Assembly: GCA_964196025.1 (NCBI GenBank) | Contig: CAXMRT010000214.1 | Coordinates: 5,233 to 69,232, forward strand | Direction of reading: 5' to 3' | DNA from: an uncultured Gemmatimonadales bacterium | GTDB lineage: Bacteria; Verrucomicrobiota; Kiritimatiellia; CAXMRT01 | DNA: 64,000 nt | Position numbers and translations under genes: made by a program | Notes under the pieces: generated by a model | Databases searched by the model: none | What the model saw: the letters and a program-made list of their open reading frames with translations, nothing else | Told to the model about the DNA's origin: nothing | Shown here: in pieces, positions 1 through 64,000 of the stretch | How the letters are laid out: the number at the start of each line of letters is the position of its first letter | How positions within the stretch are numbered: the first letter of the stretch is position 1

Positions 1-98
1 ACGCGCACACCCCGGCACCCATGCCTTTTAGCGCTGCGCGCCGTGTCAGATTATTTTTCTTCATAGTCCCTCTTTGGATCGCGCCTCAGCACGAGTCT

Positions 99-1154
99 CT
101 ATTGTTCTGAATGATGTTCCGTGTGATGGCGACGCAAAAGATCCGCCCCAAAATCACCATCGAACTCCCGCCATACGGCGTGAACATGATGAGCGTCGTT
201 CTGAGTGTTATCGTATTCGAATAAGTATTTTTTTGTCTGAACTCGGTAATAGTGCCCCTCGCCTTCCTTCACACTCCCCGCCCAGGCAAAGCGCATACTC
301 CCCTTATCTGCGATGGGGCCGCGCGTGTCAATGTGCGCAAGTAACGCAGGACGGTACTTTCCTGTATACACGCGAACAAGAGCCAACAACATGGCTTGCT
401 GATCGTTGTTCAAGTTTTGATAGGTGACACCCTTCGCTGGATCAAACATCCCCTTCTGGATCTGCCGGTCCTCTTTCGTGAAAATGTCTTTAGGCGCTTT
501 TTTCAAAATGATGGCGTCCGCTTTCTGTGTGTCCGTCAGTGACGTCACTAACGCTCGCGCTAGGTCCTCTTCCTCGGCCAACAACTTGAGCCCCTTCAAA
601 CGTCCCTGCTGGACGATACCTGGGTTCGACGCATAAAACGAGGGTGTGGCCGTGATTTGCTTACCGTCGACAATCGTGAGGTTGATCGATAAATGATGCC
701 CTTCAAAGCGCCACGACCAACTCGACTCCGTTGACGGCTCACCAAAAATGGACACGTAATACCAGTCTGAGTGTCGGATTGGGTTGTTTTTCTCTAAGAC
801 ATGTAACAGCTGCTCAAATGCCATGATGGTAGATGCCTGAAGGGTGCCCTCTGCACTCAAGGCCGTTCCCAGCAGGGCGTGAGCAAGCACTCGCTGCTGA
901 GGCGTCATCCGATCAATCCTCAATCCATAACGCATCCGCTCAGGTTTGATATACTTGTCGGGAACATAATGCCAGGCGTCACGCTTCGCGTCGTCCCACT
1001 TGAAATGACCCGCGGCGGCCTCCTTCTCACCTAAGGTCGCAAGGAAGCGCTGTGCGGCAGTGGCCATCAACTCGTTCGGTTCCCCAGCAAGCGCGGTCGT
1101 TACGCTCGCTAAAAGAAAAAGACCCATCCCTCTCGCCATCACAGTCGTGCGCAT
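99..1154 (-). CDS. Secreted DUF3500-family protein (signal peptide; function unknown)
   Basis: 351-aa ORF with N-terminal signal-like segment (MRTTVMARGMGLFLLASVTTALA). Sequence character typical of DUF3500 proteins common in PVC bacteria; no catalytic motif recognised. Confidence 0.55.
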   Translation of the reverse strand: MRTTVMARGMGLFLLASVTTALAGEPNELMATAAQRFLATLGEKEAAAGHFKWDDAKRDAWHYVPDKYIKPERMRYGLRIDRMTPQQRVLAHALLGTALSAEGTLQASTIMAFEQLLHVLEKNNPIRHSDWYYVSIFGEPSTESSWSWRFEGHHLSINLTIVDGKQITATPSFYASNPGIVQQGRLKGLKLLAEEEDLARALVTSLTDTQKADAIILKKAPKDIFTKEDRQIQKGMFDPAKGVTYQNLNNDQQAMLLALVRVYTGKYRPALLAHIDTRGPIADKGSMRFAWAGSVKEGEGHYYRVQTKKYLFEYDNTQNDAHHVHAVWREFDGDFGADLLRRHHTEHHSEQ

Positions 1155-1447
1155 CTATTACCTCCATAGTATGTCATCAAACGACTATAGACATCTCAAA
1201 CGAAAAAGCACTGCCATTTAGCACCTTAATGAATTCGAACGGACCCTCCTGGTTCTTCCACACCCCTCCGGCGACCGCTCACATCCAGGCTCCACACAAC
1301 CGAGCCCTTTTCGAACGATCCAGATTCCATAAACGTGCTCCCAAGATCTTGATTATCAAGAACTGGTTGCCGATTGGCTCCCGCTCTGCAAGACTCCTGA
1401 ATCGTAACCGACAAACAGATTCACAACGACACACTTAGGAAAACAGC

Positions 1448-2098
1448 ATGAGCACACCTTTTCGCCTCGCCATCGCCGGACTTCTCGCCATCAGCTTCAC
1501 TGGCTGCTCTGGGCGTACCTCCCCTGCACCTTCAGCGTCTGTCGCGCCATCGGATTCACGGTCGGTTTCGGCTTCGGCTTCGGCTTCGAGCACACGCGTC
1601 ACACTTACAACAAGCAAGGGCGATATCACTATCGAACTCGATGTTGAAAAGGCACCACTCTCGAGCGCTAACTTCTTAACCTACGCCAACGCGGGATACT
1701 ACGACGGCCTCATTTTCCATCGCGTGATCAAAGGGTTCATGATCCAAGCGGGCGCGTTCAGTCAAAATGCCGAGGGCACGCTGAACATGAAGGAGCCTGG
1801 GGCACCTATTCAAAACGAGAGCCGCAATGGACTGAAAAACGTTCGCGGATCCATCGCCATGGCACGCCGCGCTGACCCAAATAGCGCAAATTCACAATTC
1901 TTCATCAATCACGGTAACAACGGAAACCTCGATTTCCCGAGCTTCGATGGTCACGGTTATGCCGTCTTTGGCAAGGTGGTCGATGGCATGGATGTTGTCG
2001 ACGCAATAGCCACCGTCAAAACCGGGCGACAAGGCGGAATGGGTGACGTCCCCACGGAACCCATCACGATTCAGAAAACGATCGTGATAACTCCCTGA
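1448..2098 (+). CDS. Cyclophilin-type peptidyl-prolyl cis-trans isomerase, lipoprotein
   Basis: Lipobox-like N-terminus (LAISFTGCSG), Ser/Ala-rich linker, then cyclophilin core motifs (FHRVIKGFMIQAG, GSIAMAR, NSANSQFFINH). Confidence 0.85.
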   Translation: MSTPFRLAIAGLLAISFTGCSGRTSPAPSASVAPSDSRSVSASASASSTRVTLTTSKGDITIELDVEKAPLSSANFLTYANAGYYDGLIFHRVIKGFMIQAGAFSQNAEGTLNMKEPGAPIQNESRNGLKNVRGSIAMARRADPNSANSQFFINHGNNGNLDFPSFDGHGYAVFGKVVDGMDVVDAIATVKTGRQGGMGDVPTEPITIQKTIVITP

Positions 2099-2314
2099 CC
2101 CACTTGCAGCAAGCATCAGGTGTCATCCTCACACGGTGACCGACCCGGTCGCTGGCCGACCCAGAGCCTCGGTCGATAAAGACGCTGTTTGTCGGTTTTC
2201 CACCATTAACGCTACCCTGTTCTCCAGCAAATCCACGTTTTTCTATCAGGTGCGTCAGACCTTCCGGTCAACCACCGTATATGCTACCGTCAACACTTCA
2301 CCCCTAATAAGGAC

Positions 2315-5300
2315 ATGATTATGACCGGTAGACTCTCCCTCACCGCGGCACTTACATTGGCCATGATGCCCTTCTCTCTGTTTGCCAACTCGGCACAAGA
2401 GATCTCCACGGCCGCAAACTATCATGGCGGCATCGTCGTCCACCTCGATTCCAATGGCTCTACACTTTCCACAGAGCTCGCCTCACGCCCGCACACTCAA
2501 CTTCAGGTTCTTGAGTCCAACCCCGATGCCCTCGCGGCGAGTCGCACCGCACTTTTTAAGACTGGCGACTATGGTCAAGCCTCCGCAATGCGCTACGACG
2601 GAACCCACCTCCCTTACATCGACAACATGATCAACTTAATCGTCTGCACGAAGAAGTCGACCGTCCCGCACGAAGAAATCCTTCGCGTTCTCAAGCCACT
2701 CGGAACTGCCCATATCAATGGCGCGCTGATCACCAAGCCGTGGCCAGACGAGATTGATGAATGGAATCACTTTCTTCACGGACCAGACAACAATGCCGTC
2801 GCAAACGACACACGCATCAACCAACCCCGCACCATGCAATGGGTCTCCGGTCCAAAATGGGGACGCACACACGAAGGCATGGCCAGCATGAGCGCGATGG
2901 TGACGGCCCAGGGTCGCATGTTCACAATCATGGATGAGGCTCCCCTCGCGTCGATCCGCTTCAATTCCAGCTGGAACCTCGTCGCACGCGACGCTTTCAA
3001 TGGCGCGCTCTTGTGGCAACGAAAAATCCCTATTTGGAACGATCACCTGCGCCACTTCCGATCCGGCCCCGTTCACCTCCCTCGCAGACTCATCGCAATA
3101 AAGGACAAGGTCTACGTGACCCTCGGACTAGGGGCTCCGGTGAGCGAGCTCGATGCACGCTCCGGTAAAACTCTCAAAACATTTTCTGGAACCGAATTTG
3201 CAGAGGAACTCATTTACGACGAGGACGTGCTCTATATGGTTGTGGGTTCGTCGGAGGTTTATCGCCAAGGCGGCGGACTTCACGAACGCAAGGAACCCTC
3301 CGCAACCGACTTCCGCTTCATTGCCGCCTACAGCCCCACAACAGGCAAACAACTCTGGAAGCGATCTATGGAAGACGGGGACTTTCTTCTTCCACAAACA
3401 ATCGCGACCAAAGGTCGCTTCCTGTGCTACCAAAGCACCTTCGGCATGGGCTGCCTAGATGTCAAAACCGGAGAGGTCCTATGGACCCAAGCGCGCCCAT
3501 CCCCAGCAAGACGAATGGGCTTCTCTTCTCCGACCCTCGTGATGACCTCAGAGGTCGTGCTCTGCGCCGACCGCGAGGCCACGGGCGATGCCGCCGCAAA
3601 GGGCAAAGTCGTGTGGGGCGTCAATGGCTGGAACGAGAAGGGCTTCGCACGCAAACAAAGCAATATCGTTCGCGCATTCGCTCTGGAAGACGGCAAGCAA
3701 CTCTGGCAAGCCCCAGGAGGCGAAGGTTATAACTCGCCAGTCGATATTTTCGTGATCAAGAATGTGGCCTATATCAGCAAGAGCTTCACCGGTCACGACA
3801 TCAAGACCGGCAAGGTCATTAAAACAATTGATACCTCCGCACCCGGCGTGAGCATGCCCCACCCACGCTGTCACCGCTACAAAGCCACAAGCGACTTCAT
3901 CATCACCGGCCGCTCCGGCGTGGAGTACCTCGACCTGGAACAAGGAAAATGGGTCGGCAACAACAGCTGGCTGCGCGGCACCTGCCAATACGGAATCATG
4001 CCCGCTAACGGCATCGTCTATGTTCCACCCGACGCCTGCGGCTGCAATCCCACAGTCAAGGTTCCCGGCATCTTCGCCGCAGCCTCGCAGCGCACGAAGG
4101 ACGGCCACATCAACTTCCCCGACGCACCTGTTCTCGTCACCGGCCCCGCATACAAAAAGGTCACCGCTATCCCAGCCGGCAAACCAGACTGGCCCGCGTA
4201 TCGACACGATGTGCAGCGCTCCGGCACCTCACCGGTCACCATCTCCGCCAGCATAAAGAAAGCGTGGTCGACAAAGATCGGCGGCAAGCTCACCCAAGCA
4301 ACACTCGTGGGAGACTCGCTCTTCCTCGCCTCCGTCAATGCCTATACGGTCTACTCTCTCTCTCAAGCCACAGGCGACATCCAGTGGTCGTTCACCGCCA
4401 ACGCGCGGGTCGACAGCGCACCCTCTTACTATAAAGGCTACCTAATCTTCGGTTCAGCCGATGGATGGCTCTACAGCGTCGAGGCTAAAACCGGACGCCT
4501 AGCATGGAAGTTCATGGCCGCACCAGAAGAACGCCTCGTCAACGTGTACGGACGCATGGAATCTCTCTGGCCAGTCCACGGAGCCGCCCTCGTTCAAAAC
4601 GACGCGGTGTGCATCACCGCCGGCCGGTCCACCTATATGGATGGCGGCATTGTCTACTACCAGATAGATCCCATCAGCGGAAACCAACTCTCGCGCAAAG
4701 TATTTTACGACCTCGATCGGGATACCGGCGCGGAACTCACCGGCGAGAAACAAAGGTCCTTTGATATGGCCGGGACCAGCTCCGACATTTTGACGGGCGA
4801 TGGAACACGGATATACCTCAAGCACCTCGCTCTGACTCAAGCGGGTTTGCCCGCCGTCGAAGCCAACCCGCATCTCTATTCGGTCACCGGAATGCTAGAT
4901 GAAGAATGGTTCGTGCGCGCCTACTGGCGCTACGGTATCAAACACGGGGCCGGCTGGTCTAGGTGGGCGCAAGCAGGTAACGAAGTTCCCTTTGGACGCA
5001 TCTTGTGCGTCGATGGCGACAAAACATACGGCTACGGTCGCGGCAAAGTTATCGGCGGACCCAAAGGACATGAGACCGACTCCTATCAACTTTTCTCCTC
5101 CGATAGCACTCCCCCTCCTGCTGACCCACTCACACCCGAACGACATAAGGACGATGAAAAGAACGTCCGTCGGGGAAAACAACAACGAAAACCGAAGCCT
5201 CCTAGGCCAACGACACACTGGGCCAACACGAAATCCATCACCGTCAAAGCCATGGCTGTAAGTCAAACGGCCATCATCACCGCCGGACCCGTCGACGAGG

Positions 5301-5521
5301 GGAAAAAGACTGGGCATCTCGCCTTCGGCAACCCTGAAGAAGCCTTGGCGGCCTTCGAGGGGAAGAAGGACGTCTTCCTTCAGATGATCAGCAAAGAAGA
5401 CGGCCACACGCTGTTCGAACTCAAAATTGATGAGAATCCAGGCTTTGATGGTCTTTCGATCACTCAGGACAAAATTTTTGTAACCGGAATATCCGGAACC
5501 ATAAACTGCTACACACCTTGA
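2315..5521 (+). CDS. Large secreted PQQ-like (BamB/YVTN-type) beta-propeller repeat protein
   Basis: 1068-aa ORF with signal peptide and multiple PQQ-like blade repeats (e.g. GSADGWLYSVEAKTGRLAWKF). No enzyme active site recognised. Confidence 0.7.
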   Translation: MIMTGRLSLTAALTLAMMPFSLFANSAQEISTAANYHGGIVVHLDSNGSTLSTELASRPHTQLQVLESNPDALAASRTALFKTGDYGQASAMRYDGTHLPYIDNMINLIVCTKKSTVPHEEILRVLKPLGTAHINGALITKPWPDEIDEWNHFLHGPDNNAVANDTRINQPRTMQWVSGPKWGRTHEGMASMSAMVTAQGRMFTIMDEAPLASIRFNSSWNLVARDAFNGALLWQRKIPIWNDHLRHFRSGPVHLPRRLIAIKDKVYVTLGLGAPVSELDARSGKTLKTFSGTEFAEELIYDEDVLYMVVGSSEVYRQGGGLHERKEPSATDFRFIAAYSPTTGKQLWKRSMEDGDFLLPQTIATKGRFLCYQSTFGMGCLDVKTGEVLWTQARPSPARRMGFSSPTLVMTSEVVLCADREATGDAAAKGKVVWGVNGWNEKGFARKQSNIVRAFALEDGKQLWQAPGGEGYNSPVDIFVIKNVAYISKSFTGHDIKTGKVIKTIDTSAPGVSMPHPRCHRYKATSDFIITGRSGVEYLDLEQGKWVGNNSWLRGTCQYGIMPANGIVYVPPDACGCNPTVKVPGIFAAASQRTKDGHINFPDAPVLVTGPAYKKVTAIPAGKPDWPAYRHDVQRSGTSPVTISASIKKAWSTKIGGKLTQATLVGDSLFLASVNAYTVYSLSQATGDIQWSFTANARVDSAPSYYKGYLIFGSADGWLYSVEAKTGRLAWKFMAAPEERLVNVYGRMESLWPVHGAALVQNDAVCITAGRSTYMDGGIVYYQIDPISGNQLSRKVFYDLDRDTGAELTGEKQRSFDMAGTSSDILTGDGTRIYLKHLALTQAGLPAVEANPHLYSVTGMLDEEWFVRAYWRYGIKHGAGWSRWAQAGNEVPFGRILCVDGDKTYGYGRGKVIGGPKGHETDSYQLFSSDSTPPPADPLTPERHKDDEKNVRRGKQQRKPKPPRPTTHWANTKSITVKAMAVSQTAIITAGPVDEGKKTGHLAFGNPEEALAAFEGKKDVFLQMISKEDGHTLFELKIDENPGFDGLSITQDKIFVTGISGTINCYTP

Positions 5522-5609
5522 ACCAACGCGCTTCAGGCACAGAGACCGCAGGAAACACACTCGAACGCCTTGACAACACCGGGCTATTTCAATAGTTAGA
5601 GACACCCCG

Positions 5610-6443
5610 ATGAAAAAACTCTTCATACCGCTTCTAATACTAGCCTGCCTAACGATGTCCTCGTGCGTCACAACGACCCATCCTCCGCCTGAATACAAAT
5701 TAATCACCCGCGAAGGCTCTGACGCCCTCAAAGCCATCCGGGACGCTCATGGCTCCATCAGCGGGCTCGACAAACTCTTCTCTGACAAGACGCACAAAAA
5801 CGGACTCCCCTATCACCTCTGTGTGCCGCCTGAATTGAAGGCCGGCCAGGCCTACCCCCTCGTCATGTTCCTGCACGGAAATACTGACCTCTCGATCGAT
5901 ACGCACAAGGGGTTTCCGAAAGGCGTATGGACGCTTCCTGAGGTTCAGCAGGCCCATCCCCACATCGTGTTCGTTCCACGCCATCAAGTGCGCGAAAACC
6001 AGTGGAACGAACCTGTCTATCACGCCCTCACAATGAAGACTCTCGAGGACCTGATCGACGAACAGAACACAAACCCCAACACGCCCAACATCGACACCCA
6101 GCGCCTATACGTCACGGGCTTCTCCAAAGGAGGCGCGGGCACCTGGTACTTTATCCAGAAACAACCACAGACCTTCGCTGCAGCCGTCCCTCTGGCTGGA
6201 GCCCGCCAAGGACCGAAAACACGTGACGAAGCCAAACCGCTCAAACACCTCCCCATCTGGATATTCAACGGAGACCCAGCCGAACGCTCCGCCGCCTCCC
6301 ATGTGAGTTTTAAATCTCTAAGCACCGCCGGCGCCAAAACCCTCAACTTTCACGAGTACGAACATCGCGGACACGTAATCGACGATTTTGCCTATTTCAC
6401 TCCAGGGTTTTTCGACTGGCTGTTTGCGCAGCGCAAACGCTAA
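5610..6443 (+). CDS. Alpha/beta-hydrolase esterase (phospholipase/carboxylesterase-like), lipoprotein
   Basis: Lipoprotein signal (LILACLTMSSC). LVMFLHG oxyanion-region motif, GFSKGG nucleophile elbow (GxSxG), C-terminal His region. Paralog of 33177-33899. Confidence 0.65.
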   Translation: MKKLFIPLLILACLTMSSCVTTTHPPPEYKLITREGSDALKAIRDAHGSISGLDKLFSDKTHKNGLPYHLCVPPELKAGQAYPLVMFLHGNTDLSIDTHKGFPKGVWTLPEVQQAHPHIVFVPRHQVRENQWNEPVYHALTMKTLEDLIDEQNTNPNTPNIDTQRLYVTGFSKGGAGTWYFIQKQPQTFAAAVPLAGARQGPKTRDEAKPLKHLPIWIFNGDPAERSAASHVSFKSLSTAGAKTLNFHEYEHRGHVIDDFAYFTPGFFDWLFAQRKR

Positions 6444-6793
6444 CGAAGCCCCGTCCCTCTGCGCCCGACCGGTCGACAGCGGAATCCCTCATACCAACAA
6501 CAACATTTTCCCCCATTTTTCCCTAGAATGAGTCATATTCTTCTCTATTATAGGTAGGTTGAGTGGCAAGTGGTTCGCGAAGTCGCGACCTTGCCATGGA
6601 AACACTTATGCGTGTTCGCAACAGGACTCCGAGTCAGGACCACTCGGAACACCCGCACGAAGCGACAAAACAGGGCGATAGTGATACACGTGCCCTAACT
6701 GAAGATGAACACGTATCGTCGCGTGACTGGGGATCCAGCACAAACACGAGACATCGTCGACCCGCCTCACGGCATTGGAATGAAGGAAGTTGT

Positions 6794-8335
6794 ATGAAGT
6801 TTTTCAGTACCATGAGGACTAACCGCGCCCGCACGCTTGCGATCGTCGGTATCGCAACCCTACTCGCGTCTGGATGCGTCACGACCAAGGAGAAGTCCCC
6901 GTCGACTTCCGGCTCCCCAACCGAAAACGAAACACTTCCTGCGACAACGCCCGCCGTCAAAGCCGCGATTCCGGCAGCGGAAACGCTTCCCGGCTCCATC
7001 ACGAATCTAAATTTATCTGAATGTCGCGCAATCGCGTTCCAGAAAAACCGCGGACTACAAACCGCACGCAACAATCTTGCCGTCGCTCTCGCTGGCGGGC
7101 GCGTAGCTGAGGCCGAAATTTTTGCCCCGACCTTGGATGTGTCGCAAACATTCGGCGAAGACAATGATGTCGGCACCGCCCGCGCTGAAATCAACTACCT
7201 CGCCCCACTCGGCATCGAAGTCTCCAGTTTCTTAAGTACCGGTGCCGACAGCGAACGTGACCCAGAAGAGGAGTGGCACAGCAGCGCGGGCATTACACTG
7301 AAGCGCCGCTTGTTTTCTACATCTGAGCGGTGGCGCCTCCGCATGCCACTCACCCAAGCCGAACGCACGATGCTAAAAGCGGGCAACACCCTGCGCCAAA
7401 AAGAACGGGACCTCGGATACACCGTCATGCAGTCCTTCCTCACCGTACAACGCACCGAACGCAGCCTCGCGGTCCGTCAAGCGCGCGTCCTCGACGCAAA
7501 CGACTTCCTCAAGATAACGGAAGAGCGCGTGCGCAATGGCCTCTCCCCAAAGGCCGACATCGTAAATGCGGAAATCTCCCTCAACTCGGCCGAGGCAGAA
7601 GAACTCAGCCAAGAAACCACCCTACAAAGCCAGACAGAGTCGCTGCTAAACACACTCGGTGTAGCGGTCACCAATACACTGGCGATCTCTCCGTTGGCAG
7701 TGACCAATACACCCGAACAGGTCTTCAACCTTACTGCAGATACCAAAAACCTGCTCGCACATCACGAATCGCTTGTAAACAAACGACTCGATATCGCACT
7801 GGCCAAAGTCAACGTCGACATTCAGAAGGACGTTCTCTGGCCCCAAATCGATCTCGCTCTCAAGGGCGCACACCGAAGCGAGGGATCCGAGGCCTTTAAC
7901 GGTGGTACCGAATCGACTGACGACGTTTCCCTCCAGCTCACCTACACAACCGCGCTCGACTTCAAGAAGCGCGACAGGGCGCGCCTCGAGCAAATGAAGC
8001 TCGGCCTCGAGAACTCAGAGGCTGGCTTGGTTGACGAGGAAAACGCGCTCGTCCTTCGCCTGCGCAGCATTCATCGAAATATCGAGCGACTCAAAATTCA
8101 ACTCAGACTCAACGAACAGCGGCTCGCAGCAGAACGACAGAAACTAGCTGCTACGCTCGTGCGCTACGAAGATGGTGGAGTCGACAATCTGGAAGTCACG
8201 CGCGCAAAACAAACGGTTGATAACGCCGAAATCAGCGTCATCAACACCCAAATCGATCTTGTCCTCGCGTTTGAAGAATATCAGACTCTTCTCCCGCCCG
8301 ATGAACCCGTCCAAACAGAACTCACGCGCCCCTAA
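6794..8335 (+). CDS. TolC-family outer-membrane efflux protein
   Basis: The longest ORF begins at 6563, but a likely ATG at 6794 is preceded by GGAAG and followed by a signal/lipobox (LLASGC). Two coiled-coil/beta-barrel repeat halves typical of OEP/TolC (LSECRAIAFQKNRGLQTARNNL...). TAATG overlap with the next gene. Confidence 0.75.
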   Translation: MKFFSTMRTNRARTLAIVGIATLLASGCVTTKEKSPSTSGSPTENETLPATTPAVKAAIPAAETLPGSITNLNLSECRAIAFQKNRGLQTARNNLAVALAGGRVAEAEIFAPTLDVSQTFGEDNDVGTARAEINYLAPLGIEVSSFLSTGADSERDPEEEWHSSAGITLKRRLFSTSERWRLRMPLTQAERTMLKAGNTLRQKERDLGYTVMQSFLTVQRTERSLAVRQARVLDANDFLKITEERVRNGLSPKADIVNAEISLNSAEAEELSQETTLQSQTESLLNTLGVAVTNTLAISPLAVTNTPEQVFNLTADTKNLLAHHESLVNKRLDIALAKVNVDIQKDVLWPQIDLALKGAHRSEGSEAFNGGTESTDDVSLQLTYTTALDFKKRDRARLEQMKLGLENSEAGLVDEENALVLRLRSIHRNIERLKIQLRLNEQRLAAERQKLAATLVRYEDGGVDNLEVTRAKQTVDNAEISVINTQIDLVLAFEEYQTLLPPDEPVQTELTRP

Positions 8336-10905
8336 TGCAGCAGGCGCGCCTTAGCTTCCGAGTAACACCGAACCCTCTTCGTTCGGCCTGCGCCATCCTG
8401 CTGATCAGCGCCCTATCCGGCGGCTGCGGACGCGAACCTGCACCCATAGAAAGCGAACACGTGTGGACCGTCGAAGCTCCACCCGCGGCCTTAGTGCTCA
8501 CCCTCGAAGGCGCTGTCGGGAATCTCCGCGAGGAAATCGTGAAAGCACCTGTTGAACAACTGCGCTTAAAGCAACTCGCCAAAATTGGCGAGATAATGGA
8601 GCCCGGTGCGGTCGTCGTTGAGTACGACACCGACTGGCTAGATCTCTGGATCAAGAGCAACGACGAACATCTCGCGCTCATCGAACGTCGGCTACGCGCA
8701 ACAAAACTCAGTGATCAAAAACGGCGCTATGGCCTGAACGATGACATTCTCGCAAAGGAAACAACTCGAACGGCGAAGCGCCTTGAGATCGAAGAGTCAA
8801 AAACGGTCGATCATCCAGAAAGGGCGATCCTTGAGCGTAGCCTAAAACAGGCAAGAGAACGCTTAGAGACCGCTCGACTCACTCTAGAGGCGCTCAAGAA
8901 GGTCGAGGCCGTAGGAGGCGCATCGGCTGCAGAAGTCCGCACAGCTATGGTGACGTACGAACAAGCGGTCGTCGGAATCAAAATGCCAGAAGTTCGGCTC
9001 ATGGAATTCGATCGAGAGGACGGTAGCGATGACCGCGTACGCCTGGAACAAGAACTCGACTGGCTCAATCTACTCCTGAGAGACGACAAGCAATTCGGCT
9101 CCTTGCGCAGCGAGCTCTCCCGCGCCGTCGCGAAACAAGATCGCGATAAACGAGGCCTCGTGAGCGAGCACCAGCGCCTTTCGGAGGGCGCCGAAGAGGC
9201 CATCCAAGCCTCTACCAACCCCGTCTATCGGACAGAGTCAGGCGGGCTGGTCGCGCCCTCCGACAACGGAGCCGGCGTCCCGATGGTGCCCGGTGCAGCA
9301 CTCGGTGCTCGGAGGATTGTCACCATCATCTCCCCCGGCGACCCGGTCATCGAAGTCAGAGTTCCCGAAGCGATGCGGAACTCTATCCGCCTCAATGAGG
9401 GCGATCAGTGGCTGGTCCGAGTCCGTATCCCCTCACTCGGGGCCCAATGGCTACAAGGAAAACTCACATCGATCAGTCCCGTGAAGGAGTATCGACGCGG
9501 GGGCAGCCCCTACTATAGAGGAAAAGTGGTTCTGGCTTCATCCCCGACCACACTCAGCCCCGGAGTGTCCGCGGTTTGCGAATTAACCTTCCCTGTCCCA
9601 TCCACCGCGGTCGTGATCCCTAGCTGGTGGGCCACACGCGACTTCCGTCCCGTCGCACATCTGGCTTCCGGAAAAAAACAGCGCCTGGTTGCACAGCGGC
9701 TCGGCGACAATCTGCTCGTCACGCGCGGACTCTCTGTCGGGACCAAAGTATTACCCCCCAAGCCAGAGACCGAACGACCACTAATCTTCTACTCCACTGT
9801 CTACTCCTCCGAAAACGATCGCATCGTCGTAAAAGGCTCGGGCTGGGAATGGGCGATCGAAGAACTGGTCGACGATGGCACCTATGTCGAAGCTGGCCAG
9901 GTCGTCTGCCGACTCAGGCGCGTATACGGTCGAAAAGTGCGCGACAATGCCGCCGACCTCGCGAAGCTCCGCGCAGACCTCGGTCTACAGCTGAGCCGCA
10001 TGAATGCAAACGGGGCCCTCGGAGATGCCTTCATGAATTGGCAGCAGGCACTGGGCGCCACCGAAACCAAACGGCTTGCCTATTTGCGGCTTCGTACGAA
10101 AGTGAACGATGTCGCTCTCGCTCAAGCGGAGTCCGATGCCGCACTAGCCGATATCAACCACCGCCAAGTGAAGGCTGACTTCGTCCGATTTTCAGCTCCA
10201 GTCTACGCGGAACTTCGTTCTGAAAATCAACACCGTCAGGACAAGCTCAACATGCAGGTGGGTGGACTTCAATATGAGAAATCGGCCATCGCTGCTGCAG
10301 CGACCCGGCAAGCTCGCATTTGGGACAACGTCCAATACGCTCGTCAAAACTGGCGGATGGCCGCTGACAACGCCACAGTCCTTGACCATGGCTATCAACA
10401 AGCCCGTATCACCCACCGAACGAAGATCGCTAGCGCCGAAGCGAAGCATGTCGACCAAATGAGAGAGGTCGAAGAACTTATTCTCGAGGCTGGGTCACTC
10501 GAACTCACCGCGCCGGTCTCCGGCCGCCTCCACTACAATCCCAAATGTTGGCGCGCTCCCGCCATCGGCGTCACCACCTACACACCCCACCTCTTCAATA
10601 TTCCCCGAGGCACAGAGCGAGAATTTTCCATCCACGTCCCCGGACGCCTCTATCAAGTTCTCAAAGTGGGCCAAGAACTCTCTTTGTACCTGCCCGCAAA
10701 CGGCTCGAAAAAGCTCACCGGGAAAATCACGCACATCGCCGATTATTTCGAAAAACGTCGCGGCAATCGCGGGGGCCGCGGCTCCAGCGATCAAGAAGCG
10801 ACAGTCGACGACGAAAAAACCGTCAAAATTCAAGTGGCATTTTCCGCCCAAAACGAACGAACGGCTCTCCCCGGCGCCACCGTGGTCGTGGAGATCGAGC
10901 CGTGA
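8335..10905 (+). CDS. Periplasmic adaptor (MFP/HlyD-like) lipoprotein with two adaptor modules in tandem
   Basis: Lipobox (LSGGCG). Two successive units of barrel-sandwich, long coiled-coil and beta-barrel; the first ends ...LVAQRLGDNLLVTRGLSVGTKVL, the second ...LPGATVVVEIEP. Stop overlaps the next start (GTGA). Confidence 0.6.
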   Translation: MQQARLSFRVTPNPLRSACAILLISALSGGCGREPAPIESEHVWTVEAPPAALVLTLEGAVGNLREEIVKAPVEQLRLKQLAKIGEIMEPGAVVVEYDTDWLDLWIKSNDEHLALIERRLRATKLSDQKRRYGLNDDILAKETTRTAKRLEIEESKTVDHPERAILERSLKQARERLETARLTLEALKKVEAVGGASAAEVRTAMVTYEQAVVGIKMPEVRLMEFDREDGSDDRVRLEQELDWLNLLLRDDKQFGSLRSELSRAVAKQDRDKRGLVSEHQRLSEGAEEAIQASTNPVYRTESGGLVAPSDNGAGVPMVPGAALGARRIVTIISPGDPVIEVRVPEAMRNSIRLNEGDQWLVRVRIPSLGAQWLQGKLTSISPVKEYRRGGSPYYRGKVVLASSPTTLSPGVSAVCELTFPVPSTAVVIPSWWATRDFRPVAHLASGKKQRLVAQRLGDNLLVTRGLSVGTKVLPPKPETERPLIFYSTVYSSENDRIVVKGSGWEWAIEELVDDGTYVEAGQVVCRLRRVYGRKVRDNAADLAKLRADLGLQLSRMNANGALGDAFMNWQQALGATETKRLAYLRLRTKVNDVALAQAESDAALADINHRQVKADFVRFSAPVYAELRSENQHRQDKLNMQVGGLQYEKSAIAAAATRQARIWDNVQYARQNWRMAADNATVLDHGYQQARITHRTKIASAEAKHVDQMREVEELILEAGSLELTAPVSGRLHYNPKCWRAPAIGVTTYTPHLFNIPRGTEREFSIHVPGRLYQVLKVGQELSLYLPANGSKKLTGKITHIADYFEKRRGNRGGRGSSDQEATVDDEKTVKIQVAFSAQNERTALPGATVVVEIEP

Positions 10906-13904
10906 ACAAATGTTTCACCGCCCACACGTGTTTGATGGCGATGGCATTCGCAACCCACCTACTGTGTGCCGAACCAGACTCGACCCCTTTAGCCAAACCC
11001 CTCCTTTGGACGGCTCCCGATATCAGCCTCCCTGTAACCGTTCAGGTTCAAGGAAAAGTCGAAACAATCCGGTCGAGCATTGTCGAAATGCGGCCCGGCA
11101 GCCCCGACGCAATGACCGTCTGGAAATGCCCCGATGGCATGAAAGCACACATGGGTGACGCTCTTTTTCGAATGGATACAACTACCCTGCAAAATGACTA
11201 CTTCACGCTCCTCGATGACTTCGCAAGTAAACGTATGCTGCTAGAGAGGGCGCGGCTCGAGGGTGAAAAAGAACTCTTCCAGATGAAAGAAGATCTAGCC
11301 CTCGAACTCATGGTCCTCGGTGTCGCCCGCTCCACGGCGGCAGCAGCGGTTGCCGCGGACGACAGTGAAACAGAGATCTCTCGTCAGCAGATCGGGGTTG
11401 CAAAACGCAATGTCGACGTGCAAGCAGCCGAATTATCCCGCAAACGTACACTTCTCGCTCTCGGACAAGAGACGCGCATCCGAATCGAAGACCTGGAGCT
11501 CGCGCTCTCAGCCGCTCGACGCGAAATACGGGTTCGCGAACTAGCCCTCGAAGAAATTGGCGACGGGAGCGACAGAGTCGTCGCACGCCGCGCCCTTTGG
11601 GATGTCACACGACTCGAAGCGGCCTTCGGAGACGGCGCCGATTTCGAAACACTAGAAGACACGCTCGAGAATAACGAGATCGTCGACTTCCAGACAACTC
11701 TTGCTGGCGACTTAGAGAGCATCAGAGGGGGCCTACTCGCCGTTGAAGCGGAACTCCAAGAACTCGCTCGTGGCAGCTGGCCTCACGTACCTCTCCAGAA
11801 ATTGACGATCGCGAACGCCACAGGCGTGGTTCGCACACTGAGCCTCAATGCTCCGCGCGCAACAGAACTCTACAGTAAAAAACAGGGGGCCGGCTGGATC
11901 ACAGCCCCGAGCATCTATCCCTCCAGCCAAGCACTGGTCGTCCAGGGCATGGCAGCGTGGCAGTGCGACCTCCCGCCCGGAGAGTATACGCTGACCTTCA
12001 TGATAGGAGACACCGACGAATGGGGGTGCATGCTCGTGAAAGCTGCGGAGCAAGTGGTCGTAGCCCTCCATCGCTTGGAACCCGAACAAATAGAAACCCT
12101 TAGCGCCAAGGTACACGTGGGCAAGGACGGACTCCGACTCAACTTCGGCTTGCCTCAGAAATCGATCATCGCCCCCGTCGAATGCACCGTCAAAAATCAG
12201 AGCTGGAATCGCCTTGGCCAAAGGATCAGACGCAACTCGCCTGCCCTCTACATTATCCCAGACCCAAAACTAGTCGTGAAAAGCCGAGTGCATCACCTTC
12301 AGGTACCGTTTTTCGAAGGCGCAACTGGGGTCGACCTCCAGATTGAACTCCGAGACAGCAATGGCACATGGGTCCCTGCGGGGAAGGTGTCTGTTGGGGA
12401 CCAACCCATTCCATTCTTCGAAGACGAGGACGAGAGCACTAGCCACCGGCGTTCGAGACGACGCCCTCGCTCAAGTGACGGAGACGGCGAAACGGACCCC
12501 GCGGCACGCACCGCTCGCGAAGTCAGCATCACGGTGCCCAAAGAATATCGGAATGGTTTCGTGTCCGAGTCTCATGTCGACGCGCGCGTAACGGCCTCGC
12601 CTCGCTCAAACACGATCGTTGTCCCCGCGCATTTGGTTCATCAAGGAGAGGACGGTTTAAATGTCCAAGAGGCGGGAGCCACCGTTCGAGTAACCGGGAC
12701 CCGACTCGACGAACATGTGTTTGTGACGGCTGGGCTCACGACGGGAGCCACTCTCGAAATACCGACCGTCGACACGGTCAACGAAGATGCCGACCGCTTT
12801 ACCGGTGGAGTGATCGCAGGAGCCACAACCCCCATTCTCGCACGTCACGACTCCTGGGCGCGCGTCGAAACAATGTTGCCCCACGGCAGTGCAGTGAAAA
12901 AGGGCGACCTAGTCATGCAGATTTTTAGAAACAAACAAGCCGATCAATACAGAAAGGCCGACTCCTCCGCCGCCCAGTCCATCGCCAAATACAAAAAGTC
13001 AGTCGCGCGCCGCAAAGCAACCTTCGACAAACACAAGAAGACCCACGCCGATGCGGTCTACAAGGAAAAGCTCGCGGCCGACCGCGTCGCAGAACACCGC
13101 CGCCGAGACCTAGCAGTTCTGGCCTCCGCAAAAGACAAGAAACAGGAAACAGCCGAACAGCTCGAACTCGTCTCAACACGCGTGCAGGCGTTGAGCGGCC
13201 TCGACTCGTCCCGCCTTGAGCACGACTCTTATAGCAGGCAACAGGATATTCTCCTGTTAAAAACAAAACAGCATAGCCTCAACGAAGTCGCCACCTATCG
13301 GAACTCGGACTATACGGCCCAGCTGCAGGACCGCATGAACTGGGGACAGGCTCGAAAGACACTCACCCGTCGAGAGGCCGGCATCGCTCTAAACCTGAAA
13401 CAGCAGGCGCTGCAAAGCCAACAAGCCCGAAGCGTGCTAGAGCGCGGGGTCGAACAAAACATGCTAAGTAAGGACTTCGAGAGAAACCGTCGCCTGTATG
13501 CGCCCGTCGATGGTCACGTGTTCTATGGCCACGGATACAATGACCTGATGAAGCGCATGGGTCGACTCGACATCGACTTTGTGGTCTGGCAAGGCCTCAA
13601 AATCGCGGACGTACTAGACCTTTCCAACCTCTCCCTTAAAGTGAGCTTACCGGAGCGCTTCTATGATTCACTCCACCTTGACCTAGAGCTCCCCATTGAA
13701 TTAGAAGATTTGGAAGGAAGAAGTGTGCTCGGGCGAGTCATAGATAAGGGCCGAGTGCTGTACTCTCCCAGTGACAGTGAAGACGCTGAGAATGGCGTCA
13801 TTTCCGTTAGTCGCAATTTCGACGTGGTGCTGGCGTTCAGCGTGCCTGAGGATCTGGTTGGACGTATCAAACCCGGACTAAGAGGATCGGTAACCGTAAA
13901 ATGA
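10902..13904 (+). CDS. Second tandem-duplicated periplasmic adaptor (MFP/HlyD-like) with very long coiled coils
   Basis: The same-frame ORF extends upstream to 10545 (an Arg-rich, spurious-looking stretch overlapping the previous gene). A plausible start is GTG 10902 (overlapping the stop) or ATG 10935. Contains MFP C-terminal signature blocks twice (…NVQEAGATVRVTGTRLDEHVFVTAGLTTGATLEIP and …VPEDLVGRIKPGLRGSVTV). ATGA overlap with the next gene. Confidence 0.55.
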   Translation: MNKCFTAHTCLMAMAFATHLLCAEPDSTPLAKPLLWTAPDISLPVTVQVQGKVETIRSSIVEMRPGSPDAMTVWKCPDGMKAHMGDALFRMDTTTLQNDYFTLLDDFASKRMLLERARLEGEKELFQMKEDLALELMVLGVARSTAAAAVAADDSETEISRQQIGVAKRNVDVQAAELSRKRTLLALGQETRIRIEDLELALSAARREIRVRELALEEIGDGSDRVVARRALWDVTRLEAAFGDGADFETLEDTLENNEIVDFQTTLAGDLESIRGGLLAVEAELQELARGSWPHVPLQKLTIANATGVVRTLSLNAPRATELYSKKQGAGWITAPSIYPSSQALVVQGMAAWQCDLPPGEYTLTFMIGDTDEWGCMLVKAAEQVVVALHRLEPEQIETLSAKVHVGKDGLRLNFGLPQKSIIAPVECTVKNQSWNRLGQRIRRNSPALYIIPDPKLVVKSRVHHLQVPFFEGATGVDLQIELRDSNGTWVPAGKVSVGDQPIPFFEDEDESTSHRRSRRRPRSSDGDGETDPAARTAREVSITVPKEYRNGFVSESHVDARVTASPRSNTIVVPAHLVHQGEDGLNVQEAGATVRVTGTRLDEHVFVTAGLTTGATLEIPTVDTVNEDADRFTGGVIAGATTPILARHDSWARVETMLPHGSAVKKGDLVMQIFRNKQADQYRKADSSAAQSIAKYKKSVARRKATFDKHKKTHADAVYKEKLAADRVAEHRRRDLAVLASAKDKKQETAEQLELVSTRVQALSGLDSSRLEHDSYSRQQDILLLKTKQHSLNEVATYRNSDYTAQLQDRMNWGQARKTLTRREAGIALNLKQQALQSQQARSVLERGVEQNMLSKDFERNRRLYAPVDGHVFYGHGYNDLMKRMGRLDIDFVVWQGLKIADVLDLSNLSLKVSLPERFYDSLHLDLELPIELEDLEGRSVLGRVIDKGRVLYSPSDSEDAENGVISVSRNFDVVLAFSVPEDLVGRIKPGLRGSVTVK

Positions 13905-15907
13905 GAAAAATGGCCCTAGCTAGCGTGGCGTGCATCGTCGCAATCATACTCTTCGTCCTAAGCGGCCGGAACGGCGACACGGTACAAACCGAATTTCGGG
14001 CCTTCACGGTAGAACGTGGAGACGTGACAGACGCTCTGCGGACCATCGGCGAGCTAACTCCTCAAGACCCCGTCCTGCTCTACACACCCTTTTCCGGAGA
14101 CATCAATTGGATCGTAGAAGATGGCACGTGGGTAAAAAAAGGTGAACGCGTTTTCAGTCTCGACGAAAAATCCCTGGTGGAACAAGTCTCCACAATGCGA
14201 GCCAATGTCGTGGCACAACGCCAACAACTCCGTCTCGCCATCCTGCAGGCCGGACAAACAGAGCTGGCCGAACAAGAACGCCTAGAAACCATCAATCAGA
14301 CCCTGCATCTGATCAAGCTGCGACACCGCATTTTGACCACCCAACCCAAGGGCGGCAACCGCCTAGTCGAACTCGACTCTCTCGTAAAGCCAATCGAAGC
14401 GCGTCTTCAAACACTCCAGACAGAACTCGAACCCCGCGATCAACGCTACCGCGACACGCGCAGGGTCTACCTGTCCGCCCTCCAAGGATGGCAGGAAAGT
14501 CGCGGCGCTCTACTCGAACTTCAGGCCAAGTCCGACTTTGCCAAAATCACAACCGAAGAGACCATGAGTAAAGAGGTACGCGACCCTGCCGCTAAGAAAG
14601 AAGGTGAAAAAGTGGTCGCCGACCTCGCGCGTGCAAAGGAACTGGGCAATACCCTCCAAAAAGCCTTGGCGGCGGCACGCACGGACTATGACAAGGCACG
14701 CGCGCCCTATGAAGCGGCGGTCGCGGCGATCGAAAAAATTGATTCAGATGCTCAAGAACTCTACGTCGAAATCGAAATCGAAAAACGCGGCCTCTCCGCC
14801 ACCCGCCTCGCTATCGATCGCGACATTGCCAAATTGCAACTCGCCGAAGCTGATCGTAAAGTAGTCAGTGGCAAACGAGCACTTGCCGCGGGTGCTCTCT
14901 CACAAACACAAGCTGATCAACTCATCATAACCGCTAAAGCGCGACGTGATCAGCTCAAGATTCTCGGTCTCCAATACGAGATCGCCGCCCGCCCAGCAAC
15001 AGAAGACGTCGTCGCAGCATCGGAGTCCACCCTCGCAACCGCACAACGCGCAGTTGAGAATGCGCAAACGGTCTACCATCGCGAAATGGGCATCGTGAGC
15101 AACAACATCTCTGTACTAGAAGCGGAGCTGGCAAAGGGAATCGGGGAACTGGACCGCAAGGGCACGGGCTTTCCTGGCGCCATCAAGGGAAGCATCTCCA
15201 TGCTCGAGTCGGAGCTGGAACTTCTGACTGCTGTGGAAACCGAGCGCAAGAAGGAAATTGAGGCTGAACTCACTCAACTTAAAGAAGAGTACGCAGCAGC
15301 CGAAGCAAACCCCGGAAACGTTGTACTTTCACCTAGTGACGGCCTGGTTCGGCTGCGCGAACGCGAAGGTCGCGATACCGATGTCGGTGACAGCTGGAGA
15401 GAGAGAGAAACCCTGGCCATGCTCTATCCGCCGGAAAACATGTCGGTCAAAACAGGTATCAACGAAGTAAACCTTCGCTCCGTAGCCGTCGGCATGCCAT
15501 GCCGCGTTCGGGTCCCCGCTCTCGACATGGAGATTCCGAACGCCAAAGTCGCCCATGTCGCTCGGATCGGTCGCGACAAAGATCAGGACGATGGCGCATA
15601 CAGTCAGAGCACCTCTGGCGTCATAGTCTTTACCCTAACCGTCGATCTCGGCCGTGATGTAGAAGCCTTTCGACAAGGCATGACCGTACACATCGAAATC
15701 GAAACGGGACGACAAAACAATGTCCTGCATCTACCCGCCGCAGCCATTCAGACGGGACCCGACGGCTTCTCCGTCCAGCTGAACAAAAACGGTGGCGCAC
15801 GCACACACGTCGAAGGCGCTGCCTTCGGGGACGATACATTTATCATTACGAGCGGCCTCGCGCAGGGCGATGTGGTCTACCGCGAATACCCCACCTTGGA
15901 CGACTAA
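13901..15907 (+). CDS. Membrane-anchored periplasmic adaptor (HlyD/MacA-like) with ~400-aa coiled coil
   Basis: N-terminal TM anchor (ALASVACIVAIILFVL), barrel-sandwich domain, extended heptad-rich region, and canonical MFP C-terminus (…HLPAAAIQTGPDGFSVQLNKNGGARTHVEGAAFGDDTFIITSGLAQGDVV). Confidence 0.7.
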   Translation: MRKMALASVACIVAIILFVLSGRNGDTVQTEFRAFTVERGDVTDALRTIGELTPQDPVLLYTPFSGDINWIVEDGTWVKKGERVFSLDEKSLVEQVSTMRANVVAQRQQLRLAILQAGQTELAEQERLETINQTLHLIKLRHRILTTQPKGGNRLVELDSLVKPIEARLQTLQTELEPRDQRYRDTRRVYLSALQGWQESRGALLELQAKSDFAKITTEETMSKEVRDPAAKKEGEKVVADLARAKELGNTLQKALAAARTDYDKARAPYEAAVAAIEKIDSDAQELYVEIEIEKRGLSATRLAIDRDIAKLQLAEADRKVVSGKRALAAGALSQTQADQLIITAKARRDQLKILGLQYEIAARPATEDVVAASESTLATAQRAVENAQTVYHREMGIVSNNISVLEAELAKGIGELDRKGTGFPGAIKGSISMLESELELLTAVETERKKEIEAELTQLKEEYAAAEANPGNVVLSPSDGLVRLREREGRDTDVGDSWRERETLAMLYPPENMSVKTGINEVNLRSVAVGMPCRVRVPALDMEIPNAKVAHVARIGRDKDQDDGAYSQSTSGVIVFTLTVDLGRDVEAFRQGMTVHIEIETGRQNNVLHLPAAAIQTGPDGFSVQLNKNGGARTHVEGAAFGDDTFIITSGLAQGDVVYREYPTLDD

Positions 15908-15920
15908 CAGGAATGCACGA

Positions 15921-17921
15921 ATGAGTAAGCCGACGACCAAAACTGAAAACACACCGCTAATCCGTATTCGCGACCTAACGCGTCACTACCACATGGGCCA
16001 ACACACGGTACGCGCTCTCGACGGAATCGATCTCGACATCCACTCTGGCGAATTCGTCGCAATCATCGGCCCCTCCGGCAGCGGCAAGTCGTCCTTAATG
16101 TATATCCTGGGCTGCCTCGATCGTCCGACCAGCGGTCAGTACTCACTCGACGACAAGGAAGTGTCCACCGTTTCCGACCTTCAGCTCTCTCGTACTCGAA
16201 ACCGCGATATCGGCTTCATCTTTCAAGCCTACAACCTGCTCTCCGAATTGAGCGTATTGGAAAACATCGCCCTAGGCCTAGTCTATCGTGGGGCCCCCCG
16301 CCGCGAGCGGCTCGCCTCCGCCGCGGTCCTTGCCGATAGAATGGGCCTCGACGGTCGCCATGATCACCGCTCAAATGAACTCTCAGGTGGCCAGATGCAG
16401 CGCGTGGCCATCTCACGCGCGCTCGCAGGCTCTCCCCACTTGCTCCTCTGCGACGAACCCACGGGCAACCTCGACTCGGTCACCGGCCGCGAAATCATGA
16501 ACGTCTTTCACGAACTCCACGCCCAGGGCAATACGATCATCATCGTCACGCACGACCCTAAAGTGGCCGCTCAAGCCGAGCGCGTGGTTCGCATCGAAGA
16601 TGGGAAAATAGTCTCGGATGAGAAACAGGACGCCGCGAAAAAACCGGCTATGCAAGCCAAGCCCCCACAAGAGACCAAGAACGTGCACTGGCTAGATATC
16701 GCCCGTATTGCGATCAGGGAAGGACTCTTGGCTCACAAACTGAGAAGTCTTCTCACGATGCTCGGCATCGTGTTCGGTATCGCCTCGGTCATCGGCATGA
16801 CCGCTATTACAGAAGGCGGTAAACAACAACAACTTGAACAAATCCGACAGATCGGACTCAACAATATCCAACTCATCGATACAGAGCTCGATGGTCAACG
16901 CCTGAAGGACGCTCGACAACGCAACCCCTTCGGCATCAGCGATAGAGATATCGCGGCGATCCGACGCGAACTCCCCGAGGTCGACCGCCTAGCCGCCTGG
17001 AAAAGCATCAAGGCAGTCGTCACCCGCAACAGTACGCGGGCAGATGAAGCTCGCGTCATCGGTGTCCGTGGAGACTTCGAAGAGGTCGTCAACTTTTTCG
17101 TCGGCCAAGGACGCTTCCTCAACCAACGCGACGCCGACGAATACAGACGCGTCTGTGTCCTCGGCACCGACATCGCGCGCGCGCTAGAGATCGACGATGA
17201 CCCACTGGGCAAAACGGTTGTTGTCGGGGATCAACTTTTTGTGGTGGTAGGCGTGATGCAAAACCGGCCTTTCACAGCCAGCACAGTGAAGGACGTCAAC
17301 ATCGTGAACCGCAATCTCGACCTCTATCTCCCCCATGCGGTCGCCGACCGCTACTATGAGCGTGCCAAGCGCTCAGGCATCTATGAGTCGATATCAATGC
17401 GCATGACCTCAAGCGATCGGCTGCTCTCAGACTCTCATCACATCGAACGCGTCATCCGCAGCCTTCACAATGAAGCCGCCGATTTCGCGGTCTCTGTCCC
17501 ACTCGAAAACCTTCGGCAATCCCAGAAAACCAAAGAAGTCTTCAACGTCATCATCATTGTCATCGCGGGAATGTCCCTTCTCGTTGGCGGAATCGGCATC
17601 ATGAACATCATGCTCGCCAACGTCAGCGAGCGAACTCGCGAAATTGGTATTCGTCGCGCGGTGGGGGCCCCAAAAAACGAGGTCCTGAAACAGTTCCTCG
17701 CTGAAGCATGCGTCATCTCAATTCTCGGCGGTATCCTCGGAGTCTTCACCGGTGTCCTCGGCGGGGAACTCGTCGCAATCCTCTTCGCCTTTCCTGTGGC
17801 CTACAACCTCTGGATCATGGCCATCAGCGTCGGCGTTGCCATGACCGTCGGAATCGGCTTCGGTCTCTACCCCGCATGGACAGCTGCCCGCATGGATCCT
17901 GTCGACGCTCTGCGCTCGTAA
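15921..17921 (+). CDS. macB: MacB-type ABC transporter (fused ATPase plus FtsX-like permease)
   Basis: ATG at 15921 lies 14 nt after the upstream stop; the ORF tool's longer 15792 start overlaps the previous gene. Walker [10 protein letters not shown], signature LSGGQMQR, Walker [13 protein letters not shown], then TM1, a periplasmic domain and an FtsX-like 3-TM bundle (…IGIRRAVGA…DPVDALRS). Confidence 0.85.
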
Positions 17922-17987
17922 GCGAGCCTCCGCGACGACGACTTGACCCTTGAACCACGGCAGGACTCAACGTAGTCTCTGGGCACT

Positions 17988-19457
17988 ATGGTATTCAGTT
18001 CCCTTCTGTTTCTATTCTACTTTCTACCTTTTGTTCTCGCCGCATACTACTTGGCAGTCAAGGTCGGCCGCCGGCCATCTCACCTTGTTCTAACCGCTCT
18101 TAGCTATCTCTTCTACGGCTGGGCAAACCCCGCATTCGTCCTGCTGATGCTCGGCTCCACGATGGTCGACTACCTCTGCGGACTCGTGATTTCTGAACAA
18201 TGGGGAAAAACCTCCAACACCGACTCTTGCCCCGCGCTTACCCCCAAAGGCGCTCGGTCCCGCAAACAACGCTGGGCTCTCGCCCTCTCCATCATCACCA
18301 ACCTTTCTCTGTTAGGCTTCTTTAAATACTTCAACTTCGGCATGGATAGCTGGAACGCGGTCATGTCCGGCATGGGCTTCGATGGCGCAAGCTACGAAAA
18401 CTTCCTGCGCATCACGCTGCCTCTCGGTATCAGCTTTTACACATTCCAATCGATGAGCTATTCGATCGACGTCTATCGCGGCGAGGCCCGAGCCATTCGC
18501 AACCCACTCGACTTCGCCTGCTACGTCGCACTCTTCCCACAACTTGTGGCGGGCCCGATCATCCGATTTCAGGAAGTCGCAGAACAACTCCGAGAACGCA
18601 CCCACACGGTCGACAAATTCGCCCGAGGCATCACCTTCCTCATGCTCGGCTTAACCAAAAAGGTGCTGCTTGCGGATCCCTGCGGGAAGATCGCAGATGA
18701 ATGCTTCGGTGCCGCGGGGCTATACGCCATCGATGCCTGGGCCGGCATCATCGGCTACGCCTTTCAAATCTACTTTGACTTCAGCGCCTACTCGGACATG
18801 GCCATTGGACTCGGACTAATGTTCGGCTTCATCTTCCCCAAGAATTTCGATTCCCCCTACCACGCCCGCTCAATCACAGAATTCTGGCAACGATGGCACA
18901 TCTCACTTTCCACCTGGCTGCGCGACTACCTCTACATCCCACTCGGCGGCAACCGAAAGGGTGACGGGCGCACCTACGTGAACCTCGCAATGGTCATGCT
19001 TCTAGGCGGACTCTGGCACGGCTCCTCTTGGAACTTTGTGATCTGGGGCGCGATTCACGGAACAATGCTGGCCGCTGAACGCATGATGGGAAAGAACTCC
19101 TTCTACGCACGACTACCCAAACCTCTCTCCATCGGCATCACCTTCCTCGTCGTCTGTGTCGCATGGGTCTTCTTCCGCGCTGCGACGCTTGGCGACGCGA
19201 CCACCTACCTCGCCGCCATGTTCGGCATGGGGGTCGACACGACCGCCGCCGGCCTCGTCTCTGGCCTCGCCTTCACTCCCTATCACCTCGCCACTCTCGT
19301 GCTCACTGCGGTCATCGTCTGGGCGGGGCCACAAACGTGGGACTTCACACGCGTCCTGACATGGCCTAAGGCCGTCGCAATCACACTCTGCTTCATTCTC
19401 GCTTTAACGCTTCTCGCTGCCACTAGCTTTCACCCCTTCATCTACTTTATCTTCTAA
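17988..19457 (+). CDS. MBOAT-family membrane-bound O-acyltransferase (AlgI/DltB-like)
   Basis: Multi-TM protein with MBOAT signature regions (FYTFQSMSYSIDVYRG; WHISLSTWLRDYLYIPLGGNRKG; conserved His). Located 66 nt downstream of macB. Confidence 0.85.
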   Translation: MVFSSLLFLFYFLPFVLAAYYLAVKVGRRPSHLVLTALSYLFYGWANPAFVLLMLGSTMVDYLCGLVISEQWGKTSNTDSCPALTPKGARSRKQRWALALSIITNLSLLGFFKYFNFGMDSWNAVMSGMGFDGASYENFLRITLPLGISFYTFQSMSYSIDVYRGEARAIRNPLDFACYVALFPQLVAGPIIRFQEVAEQLRERTHTVDKFARGITFLMLGLTKKVLLADPCGKIADECFGAAGLYAIDAWAGIIGYAFQIYFDFSAYSDMAIGLGLMFGFIFPKNFDSPYHARSITEFWQRWHISLSTWLRDYLYIPLGGNRKGDGRTYVNLAMVMLLGGLWHGSSWNFVIWGAIHGTMLAAERMMGKNSFYARLPKPLSIGITFLVVCVAWVFFRAATLGDATTYLAAMFGMGVDTTAAGLVSGLAFTPYHLATLVLTAVIVWAGPQTWDFTRVLTWPKAVAITLCFILALTLLAATSFHPFIYFIF

Positions 19458-19458
19458 T

Positions 19459-22230
19459 ATGACATCTTCACCCACAGAGCCTAAAGAAACGCACTCGGAT
19501 CTCCGTGCAAAAAGGCCAGCTCGCGAAGAGCAGGCGTGGCAAGAAATTGGCGTCACCCGTTTCGCGCCCGGCGTACAATCATTTTTCATGGTGAGCTTCC
19601 TACTCCTTCTAGTCACAGTCCCTATCTTTCAATTCATGGTGAGAGATGACGACTACGCACGCCTGAGCGGCGCAAATCAACTGACCACAGAGGCCGCTAC
19701 CGGCACCCACATTTCAGCCATTATATCGGATCTCTCGACGCCTCCTGACTCAAACGGAGTCTACAACGACTTTCTCATGCGACTTCATCTAACCGATGTA
19801 CGCTCAGCCCTCGACCCCGCTCATCCGCGCGAATTACTGCTTGTCACAATGAGCATGCGCAACCGCATGGTCGGCCCCATCGCTCGTGCAAAACCTGGCG
19901 ATAGAATAGATGTGCATATCCAAGACTGGGACGCAGTGGCCAAGACACACAGCAGCATCAATGGGTCCACGCTCGACGAGGACCGCTTTCTCACGATGGA
20001 CGCCTACTACGGGACCGGAATCACAATCGACGGACTCAAGACCCTCCCCAGCGGCAGCGATTTCATGAAGGTGTGGGCCGGTGAAGGCTCCGCTCTGCCT
20101 TCCACCGCTCGTGAAGGAATCGTCTCTGGAATGCGCTCGGCATGGGCATCCGGCAACTCCCCGCTTGATCGTTTTCTTGCGGCCAACAGTCACCTCGCAC
20201 AACGCACGAAGCTGTATGAAGAGGCTCTCGACGATCAGGCCCTACTCAGCCTATCGCTTCGTCCCCCCATCCAAGCACTGCTCACCTCACTAGGCGTTGG
20301 GAACGAGAAGGCGACCGTGGGTCGCAAGCAATGGCTCTTTTTTACTCCCGGCATCCACTCCCTTACCGGACTAGGCTTCCTCGACCCAGCACACCTCAAG
20401 CAGCGCATTCGCAGCGGCGGTAACACCGACACCGCACCGCAACCGGATCCACGCAAGGCGATCGTTCATTTTCGCGACCAACTCGCAGAACGCGGCATCG
20501 AGCTTCTTCTCGTTCCCACGCCGATCAAGCCTAGCATTCATCCAGAATACCTTTCTGGCCGCATGACAGACGTCGACGATCCTGTCCGCAATCGATCCTA
20601 CTCATCGTTCGTCCAGGAACTCAAAAGCCTTGGCGTACACATCTACGACCCTGCCCCGCTCCTCAAAGAAAGGAGCTCGCAGTCAGCGCAATACCTCGCC
20701 ACGGATACGCACTGGCGACCCGACGCGATGACCGCAGTCGCAAAAGAACTCGCGAGCGTTGTGAAGCGCCTAGCTCCCAGTGACGTGTCTGTGGCATGGA
20801 AACAGACTGCGACCTCCCACACTCAACACGGTGACATTGCGACCATGCTCGAGCTCCCCGACTGGCAAGGGACGATCCCAACGGAAACCATCATGACCCA
20901 CTCCGTCACCGATGAGAATGGAGCCCCCTGGCAACCCGATTCAAACGCCGATGTTCTCCTGCTTGGGGATAGCTTCGCTAACATCTATAGTCTTGCAGGC
21001 ATGGGATGGGGGGCACACGGCGGCCTCGGAGAACATCTTTCCTATCACCTGAAACGACCCCTCGACCGACTATCCCGTAACGATGCCGGCGCACACACTT
21101 CCCGTCAGATGCTGGTCGATGCATTGACTCGCGATCCTAGCCGTCTGAACAATAAGCGCGTCGTCATCTGGCAATTCGCGGAGCGCGAGCTCGCCCTCGG
21201 CGATTGGAAAATCCTGCCCCTACCCACTGAGGACATGACACCGCCACCGGTCACCCCGCCCGTCGCCGCATCTACCAACAGCGCCTTCGCGCAAGTGCTT
21301 GCACAGGCTAAAGAGGCCCCGGTAATTCAAGGCGACGATGACTGGTTATTTCTCACCAAGGAACTTCTTCACCTAACCCTTCCACCGTTCTGGGGCGAAC
21401 ACGCGGAGTCGAAGGACAAGGACCCGCTGCACAGTATCGGTGATCTCCACAAAAAGCTGGCCGGCCTGGGCATCGATCTCATACTTCTGCCTGCACCTCC
21501 GCGCTCGGTCATTTATGCGGATAAACTTCTTCCAGAGACGGCCCTGAATCCCAACGGCATTCCGCGCCGAACCGATCCCAACCTTCACGCCTTCTACTCA
21601 GATCTCCGAAAAATGGGCGTCACCGTCATCGACGTGACCGATGCCTTCCTCGCCGCTCGTAAACACGACGACACTCTCGGCCCCGTCAGCTGCAAACAAG
21701 ACTCACACTGGTCGCCGCGCGGACTCAAAATTGCGGCCGATGCCGTTGTCGCCCATATCGGCAAGCCGGCGTGGATGAGTCCCGCCGAAGACCTCGTCAC
21801 CCAAAAACAAGACTCACTCAGCTATGTCGGTGATCTCGTCGCACTGATGCCCGGCCATCTCGAAACCCGCAGCACGACGACGATCACACGCATCACTTCA
21901 GACGCACCAGGCTCTTCACCGCTTGCATTTAATGATGCTAGCCCCGTACTTATCCTTGCCGATAGTCACGGCCTTGTGTTCTCGGCCGGCGCCGATATGC
22001 ACAGCACCTCCGCGGGTTTTGCTGAACATGTTTCGGCTGGCCTCGGTTTCTCCGTGGACCTAATGGCCGCCCGCGGTTCCGGTTCACAAGTCCGGCGATC
22101 CCTCGCGCGACGCTTTATCCGGAACCCTGACCAAGCCGCCCAAAAGCGAGTCCTTATCTATACCTTTGCCGCCCGAACCTTTACCGGCCCAGACGGGTGG
22201 AAAACGGTTCCGCTATCCAAATCTAAATAA
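19459..22230 (+). CDS. Membrane-anchored protein with two tandem AlgJ/AlgX-like (DHHW-type) SGNH domains
   Basis: ATG one nt after the MBOAT stop. N-terminal TM anchor. Two repeated halves each carry a D-x-H-W motif (LATDTHWRPD encoded around 20704-20715; KQDSHWSPRG around 21700-21711) like AlgJ/AlgX/DHHW partners of MBOATs. Confidence 0.6.
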   Translation: MTSSPTEPKETHSDLRAKRPAREEQAWQEIGVTRFAPGVQSFFMVSFLLLLVTVPIFQFMVRDDDYARLSGANQLTTEAATGTHISAIISDLSTPPDSNGVYNDFLMRLHLTDVRSALDPAHPRELLLVTMSMRNRMVGPIARAKPGDRIDVHIQDWDAVAKTHSSINGSTLDEDRFLTMDAYYGTGITIDGLKTLPSGSDFMKVWAGEGSALPSTAREGIVSGMRSAWASGNSPLDRFLAANSHLAQRTKLYEEALDDQALLSLSLRPPIQALLTSLGVGNEKATVGRKQWLFFTPGIHSLTGLGFLDPAHLKQRIRSGGNTDTAPQPDPRKAIVHFRDQLAERGIELLLVPTPIKPSIHPEYLSGRMTDVDDPVRNRSYSSFVQELKSLGVHIYDPAPLLKERSSQSAQYLATDTHWRPDAMTAVAKELASVVKRLAPSDVSVAWKQTATSHTQHGDIATMLELPDWQGTIPTETIMTHSVTDENGAPWQPDSNADVLLLGDSFANIYSLAGMGWGAHGGLGEHLSYHLKRPLDRLSRNDAGAHTSRQMLVDALTRDPSRLNNKRVVIWQFAERELALGDWKILPLPTEDMTPPPVTPPVAASTNSAFAQVLAQAKEAPVIQGDDDWLFLTKELLHLTLPPFWGEHAESKDKDPLHSIGDLHKKLAGLGIDLILLPAPPRSVIYADKLLPETALNPNGIPRRTDPNLHAFYSDLRKMGVTVIDVTDAFLAARKHDDTLGPVSCKQDSHWSPRGLKIAADAVVAHIGKPAWMSPAEDLVTQKQDSLSYVGDLVALMPGHLETRSTTTITRITSDAPGSSPLAFNDASPVLILADSHGLVFSAGADMHSTSAGFAEHVSAGLGFSVDLMAARGSGSQVRRSLARRFIRNPDQAAQKRVLIYTFAARTFTGPDGWKTVPLSKSK

Positions 22231-22232
22231 GG

Positions 22233-22427
22233 AAGACCCTCATCAAGCAATTCAGAACCCTCGCCGCACTGTTCATTTTCTCAGCCGTTTATGCGCTTGC
22301 CGCGGATCGCCCGAACATCATTCTTCTCATGACCGACGATCAGGGCTGGGGTGAAACCGGCTACTACAACCACCCCGTCCTTAAAACGCCCCGAATACGA
22401 GAGCGCGCTGAAGCCCAAGAAGGCTAA
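22233..22427 (+). pseudogene. Sulfatase N-terminal remnant (truncated, no start codon)
   Basis: In-frame translation KTLIKQFRTLAALFIFSAVYALAADRPNIILLMTDDQGWGETGYYNHPVLKTP… shows a signal peptide plus the sulfatase N-terminal metal-binding block. It has no ATG/GTG start and terminates after ~64 codons, before the Cys-x-Pro-x-Arg region. Confidence 0.55.
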
Positions 22428-22482
22428 GTGATAGCCAAGCTTTGGCGCTTCGCCGCCGCAATAAAGACCCACGCCTCTTCGG

Positions 22483-23880
22483 TTATCTCGGCGTCGGAAT
22501 CCTAGCGAGCAATTCGGACACGACCTCTGGGTGAGCATCTGCCACGTTTTCACCCAAGGTGAAGCCTGATTCTAGCGCATACAATTCCGGTCGCACACCC
22601 GACTTCGTCACGATTAGTCGATAGTCCTTACTGCGGATACTCACATCCCCCTTCCAGTAACTCAACGCGGCCTCGCGATACGACGACACCTTACCATCGA
22701 TCAAAGGACGCATCGTTCGCCCATCCAAGGGATATCGAGTCGCAGTGTCGGTCAGTTGACAGTAATCAATCAAGGTCGGATACAGGTCCAAGGTTTCCGC
22801 CAGCGCCGAGGTCGCCTGCGGCTTCGCACCCGGGACACGCACCATCAACACGCTTCGATTCGCTTCTTCCAAACCACTATGCTTGCCCCACAGCTGCCGG
22901 TCGCCCAGAAACCAACCGTGGTCTCCCCAAATCACCACAATCGTATTTTTGTCTAGCTTCAGCCGCTTGAGCTCGTCCAACACCTTGGACACTTGTCGGT
23001 CGACATAACGCACACAGGCCAGATAGGCGCGACGCGAATTCCGGAGCCCGTCTGAACCAAGCGGCCGCGATTTTTCATGCGTCGCGTTATACCCGTAAAA
23101 TTCTCCAGCCCGGTGCGAGTGTCGCGACGCGATCTTCTTCGCGTTCGGGGGGTCCGGAATATCGGCGCCTTCGAAAGCGTCCCAGTCTTGCTTCGGCGCA
23201 ACGAAGGGGAGGTGGGGCTTATAAAATCCGAGCCCAATAAAAAATCGTTCGCCTTTCCACTTCTTTAGCTGCTCAATGGCAGTTTCAGCCATGAGCCCAT
23301 CGGGCAAATCGGTGTCCGCCTCGACGGTGAACTGCATTAGATCCCTGTGTCCTTGCCCGTCTTCTCGATGTTCACCACCGGCATACGCAAAGAACGTTCC
23401 CCACCCTCTTTTCCACGCCCCAAAAGGTGTCGGCAACTCATCCCACGCATGTGGTAATTCTTCGTGACCATCGCCTTTTCCGTTGTAAGCAAACACACGC
23501 CCATCTGGTGAATGAGAAATCTTGCCGATACACGCCGTTTTATATCCGTTACGCCGAAACAACTCAGGCATCGTCTGGGCCGCCCCTTGGAAGTCCGCCT
23601 CCAGCAACTTACTCGCGCCGTTTCCCGAACCGCCGCTGTGGAACGGACTGCGCCCGGTTAGCAGAGCGAATCGGGAGGCACCACAAGTCGGCACCTGAAC
23701 ATAGTGTCGATCAAACACAATCGCCGAGTCCGCGAAACGATCCAGATTCGGAGTCTGTGCAGCTTCTACCCCGTAACATCCCAGCTCGGGCCGCAAGTCA
23801 TCAATGGCGATGAACAATACGTTATACGCATTCTCGGCAGTTGAGAGCCCTCTCCCACCAACCAAGAAGCCAAGGATCAA
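22483..23880 (-). CDS. S1-family sulfatase (Cys-type)
   Basis: FIAIDDLRPELGCYG metal-binding block and formylglycine motif variant CGASR (VPTCGASRFALLTGR). The start appears to be TTG at 23880, immediately after the stop of the upstream gene, and the signal peptide is weak. Confidence 0.75.
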   Translation of the reverse strand: MILGFLVGGRGLSTAENAYNVLFIAIDDLRPELGCYGVEAAQTPNLDRFADSAIVFDRHYVQVPTCGASRFALLTGRSPFHSGGSGNGASKLLEADFQGAAQTMPELFRRNGYKTACIGKISHSPDGRVFAYNGKGDGHEELPHAWDELPTPFGAWKRGWGTFFAYAGGEHREDGQGHRDLMQFTVEADTDLPDGLMAETAIEQLKKWKGERFFIGLGFYKPHLPFVAPKQDWDAFEGADIPDPPNAKKIASRHSHRAGEFYGYNATHEKSRPLGSDGLRNSRRAYLACVRYVDRQVSKVLDELKRLKLDKNTIVVIWGDHGWFLGDRQLWGKHSGLEEANRSVLMVRVPGAKPQATSALAETLDLYPTLIDYCQLTDTATRYPLDGRTMRPLIDGKVSSYREAALSYWKGDVSIRSKDYRLIVTKSGVRPELYALESGFTLGENVADAHPEVVSELLARIPTPR

Positions 23881-23910
23881 CAGGACGCTATAGAGGCCGC
23901 GACTTATAGC

Positions 23911-24726
23911 CTATTTCCCGAGCTTCATCTCAAGCGGTTGAACCCAGATGTTGCGGAATTTATTTGGGTTACCATGCGCCTGCAGCCGGATAGACCCTGT
24001 CGGACCATGCGCTTGATAAGACGCGGGCTTGCGATAGTGACTCGTGCCCTTGATCTCGTAGTTGTCATGGATCATGACGCCATTCAGATAAGCGGTGAGG
24101 TAGGCAGGGCTCTTCAGCTCTGTCCCCTCCCACACGGGCGCCTTGAAATGAAGATCATACGAGTTCCATTCACCGGGTTTTTTGCAGGCGTTGACCAAAG
24201 GAGGCCGCTGACCATAGATCGCACCCGTCATGCCGTCCGGATAGGTGCGGTTGGCCCAACAGTTCAAGACCTGGATCTCGTACTTTCCAAAAAAGAAAAC
24301 GCCGCTGTTACCTTGCTTCTGTCCCCACCCTTTTCGACCCAGTGGCGCCATCCACTCCACATGCAGCATGATGTCACCGAAGGTGTCGGTCGAGACCTGA
24401 CTCCCTTTTGCGACGGTCATTGATCCGTCGTCGCCGAGCGTCCACTTCTTATTCGTCCACTTGTCGAGATTCTTGCCATCGAACAACACGGTCGCGCCTT
24501 TCGGGGCGGCCACCGGTTTACCGTCATATTTCGGTTCTGCCACTTCTGGCTGCGGTCGATTCGGATCATGCACATGCCACTCGTCGTCCGGTGCAGGCTG
24601 TTTAGCTGTATCCGTAAACCCGCCCAAGCTCTCCTGTGCAGGATTCCGCACATTCTTCTCGGTAACCTCATAGCCCATCGCTGCCGAGCCGATCAACATT
24701 CCGCCTAGAATCCACTCCACCTTCAT
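23911..24726 (-). CDS. DUF1080 (3-keto-disaccharide hydrolase-like, LamG fold) secreted protein
   Basis: Signal peptide plus typical DUF1080 blocks (DGKNLDKWT…, …GSIRLQAHGNPNKFRNIWV). Confidence 0.7.
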   Translation of the reverse strand: MKVEWILGGMLIGSAAMGYEVTEKNVRNPAQESLGGFTDTAKQPAPDDEWHVHDPNRPQPEVAEPKYDGKPVAAPKGATVLFDGKNLDKWTNKKWTLGDDGSMTVAKGSQVSTDTFGDIMLHVEWMAPLGRKGWGQKQGNSGVFFFGKYEIQVLNCWANRTYPDGMTGAIYGQRPPLVNACKKPGEWNSYDLHFKAPVWEGTELKSPAYLTAYLNGVMIHDNYEIKGTSHYRKPASYQAHGPTGSIRLQAHGNPNKFRNIWVQPLEMKLGK

Positions 24727-25050
24727 ACTCTCTCCTTCAGGTTATAGTCAAAAATGGTGATCGGGCCCAAAATCGAGTATCCACATGCCGATCGCTCAGA
24801 CAATTATTCATATTTCGGCAGTTCTGCCAATGATCGAAACCAAAATAAACGGGCTCTACTCTTAATGAGTCGGAAAATATCCAGAAAATCCTGCCTCGCC
24901 TCACAGCTCTAGACCGAAACGTACAGAGTCACGTTGAAGTAAATACGTAAGTTGGGCCAGCGTATGACTGATTCACGAAAGTGTTTGCCAATCCCGCACA
25001 CATCCGATACATAGAGGCCTGAACACTTTATCTAACACAGGAGAATACCT

Positions 25051-25332
25051 ATGGCATCAGCAAGTGCACGTCACATTCTAGTCGATAACGAGGCTCTCTG
25101 CCTCGAACTCAAAACCCGAATCGAAGGCGGCGAAGACTTTGCTGCCGTTGCCTCCGAACACTCCTCCTGCCCCTCCGGCAGCGATGGCGGAAACCTCGGG
25201 ACGTTCAGCCCCGGACAAATGGTTAAAGAGTTTGACGAAGTCGTTTTCTCCGGTGACCTCGGTACCGTCCACGGACCCGTCGTCACACAATTCGGCTACC
25301 ACCTATTGGAAATCCAAAGCCGCACCCCATAA
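25051..25332 (+). CDS. ppiC: Parvulin-type peptidyl-prolyl isomerase (PpiC/Par10-like)
   Basis: 93-aa protein of the same size as E. coli Par10, with an architecture-wide match (HILV…C…SC…GGNLG…FGYHLLE). Confidence 0.8.
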   Translation: MASASARHILVDNEALCLELKTRIEGGEDFAAVASEHSSCPSGSDGGNLGTFSPGQMVKEFDEVVFSGDLGTVHGPVVTQFGYHLLEIQSRTP

Positions 25333-25379
25333 GGCTCCACGCACGAACTGACTCCGCATCCAACCGGCGGCGTCACCGG

Positions 25380-25420
25380 CCGCCCGTTCCAATCCGCGAA
25401 CGGGTGGCTCTTTCTCTTAT
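25380..25420 (+). terminator. Putative intrinsic terminator downstream of ppiC
   Basis: Stem CCGCCCGTTC / GAACGGGTGG (one mismatch) with an 8-nt loop, followed by a pyrimidine/T-rich stretch CTCTTTCTCTTAT. Confidence 0.35.
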
Positions 25421-25553
25421 CCCCGCCACCTAGACCATAAAGTCGGTTTGTCGGGCAGGAGACGCGCCGAGTATTGAGGCGCGCAAAATATCGCAGACTG
25501 TCGAATTCCGGCTCAAAACCCCTCTGCCACGGGTCTGCCCCCCTCAAATCGCT

Positions 25554-25582
25554 TGACCCCTCACGCCCCATGGGTCATTATC
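25554..25582 (+). promoter_or_regulatory. Candidate sigma70-like promoter for fbaA
   Basis: TTGACC (25554-25559), 17-nt spacer, CATTAT (25577-25582), about 100 nt upstream of the fbaA start. Pattern match only. Confidence 0.3.
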
Positions 25583-25687
25583 CATGCCCGAAGTAAAACG
25601 TCGAAACCGCTCTTCTGAATAACGACGAAGAGTGGAGCGCGGCATGGGTCGCTGCTCAAACTCACTAAAAACAAAGAAGGAAATGGC

Positions 25688-26722
25688 ATGCCAATAGCTG
25701 ACTACAACACCTACTGCAAGATGATTGATTCCGCACAAAAAGGCGACTACGCCTACCCCGCGATCAACGTCTCCTCTATGTCCACCGCCAACGCTGCGCT
25801 CAAGGGATTCGCAGATAAAAAGAGCGATGGCATCATTCAAGTCTCCACCGGTGGTGGTCAGTTCGCATCAGGACTCAATGTGTCCGATATGGTCATGGGC
25901 GCTATCTCCATTGCAGAACACGTACATCGCATGGCTGAAAAATACGATGTCCACATCGCGCTGCACACCGATCATTGTCAGCCGGGCAAAGTCGACAGCT
26001 TCCTGATCCCTTTGATCGAAGAAACCGAACGCCGCCGCGCCGCCGGACAGGCAAACCTCTTTAACAGCCATATGCTCGACGCCAGTGAGCTCCCGCTGAA
26101 CGAAAACATGGACCTCTCCGTTCCACTGCTCGAACGTTGCGCGAAATGTGAAATCATCCTCGAAGTCGAAGCCGGCGTTGTGGGTGGTGAAGAAGACGGC
26201 GTGGATAACGAACATCTTCCCGCTGAAAAACTTTACACCACACCTGAAGACATGGTGGAAGTCGCACGTCGCCTCGGCAGCGTAGAAGGCGGTCGCTACA
26301 TGTTCGCCGCTACCTTCGGCAATGTTCACGGCGTCTACAAGCCTGGTAACGTGAAACTCACGCCTACCATCCTCAAGGACGGTCAGGCCGCTGTGGTCAA
26401 GGAATTCGGCGAAGACGCCTACTTCGACCTCGTCTTTCATGGCGGATCCGGCTCCTCGAAAGAAGAAATTGAAGAAACACTCGGCTATGGCGTGATCAAG
26501 ATGAACGTCGATACTGACACGCAGTACGCCTTCACTCGCCCAATCGTGGAACACATGATGAAGAACTACGACGGCGTGCTTAAGATTGAAGGCGAAGTCG
26601 GCAACAAGAAGGTCTATGACCCTCGCTCCTACCTCAAGGCTGGAGAAACCGGAATGGCCAATCGCATCGGCGAAGCCTGCGATGACTTGAAGAGCTCCGG
26701 CAAGACACTCTTCGGCTCATAA
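25688..26722 (+). CDS. fbaA: Class II fructose-1,6-bisphosphate aldolase
   Basis: Strong block-wise identity to enterobacterial FbaA (HTDHC, LEVEAGVVGGEEDGVDN, FGNVHGVYKPGNVKLTPTIL, FHGGSGS, IKMNVDTDTQ). RBS AAGGAA. Confidence 0.9.
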   Translation: MPIADYNTYCKMIDSAQKGDYAYPAINVSSMSTANAALKGFADKKSDGIIQVSTGGGQFASGLNVSDMVMGAISIAEHVHRMAEKYDVHIALHTDHCQPGKVDSFLIPLIEETERRRAAGQANLFNSHMLDASELPLNENMDLSVPLLERCAKCEIILEVEAGVVGGEEDGVDNEHLPAEKLYTTPEDMVEVARRLGSVEGGRYMFAATFGNVHGVYKPGNVKLTPTILKDGQAAVVKEFGEDAYFDLVFHGGSGSSKEEIEETLGYGVIKMNVDTDTQYAFTRPIVEHMMKNYDGVLKIEGEVGNKKVYDPRSYLKAGETGMANRIGEACDDLKSSGKTLFGS

Positions 26723-26748
26723 GCAACCCGTAAGGGTCCGAGTAAAAA

Positions 26749-26778
26749 GGCGATGCCCTCAGGGCGTCGCCTTTTTTT
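26749..26778 (+). terminator. Rho-independent terminator of fbaA
   Basis: 10-bp GC-rich stem GGCGATGCCC / GGGCGTCGCC (one G·U), 3-nt loop, followed by TTTTTTT. Confidence 0.65.
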
Positions 26779-26909
26779 ATCCCCTTACCCAGTCCGGCTA
26801 TTCTATCACCCTTCGTGGCGAGGCGACAACGGGTGTCGCCAACGCGGCGCTTTTCAGCGACGCGTTCTGGCAGCGGGATTTTGATGTACTCTTCGGGCTG
26901 GAACGCCCG

Positions 26910-27563
26910 CTACTTCTGTTCGCCAAAAGTCGGCTTGGGACCGGCCTGTTTTCGGTACGTGTTCTGGCCTTCACGCAACTCATCTGGATTCACTACGTGG
27001 AACTCGCGCAATTTCTCGAAGCCATCCACATACATCATCAAACGATTGGTCCTCACGTTATACCACCAGTGCGTCTCTACCCCACTGACATGCGCGTACC
27101 CCTTCCACCGGTCGTCTGCTGACCAGCCGGGATAGAACGCAATTCTCCCCGCATCCGGTCCCTCAAATACACCATAGATCGCATCGGCCGGAATGTCGGA
27201 CTGCAGAACAATTCGTCCCTGAAGGACGTCCTCATCACGCGGCGGTCGCCCACCACGCTCCTTCGCATCCGCACGCAAAACCGCTTCGCTGACCACGTGG
27301 ACATCACGCTTGGTCACATTCATCCCCCGGCCTGCCGTGAGCGGAGTTAAAGGGGGGGCCAGAGTCAAAGGCGCATCGTCCATCGCCTGCAGGTCACTCG
27401 ACTTGAGATCCAGTTTCTGGACCAACGCACTGGCCTTTAGCAGTAACACAAAAAACACCAGTAAAATGGCCACTCTAGAGACACGGCTGCTTAGAAAACG
27501 GACCACCGGGTTGCGACGCCCATCCGCGCGGCGCTCTTCTCTACGTGTGGGTCTCTCTGTCAT
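26910..27563 (-). CDS. Hypothetical membrane-anchored protein
   Basis: 217-aa ORF with an Arg-rich N-terminus, one TM helix (VAILLVFFVLLL) and a periplasmic domain. No family recognised. Confidence 0.4.
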   Translation of the reverse strand: MTERPTRREERRADGRRNPVVRFLSSRVSRVAILLVFFVLLLKASALVQKLDLKSSDLQAMDDAPLTLAPPLTPLTAGRGMNVTKRDVHVVSEAVLRADAKERGGRPPRDEDVLQGRIVLQSDIPADAIYGVFEGPDAGRIAFYPGWSADDRWKGYAHVSGVETHWWYNVRTNRLMMYVDGFEKLREFHVVNPDELREGQNTYRKQAGPKPTFGEQK

Positions 27564-27687
27564 GACACATAACCTAACAAATCAGCCCTCACCCAGCAAT
27601 CCTTCACGAGGGGCCGTCGGTTTGGGGCAAAAAAAGAACGCCCTCTCCAACGGAGAGAGCGTTCATCAAAACTCGTGAACGTGATGC

Positions 27688-29028
27688 TCAGACCACCTTG
27701 GTTACACCCGGTGTTGGAATCGGGTAACGCCCATTCTCGTCTGGATTAGTCGGTGTCTCAGCATCCCAGGTATACGCCTTTGGAGCCAAGCTGATGTTCG
27801 AGCCGATCGCATCTTTCCATTCGATGGCTTGTCCAGAATAACACACCATACGACCCAAAATTGCGGTCATCGTGCTCTTCGCGCCATACTCGGCTTCCAT
27901 CGGCTTGTTGCCCTTATCAAGCTCGGCAATGAGGTCATACCATTCCTGCTGATGACCGCCTTGACGCATGCTACGTGGTGCCATCCAATTAGTGTCACCG
28001 GTAATCTGCGAGCGGCTGATATTGCAGTCACCCTTTGATCCGTGCGCGTGCTCAGAAACGTTGTTCGTACAGTTGCGGATATGGCGACACTGACTATACA
28101 TCCGTGTTCCATCCTTATACTCATACTGCACCGCGAAATGGTCGAAGATCTCGCCATTATCGATGCCGTCGCGTACCTGGCGGCCGCCCATACCTTCTGC
28201 GCGAACAGGGAAATCATCCTTCAACCAGTTGATCACATCCAGGTTATGAATGTGCTGCTCGAGGATATGATCCCCGCAGAGCCAGTTGAAGTAATACCAG
28301 TTACGCATCTGGTATTCCATTTCGGTCTTAGGTTGGTACTCCTCGCGAGTCCGAGTCCACACGCCACCGCTGTTCCAGTAAGCGCGGAAATAGAGCATGT
28401 CGCCAATCGCGCCATCGCGCAAACGTGAGATCGTTTCTTTATATTGGTTCTCATGATGCCGCTGAAGACCCACCGCAATCGCGGTTCCGTTCTTCTTCGC
28501 AATTTCTGCAGAGGCGAGGACGGAACGCACACCGGGCGCATCAACCGCAACCGGCTTCTCCATGAAGACATCTTTCTTTGCCTTCACGGCGTAATCCAAA
28601 TGGATAGGACGGAAACCCGGAGGGGTCGTCAGAATCACCAAATCAACACCGCTATCAATCGCGTTTTTGTAGGCGTCGAAACCAGTAAACTTGTGGTCCT
28701 CATCAACCTTAAACTGATCAGGGAACTTCTTGGTCAAGGTCGCGCAGGCTTTATCCAGCCGGTCGCGAAATGCATCTGCAACCGCAACGATTTTGACAGA
28801 CTTCTTAACCGTCATCGCCTGTGCCGCTGCACCTGTTCCACGTCCGCCACACCCAATCAAGGCAATCCGAAGCACATCACTCGATGCCGCATGCACGGCA
28901 GGAGCCGCCAATTGTGAAAGCACACTTGCGCCCGCAACGGCTGCGCCAGTGGTTCCAATAAAGTTCCGACGGTTCAGTCCGTCCTTTTTATTCGGTGCTG
29001 ATTTTTGTTCCATTTTCAGGCTCTCCAT
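27688..29028 (-). CDS. Gfo/Idh/MocA-family NAD-binding oxidoreductase with Tat signal
   Basis: Twin-arginine motif (RRNFIGTTGAAVAGASV…AVHA) and Rossmann GxGxxG (IGCGGRGTGAA). Typical of PVC glycoside-oxidising oxidoreductases. Confidence 0.8.
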   Translation of the reverse strand: MESLKMEQKSAPNKKDGLNRRNFIGTTGAAVAGASVLSQLAAPAVHAASSDVLRIALIGCGGRGTGAAAQAMTVKKSVKIVAVADAFRDRLDKACATLTKKFPDQFKVDEDHKFTGFDAYKNAIDSGVDLVILTTPPGFRPIHLDYAVKAKKDVFMEKPVAVDAPGVRSVLASAEIAKKNGTAIAVGLQRHHENQYKETISRLRDGAIGDMLYFRAYWNSGGVWTRTREEYQPKTEMEYQMRNWYYFNWLCGDHILEQHIHNLDVINWLKDDFPVRAEGMGGRQVRDGIDNGEIFDHFAVQYEYKDGTRMYSQCRHIRNCTNNVSEHAHGSKGDCNISRSQITGDTNWMAPRSMRQGGHQQEWYDLIAELDKGNKPMEAEYGAKSTMTAILGRMVCYSGQAIEWKDAIGSNISLAPKAYTWDAETPTNPDENGRYPIPTPGVTKVV

Positions 29029-29192
29029 AAAGGTGATTTTTAATCAAACGTTCTTTAACTATACGCCTCTCACTAACGAATCTGAACAGGTTTTTGATAA
29101 AAAGACAGAAAAGGGTCCGTCGGACCCCTAAATTCATTCCATTTTCGACACAATGCACGTTATAGTGGCACTCAGGCTTAAACGACTTACTT

Positions 29193-29792
29193 ATGGACAC
29201 CACTTTACACAGTTGCCACTGCTGCGGGCTCATTCAACACATGCCTTCCCCTATGGATGCGAGCATGAAGGCGTCCTGTCAACGCTGTCGCAGCCCTCTC
29301 GCGCACTCCAGCAATCGAAGTAATGCATGGACCGCAGCCCTCTCTCTCGCGGCTCTCTGCCTCTATCCCGCAGCGATGATGCTGCCGATGCTGCGCGTCG
29401 AACAGCTCGGTCACGCTCATGAAGACAGTCTCATCGCGGGCGTCATGACGATGCTGCACGGGGGATACTGGTTTGTCGGCATCATCGTTCTTCTCTTCTC
29501 AATCATTCTACCGCCCTTGAAACTAATCGCCCTCTGGCATCTGTCGCGCAGCCCCTCGGGCAGCGGCAGCCATCATCATGCAGGAGTGTATCGCGCAGTC
29601 GAACTTCTCGGAAAATGGAGCATGCTCGACGTCATGCTCGTCGCCCTCCTTGTCGCTTTTGTGAAATTGGGTGATCTCGTGGTCATCCACGCCGGTAACG
29701 GCCTGATCGCCTTCACGCTCATGGTTCTGCTCAGTCTCTGCGCAGGCCTATTCTTTAACCCCCACCATCTCTGGAAGGAGCATCGTACATGA
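29193..29792 (+). CDS. PqiA-like (paraquat-inducible protein A family) half-size membrane protein
   Basis: N-terminal Cys-rich zinc-ribbon-like segment (CHCCG…CQRC) followed by a PqiA-type TM pair. ATGA overlap with the next gene. Confidence 0.55.
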   Translation: MDTTLHSCHCCGLIQHMPSPMDASMKASCQRCRSPLAHSSNRSNAWTAALSLAALCLYPAAMMLPMLRVEQLGHAHEDSLIAGVMTMLHGGYWFVGIIVLLFSIILPPLKLIALWHLSRSPSGSGSHHHAGVYRAVELLGKWSMLDVMLVALLVAFVKLGDLVVIHAGNGLIAFTLMVLLSLCAGLFFNPHHLWKEHRT

Positions 29793-30679
29793 ACGCTGCC
29801 CATACACCCAACGCCGTTCTAAGCAAGCGAGAGAACCCTCCGCTCGCCATGCTTCTGCCCGTACTGGCCGCACTCTTTGTCGGCTGGCTCTTCTATTCGT
29901 ACAATGGCGACCAAGGCGTTCCCGTTACAATCGAGTTTGCCGAAGGACACGGCCTCAAGCCCGGTGACGCGCTCAAATACCGCGGTATCACCGTGGGTAC
30001 AGTCAGCGACGTCGTACTCGCTGCCACCCTCAACCGAGTGATCGTTCACGCACGCCTAGCATCGGAATCGATCAACATCGCGAAAGAGGGCAGTCGCTTT
30101 TGGATCGTTCGCGCTCAACTCGATTTGACCGGAACCAAAGGTCTCGAAACACTCGTCGGTGCCAACTACATCACGGTGATCCCGGGCGAAGGTCCAAACA
30201 AGCGTAGCTTCGTGGGAGTCGAAGAACCCCCTCTTCTTGATATTGTGGATCCCAAAGGACGACGTCTCGAACTGTCATCGCCAAATGCAAAAAGCATTAG
30301 CGAAGGCGCACCCATCACCTTTCGACAGGTTCAAGTCGGTGTGATTTTAAAAATCGGCTTAACCGATTCCGGTAGCCAAGCACGCCTGCAAGCTTACCTC
30401 TATCCAGATTACACCTACCTCGCTCGTGAGAAAACGGTCTTCTGGGCATCGGGCGGCGCAAGCGTGGAGGCCAATATCCTGACAGGTATCAGCGTGAACG
30501 TAGACTCAGTGGAAAGTTTGGTGCGCGGAGGCGTCAGTCTCGCACTGCCGCGAGTGCCCGGTCCCGAAACGGACGCTGACCACGTCTACACACTACACGA
30601 TGAGCCGAAAGACGTCTGGCTAGAATGGCTCGACTCAGAGTTTCCTGCAAAAGACATGGAAACACTCACATCGTTGTGA
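29789..30679 (+). CDS. MlaD/PqiB-family (MCE domain) protein
   Basis: N-terminal TM, then an MCE domain (VTIEFAEGHGLKPGDALKYRGITVGTVSDV). Paired with the PqiA-like gene. Confidence 0.65.
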   Translation: MNAAHTPNAVLSKRENPPLAMLLPVLAALFVGWLFYSYNGDQGVPVTIEFAEGHGLKPGDALKYRGITVGTVSDVVLAATLNRVIVHARLASESINIAKEGSRFWIVRAQLDLTGTKGLETLVGANYITVIPGEGPNKRSFVGVEEPPLLDIVDPKGRRLELSSPNAKSISEGAPITFRQVQVGVILKIGLTDSGSQARLQAYLYPDYTYLAREKTVFWASGGASVEANILTGISVNVDSVESLVRGGVSLALPRVPGPETDADHVYTLHDEPKDVWLEWLDSEFPAKDMETLTSL

Positions 30680-31067
30680 TGTTGATCTGACCCAAACCCA
30701 CCTCGGCGCAGGTATCCAAAACCCGCATCAGCTGACCGTGTCGGGATTGCCGATCGCAGGTCAACACAATGTGCTGGTCCGCATCCAGACTCGCCATCTT
30801 TCCAAGAAAGTGGTTGAGCTGCGCAAAACTACGATGGCGGTCATTCACAAAAATCCGGTCCCGGGAATCAATGAGGATCGTCAACGGCTCGACGACAATA
30901 TCAGGCGGCTCATCCGGCGGCATGGGGCGCATCGCATCCAAATGCCCGAGGATATCCATCGGCTGGATGGCAAAGATGAAAAAGATCAGCAGTTGAAACA
31001 CCACGTCGATCATGGGAGTCATCTCAATGCCGGGCGAGTCCTGTTCCCTACGGTTCTGTCGCTTCAT
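30666..31067 (-). CDS. exbD: ExbD/TolR-family biopolymer transport protein
   Basis: ExbD signature (EMTPMIDVVFQLLIFFIF). ATG 31067 is preceded by AGGAGGG; the ORF tool's longer GTG start at 31100 is less likely. No exbB or tonB in the window. Confidence 0.65.
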   Translation of the reverse strand: MKRQNRREQDSPGIEMTPMIDVVFQLLIFFIFAIQPMDILGHLDAMRPMPPDEPPDIVVEPLTILIDSRDRIFVNDRHRSFAQLNHFLGKMASLDADQHIVLTCDRQSRHGQLMRVLDTCAEVGLGQINITTM

Positions 31068-31133
31068 ACCCAACCCTCCTATGCAACTGAGACGTTGCAC
31101 AGAGGTCAGGTCTTAGAAAAACGTGTCGCCGCG

Positions 31134-33044
31134 TTAGGCGCGCGTCATTAAGTTGCTAACAAGACGGGTGAAGCCCAAAGGATCCTTAACCGCAGAGCCC
31201 TCAGTCAACAAAGCCTGACCATGCAACAGGCGAATGTAATCGCCCAAAAGCTCGTCGTCCTTGTTCGCATCGAAGAGCTCTTTCATCTTGGTCAAAACAG
31301 GATGTGACGGATTCAACTCAAGGATTCGCTTGTTGGCCAAGGTTTCCTGATTCATCGCCTTCATGATCCGCTCCATGTTCGCATTCATCCCCATCGGATC
31401 CGCCACTAAACAGCAGGCCGACTCGGTGAGGCGATTCGAGAGCTTCACTTCTTTGACGTCGTCTTTCAACGCTTCCTTAATATGCTCGAGCAAGTCCTTG
31501 TACTCTTTAGCCGACGCTTCGCGCTCTTCCGCTTTCTCTTCTTTTTCTTCGTCGGTATCGAGTTCCAGATCGCCACGGTCGGCCGCCACAAGCGGCTTCT
31601 CAGCAAACTGCGGCATGCTCTGAATGACCCACTCATCGATCGGGTCGACCATAAACAAGACTTCATAGTCCTTGCCCGCAAGCGCTTCGAGATGCGGCGA
31701 ACTCTTTGCCGCCGCCAAACTATCGGCCGCCATAAAGTAGATGTCGGTCTGCCCGTCCACCATGCGATCGACATAGTCCTGCATGCTGATCGGTGTTTCG
31801 CCATCGGTCTTGCTGGTGTGAAAGAGCAACAAGTTCTGAAGCTTCTCAGCATTTTCGAAATCGATATGCGCACCCTCTTTCAGCACCGCACCAAAATGCG
31901 TGTAGAAGGTCTGGTAGTCAGCAGCGTTCTGCTCTTTGAGATCCTTCAAGGTGCCCAACACCTTGCTCACAACGCTCTTCCGAATCACGCTGATGATATG
32001 ATCATCCTGCAACATCTCACGAGATACGTTGAGCGGAAGATCACTCGACTCCACGACACCCTTAACAAAGCGCAAGTAGTCCGGAATCAACTCTTTGCAG
32101 TCATCCGTAATAAACACACCGCGAACAAACAACTGCAAGCTCTTCACGGTATCGCGCATAAACAGGTCCATCGGGGCCTGACTAGGGATAAACATCAAGG
32201 CGCGGAACTCGGTTGCTCCCTCGGCCACATAATGGATGGTTTTGAGCGGATCCGTAAAGTCCTTCGCAATGTGCTGATAAAATTTGGTGTAGTCCTCATC
32301 CGTAATTTCGCTCTTCGGACGCTTCCACAATGCCTTCATGGAGTTCAAGGTTTCTTCTTCAATCGTCACCGTCGGCTCGCCACCCTCTTCTTCGGCTGGC
32401 TCGCTACGCTCGATATCCATGACAACCGGGTAAGAGATATAGTCAGAGTAGCTCTTGACTGTTTTACGAATTTCCCACTCTTCCAGAAACTCGTCCATGC
32501 CGTCGCGCAAGTGCAGCGTAACCTCTGTCCCCGGCTCATCTTTCTCGGCTTCCTCAAGCGTGTAGTCGCCCGCACCTTCCGACACCCAACGAATCGCGGT
32601 CTGTCCTTCGCCTGCACGCTTGGTCAACACAGACACTTTATCTGCCACCATGAACGACGCGTAGAATCCAACACCAAACTGCCCAATCATTTCGGCGTCG
32701 CCGCCACCCTCAGACTCTGCCATTGACGCCATAAACGACTTGGTGCCAGAACTGGCGATCGTACCAATGTTCGCCTCCACCTCGTCGGCGTTCATGCCAA
32801 TACCCGTATCAGAGATGACGATGGTCTTGGCCTCTTTGTCCGGCGTAATTTTGATTTTGTACTCGGGGTCGTCGGCAATGAGAGACGGGTCCGTCAAGGC
32901 TTCAAACTTTCGACGATCCATTGCGTCTGAAGAGTTCGACACCAACTCCCGCAAATAGATCTCTTTTTTCGAATACAAAGAGTGGATAACGAGATCGAGC
33001 AACTGTTGAACTTCGGTCTTAAATTTCTTCGTCTTTTTTGCCAT
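31134..33044 (-). CDS. htpG: Hsp90-family molecular chaperone HtpG
   Basis: N-terminal GHKL ATPase block (LRELVSNSSDAMDRRKFEALTD…), a middle domain and a C-terminal dimerisation domain. 636 aa. Confidence 0.9.
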   Translation of the reverse strand: MAKKTKKFKTEVQQLLDLVIHSLYSKKEIYLRELVSNSSDAMDRRKFEALTDPSLIADDPEYKIKITPDKEAKTIVISDTGIGMNADEVEANIGTIASSGTKSFMASMAESEGGGDAEMIGQFGVGFYASFMVADKVSVLTKRAGEGQTAIRWVSEGAGDYTLEEAEKDEPGTEVTLHLRDGMDEFLEEWEIRKTVKSYSDYISYPVVMDIERSEPAEEEGGEPTVTIEEETLNSMKALWKRPKSEITDEDYTKFYQHIAKDFTDPLKTIHYVAEGATEFRALMFIPSQAPMDLFMRDTVKSLQLFVRGVFITDDCKELIPDYLRFVKGVVESSDLPLNVSREMLQDDHIISVIRKSVVSKVLGTLKDLKEQNAADYQTFYTHFGAVLKEGAHIDFENAEKLQNLLLFHTSKTDGETPISMQDYVDRMVDGQTDIYFMAADSLAAAKSSPHLEALAGKDYEVLFMVDPIDEWVIQSMPQFAEKPLVAADRGDLELDTDEEKEEKAEEREASAKEYKDLLEHIKEALKDDVKEVKLSNRLTESACCLVADPMGMNANMERIMKAMNQETLANKRILELNPSHPVLTKMKELFDANKDDELLGDYIRLLHGQALLTEGSAVKDPLGFTRLVSNLMTRA

Positions 33045-33176
33045 AACAAGGTTCCTCTAACATCCTTAACTGTGTACCATCCAACGAAATAGGGCTGAAA
33101 CTAATACCCAAACTCGGCTCAGGGGTCAAGCCTTTGTAGCCGCAGCCCTCAAGAAGCATCACTGAGGAGCAACTGG

Positions 33177-33899
33177 ATGACAAAACTGCGGATAACACTG
33201 CTTATTCTGATTGGATCAATGATGACGACTCACGCGGCCCCACATACCACGCTATTCACCCCGAAAACCCACACCTCCAAGCTCGGTTCGCTCCCGTATC
33301 AAGTTATGGCTCCCGCTGACTACGTCAAAACGACCCGCTACCCACTCGTTATCTTCCTACACGGCGCAGGCGAACGCGGCTCGGAAAATACCCGTCAGCT
33401 CAAACACGGTTGCGCAGAATTCGCGACACCCCATAATCGCAACACCCATCCCGCTGTCGTGATCGCCCCGCAGTGCCCAAAAAATGAATGGTGGTCAGGG
33501 GATAACCTGAAGATGGTCTTCGAATTGATTGATACGGCGGAGAAAGAATATTCGATCGACAAAAAACGGATCTATATCACCGGACTTTCTATGGGTGGCT
33601 TCGGCACATGGAGCGCTCTCACCCACGACAGCAGTCGCTTCGCGGCCGCCATCCCTATCTGCGGCGGCGGCAATCCCGCTACGGCCAAGAAGATGACCCA
33701 GGTTCCCATCTGGGTCTTCCACGGCGATGCCGACACGACTGTAAAACCCGAAAAATCGAGAGCAATGGTCGAGGCTCTCAAGACGCTCAAGGGAATGGTT
33801 ACCTACACGGAATACCCCGGTGTGAAACACAATTCCTGGAGTCGGACCTACAAAGATCAAAAAGTCATCGACTGGCTATTCGAACAGAAAAAACGCTAA
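33177..33899 (+). CDS. Alpha/beta-hydrolase esterase (paralog of 5610-6443)
   Basis: Signal peptide, LVIFLHGAGERG, nucleophile elbow GLSMGG, and VFHGDADTTV. Same domain order as the 5.6-kb gene. Confidence 0.65.
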   Translation: MTKLRITLLILIGSMMTTHAAPHTTLFTPKTHTSKLGSLPYQVMAPADYVKTTRYPLVIFLHGAGERGSENTRQLKHGCAEFATPHNRNTHPAVVIAPQCPKNEWWSGDNLKMVFELIDTAEKEYSIDKKRIYITGLSMGGFGTWSALTHDSSRFAAAIPICGGGNPATAKKMTQVPIWVFHGDADTTVKPEKSRAMVEALKTLKGMVTYTEYPGVKHNSWSRTYKDQKVIDWLFEQKKR

Positions 33900-33903
33900 T
33901 CTG

Positions 33904-35157
33904 TTATTTCCCGACCGAAATCACAGACGTCCACGTGCGGAAGTAAAGTCGGCCACCCGCAACCGCCGGCGTGCAAAACGAACGGTCTCCCAAAGAGCTC
34001 CTCCCGACCAAGGTATAGCTGTCCGCCGCCTTGATGACACTGAGTTCGCCCGCCTCACTCAGAAGATACACGTTATCCCCCACAACAATGGGAGAGGCTG
34101 AAAAGTTTCCACCCACACGCTCTGTCCAAAGAACCTTTCCGCTGCCTGCATCTAGACACATCGCCAGACCCCCTTTGTCAGAAATCGTATACAAGCGACC
34201 CTTGTGAAACACGGGTGTGGGCACATAGGGCGCGGACCTATCAATGGTATACGCAAGGTGAGTGGTCGTCACATCACCCGATCCGCCAACCCGAACGCCA
34301 CATAACCGGTTGCCACCACCGCCCGACCCACTGGAGCCAATCATCAAGTCGCCCGCCAGTACTGGCGAGGACACGGCACGTTTATTCAAAACCTTGGCCT
34401 CCCATACCATCTTCCCCGTCGCGGCATCCAAGCCGTAGAGCCCGTGCATCAAACCCGTACTCAACAACACATTCTTCCCATCAATTTGTGTCAAACACGG
34501 AGTCGAATATGCCGCCTTTGGACCCGACTCCAACTGCGTACGCCAAACCGGTTCGCCATCGGACCGACGCAAGGCAACCACGACACTCTTCGCCTCAGGG
34601 CCCGCACCCTCTGTGGCTTGCTCGCTCTGCAAAATCACATGCTCACCGCTTATCATCGGCGAGGGTCCAAACCCATGACTGCTGTAGTACCGCCCGAGAT
34701 CTCTTCGCCAGACCTCCTTGCCCTCATGCGTCAAGCACACCATGAACACGCCCTCACTGCTCGCAAAGGCCACGAACAACTCGTTCTCTGCCAAGGCGGG
34801 CGTTGCGCATGCAAAGTTGTTCTTCTTGTGTACGCGATACGGTGTAGCAGCAAATGAGGTGTTCCACAGGATGTTGCCCGTGTCCGCATCAAGACAAATG
34901 ACGTGTCGGCTAGCTCCATCTTCCCCACCCGAGGTCACAAACACTTTTTTTCCCCAGAGCACGGGGTGCGAGTAGCCGCTCCCCGGAACGTCAACCTTCC
35001 AGTTGTAATCCGCATCCGTAAACGCTGTCGGCACACCCTTGGCATCAGACACGCCTTGCCCGTTAGGGCCCCTGAATCGCGCCCATTCCTGAGCATGGAG
35101 CGATCCACACACCGTCATCCAACACACGAGACCTAACCACACACCGTTTTTCGTCAT
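33904..35157 (-). CDS. PQQ-like beta-propeller repeat protein, secreted
   Basis: ATG 35157 gives MTKNGVWLGLVCWMTVCGSLHA as signal peptide, followed by WARFRGPNGQGV and repeated PQQ-like blades. Confidence 0.65.
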   Translation of the reverse strand: MTKNGVWLGLVCWMTVCGSLHAQEWARFRGPNGQGVSDAKGVPTAFTDADYNWKVDVPGSGYSHPVLWGKKVFVTSGGEDGASRHVICLDADTGNILWNTSFAATPYRVHKKNNFACATPALAENELFVAFASSEGVFMVCLTHEGKEVWRRDLGRYYSSHGFGPSPMISGEHVILQSEQATEGAGPEAKSVVVALRRSDGEPVWRTQLESGPKAAYSTPCLTQIDGKNVLLSTGLMHGLYGLDAATGKMVWEAKVLNKRAVSSPVLAGDLMIGSSGSGGGGNRLCGVRVGGSGDVTTTHLAYTIDRSAPYVPTPVFHKGRLYTISDKGGLAMCLDAGSGKVLWTERVGGNFSASPIVVGDNVYLLSEAGELSVIKAADSYTLVGRSSLGDRSFCTPAVAGGRLYFRTWTSVISVGK

Positions 35158-35170
35158 CCTCTCTACTCCC

Positions 35171-35908
35171 TCACACAACAAAACGCTGAACGAGGCTCGT
35201 CGCCAGACCAATCAATCCACCGAACACTCCACCCCATACCACCAACCAACCCAAATGCTTGCGGATCATTTCCTGAATGATCTCCTTGACCATTTGAGGC
35301 GTCAACTCATCCAAACGCGCGACCACAATCCCTTTTACTTTTTCGTGCAAAACGTCGGGATCCATAGCCGAGCTCATAGAAGACATCAGGGCCTCCCGAA
35401 ACGACACACTCGACGCAATGTCTCTGAACACTTTTTTCATCCGCTCTTCAAATGGCGCCTTCAAGGGCTCAAGCGCTGCATCCCCGCCGAACATGCCGAG
35501 CATGCCTCCGAACGACGACTCTTTGACCACCGCCACCAGCTGCGCAAAGATCGTGGAAAAGTCGATCCCCGCCGTCGCCTTCTCAACATCAACACCGGCT
35601 GCGTCAGGCGGCTCCTCAAAAAATCGCGAAATGTTTTCAGCCGTGAAAAACTGATCCATGATCAATCGCTCAATACCCAATTTAAAATCTTCGAAATGCA
35701 TAGGGATCACACCAGACCCCACCAAGCCCGGCACACGCTCAAACAACATATACACCGCGAGCCAATTCGTCACTGCACCCGATACCGCAAACATCCCCGT
35801 CATCAATACCGGCTCACGCCAAGGAGCAGGCACGCAAAAGCCCACTGCCACCACCGCAATCGAAACGCCATTCGTTATCACACTCTTGTTCACATTAAAC
35901 CTCTGCAA
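35171..35908 (-). CDS. DUF445-family membrane protein
   Basis: N- and C-terminal TM segments with a C-terminal GWLVVWGGVFGGLIG block characteristic of DUF445/YjiN-like proteins. Confidence 0.5.
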   Translation of the reverse strand: MQRFNVNKSVITNGVSIAVVAVGFCVPAPWREPVLMTGMFAVSGAVTNWLAVYMLFERVPGLVGSGVIPMHFEDFKLGIERLIMDQFFTAENISRFFEEPPDAAGVDVEKATAGIDFSTIFAQLVAVVKESSFGGMLGMFGGDAALEPLKAPFEERMKKVFRDIASSVSFREALMSSMSSAMDPDVLHEKVKGIVVARLDELTPQMVKEIIQEMIRKHLGWLVVWGGVFGGLIGLATSLVQRFVV

Positions 35909-36099
35909 TCATGCCTACACGCACGCTCTGCGCAACATCTATGCCCACGAGCTGCTCGACGAGCGCTAGGGCAAAGTCACTCTTTTTAAATCCATCATCT
36001 AGCGGAAGCAAGACCGGCTTCGTCATGCTCAAGCCACCACCCGTTTCACATCATCATTAAGCGGGAGAGTCTCCCAGAATACGTCGCTGGATACAAGGT

Positions 36100-37044
36100 T
36101 CAGCGGGACCGATTCGCCGTAGCCGGCGCCCCCTGATTCCTGCGAATTCCGATATGGGTCGCCACGGGCCGTTCACGCATCGGGATCCGCGTATGAAAAG
36201 GGGCGTTCATCACTCTCGCCTCTCCCCCGTCCGTCACCACCATCGTGCTCGATCCTCCCCCATCCATGTTCAAGGCACAGTCAATATCCATACCCGCGAG
36301 CAAATCCGCAAACCCGAACAGCGTCAACCCTTCGCTATAGCCCTTTTGCCGACCATCAACCACAACCAGATAAAGAGTCGTCCCCTTGGCGTCCAAGGCA
36401 ACCGCTGTCCGGGGCTGCCGCGCGCCGCCCGCTTTCGTGACCACAGCCTCACCATTCTCCACCAACATCGTCTGTCCAGAAAGCGCACAGCGCGCACCCG
36501 CGACAGGTCCGTCACGCCGAATCCACGCTCGTGACGCATCAACAGAAAATACCGGCCAAGGCACCGTGTTCGTGGCGTACAGCCGGCCCTCGGAAATGCC
36601 GATGCCAAAAATATCCACGGGGTCCCCCTCCTTCGGGTAATAATCCCACGGGCTTTCCGACCAAAACGGCTCAAAAAAACTTCCGTTAATCGCTGCCACC
36701 GCTCCGTAGCCACTCAGAAAGTCAGATGTCCGTAATCCAGCATGCGCTCGCGGGCTGAGTGGATCAGGCCGAGTAGTGATCACGCGGATAGCCGGATCCA
36801 TCAAATTAACCTGAACCACATGTATCATTACCGGCGTCGGCCCGAGCAGTGTGTAGCGCGCGTATGAGACCCCCTCGGCGATCACCCGCTCGGCAATGTC
36901 GCCGCTCGGACGCGCATTCAATCGGTCTTGCCACCACAGCCCACCCCCCATGCCAACGGCCAAACAGAGCATGAGCATTGAGATCAGAACGCGAGCGAGA
37001 ATCTGTTGTCCGCGTGTGCGCTGCCGCCTAAGCCGCTTACTCAC
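36100..37044 (-). CDS. Phosphodiester glycosidase-family (NAGPA-like, DUF2233) protein
   Basis: N-terminal TM anchor, plus LNMDGGGSST and AINGSFF blocks typical of the N-acetylglucosamine-1-phosphodiester glycosidase-like family. Confidence 0.6.
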   Translation of the reverse strand: MSKRLRRQRTRGQQILARVLISMLMLCLAVGMGGGLWWQDRLNARPSGDIAERVIAEGVSYARYTLLGPTPVMIHVVQVNLMDPAIRVITTRPDPLSPRAHAGLRTSDFLSGYGAVAAINGSFFEPFWSESPWDYYPKEGDPVDIFGIGISEGRLYATNTVPWPVFSVDASRAWIRRDGPVAGARCALSGQTMLVENGEAVVTKAGGARQPRTAVALDAKGTTLYLVVVDGRQKGYSEGLTLFGFADLLAGMDIDCALNMDGGGSSTMVVTDGGEARVMNAPFHTRIPMRERPVATHIGIRRNQGAPATANRSR

Positions 37045-37451
37045 ATCGTGCCAGCAGCCGGCAAGGTGAACGAATCCAAAAAGGTGTTCACCCGCTGGAT
37101 ATTCATCACCAAGACACCCACCTGAACCAATAGTGCGAGAACCACCAAACCCGCCCAGGCAAACGCAGCGCGGCGGACTGGGAGAGAGAATAGGTGCCGC
37201 AACAACAGGATATCCACCACCACAAAAACAACTGGAATCACAACCAGCCAGAGGCCTCCGGAAAAAGGATCCTCCATCACAGGGCCCTCAGCAGCTTTTC
37301 CCGCGTGTTCGGCTAGCAACGCCGCCATCTCCGCCGACAAGGTAGACAAACGACCGTAGAGCAAGACGACCCACGCGAGTAACGACACATGCAAGAGCCA
37401 CGAAACCCGAACCGCTTTCTTTGCCTTCGCCTCTGTACCGTCTCCACTCAT
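37041..37451 (-). CDS. Small hypothetical membrane protein
   Basis: 136-aa ORF with 3-4 hydrophobic helices. ATGA overlap with the downstream glycosidase gene. Confidence 0.35.
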   Translation of the reverse strand: MSGDGTEAKAKKAVRVSWLLHVSLLAWVVLLYGRLSTLSAEMAALLAEHAGKAAEGPVMEDPFSGGLWLVVIPVVFVVVDILLLRHLFSLPVRRAAFAWAGLVVLALLVQVGVLVMNIQRVNTFLDSFTLPAAGTM

Positions 37452-37606
37452 CCAGAAAACCTACCATGCAGCCTGCACGCACGCCAGCTACGAGTCGGAC
37501 AATCGACCCGCTCATTCACGAACCCGCACACCAGCCCACGTGCAATAATCTTGCGGTTTTTCCTGACCTTGGATACACCTTGATGCGCGGCACAACAGGG
37601 GATGAC

Positions 37607-38458
37607 ATGACACAAGTAGATCAATTCGAGAGCGTCTTCCGATCAGCAGTCGGAAACCCCTTTGTCTTCGACAGACCGGAGTATGCGTCCGTCCTCATCA
37701 TCGCAGATCTCGACGGTGACCCCGCATCCGCCTACGCAGCCAACGTCAAACGCTTCCTCGCCGTAATCGAGCCCGCCCAATGGTCCATCATCGAAGGCAA
37801 GGCCTTCTCAACAACCGAAGACCTCAGCGCTCTGGTATCCGAGCGTAAGCCCGACCTGATTGTCACCTACCGAAACCTACACTCCTCGGCATGGAAATCG
37901 GCCCACAGTCTCGGCACCCATGTCGATGTCCTGATTCAACAAAGCGAGGTTCCTGTTCTGCTCACTCCCAATCCGCGCGCGGACTACCAGAGCAGTCATG
38001 CGATGGAGGACACCAACTCCGTTACCGCGGTAACGGACCACCTCCTCAACGATCACCGCCTCGTGAACGCCGGCGCACGCTTTACCCAGAAGGATGGAAC
38101 GCTGCACCTCATGCACATTGAGGATGATGCCACCTACGACCGCTATATCGACGCCATCTCAAAAATACCGACCATCAACACCGATCAGGCCCGCAAGGTC
38201 ATTGGCGAACAACTTCTCAAGGAACCCGCACGTTACATTTCGGAGTGCACACGCGTCCTAAAAGAAGAAGGCCTCTCCATCTCCCTCACTTCATGCGTCG
38301 AGTTCGGTCACCTTCTCAAAGCGTTCGAAGCCCATATCTCGGACTACAAAACAGATCTCCTAGTCATGAACACAAAGGACGAGGATCAACTCGCCATGCA
38401 TGGACTCGCCTACCCCTTAGCGGTTGAGCTACGTCACATCGCGATCCTCATGCTCTGA
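37607..38458 (+). CDS. Universal stress protein family protein (tandem USP domains)
   Basis: The likely start ATG 37607 (MTQVD…) follows GGGGA; the longest ORF begins at 37421. Two USP-like halves (…DLIVTYRNLHS…VPVLL / …DLLVMNTKDED…). ATGA overlap with the transporter. Confidence 0.55.
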   Translation: MTQVDQFESVFRSAVGNPFVFDRPEYASVLIIADLDGDPASAYAANVKRFLAVIEPAQWSIIEGKAFSTTEDLSALVSERKPDLIVTYRNLHSSAWKSAHSLGTHVDVLIQQSEVPVLLTPNPRADYQSSHAMEDTNSVTAVTDHLLNDHRLVNAGARFTQKDGTLHLMHIEDDATYDRYIDAISKIPTINTDQARKVIGEQLLKEPARYISECTRVLKEEGLSISLTSCVEFGHLLKAFEAHISDYKTDLLVMNTKDEDQLAMHGLAYPLAVELRHIAILML

Positions 38459-39876
38459 TGGAACACAGCACCACAAACCAGCTGGCCGCGATCGCGGAGC
38501 ACGCAAGCCACGGCGGCCCCTCTATGGCTATTACAGGGGTCTTCACCGCTATCCTCGTGGCGATGATCCTTTGTCTCGCCCTCGAAGAAAAGATTCACGC
38601 CAAAAAGTCCCTCATCGTCGCCGTCTTCGCTTGCGGCTGCCTATTCCTTGGCACCATGCTGCATATCATCCCCTTCGGGCCCGTCATCCTGCCCGGCGGA
38701 CACTCCATTCATATGCCCGTCTACATCCCCGCCATCGACTGGGGTGTCATTGCCATCATTATCGGCTCCAGTCTCTTTGTGGATGTCACCTCGCGCTCTG
38801 GACTCTTTACATGGATCGCAATCAAACTAACCAAGGCATCCAATGGCGATCCGGTGAAACTTCTATGGTACTACGGCCTGATGACCGTCACCTTTTCGGC
38901 AGTGCTCAACAATGTCACCGCCATGATCATCGTCGGCTCGCTAACCGCTGTGTCGCTCGGCAAACTCGGCATTCGCGACAAACTACTCGGATTTCTAATG
39001 ATTGAAGCACTGCTGACGAATATCGGCGGACTGCTCACGCTCATCAGCTCGGTCCCTAACATCATTGTCGGCAACGCCGCCAACATCTCCTTCGTCACCT
39101 TTTTCATCAAGGCCAGCCCCTATGTCGCTGTCGCCACAGTCATCACACTCCTCATGGGCGCGAAGCTGTTTAAGATCACGGCGCTCGCCAGTGACGAAGC
39201 CCGTGCAGATGCGCAACGCCTGATCGCAAGCTTCGACGAGAACGATGGCATCAAGAGCAAAGGGTTTTTCTGGTTCTCCTGCATTGTCTTGGTGCTCTTC
39301 ATCCTCACCATCGCCACCACCTCCGTGCTACCAATTATTAGAGAACTCGAAATGGGCTTCGTCGCCCTCGCCTTCTCCGTCATTATGCTCACGCGCTATA
39401 AACACGAGGTCGACGAATTTTACCGAGGCATCGACTGGGACCTGATCATCTTTTTCATGTGCCTCTTTATCGTCATCAACGTCATGGAACACGCCGCCGT
39501 GCTCACCCTAATCGGCAAGGGCATCGCCATGATCATCGGGCCCGAAGAAAACGCTCTCGGTACCGGCGCCCTGCTTGTGTCCTCTGCGGGCTTCAGCTCC
39601 GTCACCGACAACATCCCCTTGGCCGCCATGCTATCGAAGATCCTCGTGACTCAGGGCACGCCTGAGAGCTCTCCCCTTTGGTGGTCCGTCGTCTTCGGCG
39701 CCAACCTAGGTGGCAACCTGACCCCCATCGGCTCGGCATCCACCCTCGTGGCCGTCACCATCATCCACAAAAACAAACTTTCCATGTCTTTCGGAAAATT
39801 CATCAAAATGGCCATCCCATTCACCGCCGTCCAAATCGTGATCGCGATCGCCTACGTCCTGCTCGTGCTCCGCTAA
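38458..39876 (+). CDS. ArsB/NhaD-superfamily ion transporter permease
   Basis: 472-aa polytopic membrane protein with an internal repeat architecture typical of NhaD/ArsB/SLC13-like permeases. Translationally coupled to the USP gene. Confidence 0.65.
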   Translation: MEHSTTNQLAAIAEHASHGGPSMAITGVFTAILVAMILCLALEEKIHAKKSLIVAVFACGCLFLGTMLHIIPFGPVILPGGHSIHMPVYIPAIDWGVIAIIIGSSLFVDVTSRSGLFTWIAIKLTKASNGDPVKLLWYYGLMTVTFSAVLNNVTAMIIVGSLTAVSLGKLGIRDKLLGFLMIEALLTNIGGLLTLISSVPNIIVGNAANISFVTFFIKASPYVAVATVITLLMGAKLFKITALASDEARADAQRLIASFDENDGIKSKGFFWFSCIVLVLFILTIATTSVLPIIRELEMGFVALAFSVIMLTRYKHEVDEFYRGIDWDLIIFFMCLFIVINVMEHAAVLTLIGKGIAMIIGPEENALGTGALLVSSAGFSSVTDNIPLAAMLSKILVTQGTPESSPLWWSVVFGANLGGNLTPIGSASTLVAVTIIHKNKLSMSFGKFIKMAIPFTAVQIVIAIAYVLLVLR

Positions 39877-39972
39877 GGCCCCAAATCACCCCGCACGGGC
39901 ACGGAAAATTCGTCGCTCAAATCTCGTTTTTACTTGTACCTTACGCCCCCGCGGTGTAGTCGATAAGGCGCT

Positions 39973-40890
39973 ATGTCAACAAACATGAAATATCGACGGT
40001 TGGGACGTACCGGACTTCAGGTCTCGGTCGTGGGGTTAGGCACCTGGCAATACGGCAACGAGCAGTGGGGACAGACCTTCACCCAAGATGACGTAAGTGC
40101 GATTGTATCACGCGCCTACGACCTCGGCGTGAACCTCATCGACACCGCTGCATGCTACGGCGATCATGTCGCAGAAACCTTTATTGGTGAAGCGGTTAAG
40201 GAAGACCGTGGCGATTGGATCCTTGCTACAAAATGCGGCCACAACCGCTGCAACGATAAGTCAGAGGAAGAAAATTGGCATCCCGACGAGATCTCCGCGC
40301 AGCTCGAGAAGTCACTTGAAGCCCTTCAAACCGACTACGTGGATATCCTACAATGCCACTCGCCCTCCCTCGCCACATTTCAGAATGACGAACTTTGGTC
40401 CCGTCTCAACACCTTTGTCGAAGAAGGCACCGTCAAACATCTCGGCCTCTCAGTCAGCGGATCCATCGAAGATGCGGCAGCCCAGCTCGAAACGGCTCCG
40501 AACTACAACGTCGACGTCGCCCAACTTCGTTACAACCGCCTCGAAACAGACGCGGAAGAAGACCTTCTCGAAATCTGCCAAGAACACGGACTAGGCGTCC
40601 TTGCACGCGAGCCACTCGCCAGCGGATTCCTGACCGGTAAATATCCCGTCGGCTCCCGCTGGGAAGCGCCGGATATACGTGCCGACCTGAATCCAGACGA
40701 TATCGATGCAAAACTCGCCGAAGTCGAAGCCTTCAAAGCCGAGGTTCCCGAGGGCACCGATATGGGCGCATGGGCACTCGCATGGGTTCTCGAGAACGCA
40801 GCCGTGTCATCCGTGATTCCGGGATCAAAATCAGTCGAGCAGCTCGAACAGAACATCGCCTGCTTAAACGCACTCAACACCGACTACTAA
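39973..40890 (+). CDS. Aldo/keto reductase
   Basis: AKR N-terminal block (YRRLGRTGLQVSVVGLGTW…DLGVNLIDTAACYG) and 305-aa length. Confidence 0.85.
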   Translation: MSTNMKYRRLGRTGLQVSVVGLGTWQYGNEQWGQTFTQDDVSAIVSRAYDLGVNLIDTAACYGDHVAETFIGEAVKEDRGDWILATKCGHNRCNDKSEEENWHPDEISAQLEKSLEALQTDYVDILQCHSPSLATFQNDELWSRLNTFVEEGTVKHLGLSVSGSIEDAAAQLETAPNYNVDVAQLRYNRLETDAEEDLLEICQEHGLGVLAREPLASGFLTGKYPVGSRWEAPDIRADLNPDDIDAKLAEVEAFKAEVPEGTDMGAWALAWVLENAAVSSVIPGSKSVEQLEQNIACLNALNTDY

Positions 40891-41004
40891 TCGAGGGCAT
40901 CACGCTCACTCGAGTTAGGCCAAGGCTAGTGTGATGCCGCACCGAACCCCTGCCATGAACCGAATTCCGTTCTGGCTTCAGTGTGGCTCGCCACTCTCCC
41001 GGGC

Positions 41005-42471
41005 CTAGCGAAACTCGTTTAAGGTATAATGCACCGAGTCATGCAGCAGCAGCTCGCCATCTTTCGATGTGAGTGCTGGTAAATGAAGAACATGCACGTT
41101 GCCTTTCACGCGGCCGTCAACGACCAGGTCGATCGACTTTCCGTCTTGCCCAATCGTGACGGATTGAATCACCGGCTCCGACTTGTCGACCTCAGGGCTA
41201 CCGTAACCACTCTTATAAATATAGGTATGGCTGGTCATCAACATTTTCGTCACGTCCGCAACAGACGCTGGATCGATCTCTTTGGTAAAGGTCAGCTTCC
41301 ACCCCTTCTTTGAGAGCCGCATAGTGAAAATTTCAAACGGTAATTTTCCTGTCCAGTTCGCGCGCTCCAAGCGAAACGAGTGCGGCCCCTTCGAGCCCCA
41401 ACCGCGCTCGGTGCCACCAACGAACAAGGCGCCGTCTGGCGACATGCGCACCGAGACGCTTCCCGACCCGAAACCGCTCAAGAATGGAATCGCTGCACCC
41501 TGATACACACCGTTCACAACTTCTAGGTCGCAACGCGTGATATTCGAAAAACCCTGATCCAACACCAGCAACTGACCTGCGAACGGACCAAAGTTTCCCT
41601 TCGACGAATCCGGCTCAATGCCACTCGATGATTTTCCTAACTTTCCATGTGTCAAAATGATCGCGGGTGGCACGAACTCAGGTATGCGCTTGCGCTCAAT
41701 CTCAATTCGGCTATCACTCACCGGATCCGCTGGCCGCTTCCCGATCGCATCCGTCAGGTCATAGTAAATATTCCCACTCGGGTTCCCCTGGAAGGACCCC
41801 ACTTTCAAATGCTTCAAGCAGGACGATCCGTTCCACAAACCCTGATTGTCACAATAGAACATGTCACCATTGATGTTGTTTCCAATCCCGCCTGGCGACC
41901 GAATACCACTTGTCGTGGGAATCATCTTACCGTCTTTGCTGACCCTCAAGCACCACCCACGGAAATCACTTTTCGCACCGCCTGAGCCGGTCAGACACAT
42001 CACCAACCACATGTTACCGTCTTTGTCATGCCGTGAGCCAAAGGCATACTCATGATAGTCCCCGTTGATCCCCCAATCGCTGCTCATGCTATCAAAGACA
42101 TCCGCGCGACCATCACCCGTCACATCCTTCATGCGGGTCACCTCGCAACGCTGTGCCGTCCACAGGTAGCCATCGTAGTACGACAAGCCAATTGGCTCAT
42201 GCAAGCCCTGTGCGAACGGCGTCCAAACCGTCTCTTTCGCCGGCGTCTCCCAGGCATTCTTTATGGTGTAGATGTCACCACGCCGCGAACAGACCGCAAG
42301 AGTCTTGTCAGGCATCAACTCAATCCCGACCGCCTCTAATACCACACCCTCCGGAACCGGCACTTCGGTAATGGTGTAATAGTCTGACTCTTTGGCTTTG
42401 GTCGCGGCCATCACCGTCGACGCCACCAGCATGCTCGTAACCATCCCTGCTAAAATCTGTTTCATTTCCAT
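41005..42471 (-). CDS. Secreted beta-propeller protein, glucose/sorbosone-dehydrogenase-like (PVC membrane-bound-dehydrogenase-type domain)
   Basis: Signal peptide. The blade-like repeats and overall composition resemble the N-terminal propeller of large PVC dehydrogenase/heme-binding proteins. Overlaps the upstream gene by 10 nt (same operon). Assignment by resemblance only. Confidence 0.45.
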   Translation of the reverse strand: MEMKQILAGMVTSMLVASTVMAATKAKESDYYTITEVPVPEGVVLEAVGIELMPDKTLAVCSRRGDIYTIKNAWETPAKETVWTPFAQGLHEPIGLSYYDGYLWTAQRCEVTRMKDVTGDGRADVFDSMSSDWGINGDYHEYAFGSRHDKDGNMWLVMCLTGSGGAKSDFRGWCLRVSKDGKMIPTTSGIRSPGGIGNNINGDMFYCDNQGLWNGSSCLKHLKVGSFQGNPSGNIYYDLTDAIGKRPADPVSDSRIEIERKRIPEFVPPAIILTHGKLGKSSSGIEPDSSKGNFGPFAGQLLVLDQGFSNITRCDLEVVNGVYQGAAIPFLSGFGSGSVSVRMSPDGALFVGGTERGWGSKGPHSFRLERANWTGKLPFEIFTMRLSKKGWKLTFTKEIDPASVADVTKMLMTSHTYIYKSGYGSPEVDKSEPVIQSVTIGQDGKSIDLVVDGRVKGNVHVLHLPALTSKDGELLLHDSVHYTLNEFR

Positions 42472-44240
42472 GTCAACACCTGCTCAATCGTTGCGTTATC
42501 ACCCTCGAACTCAATCGGGACAATCAGCTCTGTTGTGTCCCCGACCTTCCGCAACAGCGGCTTACAGCCTGCGAGAGTCATCGTCAACTCTGTCCCAGCC
42601 AGCTGATACCCCCCTCCAGCTTCCGTCAGGTCCCCGCGTGCGAGTAGAAAACATAGCGTCCCCGGCGGCTTCTTTCCCGACACCACAATCGTTCGTCGAA
42701 TGCCTTTCTCCTCACCCTTCACGGCCGGCACGAAGGTGTCAGTCACCTCCAAGCCATGGAACTCGTAGCGAAAGGTCGGGATCCGCTGCTCATTTAACAT
42801 GTAGCCCTTAAAGATGAACGGCTGGGTCCGCATGGTGCTCTTTGCACGAAAGTCGGTACGCGGCCACGTCGTCACGGCCACATCATCCAACACCGCGAAA
42901 GGCACCTCGTCCACAAAGGTAACCACCCGGTCGCCCTCGGGAGGCTGACTCCCTGATCCACGCCCCACCCAATGCTTACCGCCCGACATGAATGCACCCG
43001 TCCACGCCAAGGCCAAACGCATATTATCCGCATCCCAGGCGACGTTCACGCCACCCGGCAACCCTACGCCAATCGCCCGCACGCCGGCACCACTAATGAA
43101 ATTCCGGTACATCACCGCTTCCGTCTCTGTCGGCTCAATCGGAATCGACACCGAGGGCCGCTTCCTCCGCCCCCCCGAGCGAGCGGTGTCCGACAATGGC
43201 AAGGGGCGCTTCATTCCCGGCCCGCTGAGCGCCAGCGACAAACTATGCTGACCGCTTTTATCAAAATAGCCGACTTTCAACGCATGCGGACCCTTCGTCA
43301 ACTCGACAGCACCCTTCTTCATCGTGTCCGCATGAACACCGTCGTTATCCACAACCGTCTTACCGTCGATGACAAGCTGCGACCCGTCATCCGATGACAA
43401 GTGAAAGGTATAGTTACCCTCTACCGGAATCGTCACGGTTCCTTCATACAAGACCGCGGTCCCAGGCTTCACGCCTGCTGTCTTCGTACTGATTTTGCCG
43501 CTCTTCAAGGGGCCCTCTCGCAACACCTTCATCGTAGTGAAATCGGGCACTTTATCACCCTTATACGCATAGCTCTTAAACGTCAGGCCGCTCAACAACG
43601 AGCCACTACCCACCGTCATCGTGCCCTTCATCAAAGCCGCATGTCCCGGCACAGAACACACATACGGGTAGGCACCCGTCTTCGCCGGCGCTTTGAAGAA
43701 AACAGACTGTGACTCGTTCTGAAGCAAGAGCGCGGTGTTCACGAACAACTTGTCGTGCTTCGGAATGTAGCCCATGTCCAAACCCTTATCGCCCAGCGCC
43801 CACGCAGCTTGCGCAACGGCCATACCCAGTTTCGCATCACCTTTCTGACAAATCAGTAAGTTGTGCGCCATCTCATCACGATTGATAAACAGTAGTCGCA
43901 CGGCCTGATTAGGCGCGACCTTAAATGCCGTCACGTCATACAACATTTTTTGCGGAACCGTCGAAATTAGAATCGTCTTTTGAGCGCTGCCAAAACCCTT
44001 CGGGGCCGCATTTTTCTTCGCCCACGTCTCCGCTTTCTTGCGAGCCCCTGCCGACAACGCAGTCAAGGCCGTCGCGGTCCGTTTCGCCTTCGGGTCCGAT
44101 AGATCCACGAGAACCAAGCCCTGCTTATTCACATCATAGATATGACCCGACAAACGCTTCCCGTCCTTCAGCTCCCACGTCAATCCAGAAGCCCCAGCGA
44201 CAGAGGCCCCCAACACCAAACTCAACATCAAACTCTTCAT
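42462..44240 (-). CDS. Secreted azurin-like cupredoxin plus PA14-domain protein
   Basis: ATG 44240 is preceded by GGAGGG, giving signal MKSLMLSLVLGASVAGASG. Type-1 copper motif YPYVCSVPGHAALMKGTMTV (azurin-like C…H…M). PA14-like block GNYTFHLSSDDGSQLVIDGKTVVDNDG. C-terminal ~230 aa unassigned. Confidence 0.6.
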   Translation of the reverse strand: MKSLMLSLVLGASVAGASGLTWELKDGKRLSGHIYDVNKQGLVLVDLSDPKAKRTATALTALSAGARKKAETWAKKNAAPKGFGSAQKTILISTVPQKMLYDVTAFKVAPNQAVRLLFINRDEMAHNLLICQKGDAKLGMAVAQAAWALGDKGLDMGYIPKHDKLFVNTALLLQNESQSVFFKAPAKTGAYPYVCSVPGHAALMKGTMTVGSGSLLSGLTFKSYAYKGDKVPDFTTMKVLREGPLKSGKISTKTAGVKPGTAVLYEGTVTIPVEGNYTFHLSSDDGSQLVIDGKTVVDNDGVHADTMKKGAVELTKGPHALKVGYFDKSGQHSLSLALSGPGMKRPLPLSDTARSGGRRKRPSVSIPIEPTETEAVMYRNFISGAGVRAIGVGLPGGVNVAWDADNMRLALAWTGAFMSGGKHWVGRGSGSQPPEGDRVVTFVDEVPFAVLDDVAVTTWPRTDFRAKSTMRTQPFIFKGYMLNEQRIPTFRYEFHGLEVTDTFVPAVKGEEKGIRRTIVVSGKKPPGTLCFLLARGDLTEAGGGYQLAGTELTMTLAGCKPLLRKVGDTTELIVPIEFEGDNATIEQVLTWK

Positions 44241-44326
44241 AAACCCTCCATAAGTAAAAGACATGCGACAATATACTCGCCCATGACCCACATCACAACG
44301 TCAGATCCCATATCCAGATAATCGCC

Positions 44327-44408
44327 GGGTAAGACGCACTACACAAGATCCACCACCACACGAATACTCTTTGCTAACCTACGGGTGCTGGTGTAGTGCG
44401 TGTGACCC
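44327..44408. repeat. Palindromic intergenic element, copy 1 (21-bp inverted arms)
   Basis: GGGTAAGACGCACTACACAAG (44327-44347) and CTGGTGTAGTGCGTGTGACCC (44388-44408) flank a 40-nt spacer. Followed by a conserved tail …TCTTGACGAAGGAGGACAGGGCTCGCGCCCCCGC (to about 44458). Confidence 0.7.
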
Positions 44409-44495
44409 AGTCTATCCGCCGGAGTCTTGACGAAGGAGGACAGGGCTCGCGCCCCCGCAACCAAATCCCTCATGCAGAGTGAGCGCCTTCCCGCT

Positions 44496-44579
44496 GGGTA
44501 AGACGCACTACACAAGAGCCACCGCCACCGGAATACTTGTTTTGTTAATCTATGGGTGCTTGTGTAGTGCGTGTGACCC
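44496..44579. repeat. Palindromic intergenic element, copy 2
   Basis: Identical left arm (44496-44516) and near-identical right arm CTTGTGTAGTGCGTGTGACCC (44559-44579). Spacer ~80% identical to copy 1. Followed by the GGGCTCGCGCCCCCGC tail. Confidence 0.7.
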
Positions 44580-44681
44580 GTAGGGCTCGCGCCCCCGCTT
44601 ACCCAATCACGCAACCCACGTGAGCCGCTCCCCGCTAGCCTACAAACGGTGCTCCACACGCTCCAGCCAGCGTGCTAGTAT

Positions 44682-45560
44682 ATGCCTATGCACCTTATCA
44701 AATGCGCGATCATCCCCGCTCTGATTCTCCAGCTTCTATGTTCGGGTTGCCAGTACGGCCCGAAACGGGACCAAGGCTCTTTCAAAAGCACAGCACTCAT
44801 GCAGAAAAGCGCCATCGTGGCCTTCACCTACCACGACCTCATCTACCGGCCGGCACAAGGCATGTCGGCATTTCCTGATGGAGGCATTCCAAAATATTTG
44901 AACGACGGCTCCGTGCTCTGCATCTATGATCGCAAACAAGGGAAACTCCAGACATTAATGGATGAAGAGAATACGCTCTGGAGCCACGGTAGTGGTGCGC
45001 TGTACATCGTGACCGCCCGCGGTAACGCCATGGTCGTCAGCCAGTCCGGACAACTGCGAAAAGATCTCGCGACCATCTATACCCGCCATCATATCCTTAA
45101 CATCGCAACGAAGGCCCATGACACCTTTGACCTCAGCGACGACCTGCTTATGCACGGCCGCAAACCGGGTCCGCTCTATCTTGCTGATGACAACGGGACC
45201 CTCGTGATCATCACAAAGGCTCAGGACGCGGAATCTGGCAACAAGGCTATCCCCCAAATATGGGTAAGGCACATGGGGGGAGAGTATCTGCACGCCGGCA
45301 CATCCGCGCACTACCAGAAAACCCTAGGACGGGATGTCATCTACTGGAATCCCTCCGACCGGCAGTACTATGCCTTTCATATGGACGACAAAACCACCCG
45401 CCGCCTTGAGGGTTACCGGCCGCCTACAATGACACAGGTGACCGAAGGCGCTCGCGTCGGTTCGTTAGGCACCACGGTGGATGTGGGCATCCGGACCCAA
45501 GGCACCTGGCACTATCAACCGCTACCCATCACGCCCGACGATGTCAGAAAGAGTGATTGA
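44682..45560 (+). CDS. Hypothetical lipoprotein
   Basis: 292-aa ORF with lipoprotein-like signal (ALILQLLCSGCQ). No recognisable domain. Confidence 0.45.
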   Translation: MPMHLIKCAIIPALILQLLCSGCQYGPKRDQGSFKSTALMQKSAIVAFTYHDLIYRPAQGMSAFPDGGIPKYLNDGSVLCIYDRKQGKLQTLMDEENTLWSHGSGALYIVTARGNAMVVSQSGQLRKDLATIYTRHHILNIATKAHDTFDLSDDLLMHGRKPGPLYLADDNGTLVIITKAQDAESGNKAIPQIWVRHMGGEYLHAGTSAHYQKTLGRDVIYWNPSDRQYYAFHMDDKTTRRLEGYRPPTMTQVTEGARVGSLGTTVDVGIRTQGTWHYQPLPITPDDVRKSD

Positions 45561-45679
45561 TGACTGAAGGAGCTGAAACAGCTCTTTGACAGGCTCACTC
45601 TTCATGCGGACGTAGCGGGTGCATAAAACACACAGATAACCATTGCGGACATCAAGGTCTTTAACATAACCTTATCGGC

Positions 45680-46150
45680 GTGAGTATTCTATCCAAGACG
45701 TGTCTGTACGGATTGCGGGCGATGATTTATCTAGCCGCATCCGAAGACCATAATGATCAGGAATTCGTTTCAGTCCGGAAAATTGCGGATGAATTGGATA
45801 TTTCCTTTCATTTTCTCACCAAAATTTTCCAAACATTGAACAAAGAAGAACTCGTGATCTCCTGCAGGGGCCCAAAAGGAGGCGTCGCGCTTGGTCGCCC
45901 CGCTAAAGATATCGACCTTCTTGACATCATTGAAAAAATCGATGGCTCGCAACGCCTCGACTCCTGTCTGATGGGGCTGCCAACGTGCAGCGATGAGTCC
46001 CCCTGCCCCCTCCACGACCAGTGGAAGGAAAACAGAAAGGGGCTCAAAAAGCTCTTCACTGAATCCAATCTAGGGGAGCTAGTCAGCAACATGAAATCGT
46101 CGAATATCCGGATAAACGAGACGGGTATCATTTCACTGGGCGATGACTAG
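45680..46150 (+). CDS. nsrR: Rrf2-family transcriptional regulator (NsrR/IscR-like, Fe-S cysteines present)
   Basis: N-terminal wHTH (MSILSKTCLYGLRAMIYLA…VSVRKIADELDIS) and three clustered Cys (CLMGLPTCSDESPC). Sits immediately upstream of nirK. Confidence 0.7.
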   Translation: MSILSKTCLYGLRAMIYLAASEDHNDQEFVSVRKIADELDISFHFLTKIFQTLNKEELVISCRGPKGGVALGRPAKDIDLLDIIEKIDGSQRLDSCLMGLPTCSDESPCPLHDQWKENRKGLKKLFTESNLGELVSNMKSSNIRINETGIISLGDD

Positions 46151-46180
46151 AAAAACTCTCTTTTTTCCAACCAATACGGA

Positions 46181-46224
46181 TTGACATTTGACCCATTCTA
46201 GACTAATTAAGATATAAGAGTCTT
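46181..46224 (+). promoter_or_regulatory. Candidate nirK promoter with overlapping palindromic operator
   Basis: TTGACA (46181-46186), 17-nt spacer, TAATTA (46204-46209). The imperfect palindrome AAGATATAAGAGTCTT (46209-46224) overlaps the -10/+1, a position consistent with an Rrf2 repressor site. Pattern match only. Confidence 0.3.
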
Positions 46225-46340
46225 TTATCGGTAATAGTCCTTTCCGCTGGTGGATGGGGCCTGACCCGAAAAACCGAAAAACAGGAGAATCAAACGGCCG
46301 GCACATCCCTGATGTACCGACTGGGAGAGGAAATGGAGTC

Positions 46341-47777
46341 ATGAAAACACGACACTATAAACCAGTAATATTGACCTTGGCCGCTATAATGAGCCTTGGT
46401 TTTGGACTGCAGACCGCAGACGCCCAAATAAAGGGCACAGAAAAGGCCGTTCTATTGAAGGCCCCTCAGGTTCCGCCCGTGATCACGCGAACACACGCCA
46501 CCAAAGTGATCGTTGAGATGGAAGTGAAGGAATATGTCGATAGACTCGCTGATGGTGTTGAGTACACGTTCTGGGGCTTTGGCGGCTTTGTTCCGGGCCC
46601 GTTTATCCGTGTCCGCGAAGGCGATCATGTCGAGTTTCACCTAAACAATCATCCAGATAATAAACTACCGCATAACATCGACCTGCATGCGGTGACTGGA
46701 CCAGGCGGTGGCGCGGCCTCTTCCTTTACCGCTCCCGGGCACAGCTCGACCTTCTCATTCAAGGTCCTCAATCCAGGCGTGTATGTTTACCATTGTGCGA
46801 CTGCACCCGTGGGCATGCATATTGCCAATGGCATGTATGGCCTGATTCAGGTACAGCCCAAGGAAGGCCTGCCTAAGGTTGATAAAGAATACTATGTCAT
46901 GCAGAGCGAATTCTATACAGCAGGCCGCTATGGCGAAAAGGGTCATCAGCCTTTCTCTATGGAAAAAGCGCTGGATGAACGTCCCGACTACGTCGTGTTC
47001 AACGGTTCTGTCGGTGCCTTGGTTGGCGACAATGCCATTAACGCCAAAGTTGGCGAAAACGTGCGCCTGTACGTCGGTAATGGCGGTCCAAACCTTGTCT
47101 CCTCTTTCCATGTGATTGGAGAGATTTTCGACAAAGTGAACATTGAAGGCGGCGACCTGGTGAACAAGAACGTTCAGACAACACTTGTCCCTGCCGGTGG
47201 AGCTGCCGTGGTGGAATTTAAGGTTGATGTTCCTGGAACGTTCATTATTGTGGATCACTCCATCTTCCGGACATTCAACAAGGGCTCCCTAGGCATGTTG
47301 AAAGTGACTGGAAAGGCTAACCCAGATCTGTATTCCGGAAAAACCGAGGACAGCGTCTATCAGCCTGAAGGTCAGCCAACGCTTACTACGCCACCTGCTA
47401 AGGTCCAGAAAATGACCAAGGCAGAACGCATAAAAACCGGCGAAAGGCTGTACAACACCAGCTGCTTTGCCTGCCATCAGTCCAACGGGAAAGGATTACC
47501 CAAGATTTTCCCTCCTCTGGCAAAATCCGATTACCTGCTCGCGGATGTTGATCGCGCGATCAGCGGAATTATCTATGGACAAAAAGGTCCTATGAAGGTA
47601 AATGGTGAACCGTACAACATGATCATGACACCCGTAAATCTCACAGATGACGAGATCGCAAGTGTCATGACCTTCGTCCTCAACAACTGGGGCAACAGTG
47701 GAGACGCGGTCACACCCGAGCGCGTGACGAAGATCCGCAAAAAAGGCCCTGCAAAAAATGCAGTAACGTCGAAATAG
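46341..47777 (+). CDS. nirK: Copper-containing nitrite reductase NirK with C-terminal cytochrome c domain
   Basis: ATG 46341 follows GAGAGG and gives signal [28 protein letters not shown]. Type-1/type-2 Cu blocks (…[10 protein letters not shown]…, [21 protein letters not shown]). C-terminal CxxCH (CFACHQ, ~47464-47478) marks a fused class I cytochrome c. Confidence 0.85.
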
Positions 47778-47787
47778 GGAGAAGAGC

Positions 47788-48603
47788 TTGAACCTCAGTC
47801 GGTCAATAGTCGCACTTGTTTTATTGACTGCTGGGGCGGCGGGCGCGGGTGATCTACCCGCACCGCCGAAAGCGCCTCTGGGAATGGTCTACATTGCTCC
47901 CGGCGAATATGAACCCCTTTTTAAATCAGAAGGAAAGAAAGCGGTCTCCGCTTTCTTCATGGACCGCCACCCCGTAACGAACGCCGAGTATCTCGACTTT
48001 GTAAAAGTAAATCCAAAGTGGCGAAAGTCACGTGTCAGACGCATTTTCGCGGACCACTCCTACCTAACCAAATGGGTGTCCGACGACACGCCAGGTCCAG
48101 ATCCTGAAAAATCACTAAACAGTCCTGTTGTTCATATCTCATGGCACGCCGCTCGTGCTTACGCCAAATGGAAGGGCAAGCGAATCCCCTCTCAGGCAGA
48201 ATGGGAGTATGCGGCTTCTGCCAGCAAAACGAAGCCCAACGGAAAAGAAGATCCTGACCATTACCGCTATATCCTCGATTGGTATTCACGCCCTACGCCT
48301 AAAGTAATGCCCGCGGTGGGCTCCACCTATAAAAACTACTGGGGGCTTTACGACATGCATGGCCTAGTCTGGGAGTGGGTGTCCGATTTCAACACCGCTC
48401 TAGTCACAGGAGAGTCACGGGGAGATGCCGGCTTGGAGCGTCAACTTTTTTGCGGGAGCGGCTCGGTCGGCGCCTCTGACTTCAAAGATTACGCCGCCTT
48501 CATGCGCTACGCTCTACGCAGTAGCTTAGAAGCTGATTTTACCACGGCCAATCTCGGTTTTCGTTGTGCAAAAAGTATCAACATACCCAAAAAGAAAGAC
48601 TAA
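47788..48603 (+). CDS. nirV: NirV (formylglycine-generating-enzyme/SUMF1-family protein)
   Basis: TTG start after a GGGAG RBS, 10 nt past nirK. FGE-sulfatase fold blocks (…VHISWHAARAYAKWKGKRIPSQAEWEYAA…, YWGLYDMHGLVWEWV). The nirK-nirV arrangement is well known. Confidence 0.65.
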   Translation: MNLSRSIVALVLLTAGAAGAGDLPAPPKAPLGMVYIAPGEYEPLFKSEGKKAVSAFFMDRHPVTNAEYLDFVKVNPKWRKSRVRRIFADHSYLTKWVSDDTPGPDPEKSLNSPVVHISWHAARAYAKWKGKRIPSQAEWEYAASASKTKPNGKEDPDHYRYILDWYSRPTPKVMPAVGSTYKNYWGLYDMHGLVWEWVSDFNTALVTGESRGDAGLERQLFCGSGSVGASDFKDYAAFMRYALRSSLEADFTTANLGFRCAKSINIPKKKD

Positions 48604-48605
48604 CC

Positions 48606-49232
48606 ATGAAACACGTTATCCCTTTTTCTCTCATCGCACTCGCCTTGGGGTGCACCTCATGCTCGACCATCCCACAAGAAGCAGCCTGCTGCAAGGCGCC
48701 ACTAGAAAGCGTCCAAAATGCACCGCTCTCACAGGAGTCGCTCTATCACCTGGAATCAACCTGGACGAGTCAGGAGGCCAAGACCATTTCACTGGATCAC
48801 TTCAAAGGCTCGCCAGTTTTGCTGACCATGTTCTTCAGCAATTGCGAATATGCCTGCCCGATTCTGGTTGAAAAAATGCGGTCAACCGTGGAGCAGCTGT
48901 CAGCGGATGACGCCTCACAACTACAGAAGGTCCTCATTTCTTTTGATGTGGAACGAGACACCCCTGCCGTTTTGAAAAAACACGCGATTGATCGCGGCTT
49001 AAGCAACACCGACTGGACCCTGCTGCACGGTAGCGCGGATGATGTCCTTGAAATCGCGGCGGTTCTGGGCATTCGTTATCGCCAAGAAAAGAATGGCAGT
49101 TTCGCCCATTCCAATATCATCACCCTGCTGGATAGAGATGGGTCCATCGCCTATCAGTTGAAAGGTCTAGAGTCCGAGTCCGAAGACTTACTCAAGGCCA
49201 TTAAAGAGGTCTGCGCGGATTCGAAACGCTGA
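48606..49232 (+). CDS. SCO1/SenC-family copper chaperone (thioredoxin fold), lipoprotein
   Basis: ATG 48606 lies 2 nt after the nirV stop. Lipobox (LALGCTSCS) and CxxxC copper site (MFFSNCEYACP). Confidence 0.7.
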   Translation: MKHVIPFSLIALALGCTSCSTIPQEAACCKAPLESVQNAPLSQESLYHLESTWTSQEAKTISLDHFKGSPVLLTMFFSNCEYACPILVEKMRSTVEQLSADDASQLQKVLISFDVERDTPAVLKKHAIDRGLSNTDWTLLHGSADDVLEIAAVLGIRYRQEKNGSFAHSNIITLLDRDGSIAYQLKGLESESEDLLKAIKEVCADSKR

Positions 49233-51260
49233 TCAGTCACTCGGTTCGTGACTCTTGGGTGCATCGGGATCCTGCACACCTCGCCCATCATAATCAAACA
49301 GCACAATCTCCCCCGCGCGGACCTGCAACTCATTGTCATATAAAACGCGTGGCTCGGTCACACCATCAACGATAAGAAGCGCGCGGACATCATGGGTCCC
49401 CGGCTCAAGCTCCAGGTCATGACCAAACAAGACAAGTCGACCATCACGGCGAGGCTTCAAATGCTCACGCAAGGCCTCCTGTCCGTCTAGCTCGAGTAGC
49501 AAGGTATAATCAATCGGAACGCGAACGACTTTTTGAGGTAGCCGCATATGGGCAGGAGTCGAACTCAACTCTTCCTCGGTCCATGCCCGCGCAGACTCAA
49601 CACCGTTTCCCGGTAACTCAAGCATCAGTCTGAAAACGCCTTCTGTGGGCGCTGTCCCCAAGTCCTTCATACTCATGGCCGCGATCGCCAGTACGATGAC
49701 AGAATGCGCAATAGTGGTTCGCACAATAGACGACCAGCGCGCGGTCGGTGTTAAGGCTCCGCTCCCCGACTCCGCTGATTTTTCAAGCAAGCCTCTCACA
49801 TGGGTCTCTATCAGGCCATACTCAGAACCCGCAGCGGAGATCAGCTGTATGCGCGTAAGATCCGTATCTTGCGACAAATGCGGGCCCGCTCTCCCCAACA
49901 ATCGCCCCAGCGCAAGTTCATGGCCGCGCCGATTCACACAATTTTCCTCCGGACAGGACACCACTAGAACCGATGGGACTTTTTTCATGAGATGCTCAAC
50001 CGCGTAGGCATGCACGCTGCCTGTACAGGCCACCGCATAAGGACTTATTGAAGGATATCGGAGCGACAATTTGTGAACCGTATTCTGCATGCTGCGATTC
50101 GACTCACAATAGATCAGGCATAACTCCGGGATTTTCTCACCCAAGGCATCAAGATAGCGCTCAGCTGCCTGCAGTTGATCATCACCCTTGCGGCCCGGGG
50201 GACCCACATTATAATCGTCACAACTACCCGCACACAGACCGCAACTGACACACTTGGCGGGATTGACCATCGCAAATTGACGACGACTGCCATCGTCCCG
50301 CTTCAGCATATCAATGGCCTCAAACGGACAATCTTTATAACACTGCATGCAACCAGCACAGGCGTCCGTATCTACCGTAGATTTGCGTTCCGGCCGCCGG
50401 ACACGCCACCACCAAGGCACCATCAGAAGCCCCAGTGAGCATACAGTAAAACCCACGGCAACAACGCCCGGCCCCCAACGGTCCAACAGCGGCAACCAGA
50501 AACCGGAAAATAAATCCGTTGGAAGCCGTCCAGTTAAAGCCTGCAGATCGGCTTTTGGTAAAAGTGGGGCCGAGATCAGAACCGAGCAAATAAGCAATAC
50601 AACCAACAAGGGCACAAACACACTATTCATCGGCAGCCAACGCGCACGATTAAGCCGCGCGGTATGTATCCAGATACCGGTAACCATCACAAGGGGTATC
50701 GCCACATGCAGAAACAGGTTCATAAAGAAAAATGACCCCGTAAGAGGTTCTGCCCCGCTGAACGTACGCATAATCTGGTGATTAAGAAAGGGCGCCAAGG
50801 CGATCATTCTAGCGCCGGCATTTGCCAGCCATTGCCCATGGGTGTCCCACGCCATGACATACCCGGTCCACGTCGACAACATCAACGCAAACAATAAAAC
50901 CGACCCACTGATCCAGGCCAATACACGTGGCCCCCAAGTCCGCCCCTGTATCATCATTTGCACAACATGAAAAACAACCGCCACGATGGCGATATCCGTA
51001 GCATAACGATGCATCGCCCGAATCCAACGGCCGAGATAGGCCTGATCATGGATGCGTTGCAACGACTCATACGGGTGTGACACGCTGTAAAAAAAGACTA
51101 GATATAGTCCCGTAACAAGGAGGAGCAGGAGCATCCCGACAGCCAAGGTTCCGCTACGATAAAGTGGGTTGTAGGCCGAACGGTACAGCGTGTCAAATAA
51201 ACGGATCAGCGGTGCAGTTAGGCCTTCAAGCAGGCGTTGAAGGATCGTACGTTGTTTCAT
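49233..51260 (-). CDS. Membrane fusion protein: cytochrome b N-terminal-like domain + 2x[4Fe-4S] ferredoxin domain + C-terminal domain of unknown function
   Basis: About five TM helices with conserved His pairs (…RAMHRYATDIAIVAVVFHV…; …FLHVAIPLV…). Two Cys clusters (CAGCMQCYKDCP…, CVSCGLCAGSCDD), then a ~300-aa soluble domain. Its stop codon abuts the stop of the convergent sco gene (shared TGATCA). Confidence 0.55.
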   Translation of the reverse strand: MKQRTILQRLLEGLTAPLIRLFDTLYRSAYNPLYRSGTLAVGMLLLLLVTGLYLVFFYSVSHPYESLQRIHDQAYLGRWIRAMHRYATDIAIVAVVFHVVQMMIQGRTWGPRVLAWISGSVLLFALMLSTWTGYVMAWDTHGQWLANAGARMIALAPFLNHQIMRTFSGAEPLTGSFFFMNLFLHVAIPLVMVTGIWIHTARLNRARWLPMNSVFVPLLVVLLICSVLISAPLLPKADLQALTGRLPTDLFSGFWLPLLDRWGPGVVAVGFTVCSLGLLMVPWWWRVRRPERKSTVDTDACAGCMQCYKDCPFEAIDMLKRDDGSRRQFAMVNPAKCVSCGLCAGSCDDYNVGPPGRKGDDQLQAAERYLDALGEKIPELCLIYCESNRSMQNTVHKLSLRYPSISPYAVACTGSVHAYAVEHLMKKVPSVLVVSCPEENCVNRRGHELALGRLLGRAGPHLSQDTDLTRIQLISAAGSEYGLIETHVRGLLEKSAESGSGALTPTARWSSIVRTTIAHSVIVLAIAAMSMKDLGTAPTEGVFRLMLELPGNGVESARAWTEEELSSTPAHMRLPQKVVRVPIDYTLLLELDGQEALREHLKPRRDGRLVLFGHDLELEPGTHDVRALLIVDGVTEPRVLYDNELQVRAGEIVLFDYDGRGVQDPDAPKSHEPSD

Positions 51261-51265
51261 GTGGT

Positions 51266-52156
51266 TCAGTTCTCGCTTTCAAGTCTTCGGACGGCATCCG
51301 TTAACCATTGTACCCCTGGACTGTTAAAGGTATACGCGATGCGCCCTTGCGCATCCAATACATAGACCATCGGCGGATGATAAACATCCCCGTTCTGTTC
51401 ATTGCGACTAATCGGTACCTTGTACTCCCTTAGCACATTCAGTACCTCGTCAATCTCACCGGTATAAAATCGTGTTAACGGCCCCATTTCCCATTTCCCA
51501 GCAAACGATGTCATTTCGGTTTGACGGTCGCGCCAAGGGTCGAGCGACACCACCAGCATGGGCGTGTTATCATTAAGCTCCTCAGACGCTTCCTTCAGAT
51601 CATTAAGTAATGCCGGGCAAACAGTCGTACAATGCGAAAAGGCAAAGGTTAAAATAAGCGGACGCCCCTTGAAATCTGCAGGCCCGGTCACCTCTCCATG
51701 TTGATCATGCAGTCGGAAGTTAAATGCCGGATCCTGGGTCCGCAGATAATGCTCCGGTAACGGCTCTGTGTTACCGGACCCGTAATCGGCCCGCGCAAGT
51801 GCCAGGCCGACGGTCACCCGCTCAGACACCCATACCGCTTCAGTCGACACGCCAAGCACGCACAAAAGAATGGCGACCTTGCCAAGCCACGACCCATAGA
51901 GGGCTGCGCCCCCACTCTTCAACTCATCACGATAGACGAGGATAAGGGCCAGCAACAAGCTGAGCGGACTGCCAATCAGGACCGTCCAGCCGTAGGGCTC
52001 CGGTAAGCCTGACTCCGTGCGGCCGAAGCAGGCAGTCTGAGCCTGTAGCATCCACTCAGGGGTGGACTCCGGCATGCTGAAGAAGGCAAACCCCCAGAGA
52101 ACCATCGTGGCCGCTAGCCAGCCGGCCACAAGAAACATAGACGCTAGAGGGGGCAT
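51266..52156 (-). CDS. SCO1/SenC-family copper chaperone with N-terminal membrane domain
   Basis: Three N-terminal TM helices, then a thioredoxin-fold domain with FAFSHCTTVCP (CxxxC). Confidence 0.65.
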   Translation of the reverse strand: MPPLASMFLVAGWLAATMVLWGFAFFSMPESTPEWMLQAQTACFGRTESGLPEPYGWTVLIGSPLSLLLALILVYRDELKSGGAALYGSWLGKVAILLCVLGVSTEAVWVSERVTVGLALARADYGSGNTEPLPEHYLRTQDPAFNFRLHDQHGEVTGPADFKGRPLILTFAFSHCTTVCPALLNDLKEASEELNDNTPMLVVSLDPWRDRQTEMTSFAGKWEMGPLTRFYTGEIDEVLNVLREYKVPISRNEQNGDVYHPPMVYVLDAQGRIAYTFNSPGVQWLTDAVRRLESEN

Positions 52157-52165
52157 GACAAGCGC

Positions 52166-53896
52166 TTACCCAATCTTCCAGAGCTGCGCCAGCATTTTCC
52201 AGTTTACAAAGTAATAGAGGACAAAGAAGAACAGGAAGATCATAACCAGAATGAACGTACCTGGAGCACCCTTCTTATGAACAGCCTCGACCTCTGGACC
52301 CTCATGCACCTGAGCCGGCAAGGAAAGGACTCCTGGTGGCACGTGGCCGCGGGCGGCTTCAAGAGTCTCGCCATCAAACTTACGACCAAAAAATACAGAG
52401 GCCACAGTAATCAGCACATAGGAGACTAATCCGGTCACCGCAAGAATTCCGCCAATTCCCATACCCGCCTGCATAAGAGCAACGGCAGGGTTAAATTCAA
52501 CCTGGAACAGTGCGTCCGCGAAACTGGAGTCATAATGTCGGCGAGGGACACCGAACAGTCCCATAAAGGTCATGCTCACCGACATGAGCGTAATTCCGAC
52601 ACCGAATAGATACGGCTGAATCCGCGCCAGCTTATACATACGAATCTGCTTCTGAAAAATAAGCGGAATCAGATAGTAGGTCACCGCCATAAAGGACAAG
52701 GCGGTCCCCCCCACCACAGTTACATGGAAGTGGCCAGGAATTCTCATGGTGTTGTGGGCCATGATGTTGATCTGTTCCGTTCCGAGTGTCACACCGGTAA
52801 TTCCTCCAAGGAATCCGAAGATCACGAGCGAAAGAAACATTCCGGAAAAGCCTGGATCGCCCCAAGGCGCTTTCCGCAGCCACTCAAACGTGCCGTTAGT
52901 GTAGCCCCTTAAGCGCTGTCCCATTTCAATACCGGCGGGAACAGTAAAGCCATGAATCATGCTGGCAAGAACAGCCAAGTACATCGCGTAGCTGGTATTC
53001 CAAATTTTCCACGCTGGCCCCATACCAGGATCAACCAGAAGGTGATGCGCAGACGCCATGGAGATGAAGAGAATGTAGAGGAAAAAAGCCATACGACTGA
53101 TCTTCTCATTCAAGACGACCCCGCCGACGGTCAACCCAGCCAGCAGGTACCAAATCGACACCATTGCAGCCATGTTAATCTGCTGCGAGCAGTGACCCAG
53201 TCCCCAGAAAAGAAGACGGTAAACTTGCGGGTCGATCTCCATCAATCCCAGCGACCAGAGAAAGGTCGGAATGAAAATCAATGCGCCATGAACAAGCGTC
53301 ACCACGGCAATGATCGCCGCTGTCAGTGCGCCAAACGTAACCAACGGCATGCTGCCCGGATACGTCTTCTCTTTCTTGGCTACTAATATCGTGGCTATAA
53401 ACAGGGACGACCCTATTAATGCACCAACCGCAAAAAGAATAATTCCCAGATAATAAAGAGGGTGTGCTTTAAGAGGCGGGTAGGAGGTAAACGTCACATC
53501 AGCTCGGCCAGAGAAGACCATGATCTCCACCATGATAGCGCCCACCAGCATCAGGGCAAAAGCCACCCATCCCAATTTGGGTGCCGGTAATCGACAATTT
53601 AATATGATCGGTCCCGCAAAGTATAAAACCGACATCTCAAAAAAGATGATAAAGAATATCAACATATTGAGACCGTGAGCGGTCAACAGACGGTAATACC
53701 ACACCGGCGGCAGCAGATGCACAGCCTCCCAGCGGGTTAACACGAGTAATAGAGCAGAAATACCACCGATCAAAAGACAAACGACCGCGACAACCGCATT
53801 CCACTTGATTAGGGACTCTGCCTGGCTGTCGATCTTCAGACCTGACACCGGACATTGCCGGAATTTTCCGACGATTTTTTTTGTTAACTCACTCAC
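52166..53896 (-). CDS. Heme-copper oxidoreductase superfamily subunit I, divergent (active-site Tyr absent; candidate NO reductase)
   Basis: 12-TM protein. Helix-II heme His (LTAHGLNMLIFFIIFF), CuB His in WGLGHCSQQ (canonical W-x-G-HPEVY, here HCSQQ: Tyr replaced by Gln; encoded ~53180-53207), HH pair (SAHHLLVDPG), and helix-X H-x-H (GHFHVTVVGGT). Confidence 0.8.
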   Translation of the reverse strand: MSELTKKIVGKFRQCPVSGLKIDSQAESLIKWNAVVAVVCLLIGGISALLLVLTRWEAVHLLPPVWYYRLLTAHGLNMLIFFIIFFEMSVLYFAGPIILNCRLPAPKLGWVAFALMLVGAIMVEIMVFSGRADVTFTSYPPLKAHPLYYLGIILFAVGALIGSSLFIATILVAKKEKTYPGSMPLVTFGALTAAIIAVVTLVHGALIFIPTFLWSLGLMEIDPQVYRLLFWGLGHCSQQINMAAMVSIWYLLAGLTVGGVVLNEKISRMAFFLYILFISMASAHHLLVDPGMGPAWKIWNTSYAMYLAVLASMIHGFTVPAGIEMGQRLRGYTNGTFEWLRKAPWGDPGFSGMFLSLVIFGFLGGITGVTLGTEQINIMAHNTMRIPGHFHVTVVGGTALSFMAVTYYLIPLIFQKQIRMYKLARIQPYLFGVGITLMSVSMTFMGLFGVPRRHYDSSFADALFQVEFNPAVALMQAGMGIGGILAVTGLVSYVLITVASVFFGRKFDGETLEAARGHVPPGVLSLPAQVHEGPEVEAVHKKGAPGTFILVMIFLFFFVLYYFVNWKMLAQLWKIG

Positions 53897-53905
53897 TGTA
53901 GCCTC

Positions 53906-54454
53906 CTACTCTTCCACAATGACTTTGCCAACCATCAAATGATGACCCAGTCCGCAGAACTCGTTACAAATAATTTTATACTCACCAACATCATTGGGCG
54001 TCATCTTCAACCCGTAGTCATAGCCGGGAACAACTTGAATATTGACGTTCACAGGAAACAGACTAAATCCGTGATTCAAATCTGAACTCGAAAGATGAAT
54101 CGTATATTCGGCTCCCTTTTTGAGCTTCAGAATAGGTGTCCACTGCCACATCCTGCCGAGAAGATACACATCACTCCCTGGTGGCGGTTCGACAATTGGA
54201 ATTCCCTGCTCTTCTCCGACTTTGTACTCTTCCGTGAACGCCATAACTCTCTCGACGAATTTCGCCGGTTCGACTTTGGCTCGGATGCCGGTTGGGTTCT
54301 GGCCACCCAAGAGATGCCAGATAGGCATCATCGCAAAAAGCACCAGACACCAAATAAAGGATATGGTCACCCATATCTTTTCCTGCTTGGCTGCGGGCTT
54401 CCACCACACTCCCTCTGGGGGAACTATCCCAGAATGCATTTTTCTATCAGACAT
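53906..54454 (-). CDS. Heme-copper oxidase subunit II-like cupredoxin with intact CuA motif
   Basis: N-terminal TM helix, then a cupredoxin domain with H…C-x-E-x-C-G-x2-H-x2-M (SDLNHGFS…ICNEFCGLGHHLMVGK). Confidence 0.7.
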   Translation of the reverse strand: MSDRKMHSGIVPPEGVWWKPAAKQEKIWVTISFIWCLVLFAMMPIWHLLGGQNPTGIRAKVEPAKFVERVMAFTEEYKVGEEQGIPIVEPPPGSDVYLLGRMWQWTPILKLKKGAEYTIHLSSSDLNHGFSLFPVNVNIQVVPGYDYGLKMTPNDVGEYKIICNEFCGLGHHLMVGKVIVEE

Positions 54455-54469
54455 ATTAACTCCTTAGAA

Positions 54470-54619
54470 TCAGGGTAGTTTCGCCTCTGGAAGGCTTAAA
54501 ATTTCAACCATTCCCCAAATGGTGTAAAACGCAAACATCACCACCATTCCCAACACCAGCAAGAGGATGGGCTTCTCCATCATGCGCTGCCCGAAGGGTA
54601 TTTCTTCATTATCCGACAT
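54470..54619 (-). CDS. Unannotated 49-aa single-TM peptide, first gene of the oxidase-like operon
   Basis: ATG (54619) follows GGGGA. Translation MSDNEEIPFGQRMMEKPILLLVLGMVVMFAFYTIWGMVEILSLPEAKLP. Ends 15 nt before the subunit II start. Below the 60-aa cutoff of the ORF track. Confidence 0.4.
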   Translation of the reverse strand: MSDNEEIPFGQRMMEKPILLLVLGMVVMFAFYTIWGMVEILSLPEAKLP

Positions 54620-54804
54620 TTCATCCCCTTTGCTTATTTCCTAGTTTCATACCTTTTTATCTTAAATTAGCCCTAAGTCAACAAAATGTCTCAATAAAAA
54701 TGATTTTTGCGCCCGAATGACGCTTCGGGGCTCCTCGGAAACGAGAGCACCGACATTCACCAGGGCCAGCCCCCCAGAAGTTACTCTCTTCTGACCAACA
54801 GATG

Positions 54805-54874
54805 CTTGTGTAGTGCGTATGACCCAGTCTATCCGCCGGCGTCTTGACGAAGGAGGAAAGGGCTCGCGCCCCCA
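54805..54874. repeat. Palindromic intergenic element, copy 3 (truncated: right arm + tail only)
   Basis: CTTGTGTAGTGCGTATGACCC (54805-54825) plus a tail AGTCTATCCGCCGGCGTCTTGACGAAGGAGGAAAGGGCTCGCGCCCCC that is ~90% identical to 44409-44455. Confidence 0.7.
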
Positions 54875-54933
54875 TTTACCAAATGAACTCACCAGGGACG
54901 CCCCCGAAGACCCTACCAAAAAGGTGCCCTAGC

Positions 54934-54975
54934 TGTTCGATGTTCGATGTTCAACGTTCGATGTTCAACGTTCAA
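54934..54975. repeat. Tandem heptamer array YGTTCRA x6
   Basis: TGTTCGA TGTTCGA TGTTCAA CGTTCGA TGTTCAA CGTTCAA, read directly from the sequence. Confidence 0.8.
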
Positions 54976-55024
54976 CCGTCATCCCCTCCTCTCTGTACCG
55001 CTCGAAAGGACGCGTCAAACAGTC

Positions 55025-56539
55025 CTACTCCAACTCGTACTCTTTCCGTAAGGTCGCGAGCTTTCCCTTCATCAACTCGAACTGAGCCTGATATTCCGGG
55101 TTTCGGGAGAGGTCAGATACTTCGGTGGGATCCGTTTGTAGGTCAAACAAGTTGTATCCATCATCGGAATAGAAGTTGATCAGCTTGTAGCGCTCATCTC
55201 GCACCCCTTCATGCCGCGGCACGCCATGCTCACCTCCGTGCTCATAGTAGTGATAATACACCGCATCCCGCCACGGTGCTTTCACATCCGCAAAGAGGGG
55301 AAGCAGGCTCTCCCCTTGCACGTCTTCCGGAATGTCCAAACCCGCAGCATCAAGAAAGGTTGGCGCATAATCGATGTTCTGGATCAACTGTTCATACCGA
55401 GTCCCTGCGTTGATTCGCTCCGGCCACCGAATCAAAAACGGCATCTTCATGGACTCTTCAAACATCCACCGCTTGTCGTACCACCCATGTTCTCCCAGAT
55501 AAAACCCCTGGTCAGAACTATAAATAACAATCGTGTTCTCTTTCAATCCGTTCTCATCAAGATAGCTCAGCACACGGCCCACGTTCTCATCAACGGAATC
55601 AATACAACGCAAATAGTTCTTCACGTAACGCTGATACTTCCAGCGAAGGAGATCCTTGCCGGTCGGGGCCTCCTCAAGGAATGCGTTGTTGCGCGGTATC
55701 CAAACAGCATCCCATGCCTTCTGCTGCTCAGGATTCATTCGGAGATATTCGTAGTCCTTCTTTCGTCGCTCCCAGCGGCTAGCAAACGGAACCTTCTGCC
55801 GCACCCGCAGGTCATAGCTATAGTAGAGATACTTATCGAGCGACATTCTGTTTTTCTTGAGCGTCTTGCTCCGATTGCTGTAATCATCAAACAAAGTCGC
55901 GGGCTCGGGAATATCCACACCTTCATACTTCGCTAGATGCTTCAGGTCCGGCGCCCACGTACGATGCGGCGCCTTATACTGACAAAGAAGCAAGAATGGC
56001 TTTTCCTCATCCCGCTCATCCAACCACTTCAAACTCATGTCCGTCACCAGCGTCGTCGAGTAACCCGTGTATCTGGTCTGGCTTGTCGCGGTCATAAAGA
56101 CAGGGTTATAGTAGGAACCCTGATCAGGAAAAACTTCCCACGAGTCGAAACCCGTCGGCTCAGACTTTAGATGCCACTTGCCAAACACGCCGGTTTGATA
56201 ACCGCCCTTTTGCAAGGCTTGCGGGAAAGTGAACTGCGTATTATCGAATGAGGCCTTACCGAGATTGCCATAATAGTGGTTCTTGTGACTCATTTTACCC
56301 GTCACCACACTTGCTCGACTCGGGCCGCATATGGAATTGTTACAAAACGAGTTGATGAACACCGCACCTTCATCAGCCAGTCGATCAATATTCGGCGTCT
56401 TGTTTATTTTCGACCCATACGCACCAATCGATTGACAGGCATGATCATCGGTAAAAATGAAAAGAATATTCGGCTGCTTCCCAAATGAAACCAACGCGAA
56501 AAACGCCCCCACAATCATCAACAAACATCTAACCCACAT
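55025..56539 (-). CDS. S1-family sulfatase (Cys-type), secreted
   Basis: Signal peptide, ILFIFTDDHA, and formylglycine motif CGPSR (SICGPSRASVVTGK). Confidence 0.8.
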   Translation of the reverse strand: MWVRCLLMIVGAFFALVSFGKQPNILFIFTDDHACQSIGAYGSKINKTPNIDRLADEGAVFINSFCNNSICGPSRASVVTGKMSHKNHYYGNLGKASFDNTQFTFPQALQKGGYQTGVFGKWHLKSEPTGFDSWEVFPDQGSYYNPVFMTATSQTRYTGYSTTLVTDMSLKWLDERDEEKPFLLLCQYKAPHRTWAPDLKHLAKYEGVDIPEPATLFDDYSNRSKTLKKNRMSLDKYLYYSYDLRVRQKVPFASRWERRKKDYEYLRMNPEQQKAWDAVWIPRNNAFLEEAPTGKDLLRWKYQRYVKNYLRCIDSVDENVGRVLSYLDENGLKENTIVIYSSDQGFYLGEHGWYDKRWMFEESMKMPFLIRWPERINAGTRYEQLIQNIDYAPTFLDAAGLDIPEDVQGESLLPLFADVKAPWRDAVYYHYYEHGGEHGVPRHEGVRDERYKLINFYSDDGYNLFDLQTDPTEVSDLSRNPEYQAQFELMKGKLATLRKEYELE

Positions 56540-56684
56540 CTCTCACCTCCCAAAAACGATCCCAAACACTACCTCCCCATAGGAACAAGGGCAAGTGATC
56601 AGTCGCCTCCCCCCACTCCCGACGAGTTCTGGTCAGGTCCGAGACACCACGAAGGTCCCGCAGCGCGGCCGCCGACCGCGTCGT

Positions 56685-57077
56685 TTAGATCGAAGCGACA
56701 ATCATCGCGCCGATAGTGAGGCTCCACATACTCAACACATTCACCAGTGGAACAATCCAAGCGATGTGCCATGGCTTACGTTTTGGGAAAAAATAGACCC
56801 CCAGAATCCCCCAGGCCACACACCCATAGAGAATGATATATCCACTCAGCATCATTTCTTCGTCAGCGCTGTCTCCCACAAGGAAAAGACTCACCGGCCA
56901 GAACAAGCCCATCAACGCAATCACTGTCAACACGGGATGAAATACCGTTCGCCTCAACTGCAAAACAATCGACGTCCCCAACAACACAACCGTAAGCCCC
57001 AAACCCACCAGCCCAAAAAGCAAGTACCCATCATACCCCGCATAAATATGCGCAGGCCACATAAGCTCATCAATCAT
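56685..57077 (-). CDS. Hypothetical integral membrane protein
   Basis: 130-aa ORF with four hydrophobic helices. No family recognised. Confidence 0.4.
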   Translation of the reverse strand: MIDELMWPAHIYAGYDGYLLFGLVGLGLTVVLLGTSIVLQLRRTVFHPVLTVIALMGLFWPVSLFLVGDSADEEMMLSGYIILYGCVAWGILGVYFFPKRKPWHIAWIVPLVNVLSMWSLTIGAMIVASI

Positions 57078-57093
57078 TCATCCCACCTCCCGG

Positions 57094-57160
57094 TCAGTAT
57101 TCAGTGGTCAGTATTCAGTGGCCAGTATTCAGTGGCCAGTAAACAGTAATCAGTAATCAG
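57094..57160. repeat. 14-bp tandem repeat (YCAGTATTCAGTGG-like) about 4.8 copies
   Basis: TCAGTATTCAGTGG x2, CCAGTATTCAGTGG, CCAGTAAACAGTAA, TCAGTAATCAG. Confidence 0.8.
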
Positions 57161-57162
57161 AG

Positions 57163-57500
57163 CCGTCCGCACAACCCAAGCTAACGCATAACCCAATCCA
57201 GCTCGCCCACACACAGGCGAGCTCCTCCCGTGTTTTACGTCCGCCCAAAGGCGAGCGTAAATCGTGCCCCTTATGGGTGGCGCTTCGCGTCCCGCAGGGA
57301 TTTGTATTTCATGGGGCGGTGTTGTATTAGCTCCAAGCTTGCCACGCCGAACCGTCCGCACAACCCAAGCTAACGCATAACCCAAATCCAGCTCGCCCAA
57401 ACTCAGGCGAGCTCCTCCCGTGTTTTACGTCCGCCCAAAGGCGAGCGTAAATCGTGCCCCCTATGGGTGGCGCTTCGCGTCCCGCAGGGATTTTTTGTTG
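57163..57500. repeat. 189-bp period direct tandem duplication (two near-identical ~150-bp units) with internal hairpins
   Basis: Unit 1 spans 57163-57351 and unit 2 runs from 57352 to ~57500; over 95% identical across CCGTCCGCACAACCCAAGCTAACGCATAACCCAA…GGGTGGCGCTTCGCGTCCCGCAGGGATTT. Each unit contains the hairpin AGCTCGCC-(8 nt)-GGCGAGCT. A partial third copy sits at ~57633-57680. Confidence 0.8.
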
Positions 57501-57676
57501 GGGAGCCTGTGTTGCGTCAGATCCAAGGCGCTGATTGAATCGCTGCACTGGTGTGCGCGTTTCAGTCTGCAACGCAGGAGATGATGTGACACAGGCTCCC
57601 CAATAAAAAACGAAGCGCCACCCATTCGTGACCCAAGCCCCCACCCAAGCTAACGCAGAACCCAAGCTCTACGCCC

Positions 57677-58129
57677 TCAAGCGCCAACGGCCCGCGACAT
57701 TAGGTAGTGCTCACCAATCGTCGGTATCTCAAACGCCTCACCATGCGTCTCAAACCCCGCGCCCACATAGAAACCCTGCGCCGCCACCCGCGCATTGCAC
57801 CACAAGCGCGTCGCTCCAGCCTCAACCACATGCGCAACACAAGCCTCCAACACCGCTCGTCCAATACCCTGCCCTTGCAACTCCAAATCTACCGCCATGC
57901 CCCGCAAGCGCCAGACATCGGCCCCTGCAAACTGCTCATGCTCCTCACCAAACACCGAGCCGACGCCTACCAAATCATCATCCATCCACGCGCCAACATG
58001 CATCGCGCGCGCAGCATAATCATTGGGAAACACACTCTCCGACTCGGGCAAGCCTGGTCGCAAAATCTCACATCGCAAAGGGAGCGTCTGCTCAACCGTA
58101 ATCTGGGTAACCATCACTGAGCGACTCAT
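57677..58129 (-). CDS. GNAT-family N-acetyltransferase
   Basis: Acetyl-CoA binding block (RLRGMAVDLELQGQGIGRAVL). ATGA overlap with the upstream sulfatase-family gene. Confidence 0.7.
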   Translation of the reverse strand: MSRSVMVTQITVEQTLPLRCEILRPGLPESESVFPNDYAARAMHVGAWMDDDLVGVGSVFGEEHEQFAGADVWRLRGMAVDLELQGQGIGRAVLEACVAHVVEAGATRLWCNARVAAQGFYVGAGFETHGEAFEIPTIGEHYLMSRAVGA

Positions 58130-59589
58130 GCAAACGCTTCCGGATACTTCTCGACCAACAAGTCGGCGGAGTCACCGCGCCCCGTAACACGCAGACGCTC
58201 CACGTAGGGAGGCAAGTGCTCTAGCCGAGCATGATAAGGACCGCCCTCAGCCATGACTGACACCATCGGATCAATCCCGTCTGGTACCGACGCTAACTGC
58301 TCACGCGTCCAACTCTCCAACATTCCCGCGGCTGTCGCACATACATCTGGCATGGTTTTCGCCAAGTCCACCTGCTCATGTGGATCCTCAACAATATTGA
58401 AAAGCATTTCTTCGGGAAACAGATGATAGCCGTCATGCCAGGTACGCATATACAAGTAGTCATCAAACCGCACGCTGCGCTGACAGACATGCGCAAACTG
58501 TCCCATCACTAAAAATTCTTGGCCCTGCGACACGTCTTCTGTCACCGTGCCCGCATAACTCGACCCATCCCACTGGGGATGATGCGATTGCCCCAACAAG
58601 TCCGCCAGCGTCGGCAACCAGTCGATGTGATAATGCAAATCTTTATCGCTGGCGCCCTGCCGTCCACCCGGCCACTTCACAATCATCGGCACTCGACACG
58701 TCGCCTGGTCCGCCGTCGCATGCTCAGAATAAAGCCCGAGCTCGCCCTGATTCTCACCATGGTCAGCCGACACCACAATCACAGTGTCCTCATAAACCCC
58801 AAGCTCTTTCAATTTCGCAACGACCATCCCGATATGCTGATCCGCATACGCAACCCCGCAATCATAGCCATCAATATGTCGCTTCAGATCGGCCATATCC
58901 TTCAGCGCACCTAGATGCCGCGGATAATCATCAAACTCGTCGCTGTTGTACATGGTGATCTCTTGAGCCGTATGCGGCCCAGGCATCATGCGATGTTTCT
59001 CGAAGGTCTCCGGAGTCAACCACTCGGGGATCGGGTCGTCTTCAAAAGGATTGCCAAATTCTTCGGGCGCACGGAAGAAGGTGTGCGGATCCCAGTAATT
59101 CACGTGCATGTACCAGTTCTCTTCGGTACCGCGCTCATCCAAAAATTTCAGTACCCCCGGCGTCACATCTTCCGCCGACTCCATTCCACCCTTACCCGTG
59201 TTGTGGATCTCATTGAATCCCGCATAGAATTGGAACGCGGAATGACGCTCCGCAAACGGACTGAATAACGCTGTGTGACACCCAGCTCGACGCGCAATGG
59301 TCGCCAAGGCAGCCTTCTCGTTATCGCTCTGAAACCGGCGCGTAGCACCCTGCACCCGCAGATCAGCAGCGGCACCGCCATGACCCACCGCCCCGTTCTT
59401 AATACCGAAGGTGCCGGTTGTGATCGCGGTGCGACTAGGCAAGCACGGTGCGTCGGTCACATAATAGTTATCATAACGCACGCCCTCTTCAGCAATCGCG
59501 TCGATTTCTGGTGAGGTGTTGCGGTGATAGCCATAACAGCCCAAATGATCAGGCCGCAAGGAATCAACATCTATATAGACAATTCGCAT
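58126..59589 (-). CDS. Sulfatase-family (alkaline-phosphatase superfamily) hydrolase lacking a signal peptide
   Basis: The sulfatase metal-binding/formylglycine region is present (VDSLRPDHLGCYG…, DAPCLPSRTAITTG), but the protein begins directly with the catalytic domain (MRIVYIDVDS…). Confidence 0.75.
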   Translation of the reverse strand: MRIVYIDVDSLRPDHLGCYGYHRNTSPEIDAIAEEGVRYDNYYVTDAPCLPSRTAITTGTFGIKNGAVGHGGAAADLRVQGATRRFQSDNEKAALATIARRAGCHTALFSPFAERHSAFQFYAGFNEIHNTGKGGMESAEDVTPGVLKFLDERGTEENWYMHVNYWDPHTFFRAPEEFGNPFEDDPIPEWLTPETFEKHRMMPGPHTAQEITMYNSDEFDDYPRHLGALKDMADLKRHIDGYDCGVAYADQHIGMVVAKLKELGVYEDTVIVVSADHGENQGELGLYSEHATADQATCRVPMIVKWPGGRQGASDKDLHYHIDWLPTLADLLGQSHHPQWDGSSYAGTVTEDVSQGQEFLVMGQFAHVCQRSVRFDDYLYMRTWHDGYHLFPEEMLFNIVEDPHEQVDLAKTMPDVCATAAGMLESWTREQLASVPDGIDPMVSVMAEGGPYHARLEHLPPYVERLRVTGRGDSADLLVEKYPEAFA

Positions 59590-59683
59590 CGGGAAAACCT
59601 ATCAGTCTACGGCGCCTTCCACAAGATTACTTCTGTGGAAGCGCCTCCGAAAATTTACGCGCGCATCAAGACCTGTCGCGTAC

Positions 59684-60361
59684 TCAGTCTAAGATTTTAA
59701 TCTTAATGTTTTTGTATGACACGTCCGCATTGTGATCCTGCAGGCCAATATGCCCCTTCGCAGTTTCGCCATAGCCTTTTGCCTTGCTCCACTTACTGCC
59801 CGCAATGCGCTTCTTCCAGTCATCGCTGCCAATCTTATAGGAGTATATTTTCTTGTCGTTGAACCAGTGGGTCGCTTCACCATCCACGATCCGGATGCGA
59901 ACCGAGTTCCACTCGCGTGGATGAAACACTTTCTCGCCTTCCACTTCGTAAAGATCATATAAGCTAGCCAAGGACTTAGGACCTTTTCCGATAAGCCGCT
60001 CGACCTGCATCTCTGGTGCTACCCTAAAAATAGGGCCCGTGAGGCTTGAATCTACGCGAATGAAAATTCCGCTATTACCGGTCGTCTTCCAGTCAATTTT
60101 GAGCTCATAATTCTCGTAAGCCTCAGCCGTATATGCATCCCCAGCACCCTTGGCTACGCGGCTCAACGCACCATCCTTCACAACCCAGCCACCCTCAGTC
60201 AACGGCTTCTTCGTCTTCCAGGCATTCCACCCCTTCATGGTCTTCCCATCAAAGAGCAACTTCCAGCCGTCCTTCGCCTCTTGCGGACTCAACGTATTAT
60301 CTTCCTCAGCCCCAACCGAAACACCCAACAACAACACAAGCGCAATAATCAAACTCTTCAT
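59684..60361 (-). CDS. DUF1080 (3-keto-disaccharide hydrolase-like) secreted protein
   Basis: Signal peptide; DGWKLLFDGKTMKGW and GHIGLQDHNADVSYKNIKI blocks. Confidence 0.7.
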   Translation of the reverse strand: MKSLIIALVLLLGVSVGAEEDNTLSPQEAKDGWKLLFDGKTMKGWNAWKTKKPLTEGGWVVKDGALSRVAKGAGDAYTAEAYENYELKIDWKTTGNSGIFIRVDSSLTGPIFRVAPEMQVERLIGKGPKSLASLYDLYEVEGEKVFHPREWNSVRIRIVDGEATHWFNDKKIYSYKIGSDDWKKRIAGSKWSKAKGYGETAKGHIGLQDHNADVSYKNIKIKILD

Positions 60362-60526
60362 CTCATTCTCCTATAAATGTCCAAAACAAAAACCCTACCT
60401 ATCCCAGCCCCCAAGCGCAAGACACAAGCCCCCACCGTCAAACTCCCCTCACTTGGACATTGGGCATTCCGTGTTGGATATTGGATATTGATTTCCCATC
60501 TCCCAAAAACACCCCGTGAGGCCCCG

Positions 60527-60565
60527 TCCACTTCTCCAGCTCTCCAGCTCTTCAGTTCTTCACTT
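60527..60565. repeat. CCCGTCCACTTC + TCCAGCTC octamer tandem array
   Basis: GTCCACTTC TCCAGCTC TCCAGCTC TTCAGTTC TTCACTTC. Related to the array at 63236-63287. Confidence 0.7.
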
Positions 60566-62140
60566 CCCCAGCGCCGGCACCTTATAAAGCACCCGCAATC
60601 GTTCCAGCTCTTTCTTCAGATCCACAACCTTCGTCGCAAGCTCCGGATTGCCGTACTGGTTATTCATCTCATTCGGGTCGTTCTTCAGGTCATACAATTC
60701 GAACTCTTCTCCGTCAGGAACATTCTTGCCGTAAAACTTGATCAGCTTGTAGCGCTCACCGGCAACACCTTCATGCAGTCGCACACTATGACCGCCAGGA
60801 TACTCGTAATAGTGATAGTACAAACTCTTGCGCCAATCATCCGGACGCTTGCCCTTAAGGAGCGGAACCAGACTCTTCCCTTGCATATCGTCGGGAATCG
60901 GCGCATCAGCAAGATCAAGGAAGGTCTCGGCGAAATCAATGTTCTGAACAAGATCCTTATTACGAGTACCCGCCTTAATTACTCCTGGCCACATAGCTAG
61001 AAGCGGGGTGCCAAAAGATTCCTCGTACATAAATCGCTTATCAAACCAGCCATGCTCACCTAAGTAGAAACCCTGATCGGAGGAATACATCACGATGGTG
61101 TTCTTCTCGAGACCGCTCTCTTTCAGGTAATCAAGAATGATGCCGACGCTTTCGTCAATGCTCTTGGCGCAGCGCAGGTAGTCTTTGACGTAGCGCTGAT
61201 ACTTCCACTGCACAATCTCTTTCTCGGTCATTGATTTTTCTTTTTCGAAAAAGGCCTTATTGCGCGGATCATAGGCCGCATCCCAACTCCTGCGGGCGTC
61301 AGGAGTCATGCGAAAATAGGCTCCCGGTTCACCTCTCGGCAATTGTGTTGATTTCGCATAACGCTTGAAACCCGCATCCTTATTGGCCTGATCCCGAATC
61401 TTCAAATCCGCATCGCGCCGCATCGTTTTAGAAATCGTCATGGTTTGACCATGAGCCGCCACACCGCGCGTTGCGTAATCGTCGAACAGGTTGACCGGTT
61501 CCGGAATCGTCACATCATCAAACAAACCCACATGCCGAGGCGCGGCCTTCCAGGTTCGATGAGTCGCTTTGTGATGCACCATCAGCATAAAGGGCTTATC
61601 CTTTTTTCGTCCGGGTGACTTCAACCACTCCAAGGCGCGATCCGTCACAACATCCCCCACATATCCCGTATACTGAGTCGTGCCTTCTTCGGTAATAAAG
61701 GTGGGTTGATAATACGCGCCCTGCCCGGGAAGCACCTCCCAGTAGTCAAAGCCTTGCATCTTTCCAGGCAGATGAATCTTTCCGATCATCACCGTCTGAT
61801 AGCCCGCTTTCTGGAGCAACTTAGGAAAAGTCTGTTGGTCTTGATTAAACGGCCCGCGGTTATCTCTTTTGCCATGTACGTGACTATGCTTGCCCGTAAG
61901 CAAGGTCGCCCGACTAGGAGCGCAAATCGAATTCCCAACATAACAGCGTTCAAAGAGCATGCCCTTCTCAGCCAGTCGATCAATGTTCGGCGTAGGATTC
62001 AGCTTTGCCAATCGACTCCCATAAGCACCGATCGCCTGACGAGTATGATCGTCCGAAAAGATCCAAACAATATTAGGCCGCTCAGCCACCGCAGACCCAG
62101 CCATCCAAAGAAACGAAAAAACCAAGCAAATCACTCTCAT
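60560..62140 (-). CDS. S1-family sulfatase (Cys-type), secreted
   Basis: ATG 62140 is preceded by AAGGGGA and gives signal MRVICLVFSFLWMAGSAVA. The longer ORF to 62326 runs into a repeat element. IVWIFSDDH and CAPSR (SICAPSRATLLTGK). Confidence 0.8.
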   Translation of the reverse strand: MRVICLVFSFLWMAGSAVAERPNIVWIFSDDHTRQAIGAYGSRLAKLNPTPNIDRLAEKGMLFERCYVGNSICAPSRATLLTGKHSHVHGKRDNRGPFNQDQQTFPKLLQKAGYQTVMIGKIHLPGKMQGFDYWEVLPGQGAYYQPTFITEEGTTQYTGYVGDVVTDRALEWLKSPGRKKDKPFMLMVHHKATHRTWKAAPRHVGLFDDVTIPEPVNLFDDYATRGVAAHGQTMTISKTMRRDADLKIRDQANKDAGFKRYAKSTQLPRGEPGAYFRMTPDARRSWDAAYDPRNKAFFEKEKSMTEKEIVQWKYQRYVKDYLRCAKSIDESVGIILDYLKESGLEKNTIVMYSSDQGFYLGEHGWFDKRFMYEESFGTPLLAMWPGVIKAGTRNKDLVQNIDFAETFLDLADAPIPDDMQGKSLVPLLKGKRPDDWRKSLYYHYYEYPGGHSVRLHEGVAGERYKLIKFYGKNVPDGEEFELYDLKNDPNEMNNQYGNPELATKVVDLKKELERLRVLYKVPALGK

Positions 62141-62278
62141 ACAAATCCCCTTAAGTTGAAGAATCACAGTACACACCACCCTCCCAACATTCAACCCCAT
62201 CATACAACCCGCACCCAAACCCGCGTTTACCACAACGCAACCGAGAATACACCCTAACCGCGTGGGCTGCTTCCCTAC

Positions 62279-62361
62279 GGGTAAGCCGCAACTACACCAA
62301 ACCCAACAGCACAGATATGCTCTCATCTAACCTACGGATGCTTGTGTAGTGCGTCTGACCC
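62279..62361. repeat. Palindromic intergenic element, copy 4
   Basis: GGGTAAGCCGCAACTACACCAA (62279-62300) and CTTGTGTAGTGCGTCTGACCC (62341-62361) flank a 40-nt spacer ending …TCTAACCTACGGATG (compare copy 1 …GCTAACCTACGGGTG). Confidence 0.65.
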
Positions 62362-62414
62362 AACGGGCAGGCGCCCACGCCACCCAGTCCTCTTCCCAAA
62401 CAAAACACCTTAGA

Positions 62415-62442
62415 TGTTCGAAGTTCGATGTTCGACGTTCAA
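62415..62442. repeat. Tandem heptamer array YGTTCRA x4
   Basis: TGTTCGA AGTTCGA TGTTCGA CGTTCAA. Confidence 0.75.
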
Positions 62443-62591
62443 TTCTCATCTTCCCGCGCGCCACCCTTGACGCCACCACGGTCACTGCTACACACTCACA
62501 AGGCACAACCCACTCAAGGAGAGAGCCGATCGACAAACCACCCGACAGCGTTGAAGCCCCCGCGGGATTCAAAAAAAATCTGGGCATTTTA

Positions 62592-63065
62592 ATGGACTCT
62601 TGTCTAGCGATAGTACCTCTCGGCATGATCGTCTGCGTCCTTTTTTTGGCCGCTCTTTTCGCAGTTCTTTCCGGATGCGGGATGATCTGGTCGGAGCCGG
62701 GAGTTGGCGCCCTCTTAATCCTGCTCGTCACGCCTATCATCGGATCAGCCGTTTATGTCGGGTCCAAGATTTTACAGGTTCTGCTGCGGTGCATGTCCCT
62801 AGATCCGTCATGCCCTGCCAGTCGCAAACAACGGCGATCGCGGGTAACCTGGCTCATCGTCCTCGTGTCGGGGAACACCATTCTCGGCCTCCTGCTCGTC
62901 GCCATGAGAAATCCTATCCCGCCTATCTTCGTCACGTGGTTCCTAGGCGGACCCAGCGTCACCGCGATCCGCCACCTACTCCTCATCTACCTCGCCCGTT
63001 GCCGCGAAGAATCCGCCGGCATAGACCTAGAGGTCCAAGACGCGAACTCCCCACCAGCGCCCTAA
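62592..63065 (+). CDS. Hypothetical small integral membrane protein
   Basis: In-frame ATG 62592 gives a 157-aa protein with four hydrophobic helices. The longer ORF from 62349 starts inside repeat DNA. Weak call. Confidence 0.3.
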   Translation: MDSCLAIVPLGMIVCVLFLAALFAVLSGCGMIWSEPGVGALLILLVTPIIGSAVYVGSKILQVLLRCMSLDPSCPASRKQRRSRVTWLIVLVSGNTILGLLLVAMRNPIPPIFVTWFLGGPSVTAIRHLLLIYLARCREESAGIDLEVQDANSPPAP

Positions 63066-63235
63066 CCCCACCCCTCTCCCAGATACGCCGCGCGACGCCC
63101 CGCTTGTCCGCCATAGCTTCATGCGAAGGCGGGTCCACATCACCAATCACCAATCCTCAGTTCATCAATCCCCAGCTCACCAATCATCTGTCCGTCTATC
63201 CCTCATCTCCCCCCTAACAAACCCCGCCGCGCGAC

Positions 63236-63335
63236 GCCCCGTCCACTTCCTCAGCTCCTCAGCTCCTCAGTTCTTCAGCTCTTCAGCTATCCAAAAAACA
63301 CCTCAGACGTTCGACGTTCAACGTTCGACGTTCAA
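63236..63335. repeat. Composite repeat: CCCCGTCCACTTCC + TCAGCTCY octamer array + CGTTCRA heptamer array
   Basis: 63251-63286 TCAGCTCC TCAGCTCC TCAGTTCT TCAGCTCT TCAGCT; 63308-63335 CGTTCGA CGTTCAA CGTTCGA CGTTCAA. Confidence 0.75.
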
Positions 63336-63365
63336 AGCTCCCGCCCAACCGGGCCCCCTCGCTCA

Positions 63366-64000
63366 TCATCGAGGATGCAGCCACCCCGGAAGATGTTTAT
63401 ACGGATCGGTCACAACCGTCTCATCCATCGGCACGCCATGCTTGCGCAAGGTCTCAGCAATCTCGCCGGCTTTCAGGCCATCAAACAAATCGGTGCATCC
63501 GCCAAGAAACTCACCCTTCACGAAAATCTGAGGGAAGGTGTTCCACGTGGTTTTGTTTCGCAGGGCCACTCTCAGTTTCCCGCCGCGATTGTTCTCCTGG
63601 TAGTCAACCGAGTCGAGGTCAATAGATCGAAAAGGAATGCCGTACTCTGCGAGCACCTTTCTTACCGACCAACAAAACTCACACCACTCCAACGCAAACA
63701 TAACCAGGTCATTACTGTCGGCCCCAACAATCTCCTCCACTTCGCGAACCGCGTCCTCATCAAGTTCCGGCGGCTCCTCAGGCGCTGCGGTTGGAGCCGA
63801 CACATCAAATCGATAGCCAGGTGTGGAACAGGACATCCCCACTTCTTTTTCCGTCATCTCGACGGCAACGTCCTCAAACAAAGGCGTCGTTAAGTAACGC
63901 TCACCCGTGTCTGGCAACATGCACAGAATAGTCGTCCCTTCAGGCACCGTTTTCGCCAAGTTAAGCGCACCGGCAAGGGTTGCACCCGCGGTTACTCCAA
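63366..64000 (-). CDS. Cysteine synthase (CysK/CysM-like) C-terminus fused to a glutaredoxin-like domain; 5' end beyond the window
   Basis: Translation continues in frame to the window edge (…GVTAGATLAGALNLAKTVPEGTTILCMLPDTGERYLTTPLF, the CysK C-terminal block). This is followed by a Glu/Pro-rich linker and a glutaredoxin domain (CEFC active site; TFPQIFVKGEFLGGCTDL). Confidence 0.6.
   Translation of the reverse strand, partial: GVTAGATLAGALNLAKTVPEGTTILCMLPDTGERYLTTPLFEDVAVEMTEKEVGMSCSTPGYRFDVSAPTAAPEEPPELDEDAVREVEEIVGADSNDLVMFALEWCEFCWSVRKVLAEYGIPFRSIDLDSVDYQENNRGGKLRVALRNKTTWNTFPQIFVKGEFLGGCTDLFDGLKAGEIAETLRKHGVPMDETVVTDPYKHLPGWLHPR

Follow-up and report, generated by a model that had tools for sequence, protein, structure and literature searches.

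Does a heme-copper oxidoreductase operon that lies next to nirK in an uncultured bacterium encode an NO reductase, and if so, of which kind? The operon lies within a 64-kb window (the whole 64,000-nucleotide stretch of DNA analysed here), and a sequence-only reading of it had proposed an atypical NO reductase. We conclude, with a probability of roughly 80%, that the operon encodes an NO reductase of the eNOR family, a B-family-derived heme-copper oxidoreductase, along with assembly and accessory proteins. Five minus-strand genes, all recovered in the ORF list where that reading had placed them, are packed into one operon (49233–54619) with intergenic gaps of 5–15 nt. In order, they encode a membrane peptide of 49 aa, subunit II with its CuA site, the heme-copper subunit I, a membrane Sco protein, and a 675-aa cytochrome b/Fe-S protein. 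The operon converges on a plus-strand operon of Rrf2, nirK, nirV, and sco genes (Table 1). The nirK neighbourhood was thereby confirmed, although the immediate neighbour is the second Sco gene and not nirV, as had been supposed. Domain assignments are Pfam and NCBIfam profile matches, and locus comparisons cover 80 genome-collection loci plus plasmid loci (85 in all for the heme o synthase count).

Table 1 Features of the heme-copper oxidoreductase operon and the convergent nirK operon, in window positions
Feature	Position	Strand	Evidence
49-aa membrane peptide, single helix, first gene of the operon	54470..54619	-	ORF list and TM prediction
Subunit II, 182 aa, one TM helix and periplasmic cupredoxin domain	53906..54454	-	PF00116, TIGR02866 CoxB
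Subunit I (catalytic), 576 aa	52166..53896	-	PF00115, E 2e-68
Sco/SenC copper chaperone, membrane-anchored, 296 aa	51266..52156	-	PF02630, E 4e-23
Cytochrome b/Fe-S fusion protein, 675 aa	49233..51260	-	Pfam, NCBIfam, and PDB matches
Second Sco/SenC protein, lipoprotein-like; likely start Met 48606	48564..49232	+	PF02630, E 2e-18
NirV, FGE-sulfatase/SUMF1-like domain	47788..48603	+	PF03781, E 3e-38
NirK with fused C-terminal cytochrome c domain	46254..47777	+	TIGR02376, E 2e-104; PF00034
Rrf2-family regulator, NsrR/IscR-like	45680..46150	+	PF02082, E 1e-28
Candidate operator AAGATATAAGAGTCTT in the nirK promoter	46209..46224	+	Pattern ARGAT-N6-GTCYT
Possible degenerate operator copy AAGATAAAAAGGTATG, upstream of the 49-aa gene	54648..54663	-	Sequence reading; weak evidence

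The closest solved relative of subunit I is the ba3 oxidase of Thermus thermophilus (E 3e-50, ~30% identity), and residue mapping onto it bears out the retention of all six metal-ligating histidines: H74, H235, H284, H285, H389, and H391 of the window protein align with H72, H233, H282, H283, H384, and H386 of ba3. Low-spin heme ligation is His/His, from H74 and H391; a Thermus plasmid relative with 47% identity carries Lys in place of the second of these. At the position of the cross-linked Tyr237 of ba3 stands Gln239, within GHCSQQIN. The loss of this Tyr, as previously read, therefore holds, but the motif then given (GHCSQQ) is better stated as H-x-x-Q-Q-[IV]-N, a helix VI motif common to 84 relatives from many phyla, in all of which Gln+3, Gln+4, and Asn+6 are invariant. 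The corresponding stretch is H-P-x-V-Y in six plasmid-borne ba3-type sequences and H-C-S-Q-Q in the window protein. A Tyr supplied from another helix, as in the C family, had been named as evidence that would speak against an NO reductase; at that helix VII position, −6 from the HH pair, the window protein has Ile278 and no Tyr. The only nearby invariant Tyr is Y274, at −10 from HH, where ba3 has Phe, and judging from helix geometry it would lie too deep for a C-family-type role.

Residues corresponding to the ba3 K-channel are also retained. S312, the equivalent of ba3 Ser309, is kept in 83 of the 84 relatives, T318 and Y250 are conserved among them, and a polar strip (N300-T301-S302-Y303) is invariant together with H315. 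The window enzyme thus keeps the K-channel residues Y248, S309, and T315 of ba3, and it shares with that oxidase the overall fold, the six histidines, a CuA subunit II with a single TM helix, and a small helix subunit (IIa). It departs from ba3 at Y237 (to Q), V236 (to Q), W239 (to N), Y244 (to V), T312 (to H), and S261 (to N), and has gained a buried glutamate, Glu87, in helix II.

The CuA site of subunit II is complete, as the sequence-only reading had held. In addition to the COX2 and CoxB models, the protein matches the C-terminal CuA domain of NosZ, and it contains DLNHGF and CNEFCGLGHHLM (Cx3Cx3Hx2M), both conserved across loci, with the ligand spacing H-x34-C-x3-C-x3-H-x2-M and a predicted TM helix at residues 27–45. 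The 49-aa peptide, with one predicted TM helix (residues 18–36), has no Pfam or NCBIfam match, but tblastn places a relative (40–71% identity) immediately upstream of the subunit II gene in 78 of the 80 genome-collection loci; the other two, L026 and L041, start within subunit II. Bacillus CuA-NOR clusters include small peptides of ~46 aa (PMC3475470), and the 49-aa peptide is likely the counterpart of ba3 subunit IIa or Bacillus CbaC. The copper chaperone attributed to the operon is indeed a SCO1/SenC protein, with three N-terminal TM helices and a CTTVCP motif, and presumably serves CuA assembly. It has a relative in 79 of the 80 loci (L003 excepted), mostly directly after subunit I. The second Sco gene closes the nirK operon, with a stop that abuts the stop of the 675-aa gene, and accompanies nirK-nirV at related loci.

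Assignment to the eNOR family relies on diagnostic residues, the make-up of the operon, and a neighbour-joining tree without bootstrap, with the characterised eNORs compared by description. A conserved Gln at the Tyr position is the eNOR marker (PMC8756737, Table A4), whereas this position is Asn in sNOR and bNOR, Glu in cNOR and qNOR, and Asp in gNOR (PMC8756737 Table A4; PMC3475470). The features of gNOR, an active-site His replaced by Asp and a subunit II without CuA ligands, are absent from the window enzyme, which has three such His and a complete CuA. eNOR, bNOR, and the B1 subfamily retain the Ser309 equivalent, which sNOR lacks, and some eNORs have His/Lys heme ligation (PMC11214002), the variant present in the Thermus relative. 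The operon of subunit II, subunit I, Sco, and cytochrome b/Fe-S protein, joined in some relatives by heme o synthase, equals the published Ferrigenium straubiae eNOR operon (bioRxiv 10.64898/2026.01.22.701106). In the tree, the window protein falls in a monophyletic Q-Q clade that is separate from ba3-type oxidases and sister to a Tyr-bearing Q-Y clade. Its own subclade, only 40–55% identical to other Q-Q lineages, may not be the one that contains the characterised enzyme. That enzyme, from Rhodothermus marinus, showed NO reduction but no O2 reduction with several donors (PMC11214002), which supports reading the window enzyme as an NO reductase.

Along with the R. marinus enzyme, the F. straubiae eNOR and the “cytochrome a1-like” hemoprotein of Magnetospirillum magnetotacticum share with the window enzyme the six histidines, the change of Tyr to Gln, a CuA subunit II, a B-family-like K-channel with the Ser309 equivalent, and association with a nitrite reductase gene. 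eNOR carries heme As, and ctaA is found in many eNOR operons, a feature that is not universal in the family. Unlike many such operons, the window operon lacks ctaA and ctaB, as does the window; no heme A or heme O synthase gene occurs within the 64 kb, a point against the eNOR assignment. Some relatives do have a heme o synthase gene, which adjoins the cluster in only 5 of 85 loci. The earlier assignment to a NOR-type heme-copper enzyme is thus upheld and narrowed to eNOR by Gln239, the Ser309 equivalent, the His/Lys variant in the Thermus relative, the operon match, and the R. marinus activity, but the epithet “atypical” is not: the family has carried its name since 2008, with biochemical validation in 2024, and the window enzyme is an ordinary further member of it and not a new kind of enzyme. 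Its nearest neighbours in the tree, the Q-Y clade (H-x-x-Q-Y-[VI]-N: P0253, P0254, P0255, P0271; 36–44% identity), share Gln+3, Asn+6, Ser309, and a His at the T312 position but retain the Tyr. Because the Tyr is kept, these proteins presumably reduce O2, and they may be the “K family” of O2 reductases, which has been described as clustering with eNOR (bioRxiv 10.1101/592808).

Other readings of the enzyme have to be weighed against this one. The retained CuA subunit and K-channel-like residues, as well as a nearest solved structure that is a ba3 oxidase, would suit a high-affinity terminal O2 reductase of B-family lineage with NO reduction as a side activity, as has been argued for the Nitrosomonas europaea sNOR; transcription of sNOR goes up when O2 is limiting, and it has been suggested to act as an oxidase (bioRxiv 10.1101/765727). 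We regard this as very improbable, given that all 84 relatives have Gln where four-electron O2 reduction needs the cross-linked Tyr, that the C-family position offers no substitute, that the R. marinus eNOR lacks O2 reduction, and that the cluster is repeatedly linked to nirK. There is only a very slim chance that the enzyme carries out a different nitrogen-oxide chemistry, such as dismutation of NO or reduction of N2O, or has another small molecule as its substrate; its cytochrome b/Fe-S partner would then indicate a different electron flow. Such a reading could account for the conserved partner, and NO dismutase or N2O reductase functions have been suggested for other Tyr-less heme-copper families. 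Those families relate to qNOR and cNOR and not to the B family (PMC11214002), and the single characterised enzyme with the same active-site signature forms N2O from NO.

Quite improbable, too, is membership in another Tyr-less CuA-type NOR family (sNOR, bNOR, or nNOR) or in an undescribed sister family that shares the Gln. An sNOR was the assignment favoured first, on the Sco gene and the norSY-senC-orf1 precedent, and it was dropped on Asn versus Gln, the size of the orf1 product, and Ser309. The sNOR operons of ammonia oxidisers and the bNOR/qCuANOR of Bacillus azotoformans resemble the window operon in their B-family-derived CuA two-subunit core, loss of the Tyr, small extra peptide, and Sco/SenC gene (norSY-senC-orf1 and cbaCBA-senC-cbaD; PMC4940428, PMC3475470), but the published eNOR operon includes Sco as well, and the fourth gene in sNOR and bNOR encodes a ~190-aa protein with six TM helices in place of the 675-aa cytochrome b/Fe-S protein (PMC3475470, PMC8756737). 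For nNOR, the expected active-site Glu and His/Met ligation contrast with Gln239 and His/His. Methylomirabilota, reported sNOR carriers (PMC11214002), are among the close relatives, and the reference sNOR, bNOR, and nNOR were compared by description only. Plasmid matches from Deinococcus, Geobacillus, Brevibacillus, and haloarchaea, considered as sNOR/eNOR references, all proved to be Tyr-bearing ba3-type oxidases, and the Q-Q type occurs in the plasmid collection only in Defluviimonas, Thermus, and Thermomicrobium. A protein search with the Defluviimonas protein returned only Rhodobacterales, at identities of at least 80%, and no ammonia oxidisers.

The 675-aa protein is a near-constant companion of the window's eNOR clade, with relatives in 66 of 80 genome-collection loci and in the Defluviimonas plasmid locus (L081); a 2026 preprint termed it “rather unusual” in one organism. 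It begins with a cytochrome b6-like di-heme domain (His84/98 and His185/199, six TM helices; cytochrome b match E 1e-15), followed by a cytoplasmic 2x[4Fe-4S] ferredoxin (Cys301–311 and Cys337–347), an MvhD/FlpD-like Cys domain at about 381–441, a seventh TM helix (511–529), and a periplasmic beta-sandwich (~530–675) in which His571-Met572 is invariant. PDB matches are to cytochrome b6/b and to the ferredoxin domains of HdrA/NuoI. Full-length family members measure ~670–700 aa and bear generic database names. The model of the C-terminal domain (pLDDT 88) gave structure matches to generic beta-sandwiches only, and this domain, fused in the window protein, is encoded by a separate gene in Defluviimonas.

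The protein is most likely an electron-transfer module that would connect the enzyme with the quinone pool or with a donor in the cytoplasm; calling it quinol-oxidising, as the sequence-only reading did, was an overstatement. More doubtful is the proposal that it belongs to the enzyme in this eNOR clade as an integral subunit for electron input, with an O2-independent maturation factor for the enzyme's modified heme as the second possibility. Were it such a subunit, a quinol or a cytoplasmic low-potential donor would be wired across the membrane to the reduction of NO, and possibly of nitrite, in a new type of NOR supercomplex that could operate without a bc1 complex.

The convergent operon supplies a plausible source of NO. 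NirK scores above the TIGR02376 cut-off and carries its cytochrome c domain at residues 394–479; the true start is likely at 46341, followed by a signal peptide. NirV is the usual partner of NirK, and nirK-nirV-sco adjoins the eNOR cluster in ~13 of 80 loci, in several arrangements. The Rrf2 protein falls below the NsrR and IscR equivalog cut-offs and is a candidate NO or nitrite sensor that probably co-regulates both operons. The pattern ARGAT-N6-GTCYT has its sole exact window match in the nirK promoter, which is not significant alone; in seven related loci it precedes the first eNOR gene by 30–140 nt. The window's own eNOR promoter has only a degenerate candidate, its left half-site intact and its right half-site with two mismatches, which counts against the preferred explanation.

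Together, these components suggest a route from nitrite to N2O, for which gene content, ligands, diagnostic residues, and conserved synteny come from this analysis and the activity from the R. marinus literature. NirK would turn nitrite into NO in the periplasm, and the CuA centre would receive electrons from periplasmic carriers, passing them to the low-spin heme and on to the high-spin heme/non-heme metal site of subunit I for the reaction 2 NO + 2 e- + 2 H+ -> N2O + H2O. Because Gln239 replaces the redox-active Tyr, the fourth electron of O2 reduction would be unneeded. Protons would probably arrive from the cytoplasm through the K-channel analogue (Y250, N263, Y274, N300–Y303, S312, H315, T318), which would render NO reduction electrogenic. 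The 49-aa peptide may act as a structural subunit, both Sco proteins would load copper, and the Rrf2 protein would probably control the two operons together.

The host is probably a Kiritimatiellia bacterium, and a literature search found no paper on a nirK and NOR module in Kiritimatiellia. Genomes like this one get scored as lacking an NO reductase; once recognised, the module would give this probable Kiritimatiellia bacterium nitrite-to-N2O capacity. The comparison also makes visible the wide distribution of a highly conserved eNOR cluster, at 65–77% identity across more than a dozen phyla. The block is bordered by direct repeats, but a mobile island is not supported because the same element occurs elsewhere in the window. 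A 292-aa ORF (44682–45560) lies outside the module and is without relatives at any related locus. A promoter scan found promoter-like sites no more often than in shuffled sequence. Terminator-like sites reach about twice the shuffled expectation (22 vs 11.4, sd 3.2), nearly all within coding sequence, and none coincides with the end of an operon. The genes neighbouring the module encode sulfatases.

The minus-strand block at 49233-54619 contains five ORFs separated by gaps of 5-15 nt, and the stop codon of its 675-aa gene touches that of the convergent, plus-strand nirK operon. The sequence-only reading of a five-gene operon converging on nirK is borne out by the ORF coordinates and domain matches. 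The operon was also said to abut nirK-nirV; the convergent neighbour is there, but a Sco gene sits between nirV and the operon. Neither a heme A nor a heme O synthase gene was found within the 64-kb window. The operon beside nirK is real, intact, and well conserved. Just outside the nirK-eNOR block lies a gene for a 609-aa secreted protein with a plastocyanin/azurin-like copper domain and a PA14 domain (42462-44291, minus strand).

Coordinates of genes, candidate operator sites, and REP-like repeats (window positions unless a related locus is named)
Feature	Position	Strand	Description
Rrf2 regulator	45680-46150	+	
ARGAT-N6-GTCYT	46209-46224	+	imperfect 5-6-5 inverted repeat; nirK promoter, just after Rrf2 gene
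NirK	46254-47777	+	fused C-terminal cytochrome c domain; TIGR02376, E 2e-104
NirV	47788-48603	+	
Second Sco	48564-49232	+	
Cytochrome b/Fe-S protein	49233-51260	-	675 aa
SCO1/SenC protein	51266-52156	-	296 aa; three N-terminal TM helices
Heme-copper subunit I	52166-53896	-	576 aa; PF00115, E 2e-68
CuA subunit II	53906-54454	-	182 aa; one TM helix and cupredoxin domain; matches COX2/CoxB and NosZ CuA domain
Small peptide	54470-54619	-	49 aa; one predicted TM helix
Degenerate ARGAT-N6-GTCYT	54648-54663	-	only version in the window's eNOR promoter
ARGAT-N6-GTCYT, locus L001	6254-6269		
ARGAT-N6-GTCYT, locus L002	6235-6250		
ARGAT-N6-GTCYT, locus L003	1258-1273		
ARGAT-N6-GTCYT, locus L004	6234-6249		
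ARGAT-N6-GTCYT, locus L010	6139-6154		
ARGAT-N6-GTCYT, locus L018	1295-1310		
ARGAT-N6-GTCYT, locus L061	6156-6171		
REP-like repeat	44323-44599		core GTGTAGTGCGTRTGACCC
REP-like repeat	54782-54873		core GTGTAGTGCGTRTGACCC
REP-like repeat	62344-62361		core GTGTAGTGCGTRTGACCC

The closest solved structure to subunit I is the B-family ba3 oxidase of Thermus thermophilus (E 3e-50, ~30% identity). Residues 57-490 of ba3 were transcribed from the structure-match alignment, on which the ba3 numbering used here rests, and then aligned with subunit I and its relatives. All six canonical histidines are kept (H74, H235, H284, H285, H389, and H391, equivalent in the same order to ba3 H72, H233, H282, H283, H384, and H386), while Gln239 occupies the position of the cross-linked Tyr237. 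A Tyr supplied from another helix, as in C-family enzymes, had been named as evidence against an NO reductase; no Tyr occupies the C-family site, six residues N-terminal to the His-His pair, where Ile278 is found instead. An invariant Tyr274 lies ten residues ahead of this pair, at K-channel depth as judged from helix geometry, and may stand in for the lost Tyr244. In subunit II the CuA ligand set is complete, with the His of DLNHGF followed by C-x3-C-x3-H-x2-M. A buried helix II residue of subunit I, Glu87 (~53636-53638), is invariant in 84/84 relatives with Gln at the Tyr position and is a family-specific feature, ba3-type oxidases having Ala, Ile, or Leu instead.

At least 8000 clusters match subunit I, and it belongs to a large family with only generically named members, the top matches being called "cytochrome c oxidase subunit I" or "cbb3-type". 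The nearest named relatives are Kiritimatiellia MAGs (77%), and a Kiritimatiellia origin is in line with the sulfatase, PA14, and DUF1080-type genes in the flanks. Among genomes sampled at one per species, relatives are encoded in 371 stretches; the best 80 have 65-77% identity and come from Kiritimatiellia, Bdellovibrionota, Myxococcota, Methylomirabilota/Rokubacteria, Acidobacteriota, Gemmatimonadota, Verrucomicrobiota, Actinomycetota, and others. Such identity across many lineages implies extensive horizontal spread. Plasmid-borne relatives occur in Defluviimonas (55%), Thermomicrobium (48%), and Thermus (47%). Across the best 80 loci and these three plasmids, both Gln residues and the Asn of the helix VI motif G-H-x-x-Q-Q-[IV]-N are invariant.

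The residue at the Tyr position is Tyr in O2 reductases, Glu in cNOR and qNOR, Asn in sNOR and CuANOR/bNOR, and Gln in eNOR (PMC8756737 Table A4, after Hemp and Gennis 2008; PMC3475470). The gNOR entry is Asp, and gNOR is reported with Asp for one active-site His (PMC8756737 Table A4; PMC3475470), while nNOR has the active-site residues of cNOR/qNOR (Glu) and His/Met heme ligation (PMC11214002). The Sco gene would suit an sNOR, the ammonia-oxidiser cluster being norSY-senC-orf1 (PMC4940428), but this reading was rejected, since Asn is the sNOR and bNOR residue and the product of the fourth gene in those clusters is a six-TM membrane protein of ~190 aa (PMC3475470).

Four more observations point to eNOR. 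The equivalent of Ser309 in the ba3 K-channel analogue is conserved in 83/84 relatives; it is reported to be retained in the B1 subfamily, eNOR, and bNOR and to be absent from sNOR (PMC11214002). In the Thermus plasmid relative, the second low-spin heme ligand is Lys (GHFK), and some eNORs are described as having "His and Lys" ligation (PMC11214002). The operon published for Ferrigenium straubiae eNOR encodes subunits II and I, heme o synthase, sco1, a "scaffold" protein, and proteins bearing cytochrome b and [Fe-S] domains (bioRxiv 10.64898/2026.01.22.701106); the window operon and the Defluviimonas plasmid have this architecture. Finally, full-length neighbours of subunit I drawn from 1.84 billion cluster representatives split three ways, into proteins with the same Gln-Gln motif (P0247, P0248, and P0251), Tyr-bearing proteins with H-x-x-Q-Y-[VI]-N (36-44% identity), and a remainder of ordinary H-P-x-V-Y oxidases (~30-35% identity). 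The NO reductase-type reading of a Tyr-less subunit I is supported and can be narrowed to eNOR, based on Gln239, the six His, CuA, Ser309, and the operon match, and published descriptions set the operon apart from sNOR, bNOR, and nNOR. Because eNOR is a family that earlier work has described and confirmed biochemically, the window operon represents a further member.

In a neighbour-joining tree (distance-based, without support values), the window subunit I falls inside a monophyletic Gln-Gln clade that is sister to the Tyr-bearing clade. This placement fits the stated clustering of eNOR with a "K" oxygen reductase family (bioRxiv 10.1101/592808), and we infer that the Tyr-bearing clade is the K family. 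Its members (P0253, P0254, P0255, and P0271) keep the Tyr and have in common with the Gln-Gln proteins the Gln at +3, the Asn at +6, and a His at the ba3 Thr312 position. The clade looks like an O2-reducing sister group that gave rise to eNOR through a Tyr-to-Gln change. Six other heme-copper homologues (P0290, P0315, P0317, P0362, P0381, and P0396) carry H-x-x-H-Y-[IV]-P in helix VI and an unusual ligand set, with Tyr at the ba3 His282 position in 6/6 and at His384 in 5/6 (Arg in P0396).

Purified Rhodothermus marinus eNOR reduces NO with a kcat of ~0.7 per s at 25 C, and O2 reduction was absent with several donors (PMC11214002). As a member of this family, the window enzyme most likely reduces NO and not O2. 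The nirK-nirV-sco genes adjoin the eNOR genes in ~13/80 loci, in convergent, divergent, and co-linear arrangements, which suggests that the two are linked by function and not just kept together by descent, and the neighbourhood supports a module from nitrite to NO to N2O. On the Thermus thermophilus plasmid pHB5018d (6307-8665 region of the locus), the neighbours are genes for a NirK-like multicopper oxidase, an Rrf2 regulator, and a DUF542 (ScdA/YtfE-like) protein; neither a Sco nor a cytochrome b/Fe-S gene was found beside this eNOR-type subunit I.

The 675-aa protein is read as a putative electron-transfer partner of eNOR, in either catalysis or maturation. Its cytochrome b6-like domain has both H-x13-H pairs (His84/98 and His185/199) and is followed by two more TM helices, a cytoplasmic 2x[4Fe-4S] ferredoxin and an MvhD/FlpD-like Cys domain in an arrangement like the HdrA2 C-terminus, a seventh TM helix, and a periplasmic domain of ~145 aa. 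This last domain is a predicted beta-sandwich (pLDDT 88) with a His-Met pair invariant in the alignment; a search for structural relatives of the model returned none that were informative. In Defluviimonas it is encoded by a separate gene, whereas it is fused in the window. Relatives of the protein are full-length (~650-750 aa), carry only generic names, and lie beside eNOR genes in 66/80 genome-collection loci and the Defluviimonas plasmid locus; of the 14 loci that lack one, 8 end at the Sco gene or just past it.

The window holds a single ARGAT-N6-GTCYT motif. Of 11 occurrences in ~1.1 Mb, seven precede the first eNOR gene by 30-140 nt, in as many loci and in different phyla. The motif may be a shared Rrf2/NsrR-type operator.

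A REP-like dispersed repeat is present in six copies in the window (0.04 expected by chance), including two pairs at 44.3-44.6 kb that can form hairpins and, at 54.78 kb, a copy of 92 nt with 89% identity. These copies bracket the 10.4-kb nirK-eNOR block, but a further copy at 62.3 kb counts against a specific island boundary. A second repeat family at 57160-57665 consists of tandem units of ~190 nt (146-nt copies, 88% identical) and a 34-nt inverted repeat, and is intergenic, flanked by a small membrane ORF and an acetyltransferase-like ORF.

Follow-up and report, generated by a model that had tools for sequence, protein, structure and literature searches.

The window, the whole 64,000-nucleotide stretch of DNA analysed here, contains an HCO operon of the eNOR type (as judged from sequence) that ends with a gene for a single polypeptide joining membrane and iron-sulfur domains. 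This raises the question of which function such a protein serves beside an NO reductase. The gene, referred to below as the target, is genuine, confirming the earlier observation. A homology search returned at least 498 full-length homologues at E < 1e-130, and the AF2 model of the full 675-aa chain had a pLDDT of 93.3 and a pTM of 0.91, corresponding to one confidently folded unit; because of these homologues and this pLDDT, a chance pattern was ruled out. Pfam and NCBIfam profiles, profile searches and AF2 gave the architecture of the whole chain: cytochrome b, 2x[4Fe-4S] ferredoxin, MvhD-like domain, TM helix 7 and periplasmic beta-sandwich (Table 1). Residue invariance was scored over an alignment of 118 homologues.

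The initial annotation had placed a cytochrome b domain at the N-terminus, and this assignment held. Cytochrome_B (PF00033) matched aa 28–203 with 58.4 bits against a cut-off of 27.2, Cytochrom_B_N_2 (PF13631) matched with 35.7 bits against a cut-off of 27 (E 1e-8), and profile A1 found cytochrome b6 in the PDB. The heme-ligand pairs His84/His98 and His185/His199, each 14 residues apart, have the canonical cytochrome-b spacing (H-x13-H twice), are invariant in 118/118 sequences and sit in predicted helices B and D (78–105 and 175–200 in the AF2 model); His84 and His98 align with His86 and His100 of cytochrome b6. Using hhalign, aa 24–290 were aligned to residues 16–308 of bovine cytochrome b with a probability of 96%. 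This alignment shifts helix D out of register by about one turn; the ligands were taken to be His185 and His199, which fit the 14-residue spacing and a conserved HxxxP motif. Two b hemes are predicted to be bound by the two pairs. The cd loop is of the b6-like form TGYxxxWD, in which W138 and D139 are invariant in all 118 sequences, and the ef loop contains the motif PxDxF. D249 of this motif (118/118) aligns by hhalign with the Glu of the bc1 PEWY motif, and W255 is conserved in 115 of 118 sequences. Foldseek aligned about 285 columns of the target to bc1 cytochrome b. With a mean identity of 60%, the cytochrome b core is the best-conserved part of the target, and its sequence identifies it as a di-heme cytochrome of the b6/bc1 type. 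Neither eight helices nor a pair of b6 and subunit IV were found in the AF2 model, in which the cytochrome b part has six. The closest NCBIfam model for this part was ExtP (NF040969; aa 34–206, 91 bits against a cut-off of 290), a 205-aa stand-alone b-type cytochrome from a selenite/tellurite reduction operon that has no Fe-S or periplasmic domains.

The fused 2x[4Fe-4S] ferredoxin had likewise been recognized correctly. Fer4 (PF00037; E 7e-8, 32.5 bits against a cut-off of 21.1) and Fer4_7 (PF12838; E 3e-7, 31.4 bits against 27) matched aa 295–348. The two motifs, C301AGC-MQC-YKDC-P (301–311) and C337VSC-GLC-AGSC-D (337–347), had both been described as CxxCxxCxxxCP; both clusters are present, but only the first motif ends in CP. 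The ferredoxin and MvhD-like unit matches the C-terminus of HdrA2 (NCBIfam, E 9.5e-12), and in the PDB the ferredoxin part found the C-terminal ferredoxin domain of HdrA (E 3e-15). The region behind it, initially taken as one soluble domain of about 300 aa, does exist; according to the AF2 structure prediction, however, it consists of three parts, an MvhD-like domain, TM helix 7 and a beta-sandwich. PF02662 scored 21.3 bits on the whole target protein, below the cut-off of 22.3, but 25.1 bits on the isolated domain (aa ~351–502), and 33.6 bits on a Defluviimonas homologue. Five MvhD chains of known structure were matched by profile A5 (E 2e-6 to 1e-4; for 8rvv_F, 9sw2_D and 5odc_D, E 2e-6 to 2e-5) with the motifs vdCaG and GCpxrnC aligned, and C385, C412, C436 and C441 are invariant in the 118 sequences. 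The MvhD-like domain probably holds an Fe-S site, putatively a [2Fe-2S] cluster.

According to hydropathy and AF2, the target has seven TM helices, six in the cytochrome b part followed by TM7. The topology had been marked for checking in the initial annotation; the homology to cytochrome b and the K/R-rich loops flanking the ferredoxin domain indicate that the Fe-S domains are cytoplasmic and the last domain is periplasmic. This beta-sandwich had no Pfam match even at E <= 1 and no NCBIfam match even at E <= 0.1. Foldseek against the PDB returned only weak Ig/C2/MHC-like matches (E >= 8e-3, TM < 0.3), and likeness to PCuAC, CopC or Cox11 was found neither by sequence nor by fold. His571 and Met572 are invariant in the 118-sequence alignment, but the His is replaced by Asn in Defluviimonas. 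A Cys pair is frequent among relatives and is missing from the window protein and its clade. The family comprises 1246 representative clusters at 50% identity and was seen only at the C-terminus of target-like proteins or as a stand-alone protein of about 170–200 aa; in Alphaproteobacteria it is a separate, overlapping downstream ORF (L081, L088). The domain probably docks the target to the eNOR/SCO complex.

Table 1. Features of the target, its operon and the convergent operon in the window.
Feature	Position	Strand	Basis or remarks
Target gene	49233..51260	-	675 aa, single ORF with ATG start
Cytochrome b four-helix core, aa 28-204	50649..51179	-	PF00033 E 1e-15; PDB cytochrome b6 (profile A1) E 2e-21
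Helices E and F with ef loop, aa 205-285	50406..50648	-	hhalign, Foldseek against bc1 cytochrome b
2x[4Fe-4S] ferredoxin domain, aa 295-350	50211..50378	-	Fer4/Fer4_7; 8 invariant Cys
MvhD/FlpD-like alpha/beta domain, aa 351-502	49755..50210	-	PF02662 on isolated domain; profile A5; Cys
TM helix 7, aa 508-529	49674..49739	-	Hydropathy; AF2 helix 508-529; leads chain back to periplasm
Periplasmic beta-sandwich, aa 532-658	49287..49667	-	AF2 pLDDT 91; invariant His571-Met572
SCO1/SenC copper chaperone, three N-terminal TM helices	51266..52156	-	PF02630 E 4e-23; 5 nt upstream of target
HCO subunit I, eNOR-type by sequence	52166..53896	-	PF00115 E 2e-68; GHCSQQIN, HH, HFH motifs
HCO subunit II, complete CuA motif H-x34-CNEFCGLGHHLM	53906..54454	-	Translation; TIGR02866 CoxB E 2e-12
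49-aa single-TM ORF, operon head	54470..54619	-	Comparable ORF at same place in relatives
Convergent NO-related operon	45680..49232	+	Four genes, Pfam/NCBIfam
Rrf2/NsrR-like regulator	45680-46150	+	Convergent operon
NirK-cytochrome c fusion	46254-47777	+	Convergent operon
NirV-like FGE-sulfatase protein	47788-48603	+	Convergent operon
Single-TM SCO1, second SCO, accompanies nirK	48564-49232	+	Convergent operon

The target is, as proposed initially, co-operonic with the HCO. It is the last gene of a five-gene operon in the order 49-aa TM protein, CuA subunit II, HCO subunit I, polytopic SCO1 and target: all run in the same direction, with gaps of 9 nt between HCO II and HCO I, 9 nt between HCO I and SCO, and 5 nt between SCO and target. 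An ORF of 50–59 aa occupies the corresponding position at related loci (L084–L086, L088–L089), and the 49-aa ORF is likely a small subunit placed like subunit IIa of ba3. A promoter scan of the locus gave no score above shuffled expectation, and no clear terminator was found by a scan between the two convergent operons.

The nearest PDB match of HCO subunit I was ba3 (E 3e-50). The motifs with the three active-site His and the two heme-ligand His (GH..., HH, HFH) are present, and in GHCSQQIN it is the second Gln that is aligned to ba3 Tyr237. At the position of the cross-linked Tyr, eNOR is characterized by Q and sNOR by N (PMC8756737, Table A4). By its Gln in place of Tyr, the window HCO is, at the level of sequence, an eNOR-type NO reductase. 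A GHCSQQIN-type motif is kept in 13 related HCOs; those of Thermus and Thermomicrobium (T. roseum) are 48% identical to the window HCO and have the motif in common, and the Thermus relative carries HFK, the His/Lys variant reported for some eNORs.

Our first lead had been equivalence to the sNOR cluster norSY-senC-orf1. Like the window operon, this cluster and the Bacillus qCuANOR clusters combine a B-family-derived Tyr-less HCO, a CuA subunit, senC/SCO and a fourth membrane-protein gene. The lead was dropped since the Tyr is replaced by Asn in sNOR and bNOR but by Gln in the window HCO. The target was also rejected as an sNOR 'orf1', which is described in the literature as encoding about 190 aa with six TM helices and no cytochrome b/Fe-S fusion, in contrast to the 675-aa cytochrome b/Fe-S protein studied here. 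With regard to the N. europaea cluster, the numbering is NE0681–0684 and the tags NE0683–86 in PMC4940428 are off; transcriptome tables list senC as NE0682, the subunits as NE0683/84 and NE0685 as leuC.

Relatives of the target were found in 427 GTDB species by a genome scan, and locus-level counts rest on the best 80 of the 427 loci. Among these, HCO II-I(-SCO) adjoins the target in 74/74 evaluable loci, 39 colinear and 35 divergent, from Kiritimatiellia, Bdellovibrionota, Gemmatimonadota, Methylomirabilia, Acidobacteriota and others. The co-conservation with the HCO genes on which the initial annotation depended thus extends over several phyla. SCO is adjacent to the target in 73 of the 80 loci, and in Gemmatimonadota the target is transcribed divergently from HCO-SCO. 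Beyond HCO II/I and SCO, no conserved neighbours were found in a general tblastn/blastp survey of 80 loci, in which blastp ORF clusters were noisy. De novo neighbour-ORF clusters from the 80 loci were contaminated by spurious long ORFs of GC-rich genomes, leaving one usable cluster, Rrf2, near the target in 16 loci. The best 120 matches to the Defluviimonas protein were all alphaproteobacterial, and alphaproteobacterial operons carrying the target include a heme o synthase gene. The eNOR-like loci of Thermus and T. roseum have neither target nor SCO. Four genes of the convergent operon in the window (Rrf2, NirK-cytochrome c, NirV and SCO1) also adjoin the target as a set in L084 and in 7 of the 80 genome loci, and NnrS and hemerythrin genes are neighbours in related loci. 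A tblastn search, of limited sensitivity here, found no CtaA homologue in the window or within 7–10 kb at 84 loci that carry the target; a CtaA-CtaB fusion is present at the target-less locus of T. roseum.

The target resembles cytochrome b6 (PetB) and bc1 cytochrome b in its di-heme four-helix core, whose His pairs lie on helices B and D, and in the subsequent helices E and F. It further shares with them a cd loop of the b6 kind, an acidic residue where PEWY lies and a cytoplasmic N-terminus. Unlike bc1/b6f, it stops after helix F, without helices G and H or a complete subunit IV equivalent, has PxDxF for PEWY, carries ferredoxin and MvhD domains fused on the N-side, where the Qi site would be, and has one more TM helix as well as a periplasmic domain; Rieske and cytochrome c1/f genes are absent from the operon in the Pfam-annotated locus contexts. 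A di-heme b wired to cytoplasmic Hdr-type Fe-S also occurs in QmoC (with the MvhD-like domain of QmoB), HdrED and DsrMK/HmeCD. Qmo and Dsr systems comprise a membrane di-heme b, a 2x[4Fe-4S] ferredoxin-like module and an MvhD-type domain. However, these systems have NarI/HdrE-type cytochromes b and flavoprotein or CCG-domain partners and belong to sulfur/methane metabolism, whereas the target has a b6/bc1-type cytochrome, no nearby flavoprotein gene and eNOR as its putative partner. The eNOR operon of Ferrigenium straubiae contains cytochrome b and [Fe-S] genes (IMG 2878407319, 2878407323) 'with partial similarity to bc1 chain C' together with eNOR II, eNOR I, heme o synthase and sco1, and, according to a 2026 preprint, the proteome of cells grown under denitrifying conditions included the cytochrome b and [Fe-S] proteins (10.64898/2026.01.22.701106). 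Compared by description only, one of the two Ferrigenium proteins has FAD- and NADH-binding domains, which are absent in the target, and the preprint mentions no MvhD-like or periplasmic domain. On the same descriptive comparison, genes similar to this pair, termed 'rather unusual' in the preprint, are widespread, given the number of species with target relatives.

Taken together, a dedicated electron-input module, as suggested in the initial annotation, is the most plausible class of function for the target. More specifically, we propose, with a probability of roughly 40%, that it serves eNOR as a dedicated subunit for electron transfer through the membrane. Its cofactor sites would lie in one line across the membrane, from the MvhD-like [2Fe-2S] site and the two [4Fe-4S] sites at the cytoplasmic end through the two b hemes, N-side before P-side, of a cytochrome b of the b6/bc1 type with a Qo-like pocket, and finally to the TM-anchored beta-sandwich docking on the eNOR/SCO complex at the periplasmic end. 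Electrons from a low-potential cytoplasmic donor and/or the quinol pool would be passed to the periplasmic side and on to CuA and the NO-reducing site, and NO reduction would thereby be independent of the bc1/cytochrome c chain. The expected potentials, rising from Fe-S (low) over the b hemes (mid) to CuA (high), would favour outward flow. Cofactor occupancy, complex formation, direction of flow, cytoplasmic donor and periplasmic acceptor are what we infer in this scheme, whose framework of domain identities, invariant ligands, topology and strict synteny is established here. The role of an eNOR subunit is supported by the invariance of the four His, eight ferredoxin Cys and four MvhD-domain Cys, by the conserved P-side elements (TGYxxxWD, D249), by the HCO beside the target in every evaluable locus and the few-nt gaps or start/stop overlaps to SCO, by the fused and split forms of the periplasmic domain, by the NO-related neighbours (NirK-cytochrome c, NirV, Rrf2/NsrR, NnrS, hemerythrin) and by the Ferrigenium proteome. 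On the other hand, Thermus and Thermomicrobium have eNOR-like loci without target, the cluster encodes no cytoplasmic partner for the MvhD-like domain, and His571 and Met572 are too few invariant ligands for a redox centre in the periplasmic domain. A simple outward wire needs no conserved Qo-like pocket. Purified R. marinus eNOR accepts artificial periplasmic-type donors (PMC11214002), and, given the complete CuA site, a special electron input is therefore not obviously needed.

The target tracks SCO as tightly as HCO, which fits a role in maturation equally well. It is possible, if rather doubtful, that cytoplasmic electrons are exported to reduce SCO1 thiols or Cu(II) to Cu(I) (or Fe) for loading of CuA and the active-site metals; the target would then be an assembly factor instead of a catalytic subunit, and the beta-sandwich a metal- or SCO-docking domain. 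In accordance with such a role, SCO lies directly beside the target (5 nt away in the window, overlapping by 4 nt at L084 and L088), the target is likewise absent where eNOR-like loci have no SCO (Thermus, T. roseum), the unusual three TM helices of the operon SCO could pack against the cytochrome b, and nirK is accompanied by its own second SCO. His-Met and Cys pairs are typical soft-metal ligands, and the periplasmic domain has an invariant His-Met and frequently a Cys pair, although the window protein and the rest of its clade lack the latter. For a chaperone reductase, however, five redox centres together with a conserved Qo-like pocket would be a heavy outlay, and known Sco reduction runs via TlpA/DsbD-type thiol pathways. 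The divergent transcription from HCO-SCO in Gemmatimonadota and the missing likeness of the periplasmic domain to PCuAC, CopC or Cox11 in sequence or fold also argue against maturation.

In another reading, which we consider unlikely, quinol would be oxidized at the Qo-like P-side pocket without a Rieske protein and the electrons would be split between eNOR and the cytoplasmic Fe-S domains, by bifurcation or reverse electron flow. One electron would pass via eNOR to the very high-potential NO/N2O couple and drive the second through the b hemes into the [4Fe-4S]/[4Fe-4S]/[2Fe-2S] chain and on to ferredoxin or NAD(P)+. The conserved Qo-like elements (D249 at the PEWY Glu, cd loop) and an N-side Fe-S outlet at the place of Qi in bc1 are consistent with this bifurcation, as is the TM-anchored beta-sandwich head, which would take the docking role of the Rieske head domain; the Rieske subunit has the same architecture of a TM anchor and a beta-sandwich head. 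For the Ferrigenium variant, which has FAD/NADH domains, NO reduction was proposed in the preprint to be coupled to quinol:NAD+ oxidoreduction. In contrast, the window cluster has no flavin domain, NAD domain or partner, and neither a Rieske-type centre nor any other redox site is evident in the periplasmic domain. Heterotrophs, which make up most of the carriers, would not obviously need reverse electron transport, and the case for bifurcation is wholly inferential. Least probable, and very unlikely in our view, are a Nar-like inward loop from P-side quinol to a cytoplasmic acceptor unrelated to eNOR turnover and a helper that feeds electrons to the modification of eNOR heme, replacing or partnering heme A synthase. 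NarI-NarH, DsrMK and QmoC, with their di-heme b and cytoplasmic Fe-S, are architecturally parallel to the target, and the Hdr-type relationship of its Fe-S unit points in the same direction; the strict eNOR linkage and the periplasmic domain would be left unexplained by an inward loop. The heme helper is favoured by the missing CtaA near target-bearing loci against the CtaA-CtaB fusion at the target-less T. roseum locus, and by the heme o synthase within the alphaproteobacterial operons. We also counted for it the statement 'Many eNOR operons contain CtaA' (PMC11214002). However, the anti-correlation with CtaA comprises very few target-less loci and a search of limited sensitivity, and the target has no fold relationship to CtaA.

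Not until 2024 was eNOR shown to be a genuine NO reductase, and it is reported to be among the commonest N2O-forming enzymes in nature (PMC11214002). The target, conserved beside this enzyme in hundreds of species, is very probably a dedicated redox partner of it, with five predicted redox centres (two b hemes and three Fe-S clusters), and the periplasmic domain represents a sizeable unannotated family whose fused and split forms provide a handle for experiments. If the bifurcating mechanism were true, denitrification would directly yield low-potential reductant, a new route from a respiratory reaction, and NO reduction would pay for making cellular reductant. As a dedicated eNOR subunit, the target would imply an unrecognised route by which electrons of the cytoplasm and/or the quinol pool reach NO reduction. 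Such a route matters for whether eNOR-based denitrification, which releases the greenhouse gas N2O, conserves energy, for the robustness of NO detoxification when the cytochrome c chain is inhibited, and for how eNOR-based denitrification potential is read from genomes; it also raises the question of whether eNOR carriers without the module, such as Thermus and Thermomicrobium, may behave differently.

The 675-aa cytochrome b/Fe-S protein was compared with Pfam, which yielded a cytochrome b N-terminal domain at aa 28–204 (PF00033, E = 1e-15; PF13631, E = 1e-8) and a 4Fe-4S dicluster domain at aa 295–348. Among the matches of a profile of 23 homologues were solved cytochrome b6 (E = 2e-21), bc1 cytochromes b (down to 1e-8) and the ferredoxin domain at the C-terminus of HdrA (3e-15); about 285 columns were aligned to bc1 cytochromes b by Foldseek. 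The His pairs H84/H98 and H185/H199, both with a 14-residue spacing and located in predicted helices B and D, were invariant in 118 sequences. H84/98 aligned with H86/H100 of b6, and the cd loop 'TGYxxxWD' resembles 'TGYSLPWDQ' of b6. By hhalign, residues 16–308 of bovine cytochrome b corresponded to aa 24–290 with 96% probability, a region in which helices A–F and the ef loop are all covered. Here, the Glu of PEWY was aligned with the invariant D249 (consensus PxDxF); this residue and the cd loop are Qo-like features on the P side. The register of helix D was off by about one turn relative to the bovine protein; we read H185/H199 as the helix D ligands because of the spacing of 14 residues and the presence of HxxxP. 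The Pfam hits, the profile matches to PDB structures and the invariant His residues confirm, far beyond chance, the combination of cytochrome b N-domain and ferredoxin proposed in the initial annotation. Both of the Cys motifs predicted as CxxCxxCxxxCP clusters are present (301–311 and 337–347), the CP ending being restricted to the first.

An AlphaFold2 model based on 118 homologues was very confident over the whole chain (pLDDT 93.3, pTM 0.91). The cytochrome b homology and the distribution of K/R-rich stretches (N-terminus, loops B-C and D-E, and the loop after F) indicate that the Fe-S domains are cytoplasmic and the last domain is periplasmic. The isolated alpha/beta domain scored 25.1 bits against a Pfam gathering score of 22.3 for MvhD/FlpD, and a 24-sequence profile of it matched five solved MvhD subunits (E = 2e-6 to 1e-4). 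The unit of Fer4 and this domain matched the HdrA2 C-terminus at E = 9.5e-12, and Cys 385, 412, 436 and 441 are invariant. By homology, the domain is MvhD/FlpD-like. The terminal beta-sandwich had no family match in Pfam or NCBIfam and nothing meaningful in the PDB by Foldseek (best E = 8e-3, TM <0.3). Within it, invariance is limited to His571-Met572 (motif 'PxHMR'); a Cys pair present in most homologues (the second-position Cys in 105/118) is missing from the window protein. Mean identity to the window protein was 60% in the cytochrome b core, the best-conserved part, 53% in Fer4 and 28% in both the MvhD-like and the periplasmic domain. Based on the modeled anatomy, the MvhD/FlpD matches, the topology and the family searches, the C-terminal 300 aa, initially regarded as one unrecognised soluble domain, instead comprise a cytoplasmic Fe-S domain, a transmembrane (TM) helix and, on the periplasmic side, a domain of no known family.

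Features of the cytochrome b/Fe-S protein, its genomic surroundings and related loci (window positions unless aa or a locus is given; protein segments from the AlphaFold2 model)
Feature	Position	Strand	Remarks
Sulfatases (Sulfatase + SGSH_C) and 3-keto-disaccharide hydrolase	55025-56539, 58126-59589, 60560-62326	-	flank the NO island
Tandem repeat	54934-54976		7/14-nt unit TGTTCAACGTTCGA, ~3 copies, 92% matches; between sulfatase gene end and eNOR-operon upstream region
49-aa single-TM ORF	54619-54470	-	heads eNOR operon; own Shine-Dalgarno-like sequence
HCO subunit II	54454-53906	-	complete CuA motif H-x34-CNEFCGLGHHLM
HCO subunit I	53896-52166	-	
SCO1/SenC, eNOR operon	52156-51266	-	296 aa; three N-terminal TM helices
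Cytochrome b/Fe-S gene	51260-49233	-	fifth operon gene; single ORF, ATG start, 675 aa; stop codon 49233-49235
Convergent NO-related operon	45680-49232	+	Rrf2 regulator, NirK-cytochrome c, NirV-like, SCO1; TGA 49230-49232
SCO1/SenC paralogue, nirK-linked	48564-49232	+	222 aa; one TM helix
609-aa protein	42462-44291	-	plastocyanin/azurin-like copper-binding domain + PA14 domain
N-terminal amphipathic helix			
TM helices A, B, C, D, E, F	aa 32-57, 78-105, 110-137, 175-200, 212-228, 256-279		
Small ferredoxin fold			between helix F and alpha/beta domain
Alpha/beta domain	aa 359-496		
Seventh TM helix	aa 508-529		
All-beta domain	aa 532-658		
Hemerythrin-domain genes	L081 11110-11514; L086 12651-13247; L088 10121-10522, 2177-2653		
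eNOR-like HCO loci	L083 4983-6668; L082 5004-8643		Thermus thermophilus plasmid pTthSNM6-6b; Thermomicrobium roseum megaplasmid

The gene is co-operonic with the heme-copper oxidoreductase (HCO), as originally proposed, in a minus-strand operon of five genes with gaps of 5–15 nt. The leading small ORF had no family match and probably encodes a small subunit like IIa of ba3; ORFs of 50–59 aa occupy the same position in L084-L086, L088 and L089. The convergent operon abuts with zero bases between the stop codons. It encodes an NsrR/IscR-like Rrf2 regulator with a C-x6-C-x5-C motif, a NirK with a fused C-terminal cytochrome c domain (TIGR02376, 350 bits), a NirV-like protein of the FGE-sulfatase family and a single-TM SCO1. 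Together, the two operons form an NO-metabolism island (45.7–54.6 kb) amid sulfatase genes. Polysaccharide-degrading genomes of the Kiritimatiellota/PVC type typically show such flanks, in line with Kiritimatiellia MAGs as the closest relatives. The gene for the 609-aa protein lies within a few kb of the denitrification genes; its product may carry electrons as a cupredoxin or have no connection with them.

The closest solved relative of subunit I was ba3 (E = 3e-50), whose cross-linked Tyr237 lies opposite the Gln of GHCSQQIN. Signature residues at this position are Gln in eNOR and Asn in sNOR/CuANOR (PMC8756737, Table A4); Asn is likewise described for the Bacillus enzymes. The Thermus thermophilus and T. 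roseum HCOs are 48% identical to the window enzyme and share the motif GH(G/S)(A/S)QQ(V/I)N. The Thermus enzyme has HFK instead of HFH, with Lys at the low-spin heme ligand position, which fits the His/Lys ligation reported for "some eNORs". The common eNOR operon described in the literature (eNOR II, eNOR I, heme o synthase, sco1) is matched by the alphaproteobacterial loci. In the sNOR/qCuANOR clusters, the fourth gene is described as encoding a six-TM protein of ~190 aa, in contrast to the 675-aa protein found here. Based on the Gln at Tyr237, the Thermus and T. roseum relatives, the operon make-up and this difference, we assigned the neighboring HCO to the eNOR type on sequence grounds. 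The sNOR cluster norSY-senC-orf1 of ammonia oxidisers, our first suspicion, was not supported, given Gln rather than Asn at Tyr237 and the different fourth gene. For N. europaea, this cluster is listed as NE0683-86 (PMC4940428, Table 1); in transcriptome tables (PMC6967387, supplementary) senC is NE0682, norY NE0683, norS NE0684 and NE0685 leuC, so that 'orf1' should be NE0681, which rose 2.2-fold when O2 was limiting.

Full-length relatives of the fused form number at least 498 in the protein database (35–61% identity) and, if they have a name at all, are listed simply as "cytochrome b N-terminal domain-containing protein" or "4Fe-4S binding protein". With one genome scanned per GTDB species, relatives were identified in 427 species. 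The best 80 of these 427 belong to Kiritimatiellia, Bdellovibrionota, Gemmatimonadota, Methylomirabilia, Thermoanaerobaculia, Latescibacterota and others, the closest named ones being Kiritimatiellia MAGs (47–48% identity). The suspected co-occurrence with the HCO genes held: the same subunit I adjoins the gene in 74 of the best 80 loci (700–900 bits), and contig ends interrupt the other 6. The order II-I-SCO-cytochrome b/Fe-S is colinear in 39 of these 80 loci; in 35, mostly from Gemmatimonadota, the gene is divergent from II-I-SCO at a distance of 0.4–0.9 kb. Within the same set, SCO adjoins in 73 loci, the NirK-NirV-SCO set in 7, and an Rrf2 regulator occurs in 16. NnrS and hemerythrin genes are among the neighbors in annotated contexts. 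In alphaproteobacterial and Methylomirabilota loci, hemerythrin-domain genes follow the cluster directly or lie close to it, and their products may be O2/NO-binding or Fe-S-repair partners.

In Defluviimonas and other Rhodobacteraceae, the homologue stops after the MvhD-like domain, and TM helix and beta-sandwich form a separate ORF of 172–177 aa overlapping its stop codon; thousands of the 525-aa alphaproteobacterial form occur in the protein database. Of the 1,246 representative clusters matched by a profile of the periplasmic domain, the best 150 have it either at the C-terminus of ~650–750-aa proteins or as a stand-alone protein of ~165–205 aa; shorter, intermediate forms probably represent fragments.

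We could show homology for each domain, invariant residues at all expected ligand positions, the topology, and a strict linkage in the genome, within an NO context, to the eNOR-type HCO and SCO. We infer that the protein would bind two b hemes, two [4Fe-4S] and one [2Fe-2S] cluster, lined up between the cytoplasmic MvhD-like domain, through which electrons would enter or leave, and the periplasmic side, where the last domain may dock to eNOR/SCO. A dedicated electron-transfer subunit of eNOR is our main, still tentative, reading (probability about 0.4). Potentials usually increase from Fe-S clusters over b hemes to CuA, and outward flow engages all centres in a single line. We therefore prefer an outward flow, in which electrons would pass downhill to CuA from quinol and/or from a low-potential donor in the cytoplasm.

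This reading has several weaknesses: the surrounding genes include no cytoplasmic partner, a simple wire leaves the Qo-like pocket unexplained, eNOR already possesses CuA, and some eNORs work without the gene. Neither SCO nor a cytochrome b/Fe-S gene was found at the eNOR-like loci of Thermus, where an Rrf2 regulator follows the HCO, and of T. roseum. Linkage to SCO is equally tight, and together with the His-Met/Cys motifs of the periplasmic domain it lends support to a maturation reductase for SCO or copper loading, which we consider unlikely, though the strongest competitor of an eNOR subunit. Rieske-less bifurcation of Qo type or reverse flow, yielding a cytoplasmic reductant, appears more doubtful still. 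Least probable are an inward Nar-like loop or a helper in heme modification. Many eNOR operons carry the heme A synthase CtaA (PMC11214002). By tblastn, no CtaA was detected within 7–10 kb of the gene in 84 loci (L001-L080, L084-L086 and L088) or anywhere in the window, and the T. roseum locus, which lacks the gene, has a fused CtaA-CtaB of 600 aa downstream. This absence and the fusion prompted the idea of a helper, and a complementary distribution of CtaA and the cytochrome b/Fe-S gene is possible.

The gene is absent from the main text of the paper defining eNOR. In the eNOR operon of Ferrigenium straubiae, a 2026 preprint (10.64898/2026.01.22.701106) describes two "rather unusual" genes "with partial similarity to bc1 chain C", one encoding cytochrome b and [Fe-S], the other cytochrome b, [Fe-S], FAD and NADH-binding parts. 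Its authors report both proteins in the proteome and propose a quinol:NAD+ oxidoreductase supercomplex. If these proteins, compared here by description only, are homologous, the idea is not new. To this, we contribute how widespread the family is, its strict synteny, its occurrence in fused and in split form, the Qo-like residues and three parts of the protein, namely the MvhD-like domain, TM helix 7 and the periplasmic domain, which has no annotation. The sequence of the window protein is one among many public orthologues. We conclude that the protein is a real, conserved redox protein that, as judged from homology, joins a b6/bc1-type cytochrome b to Hdr/Mvh-type Fe-S domains, a variant of cytochrome-b-based membrane redox modules which, as genomic linkage suggests, is probably dedicated to eNOR.
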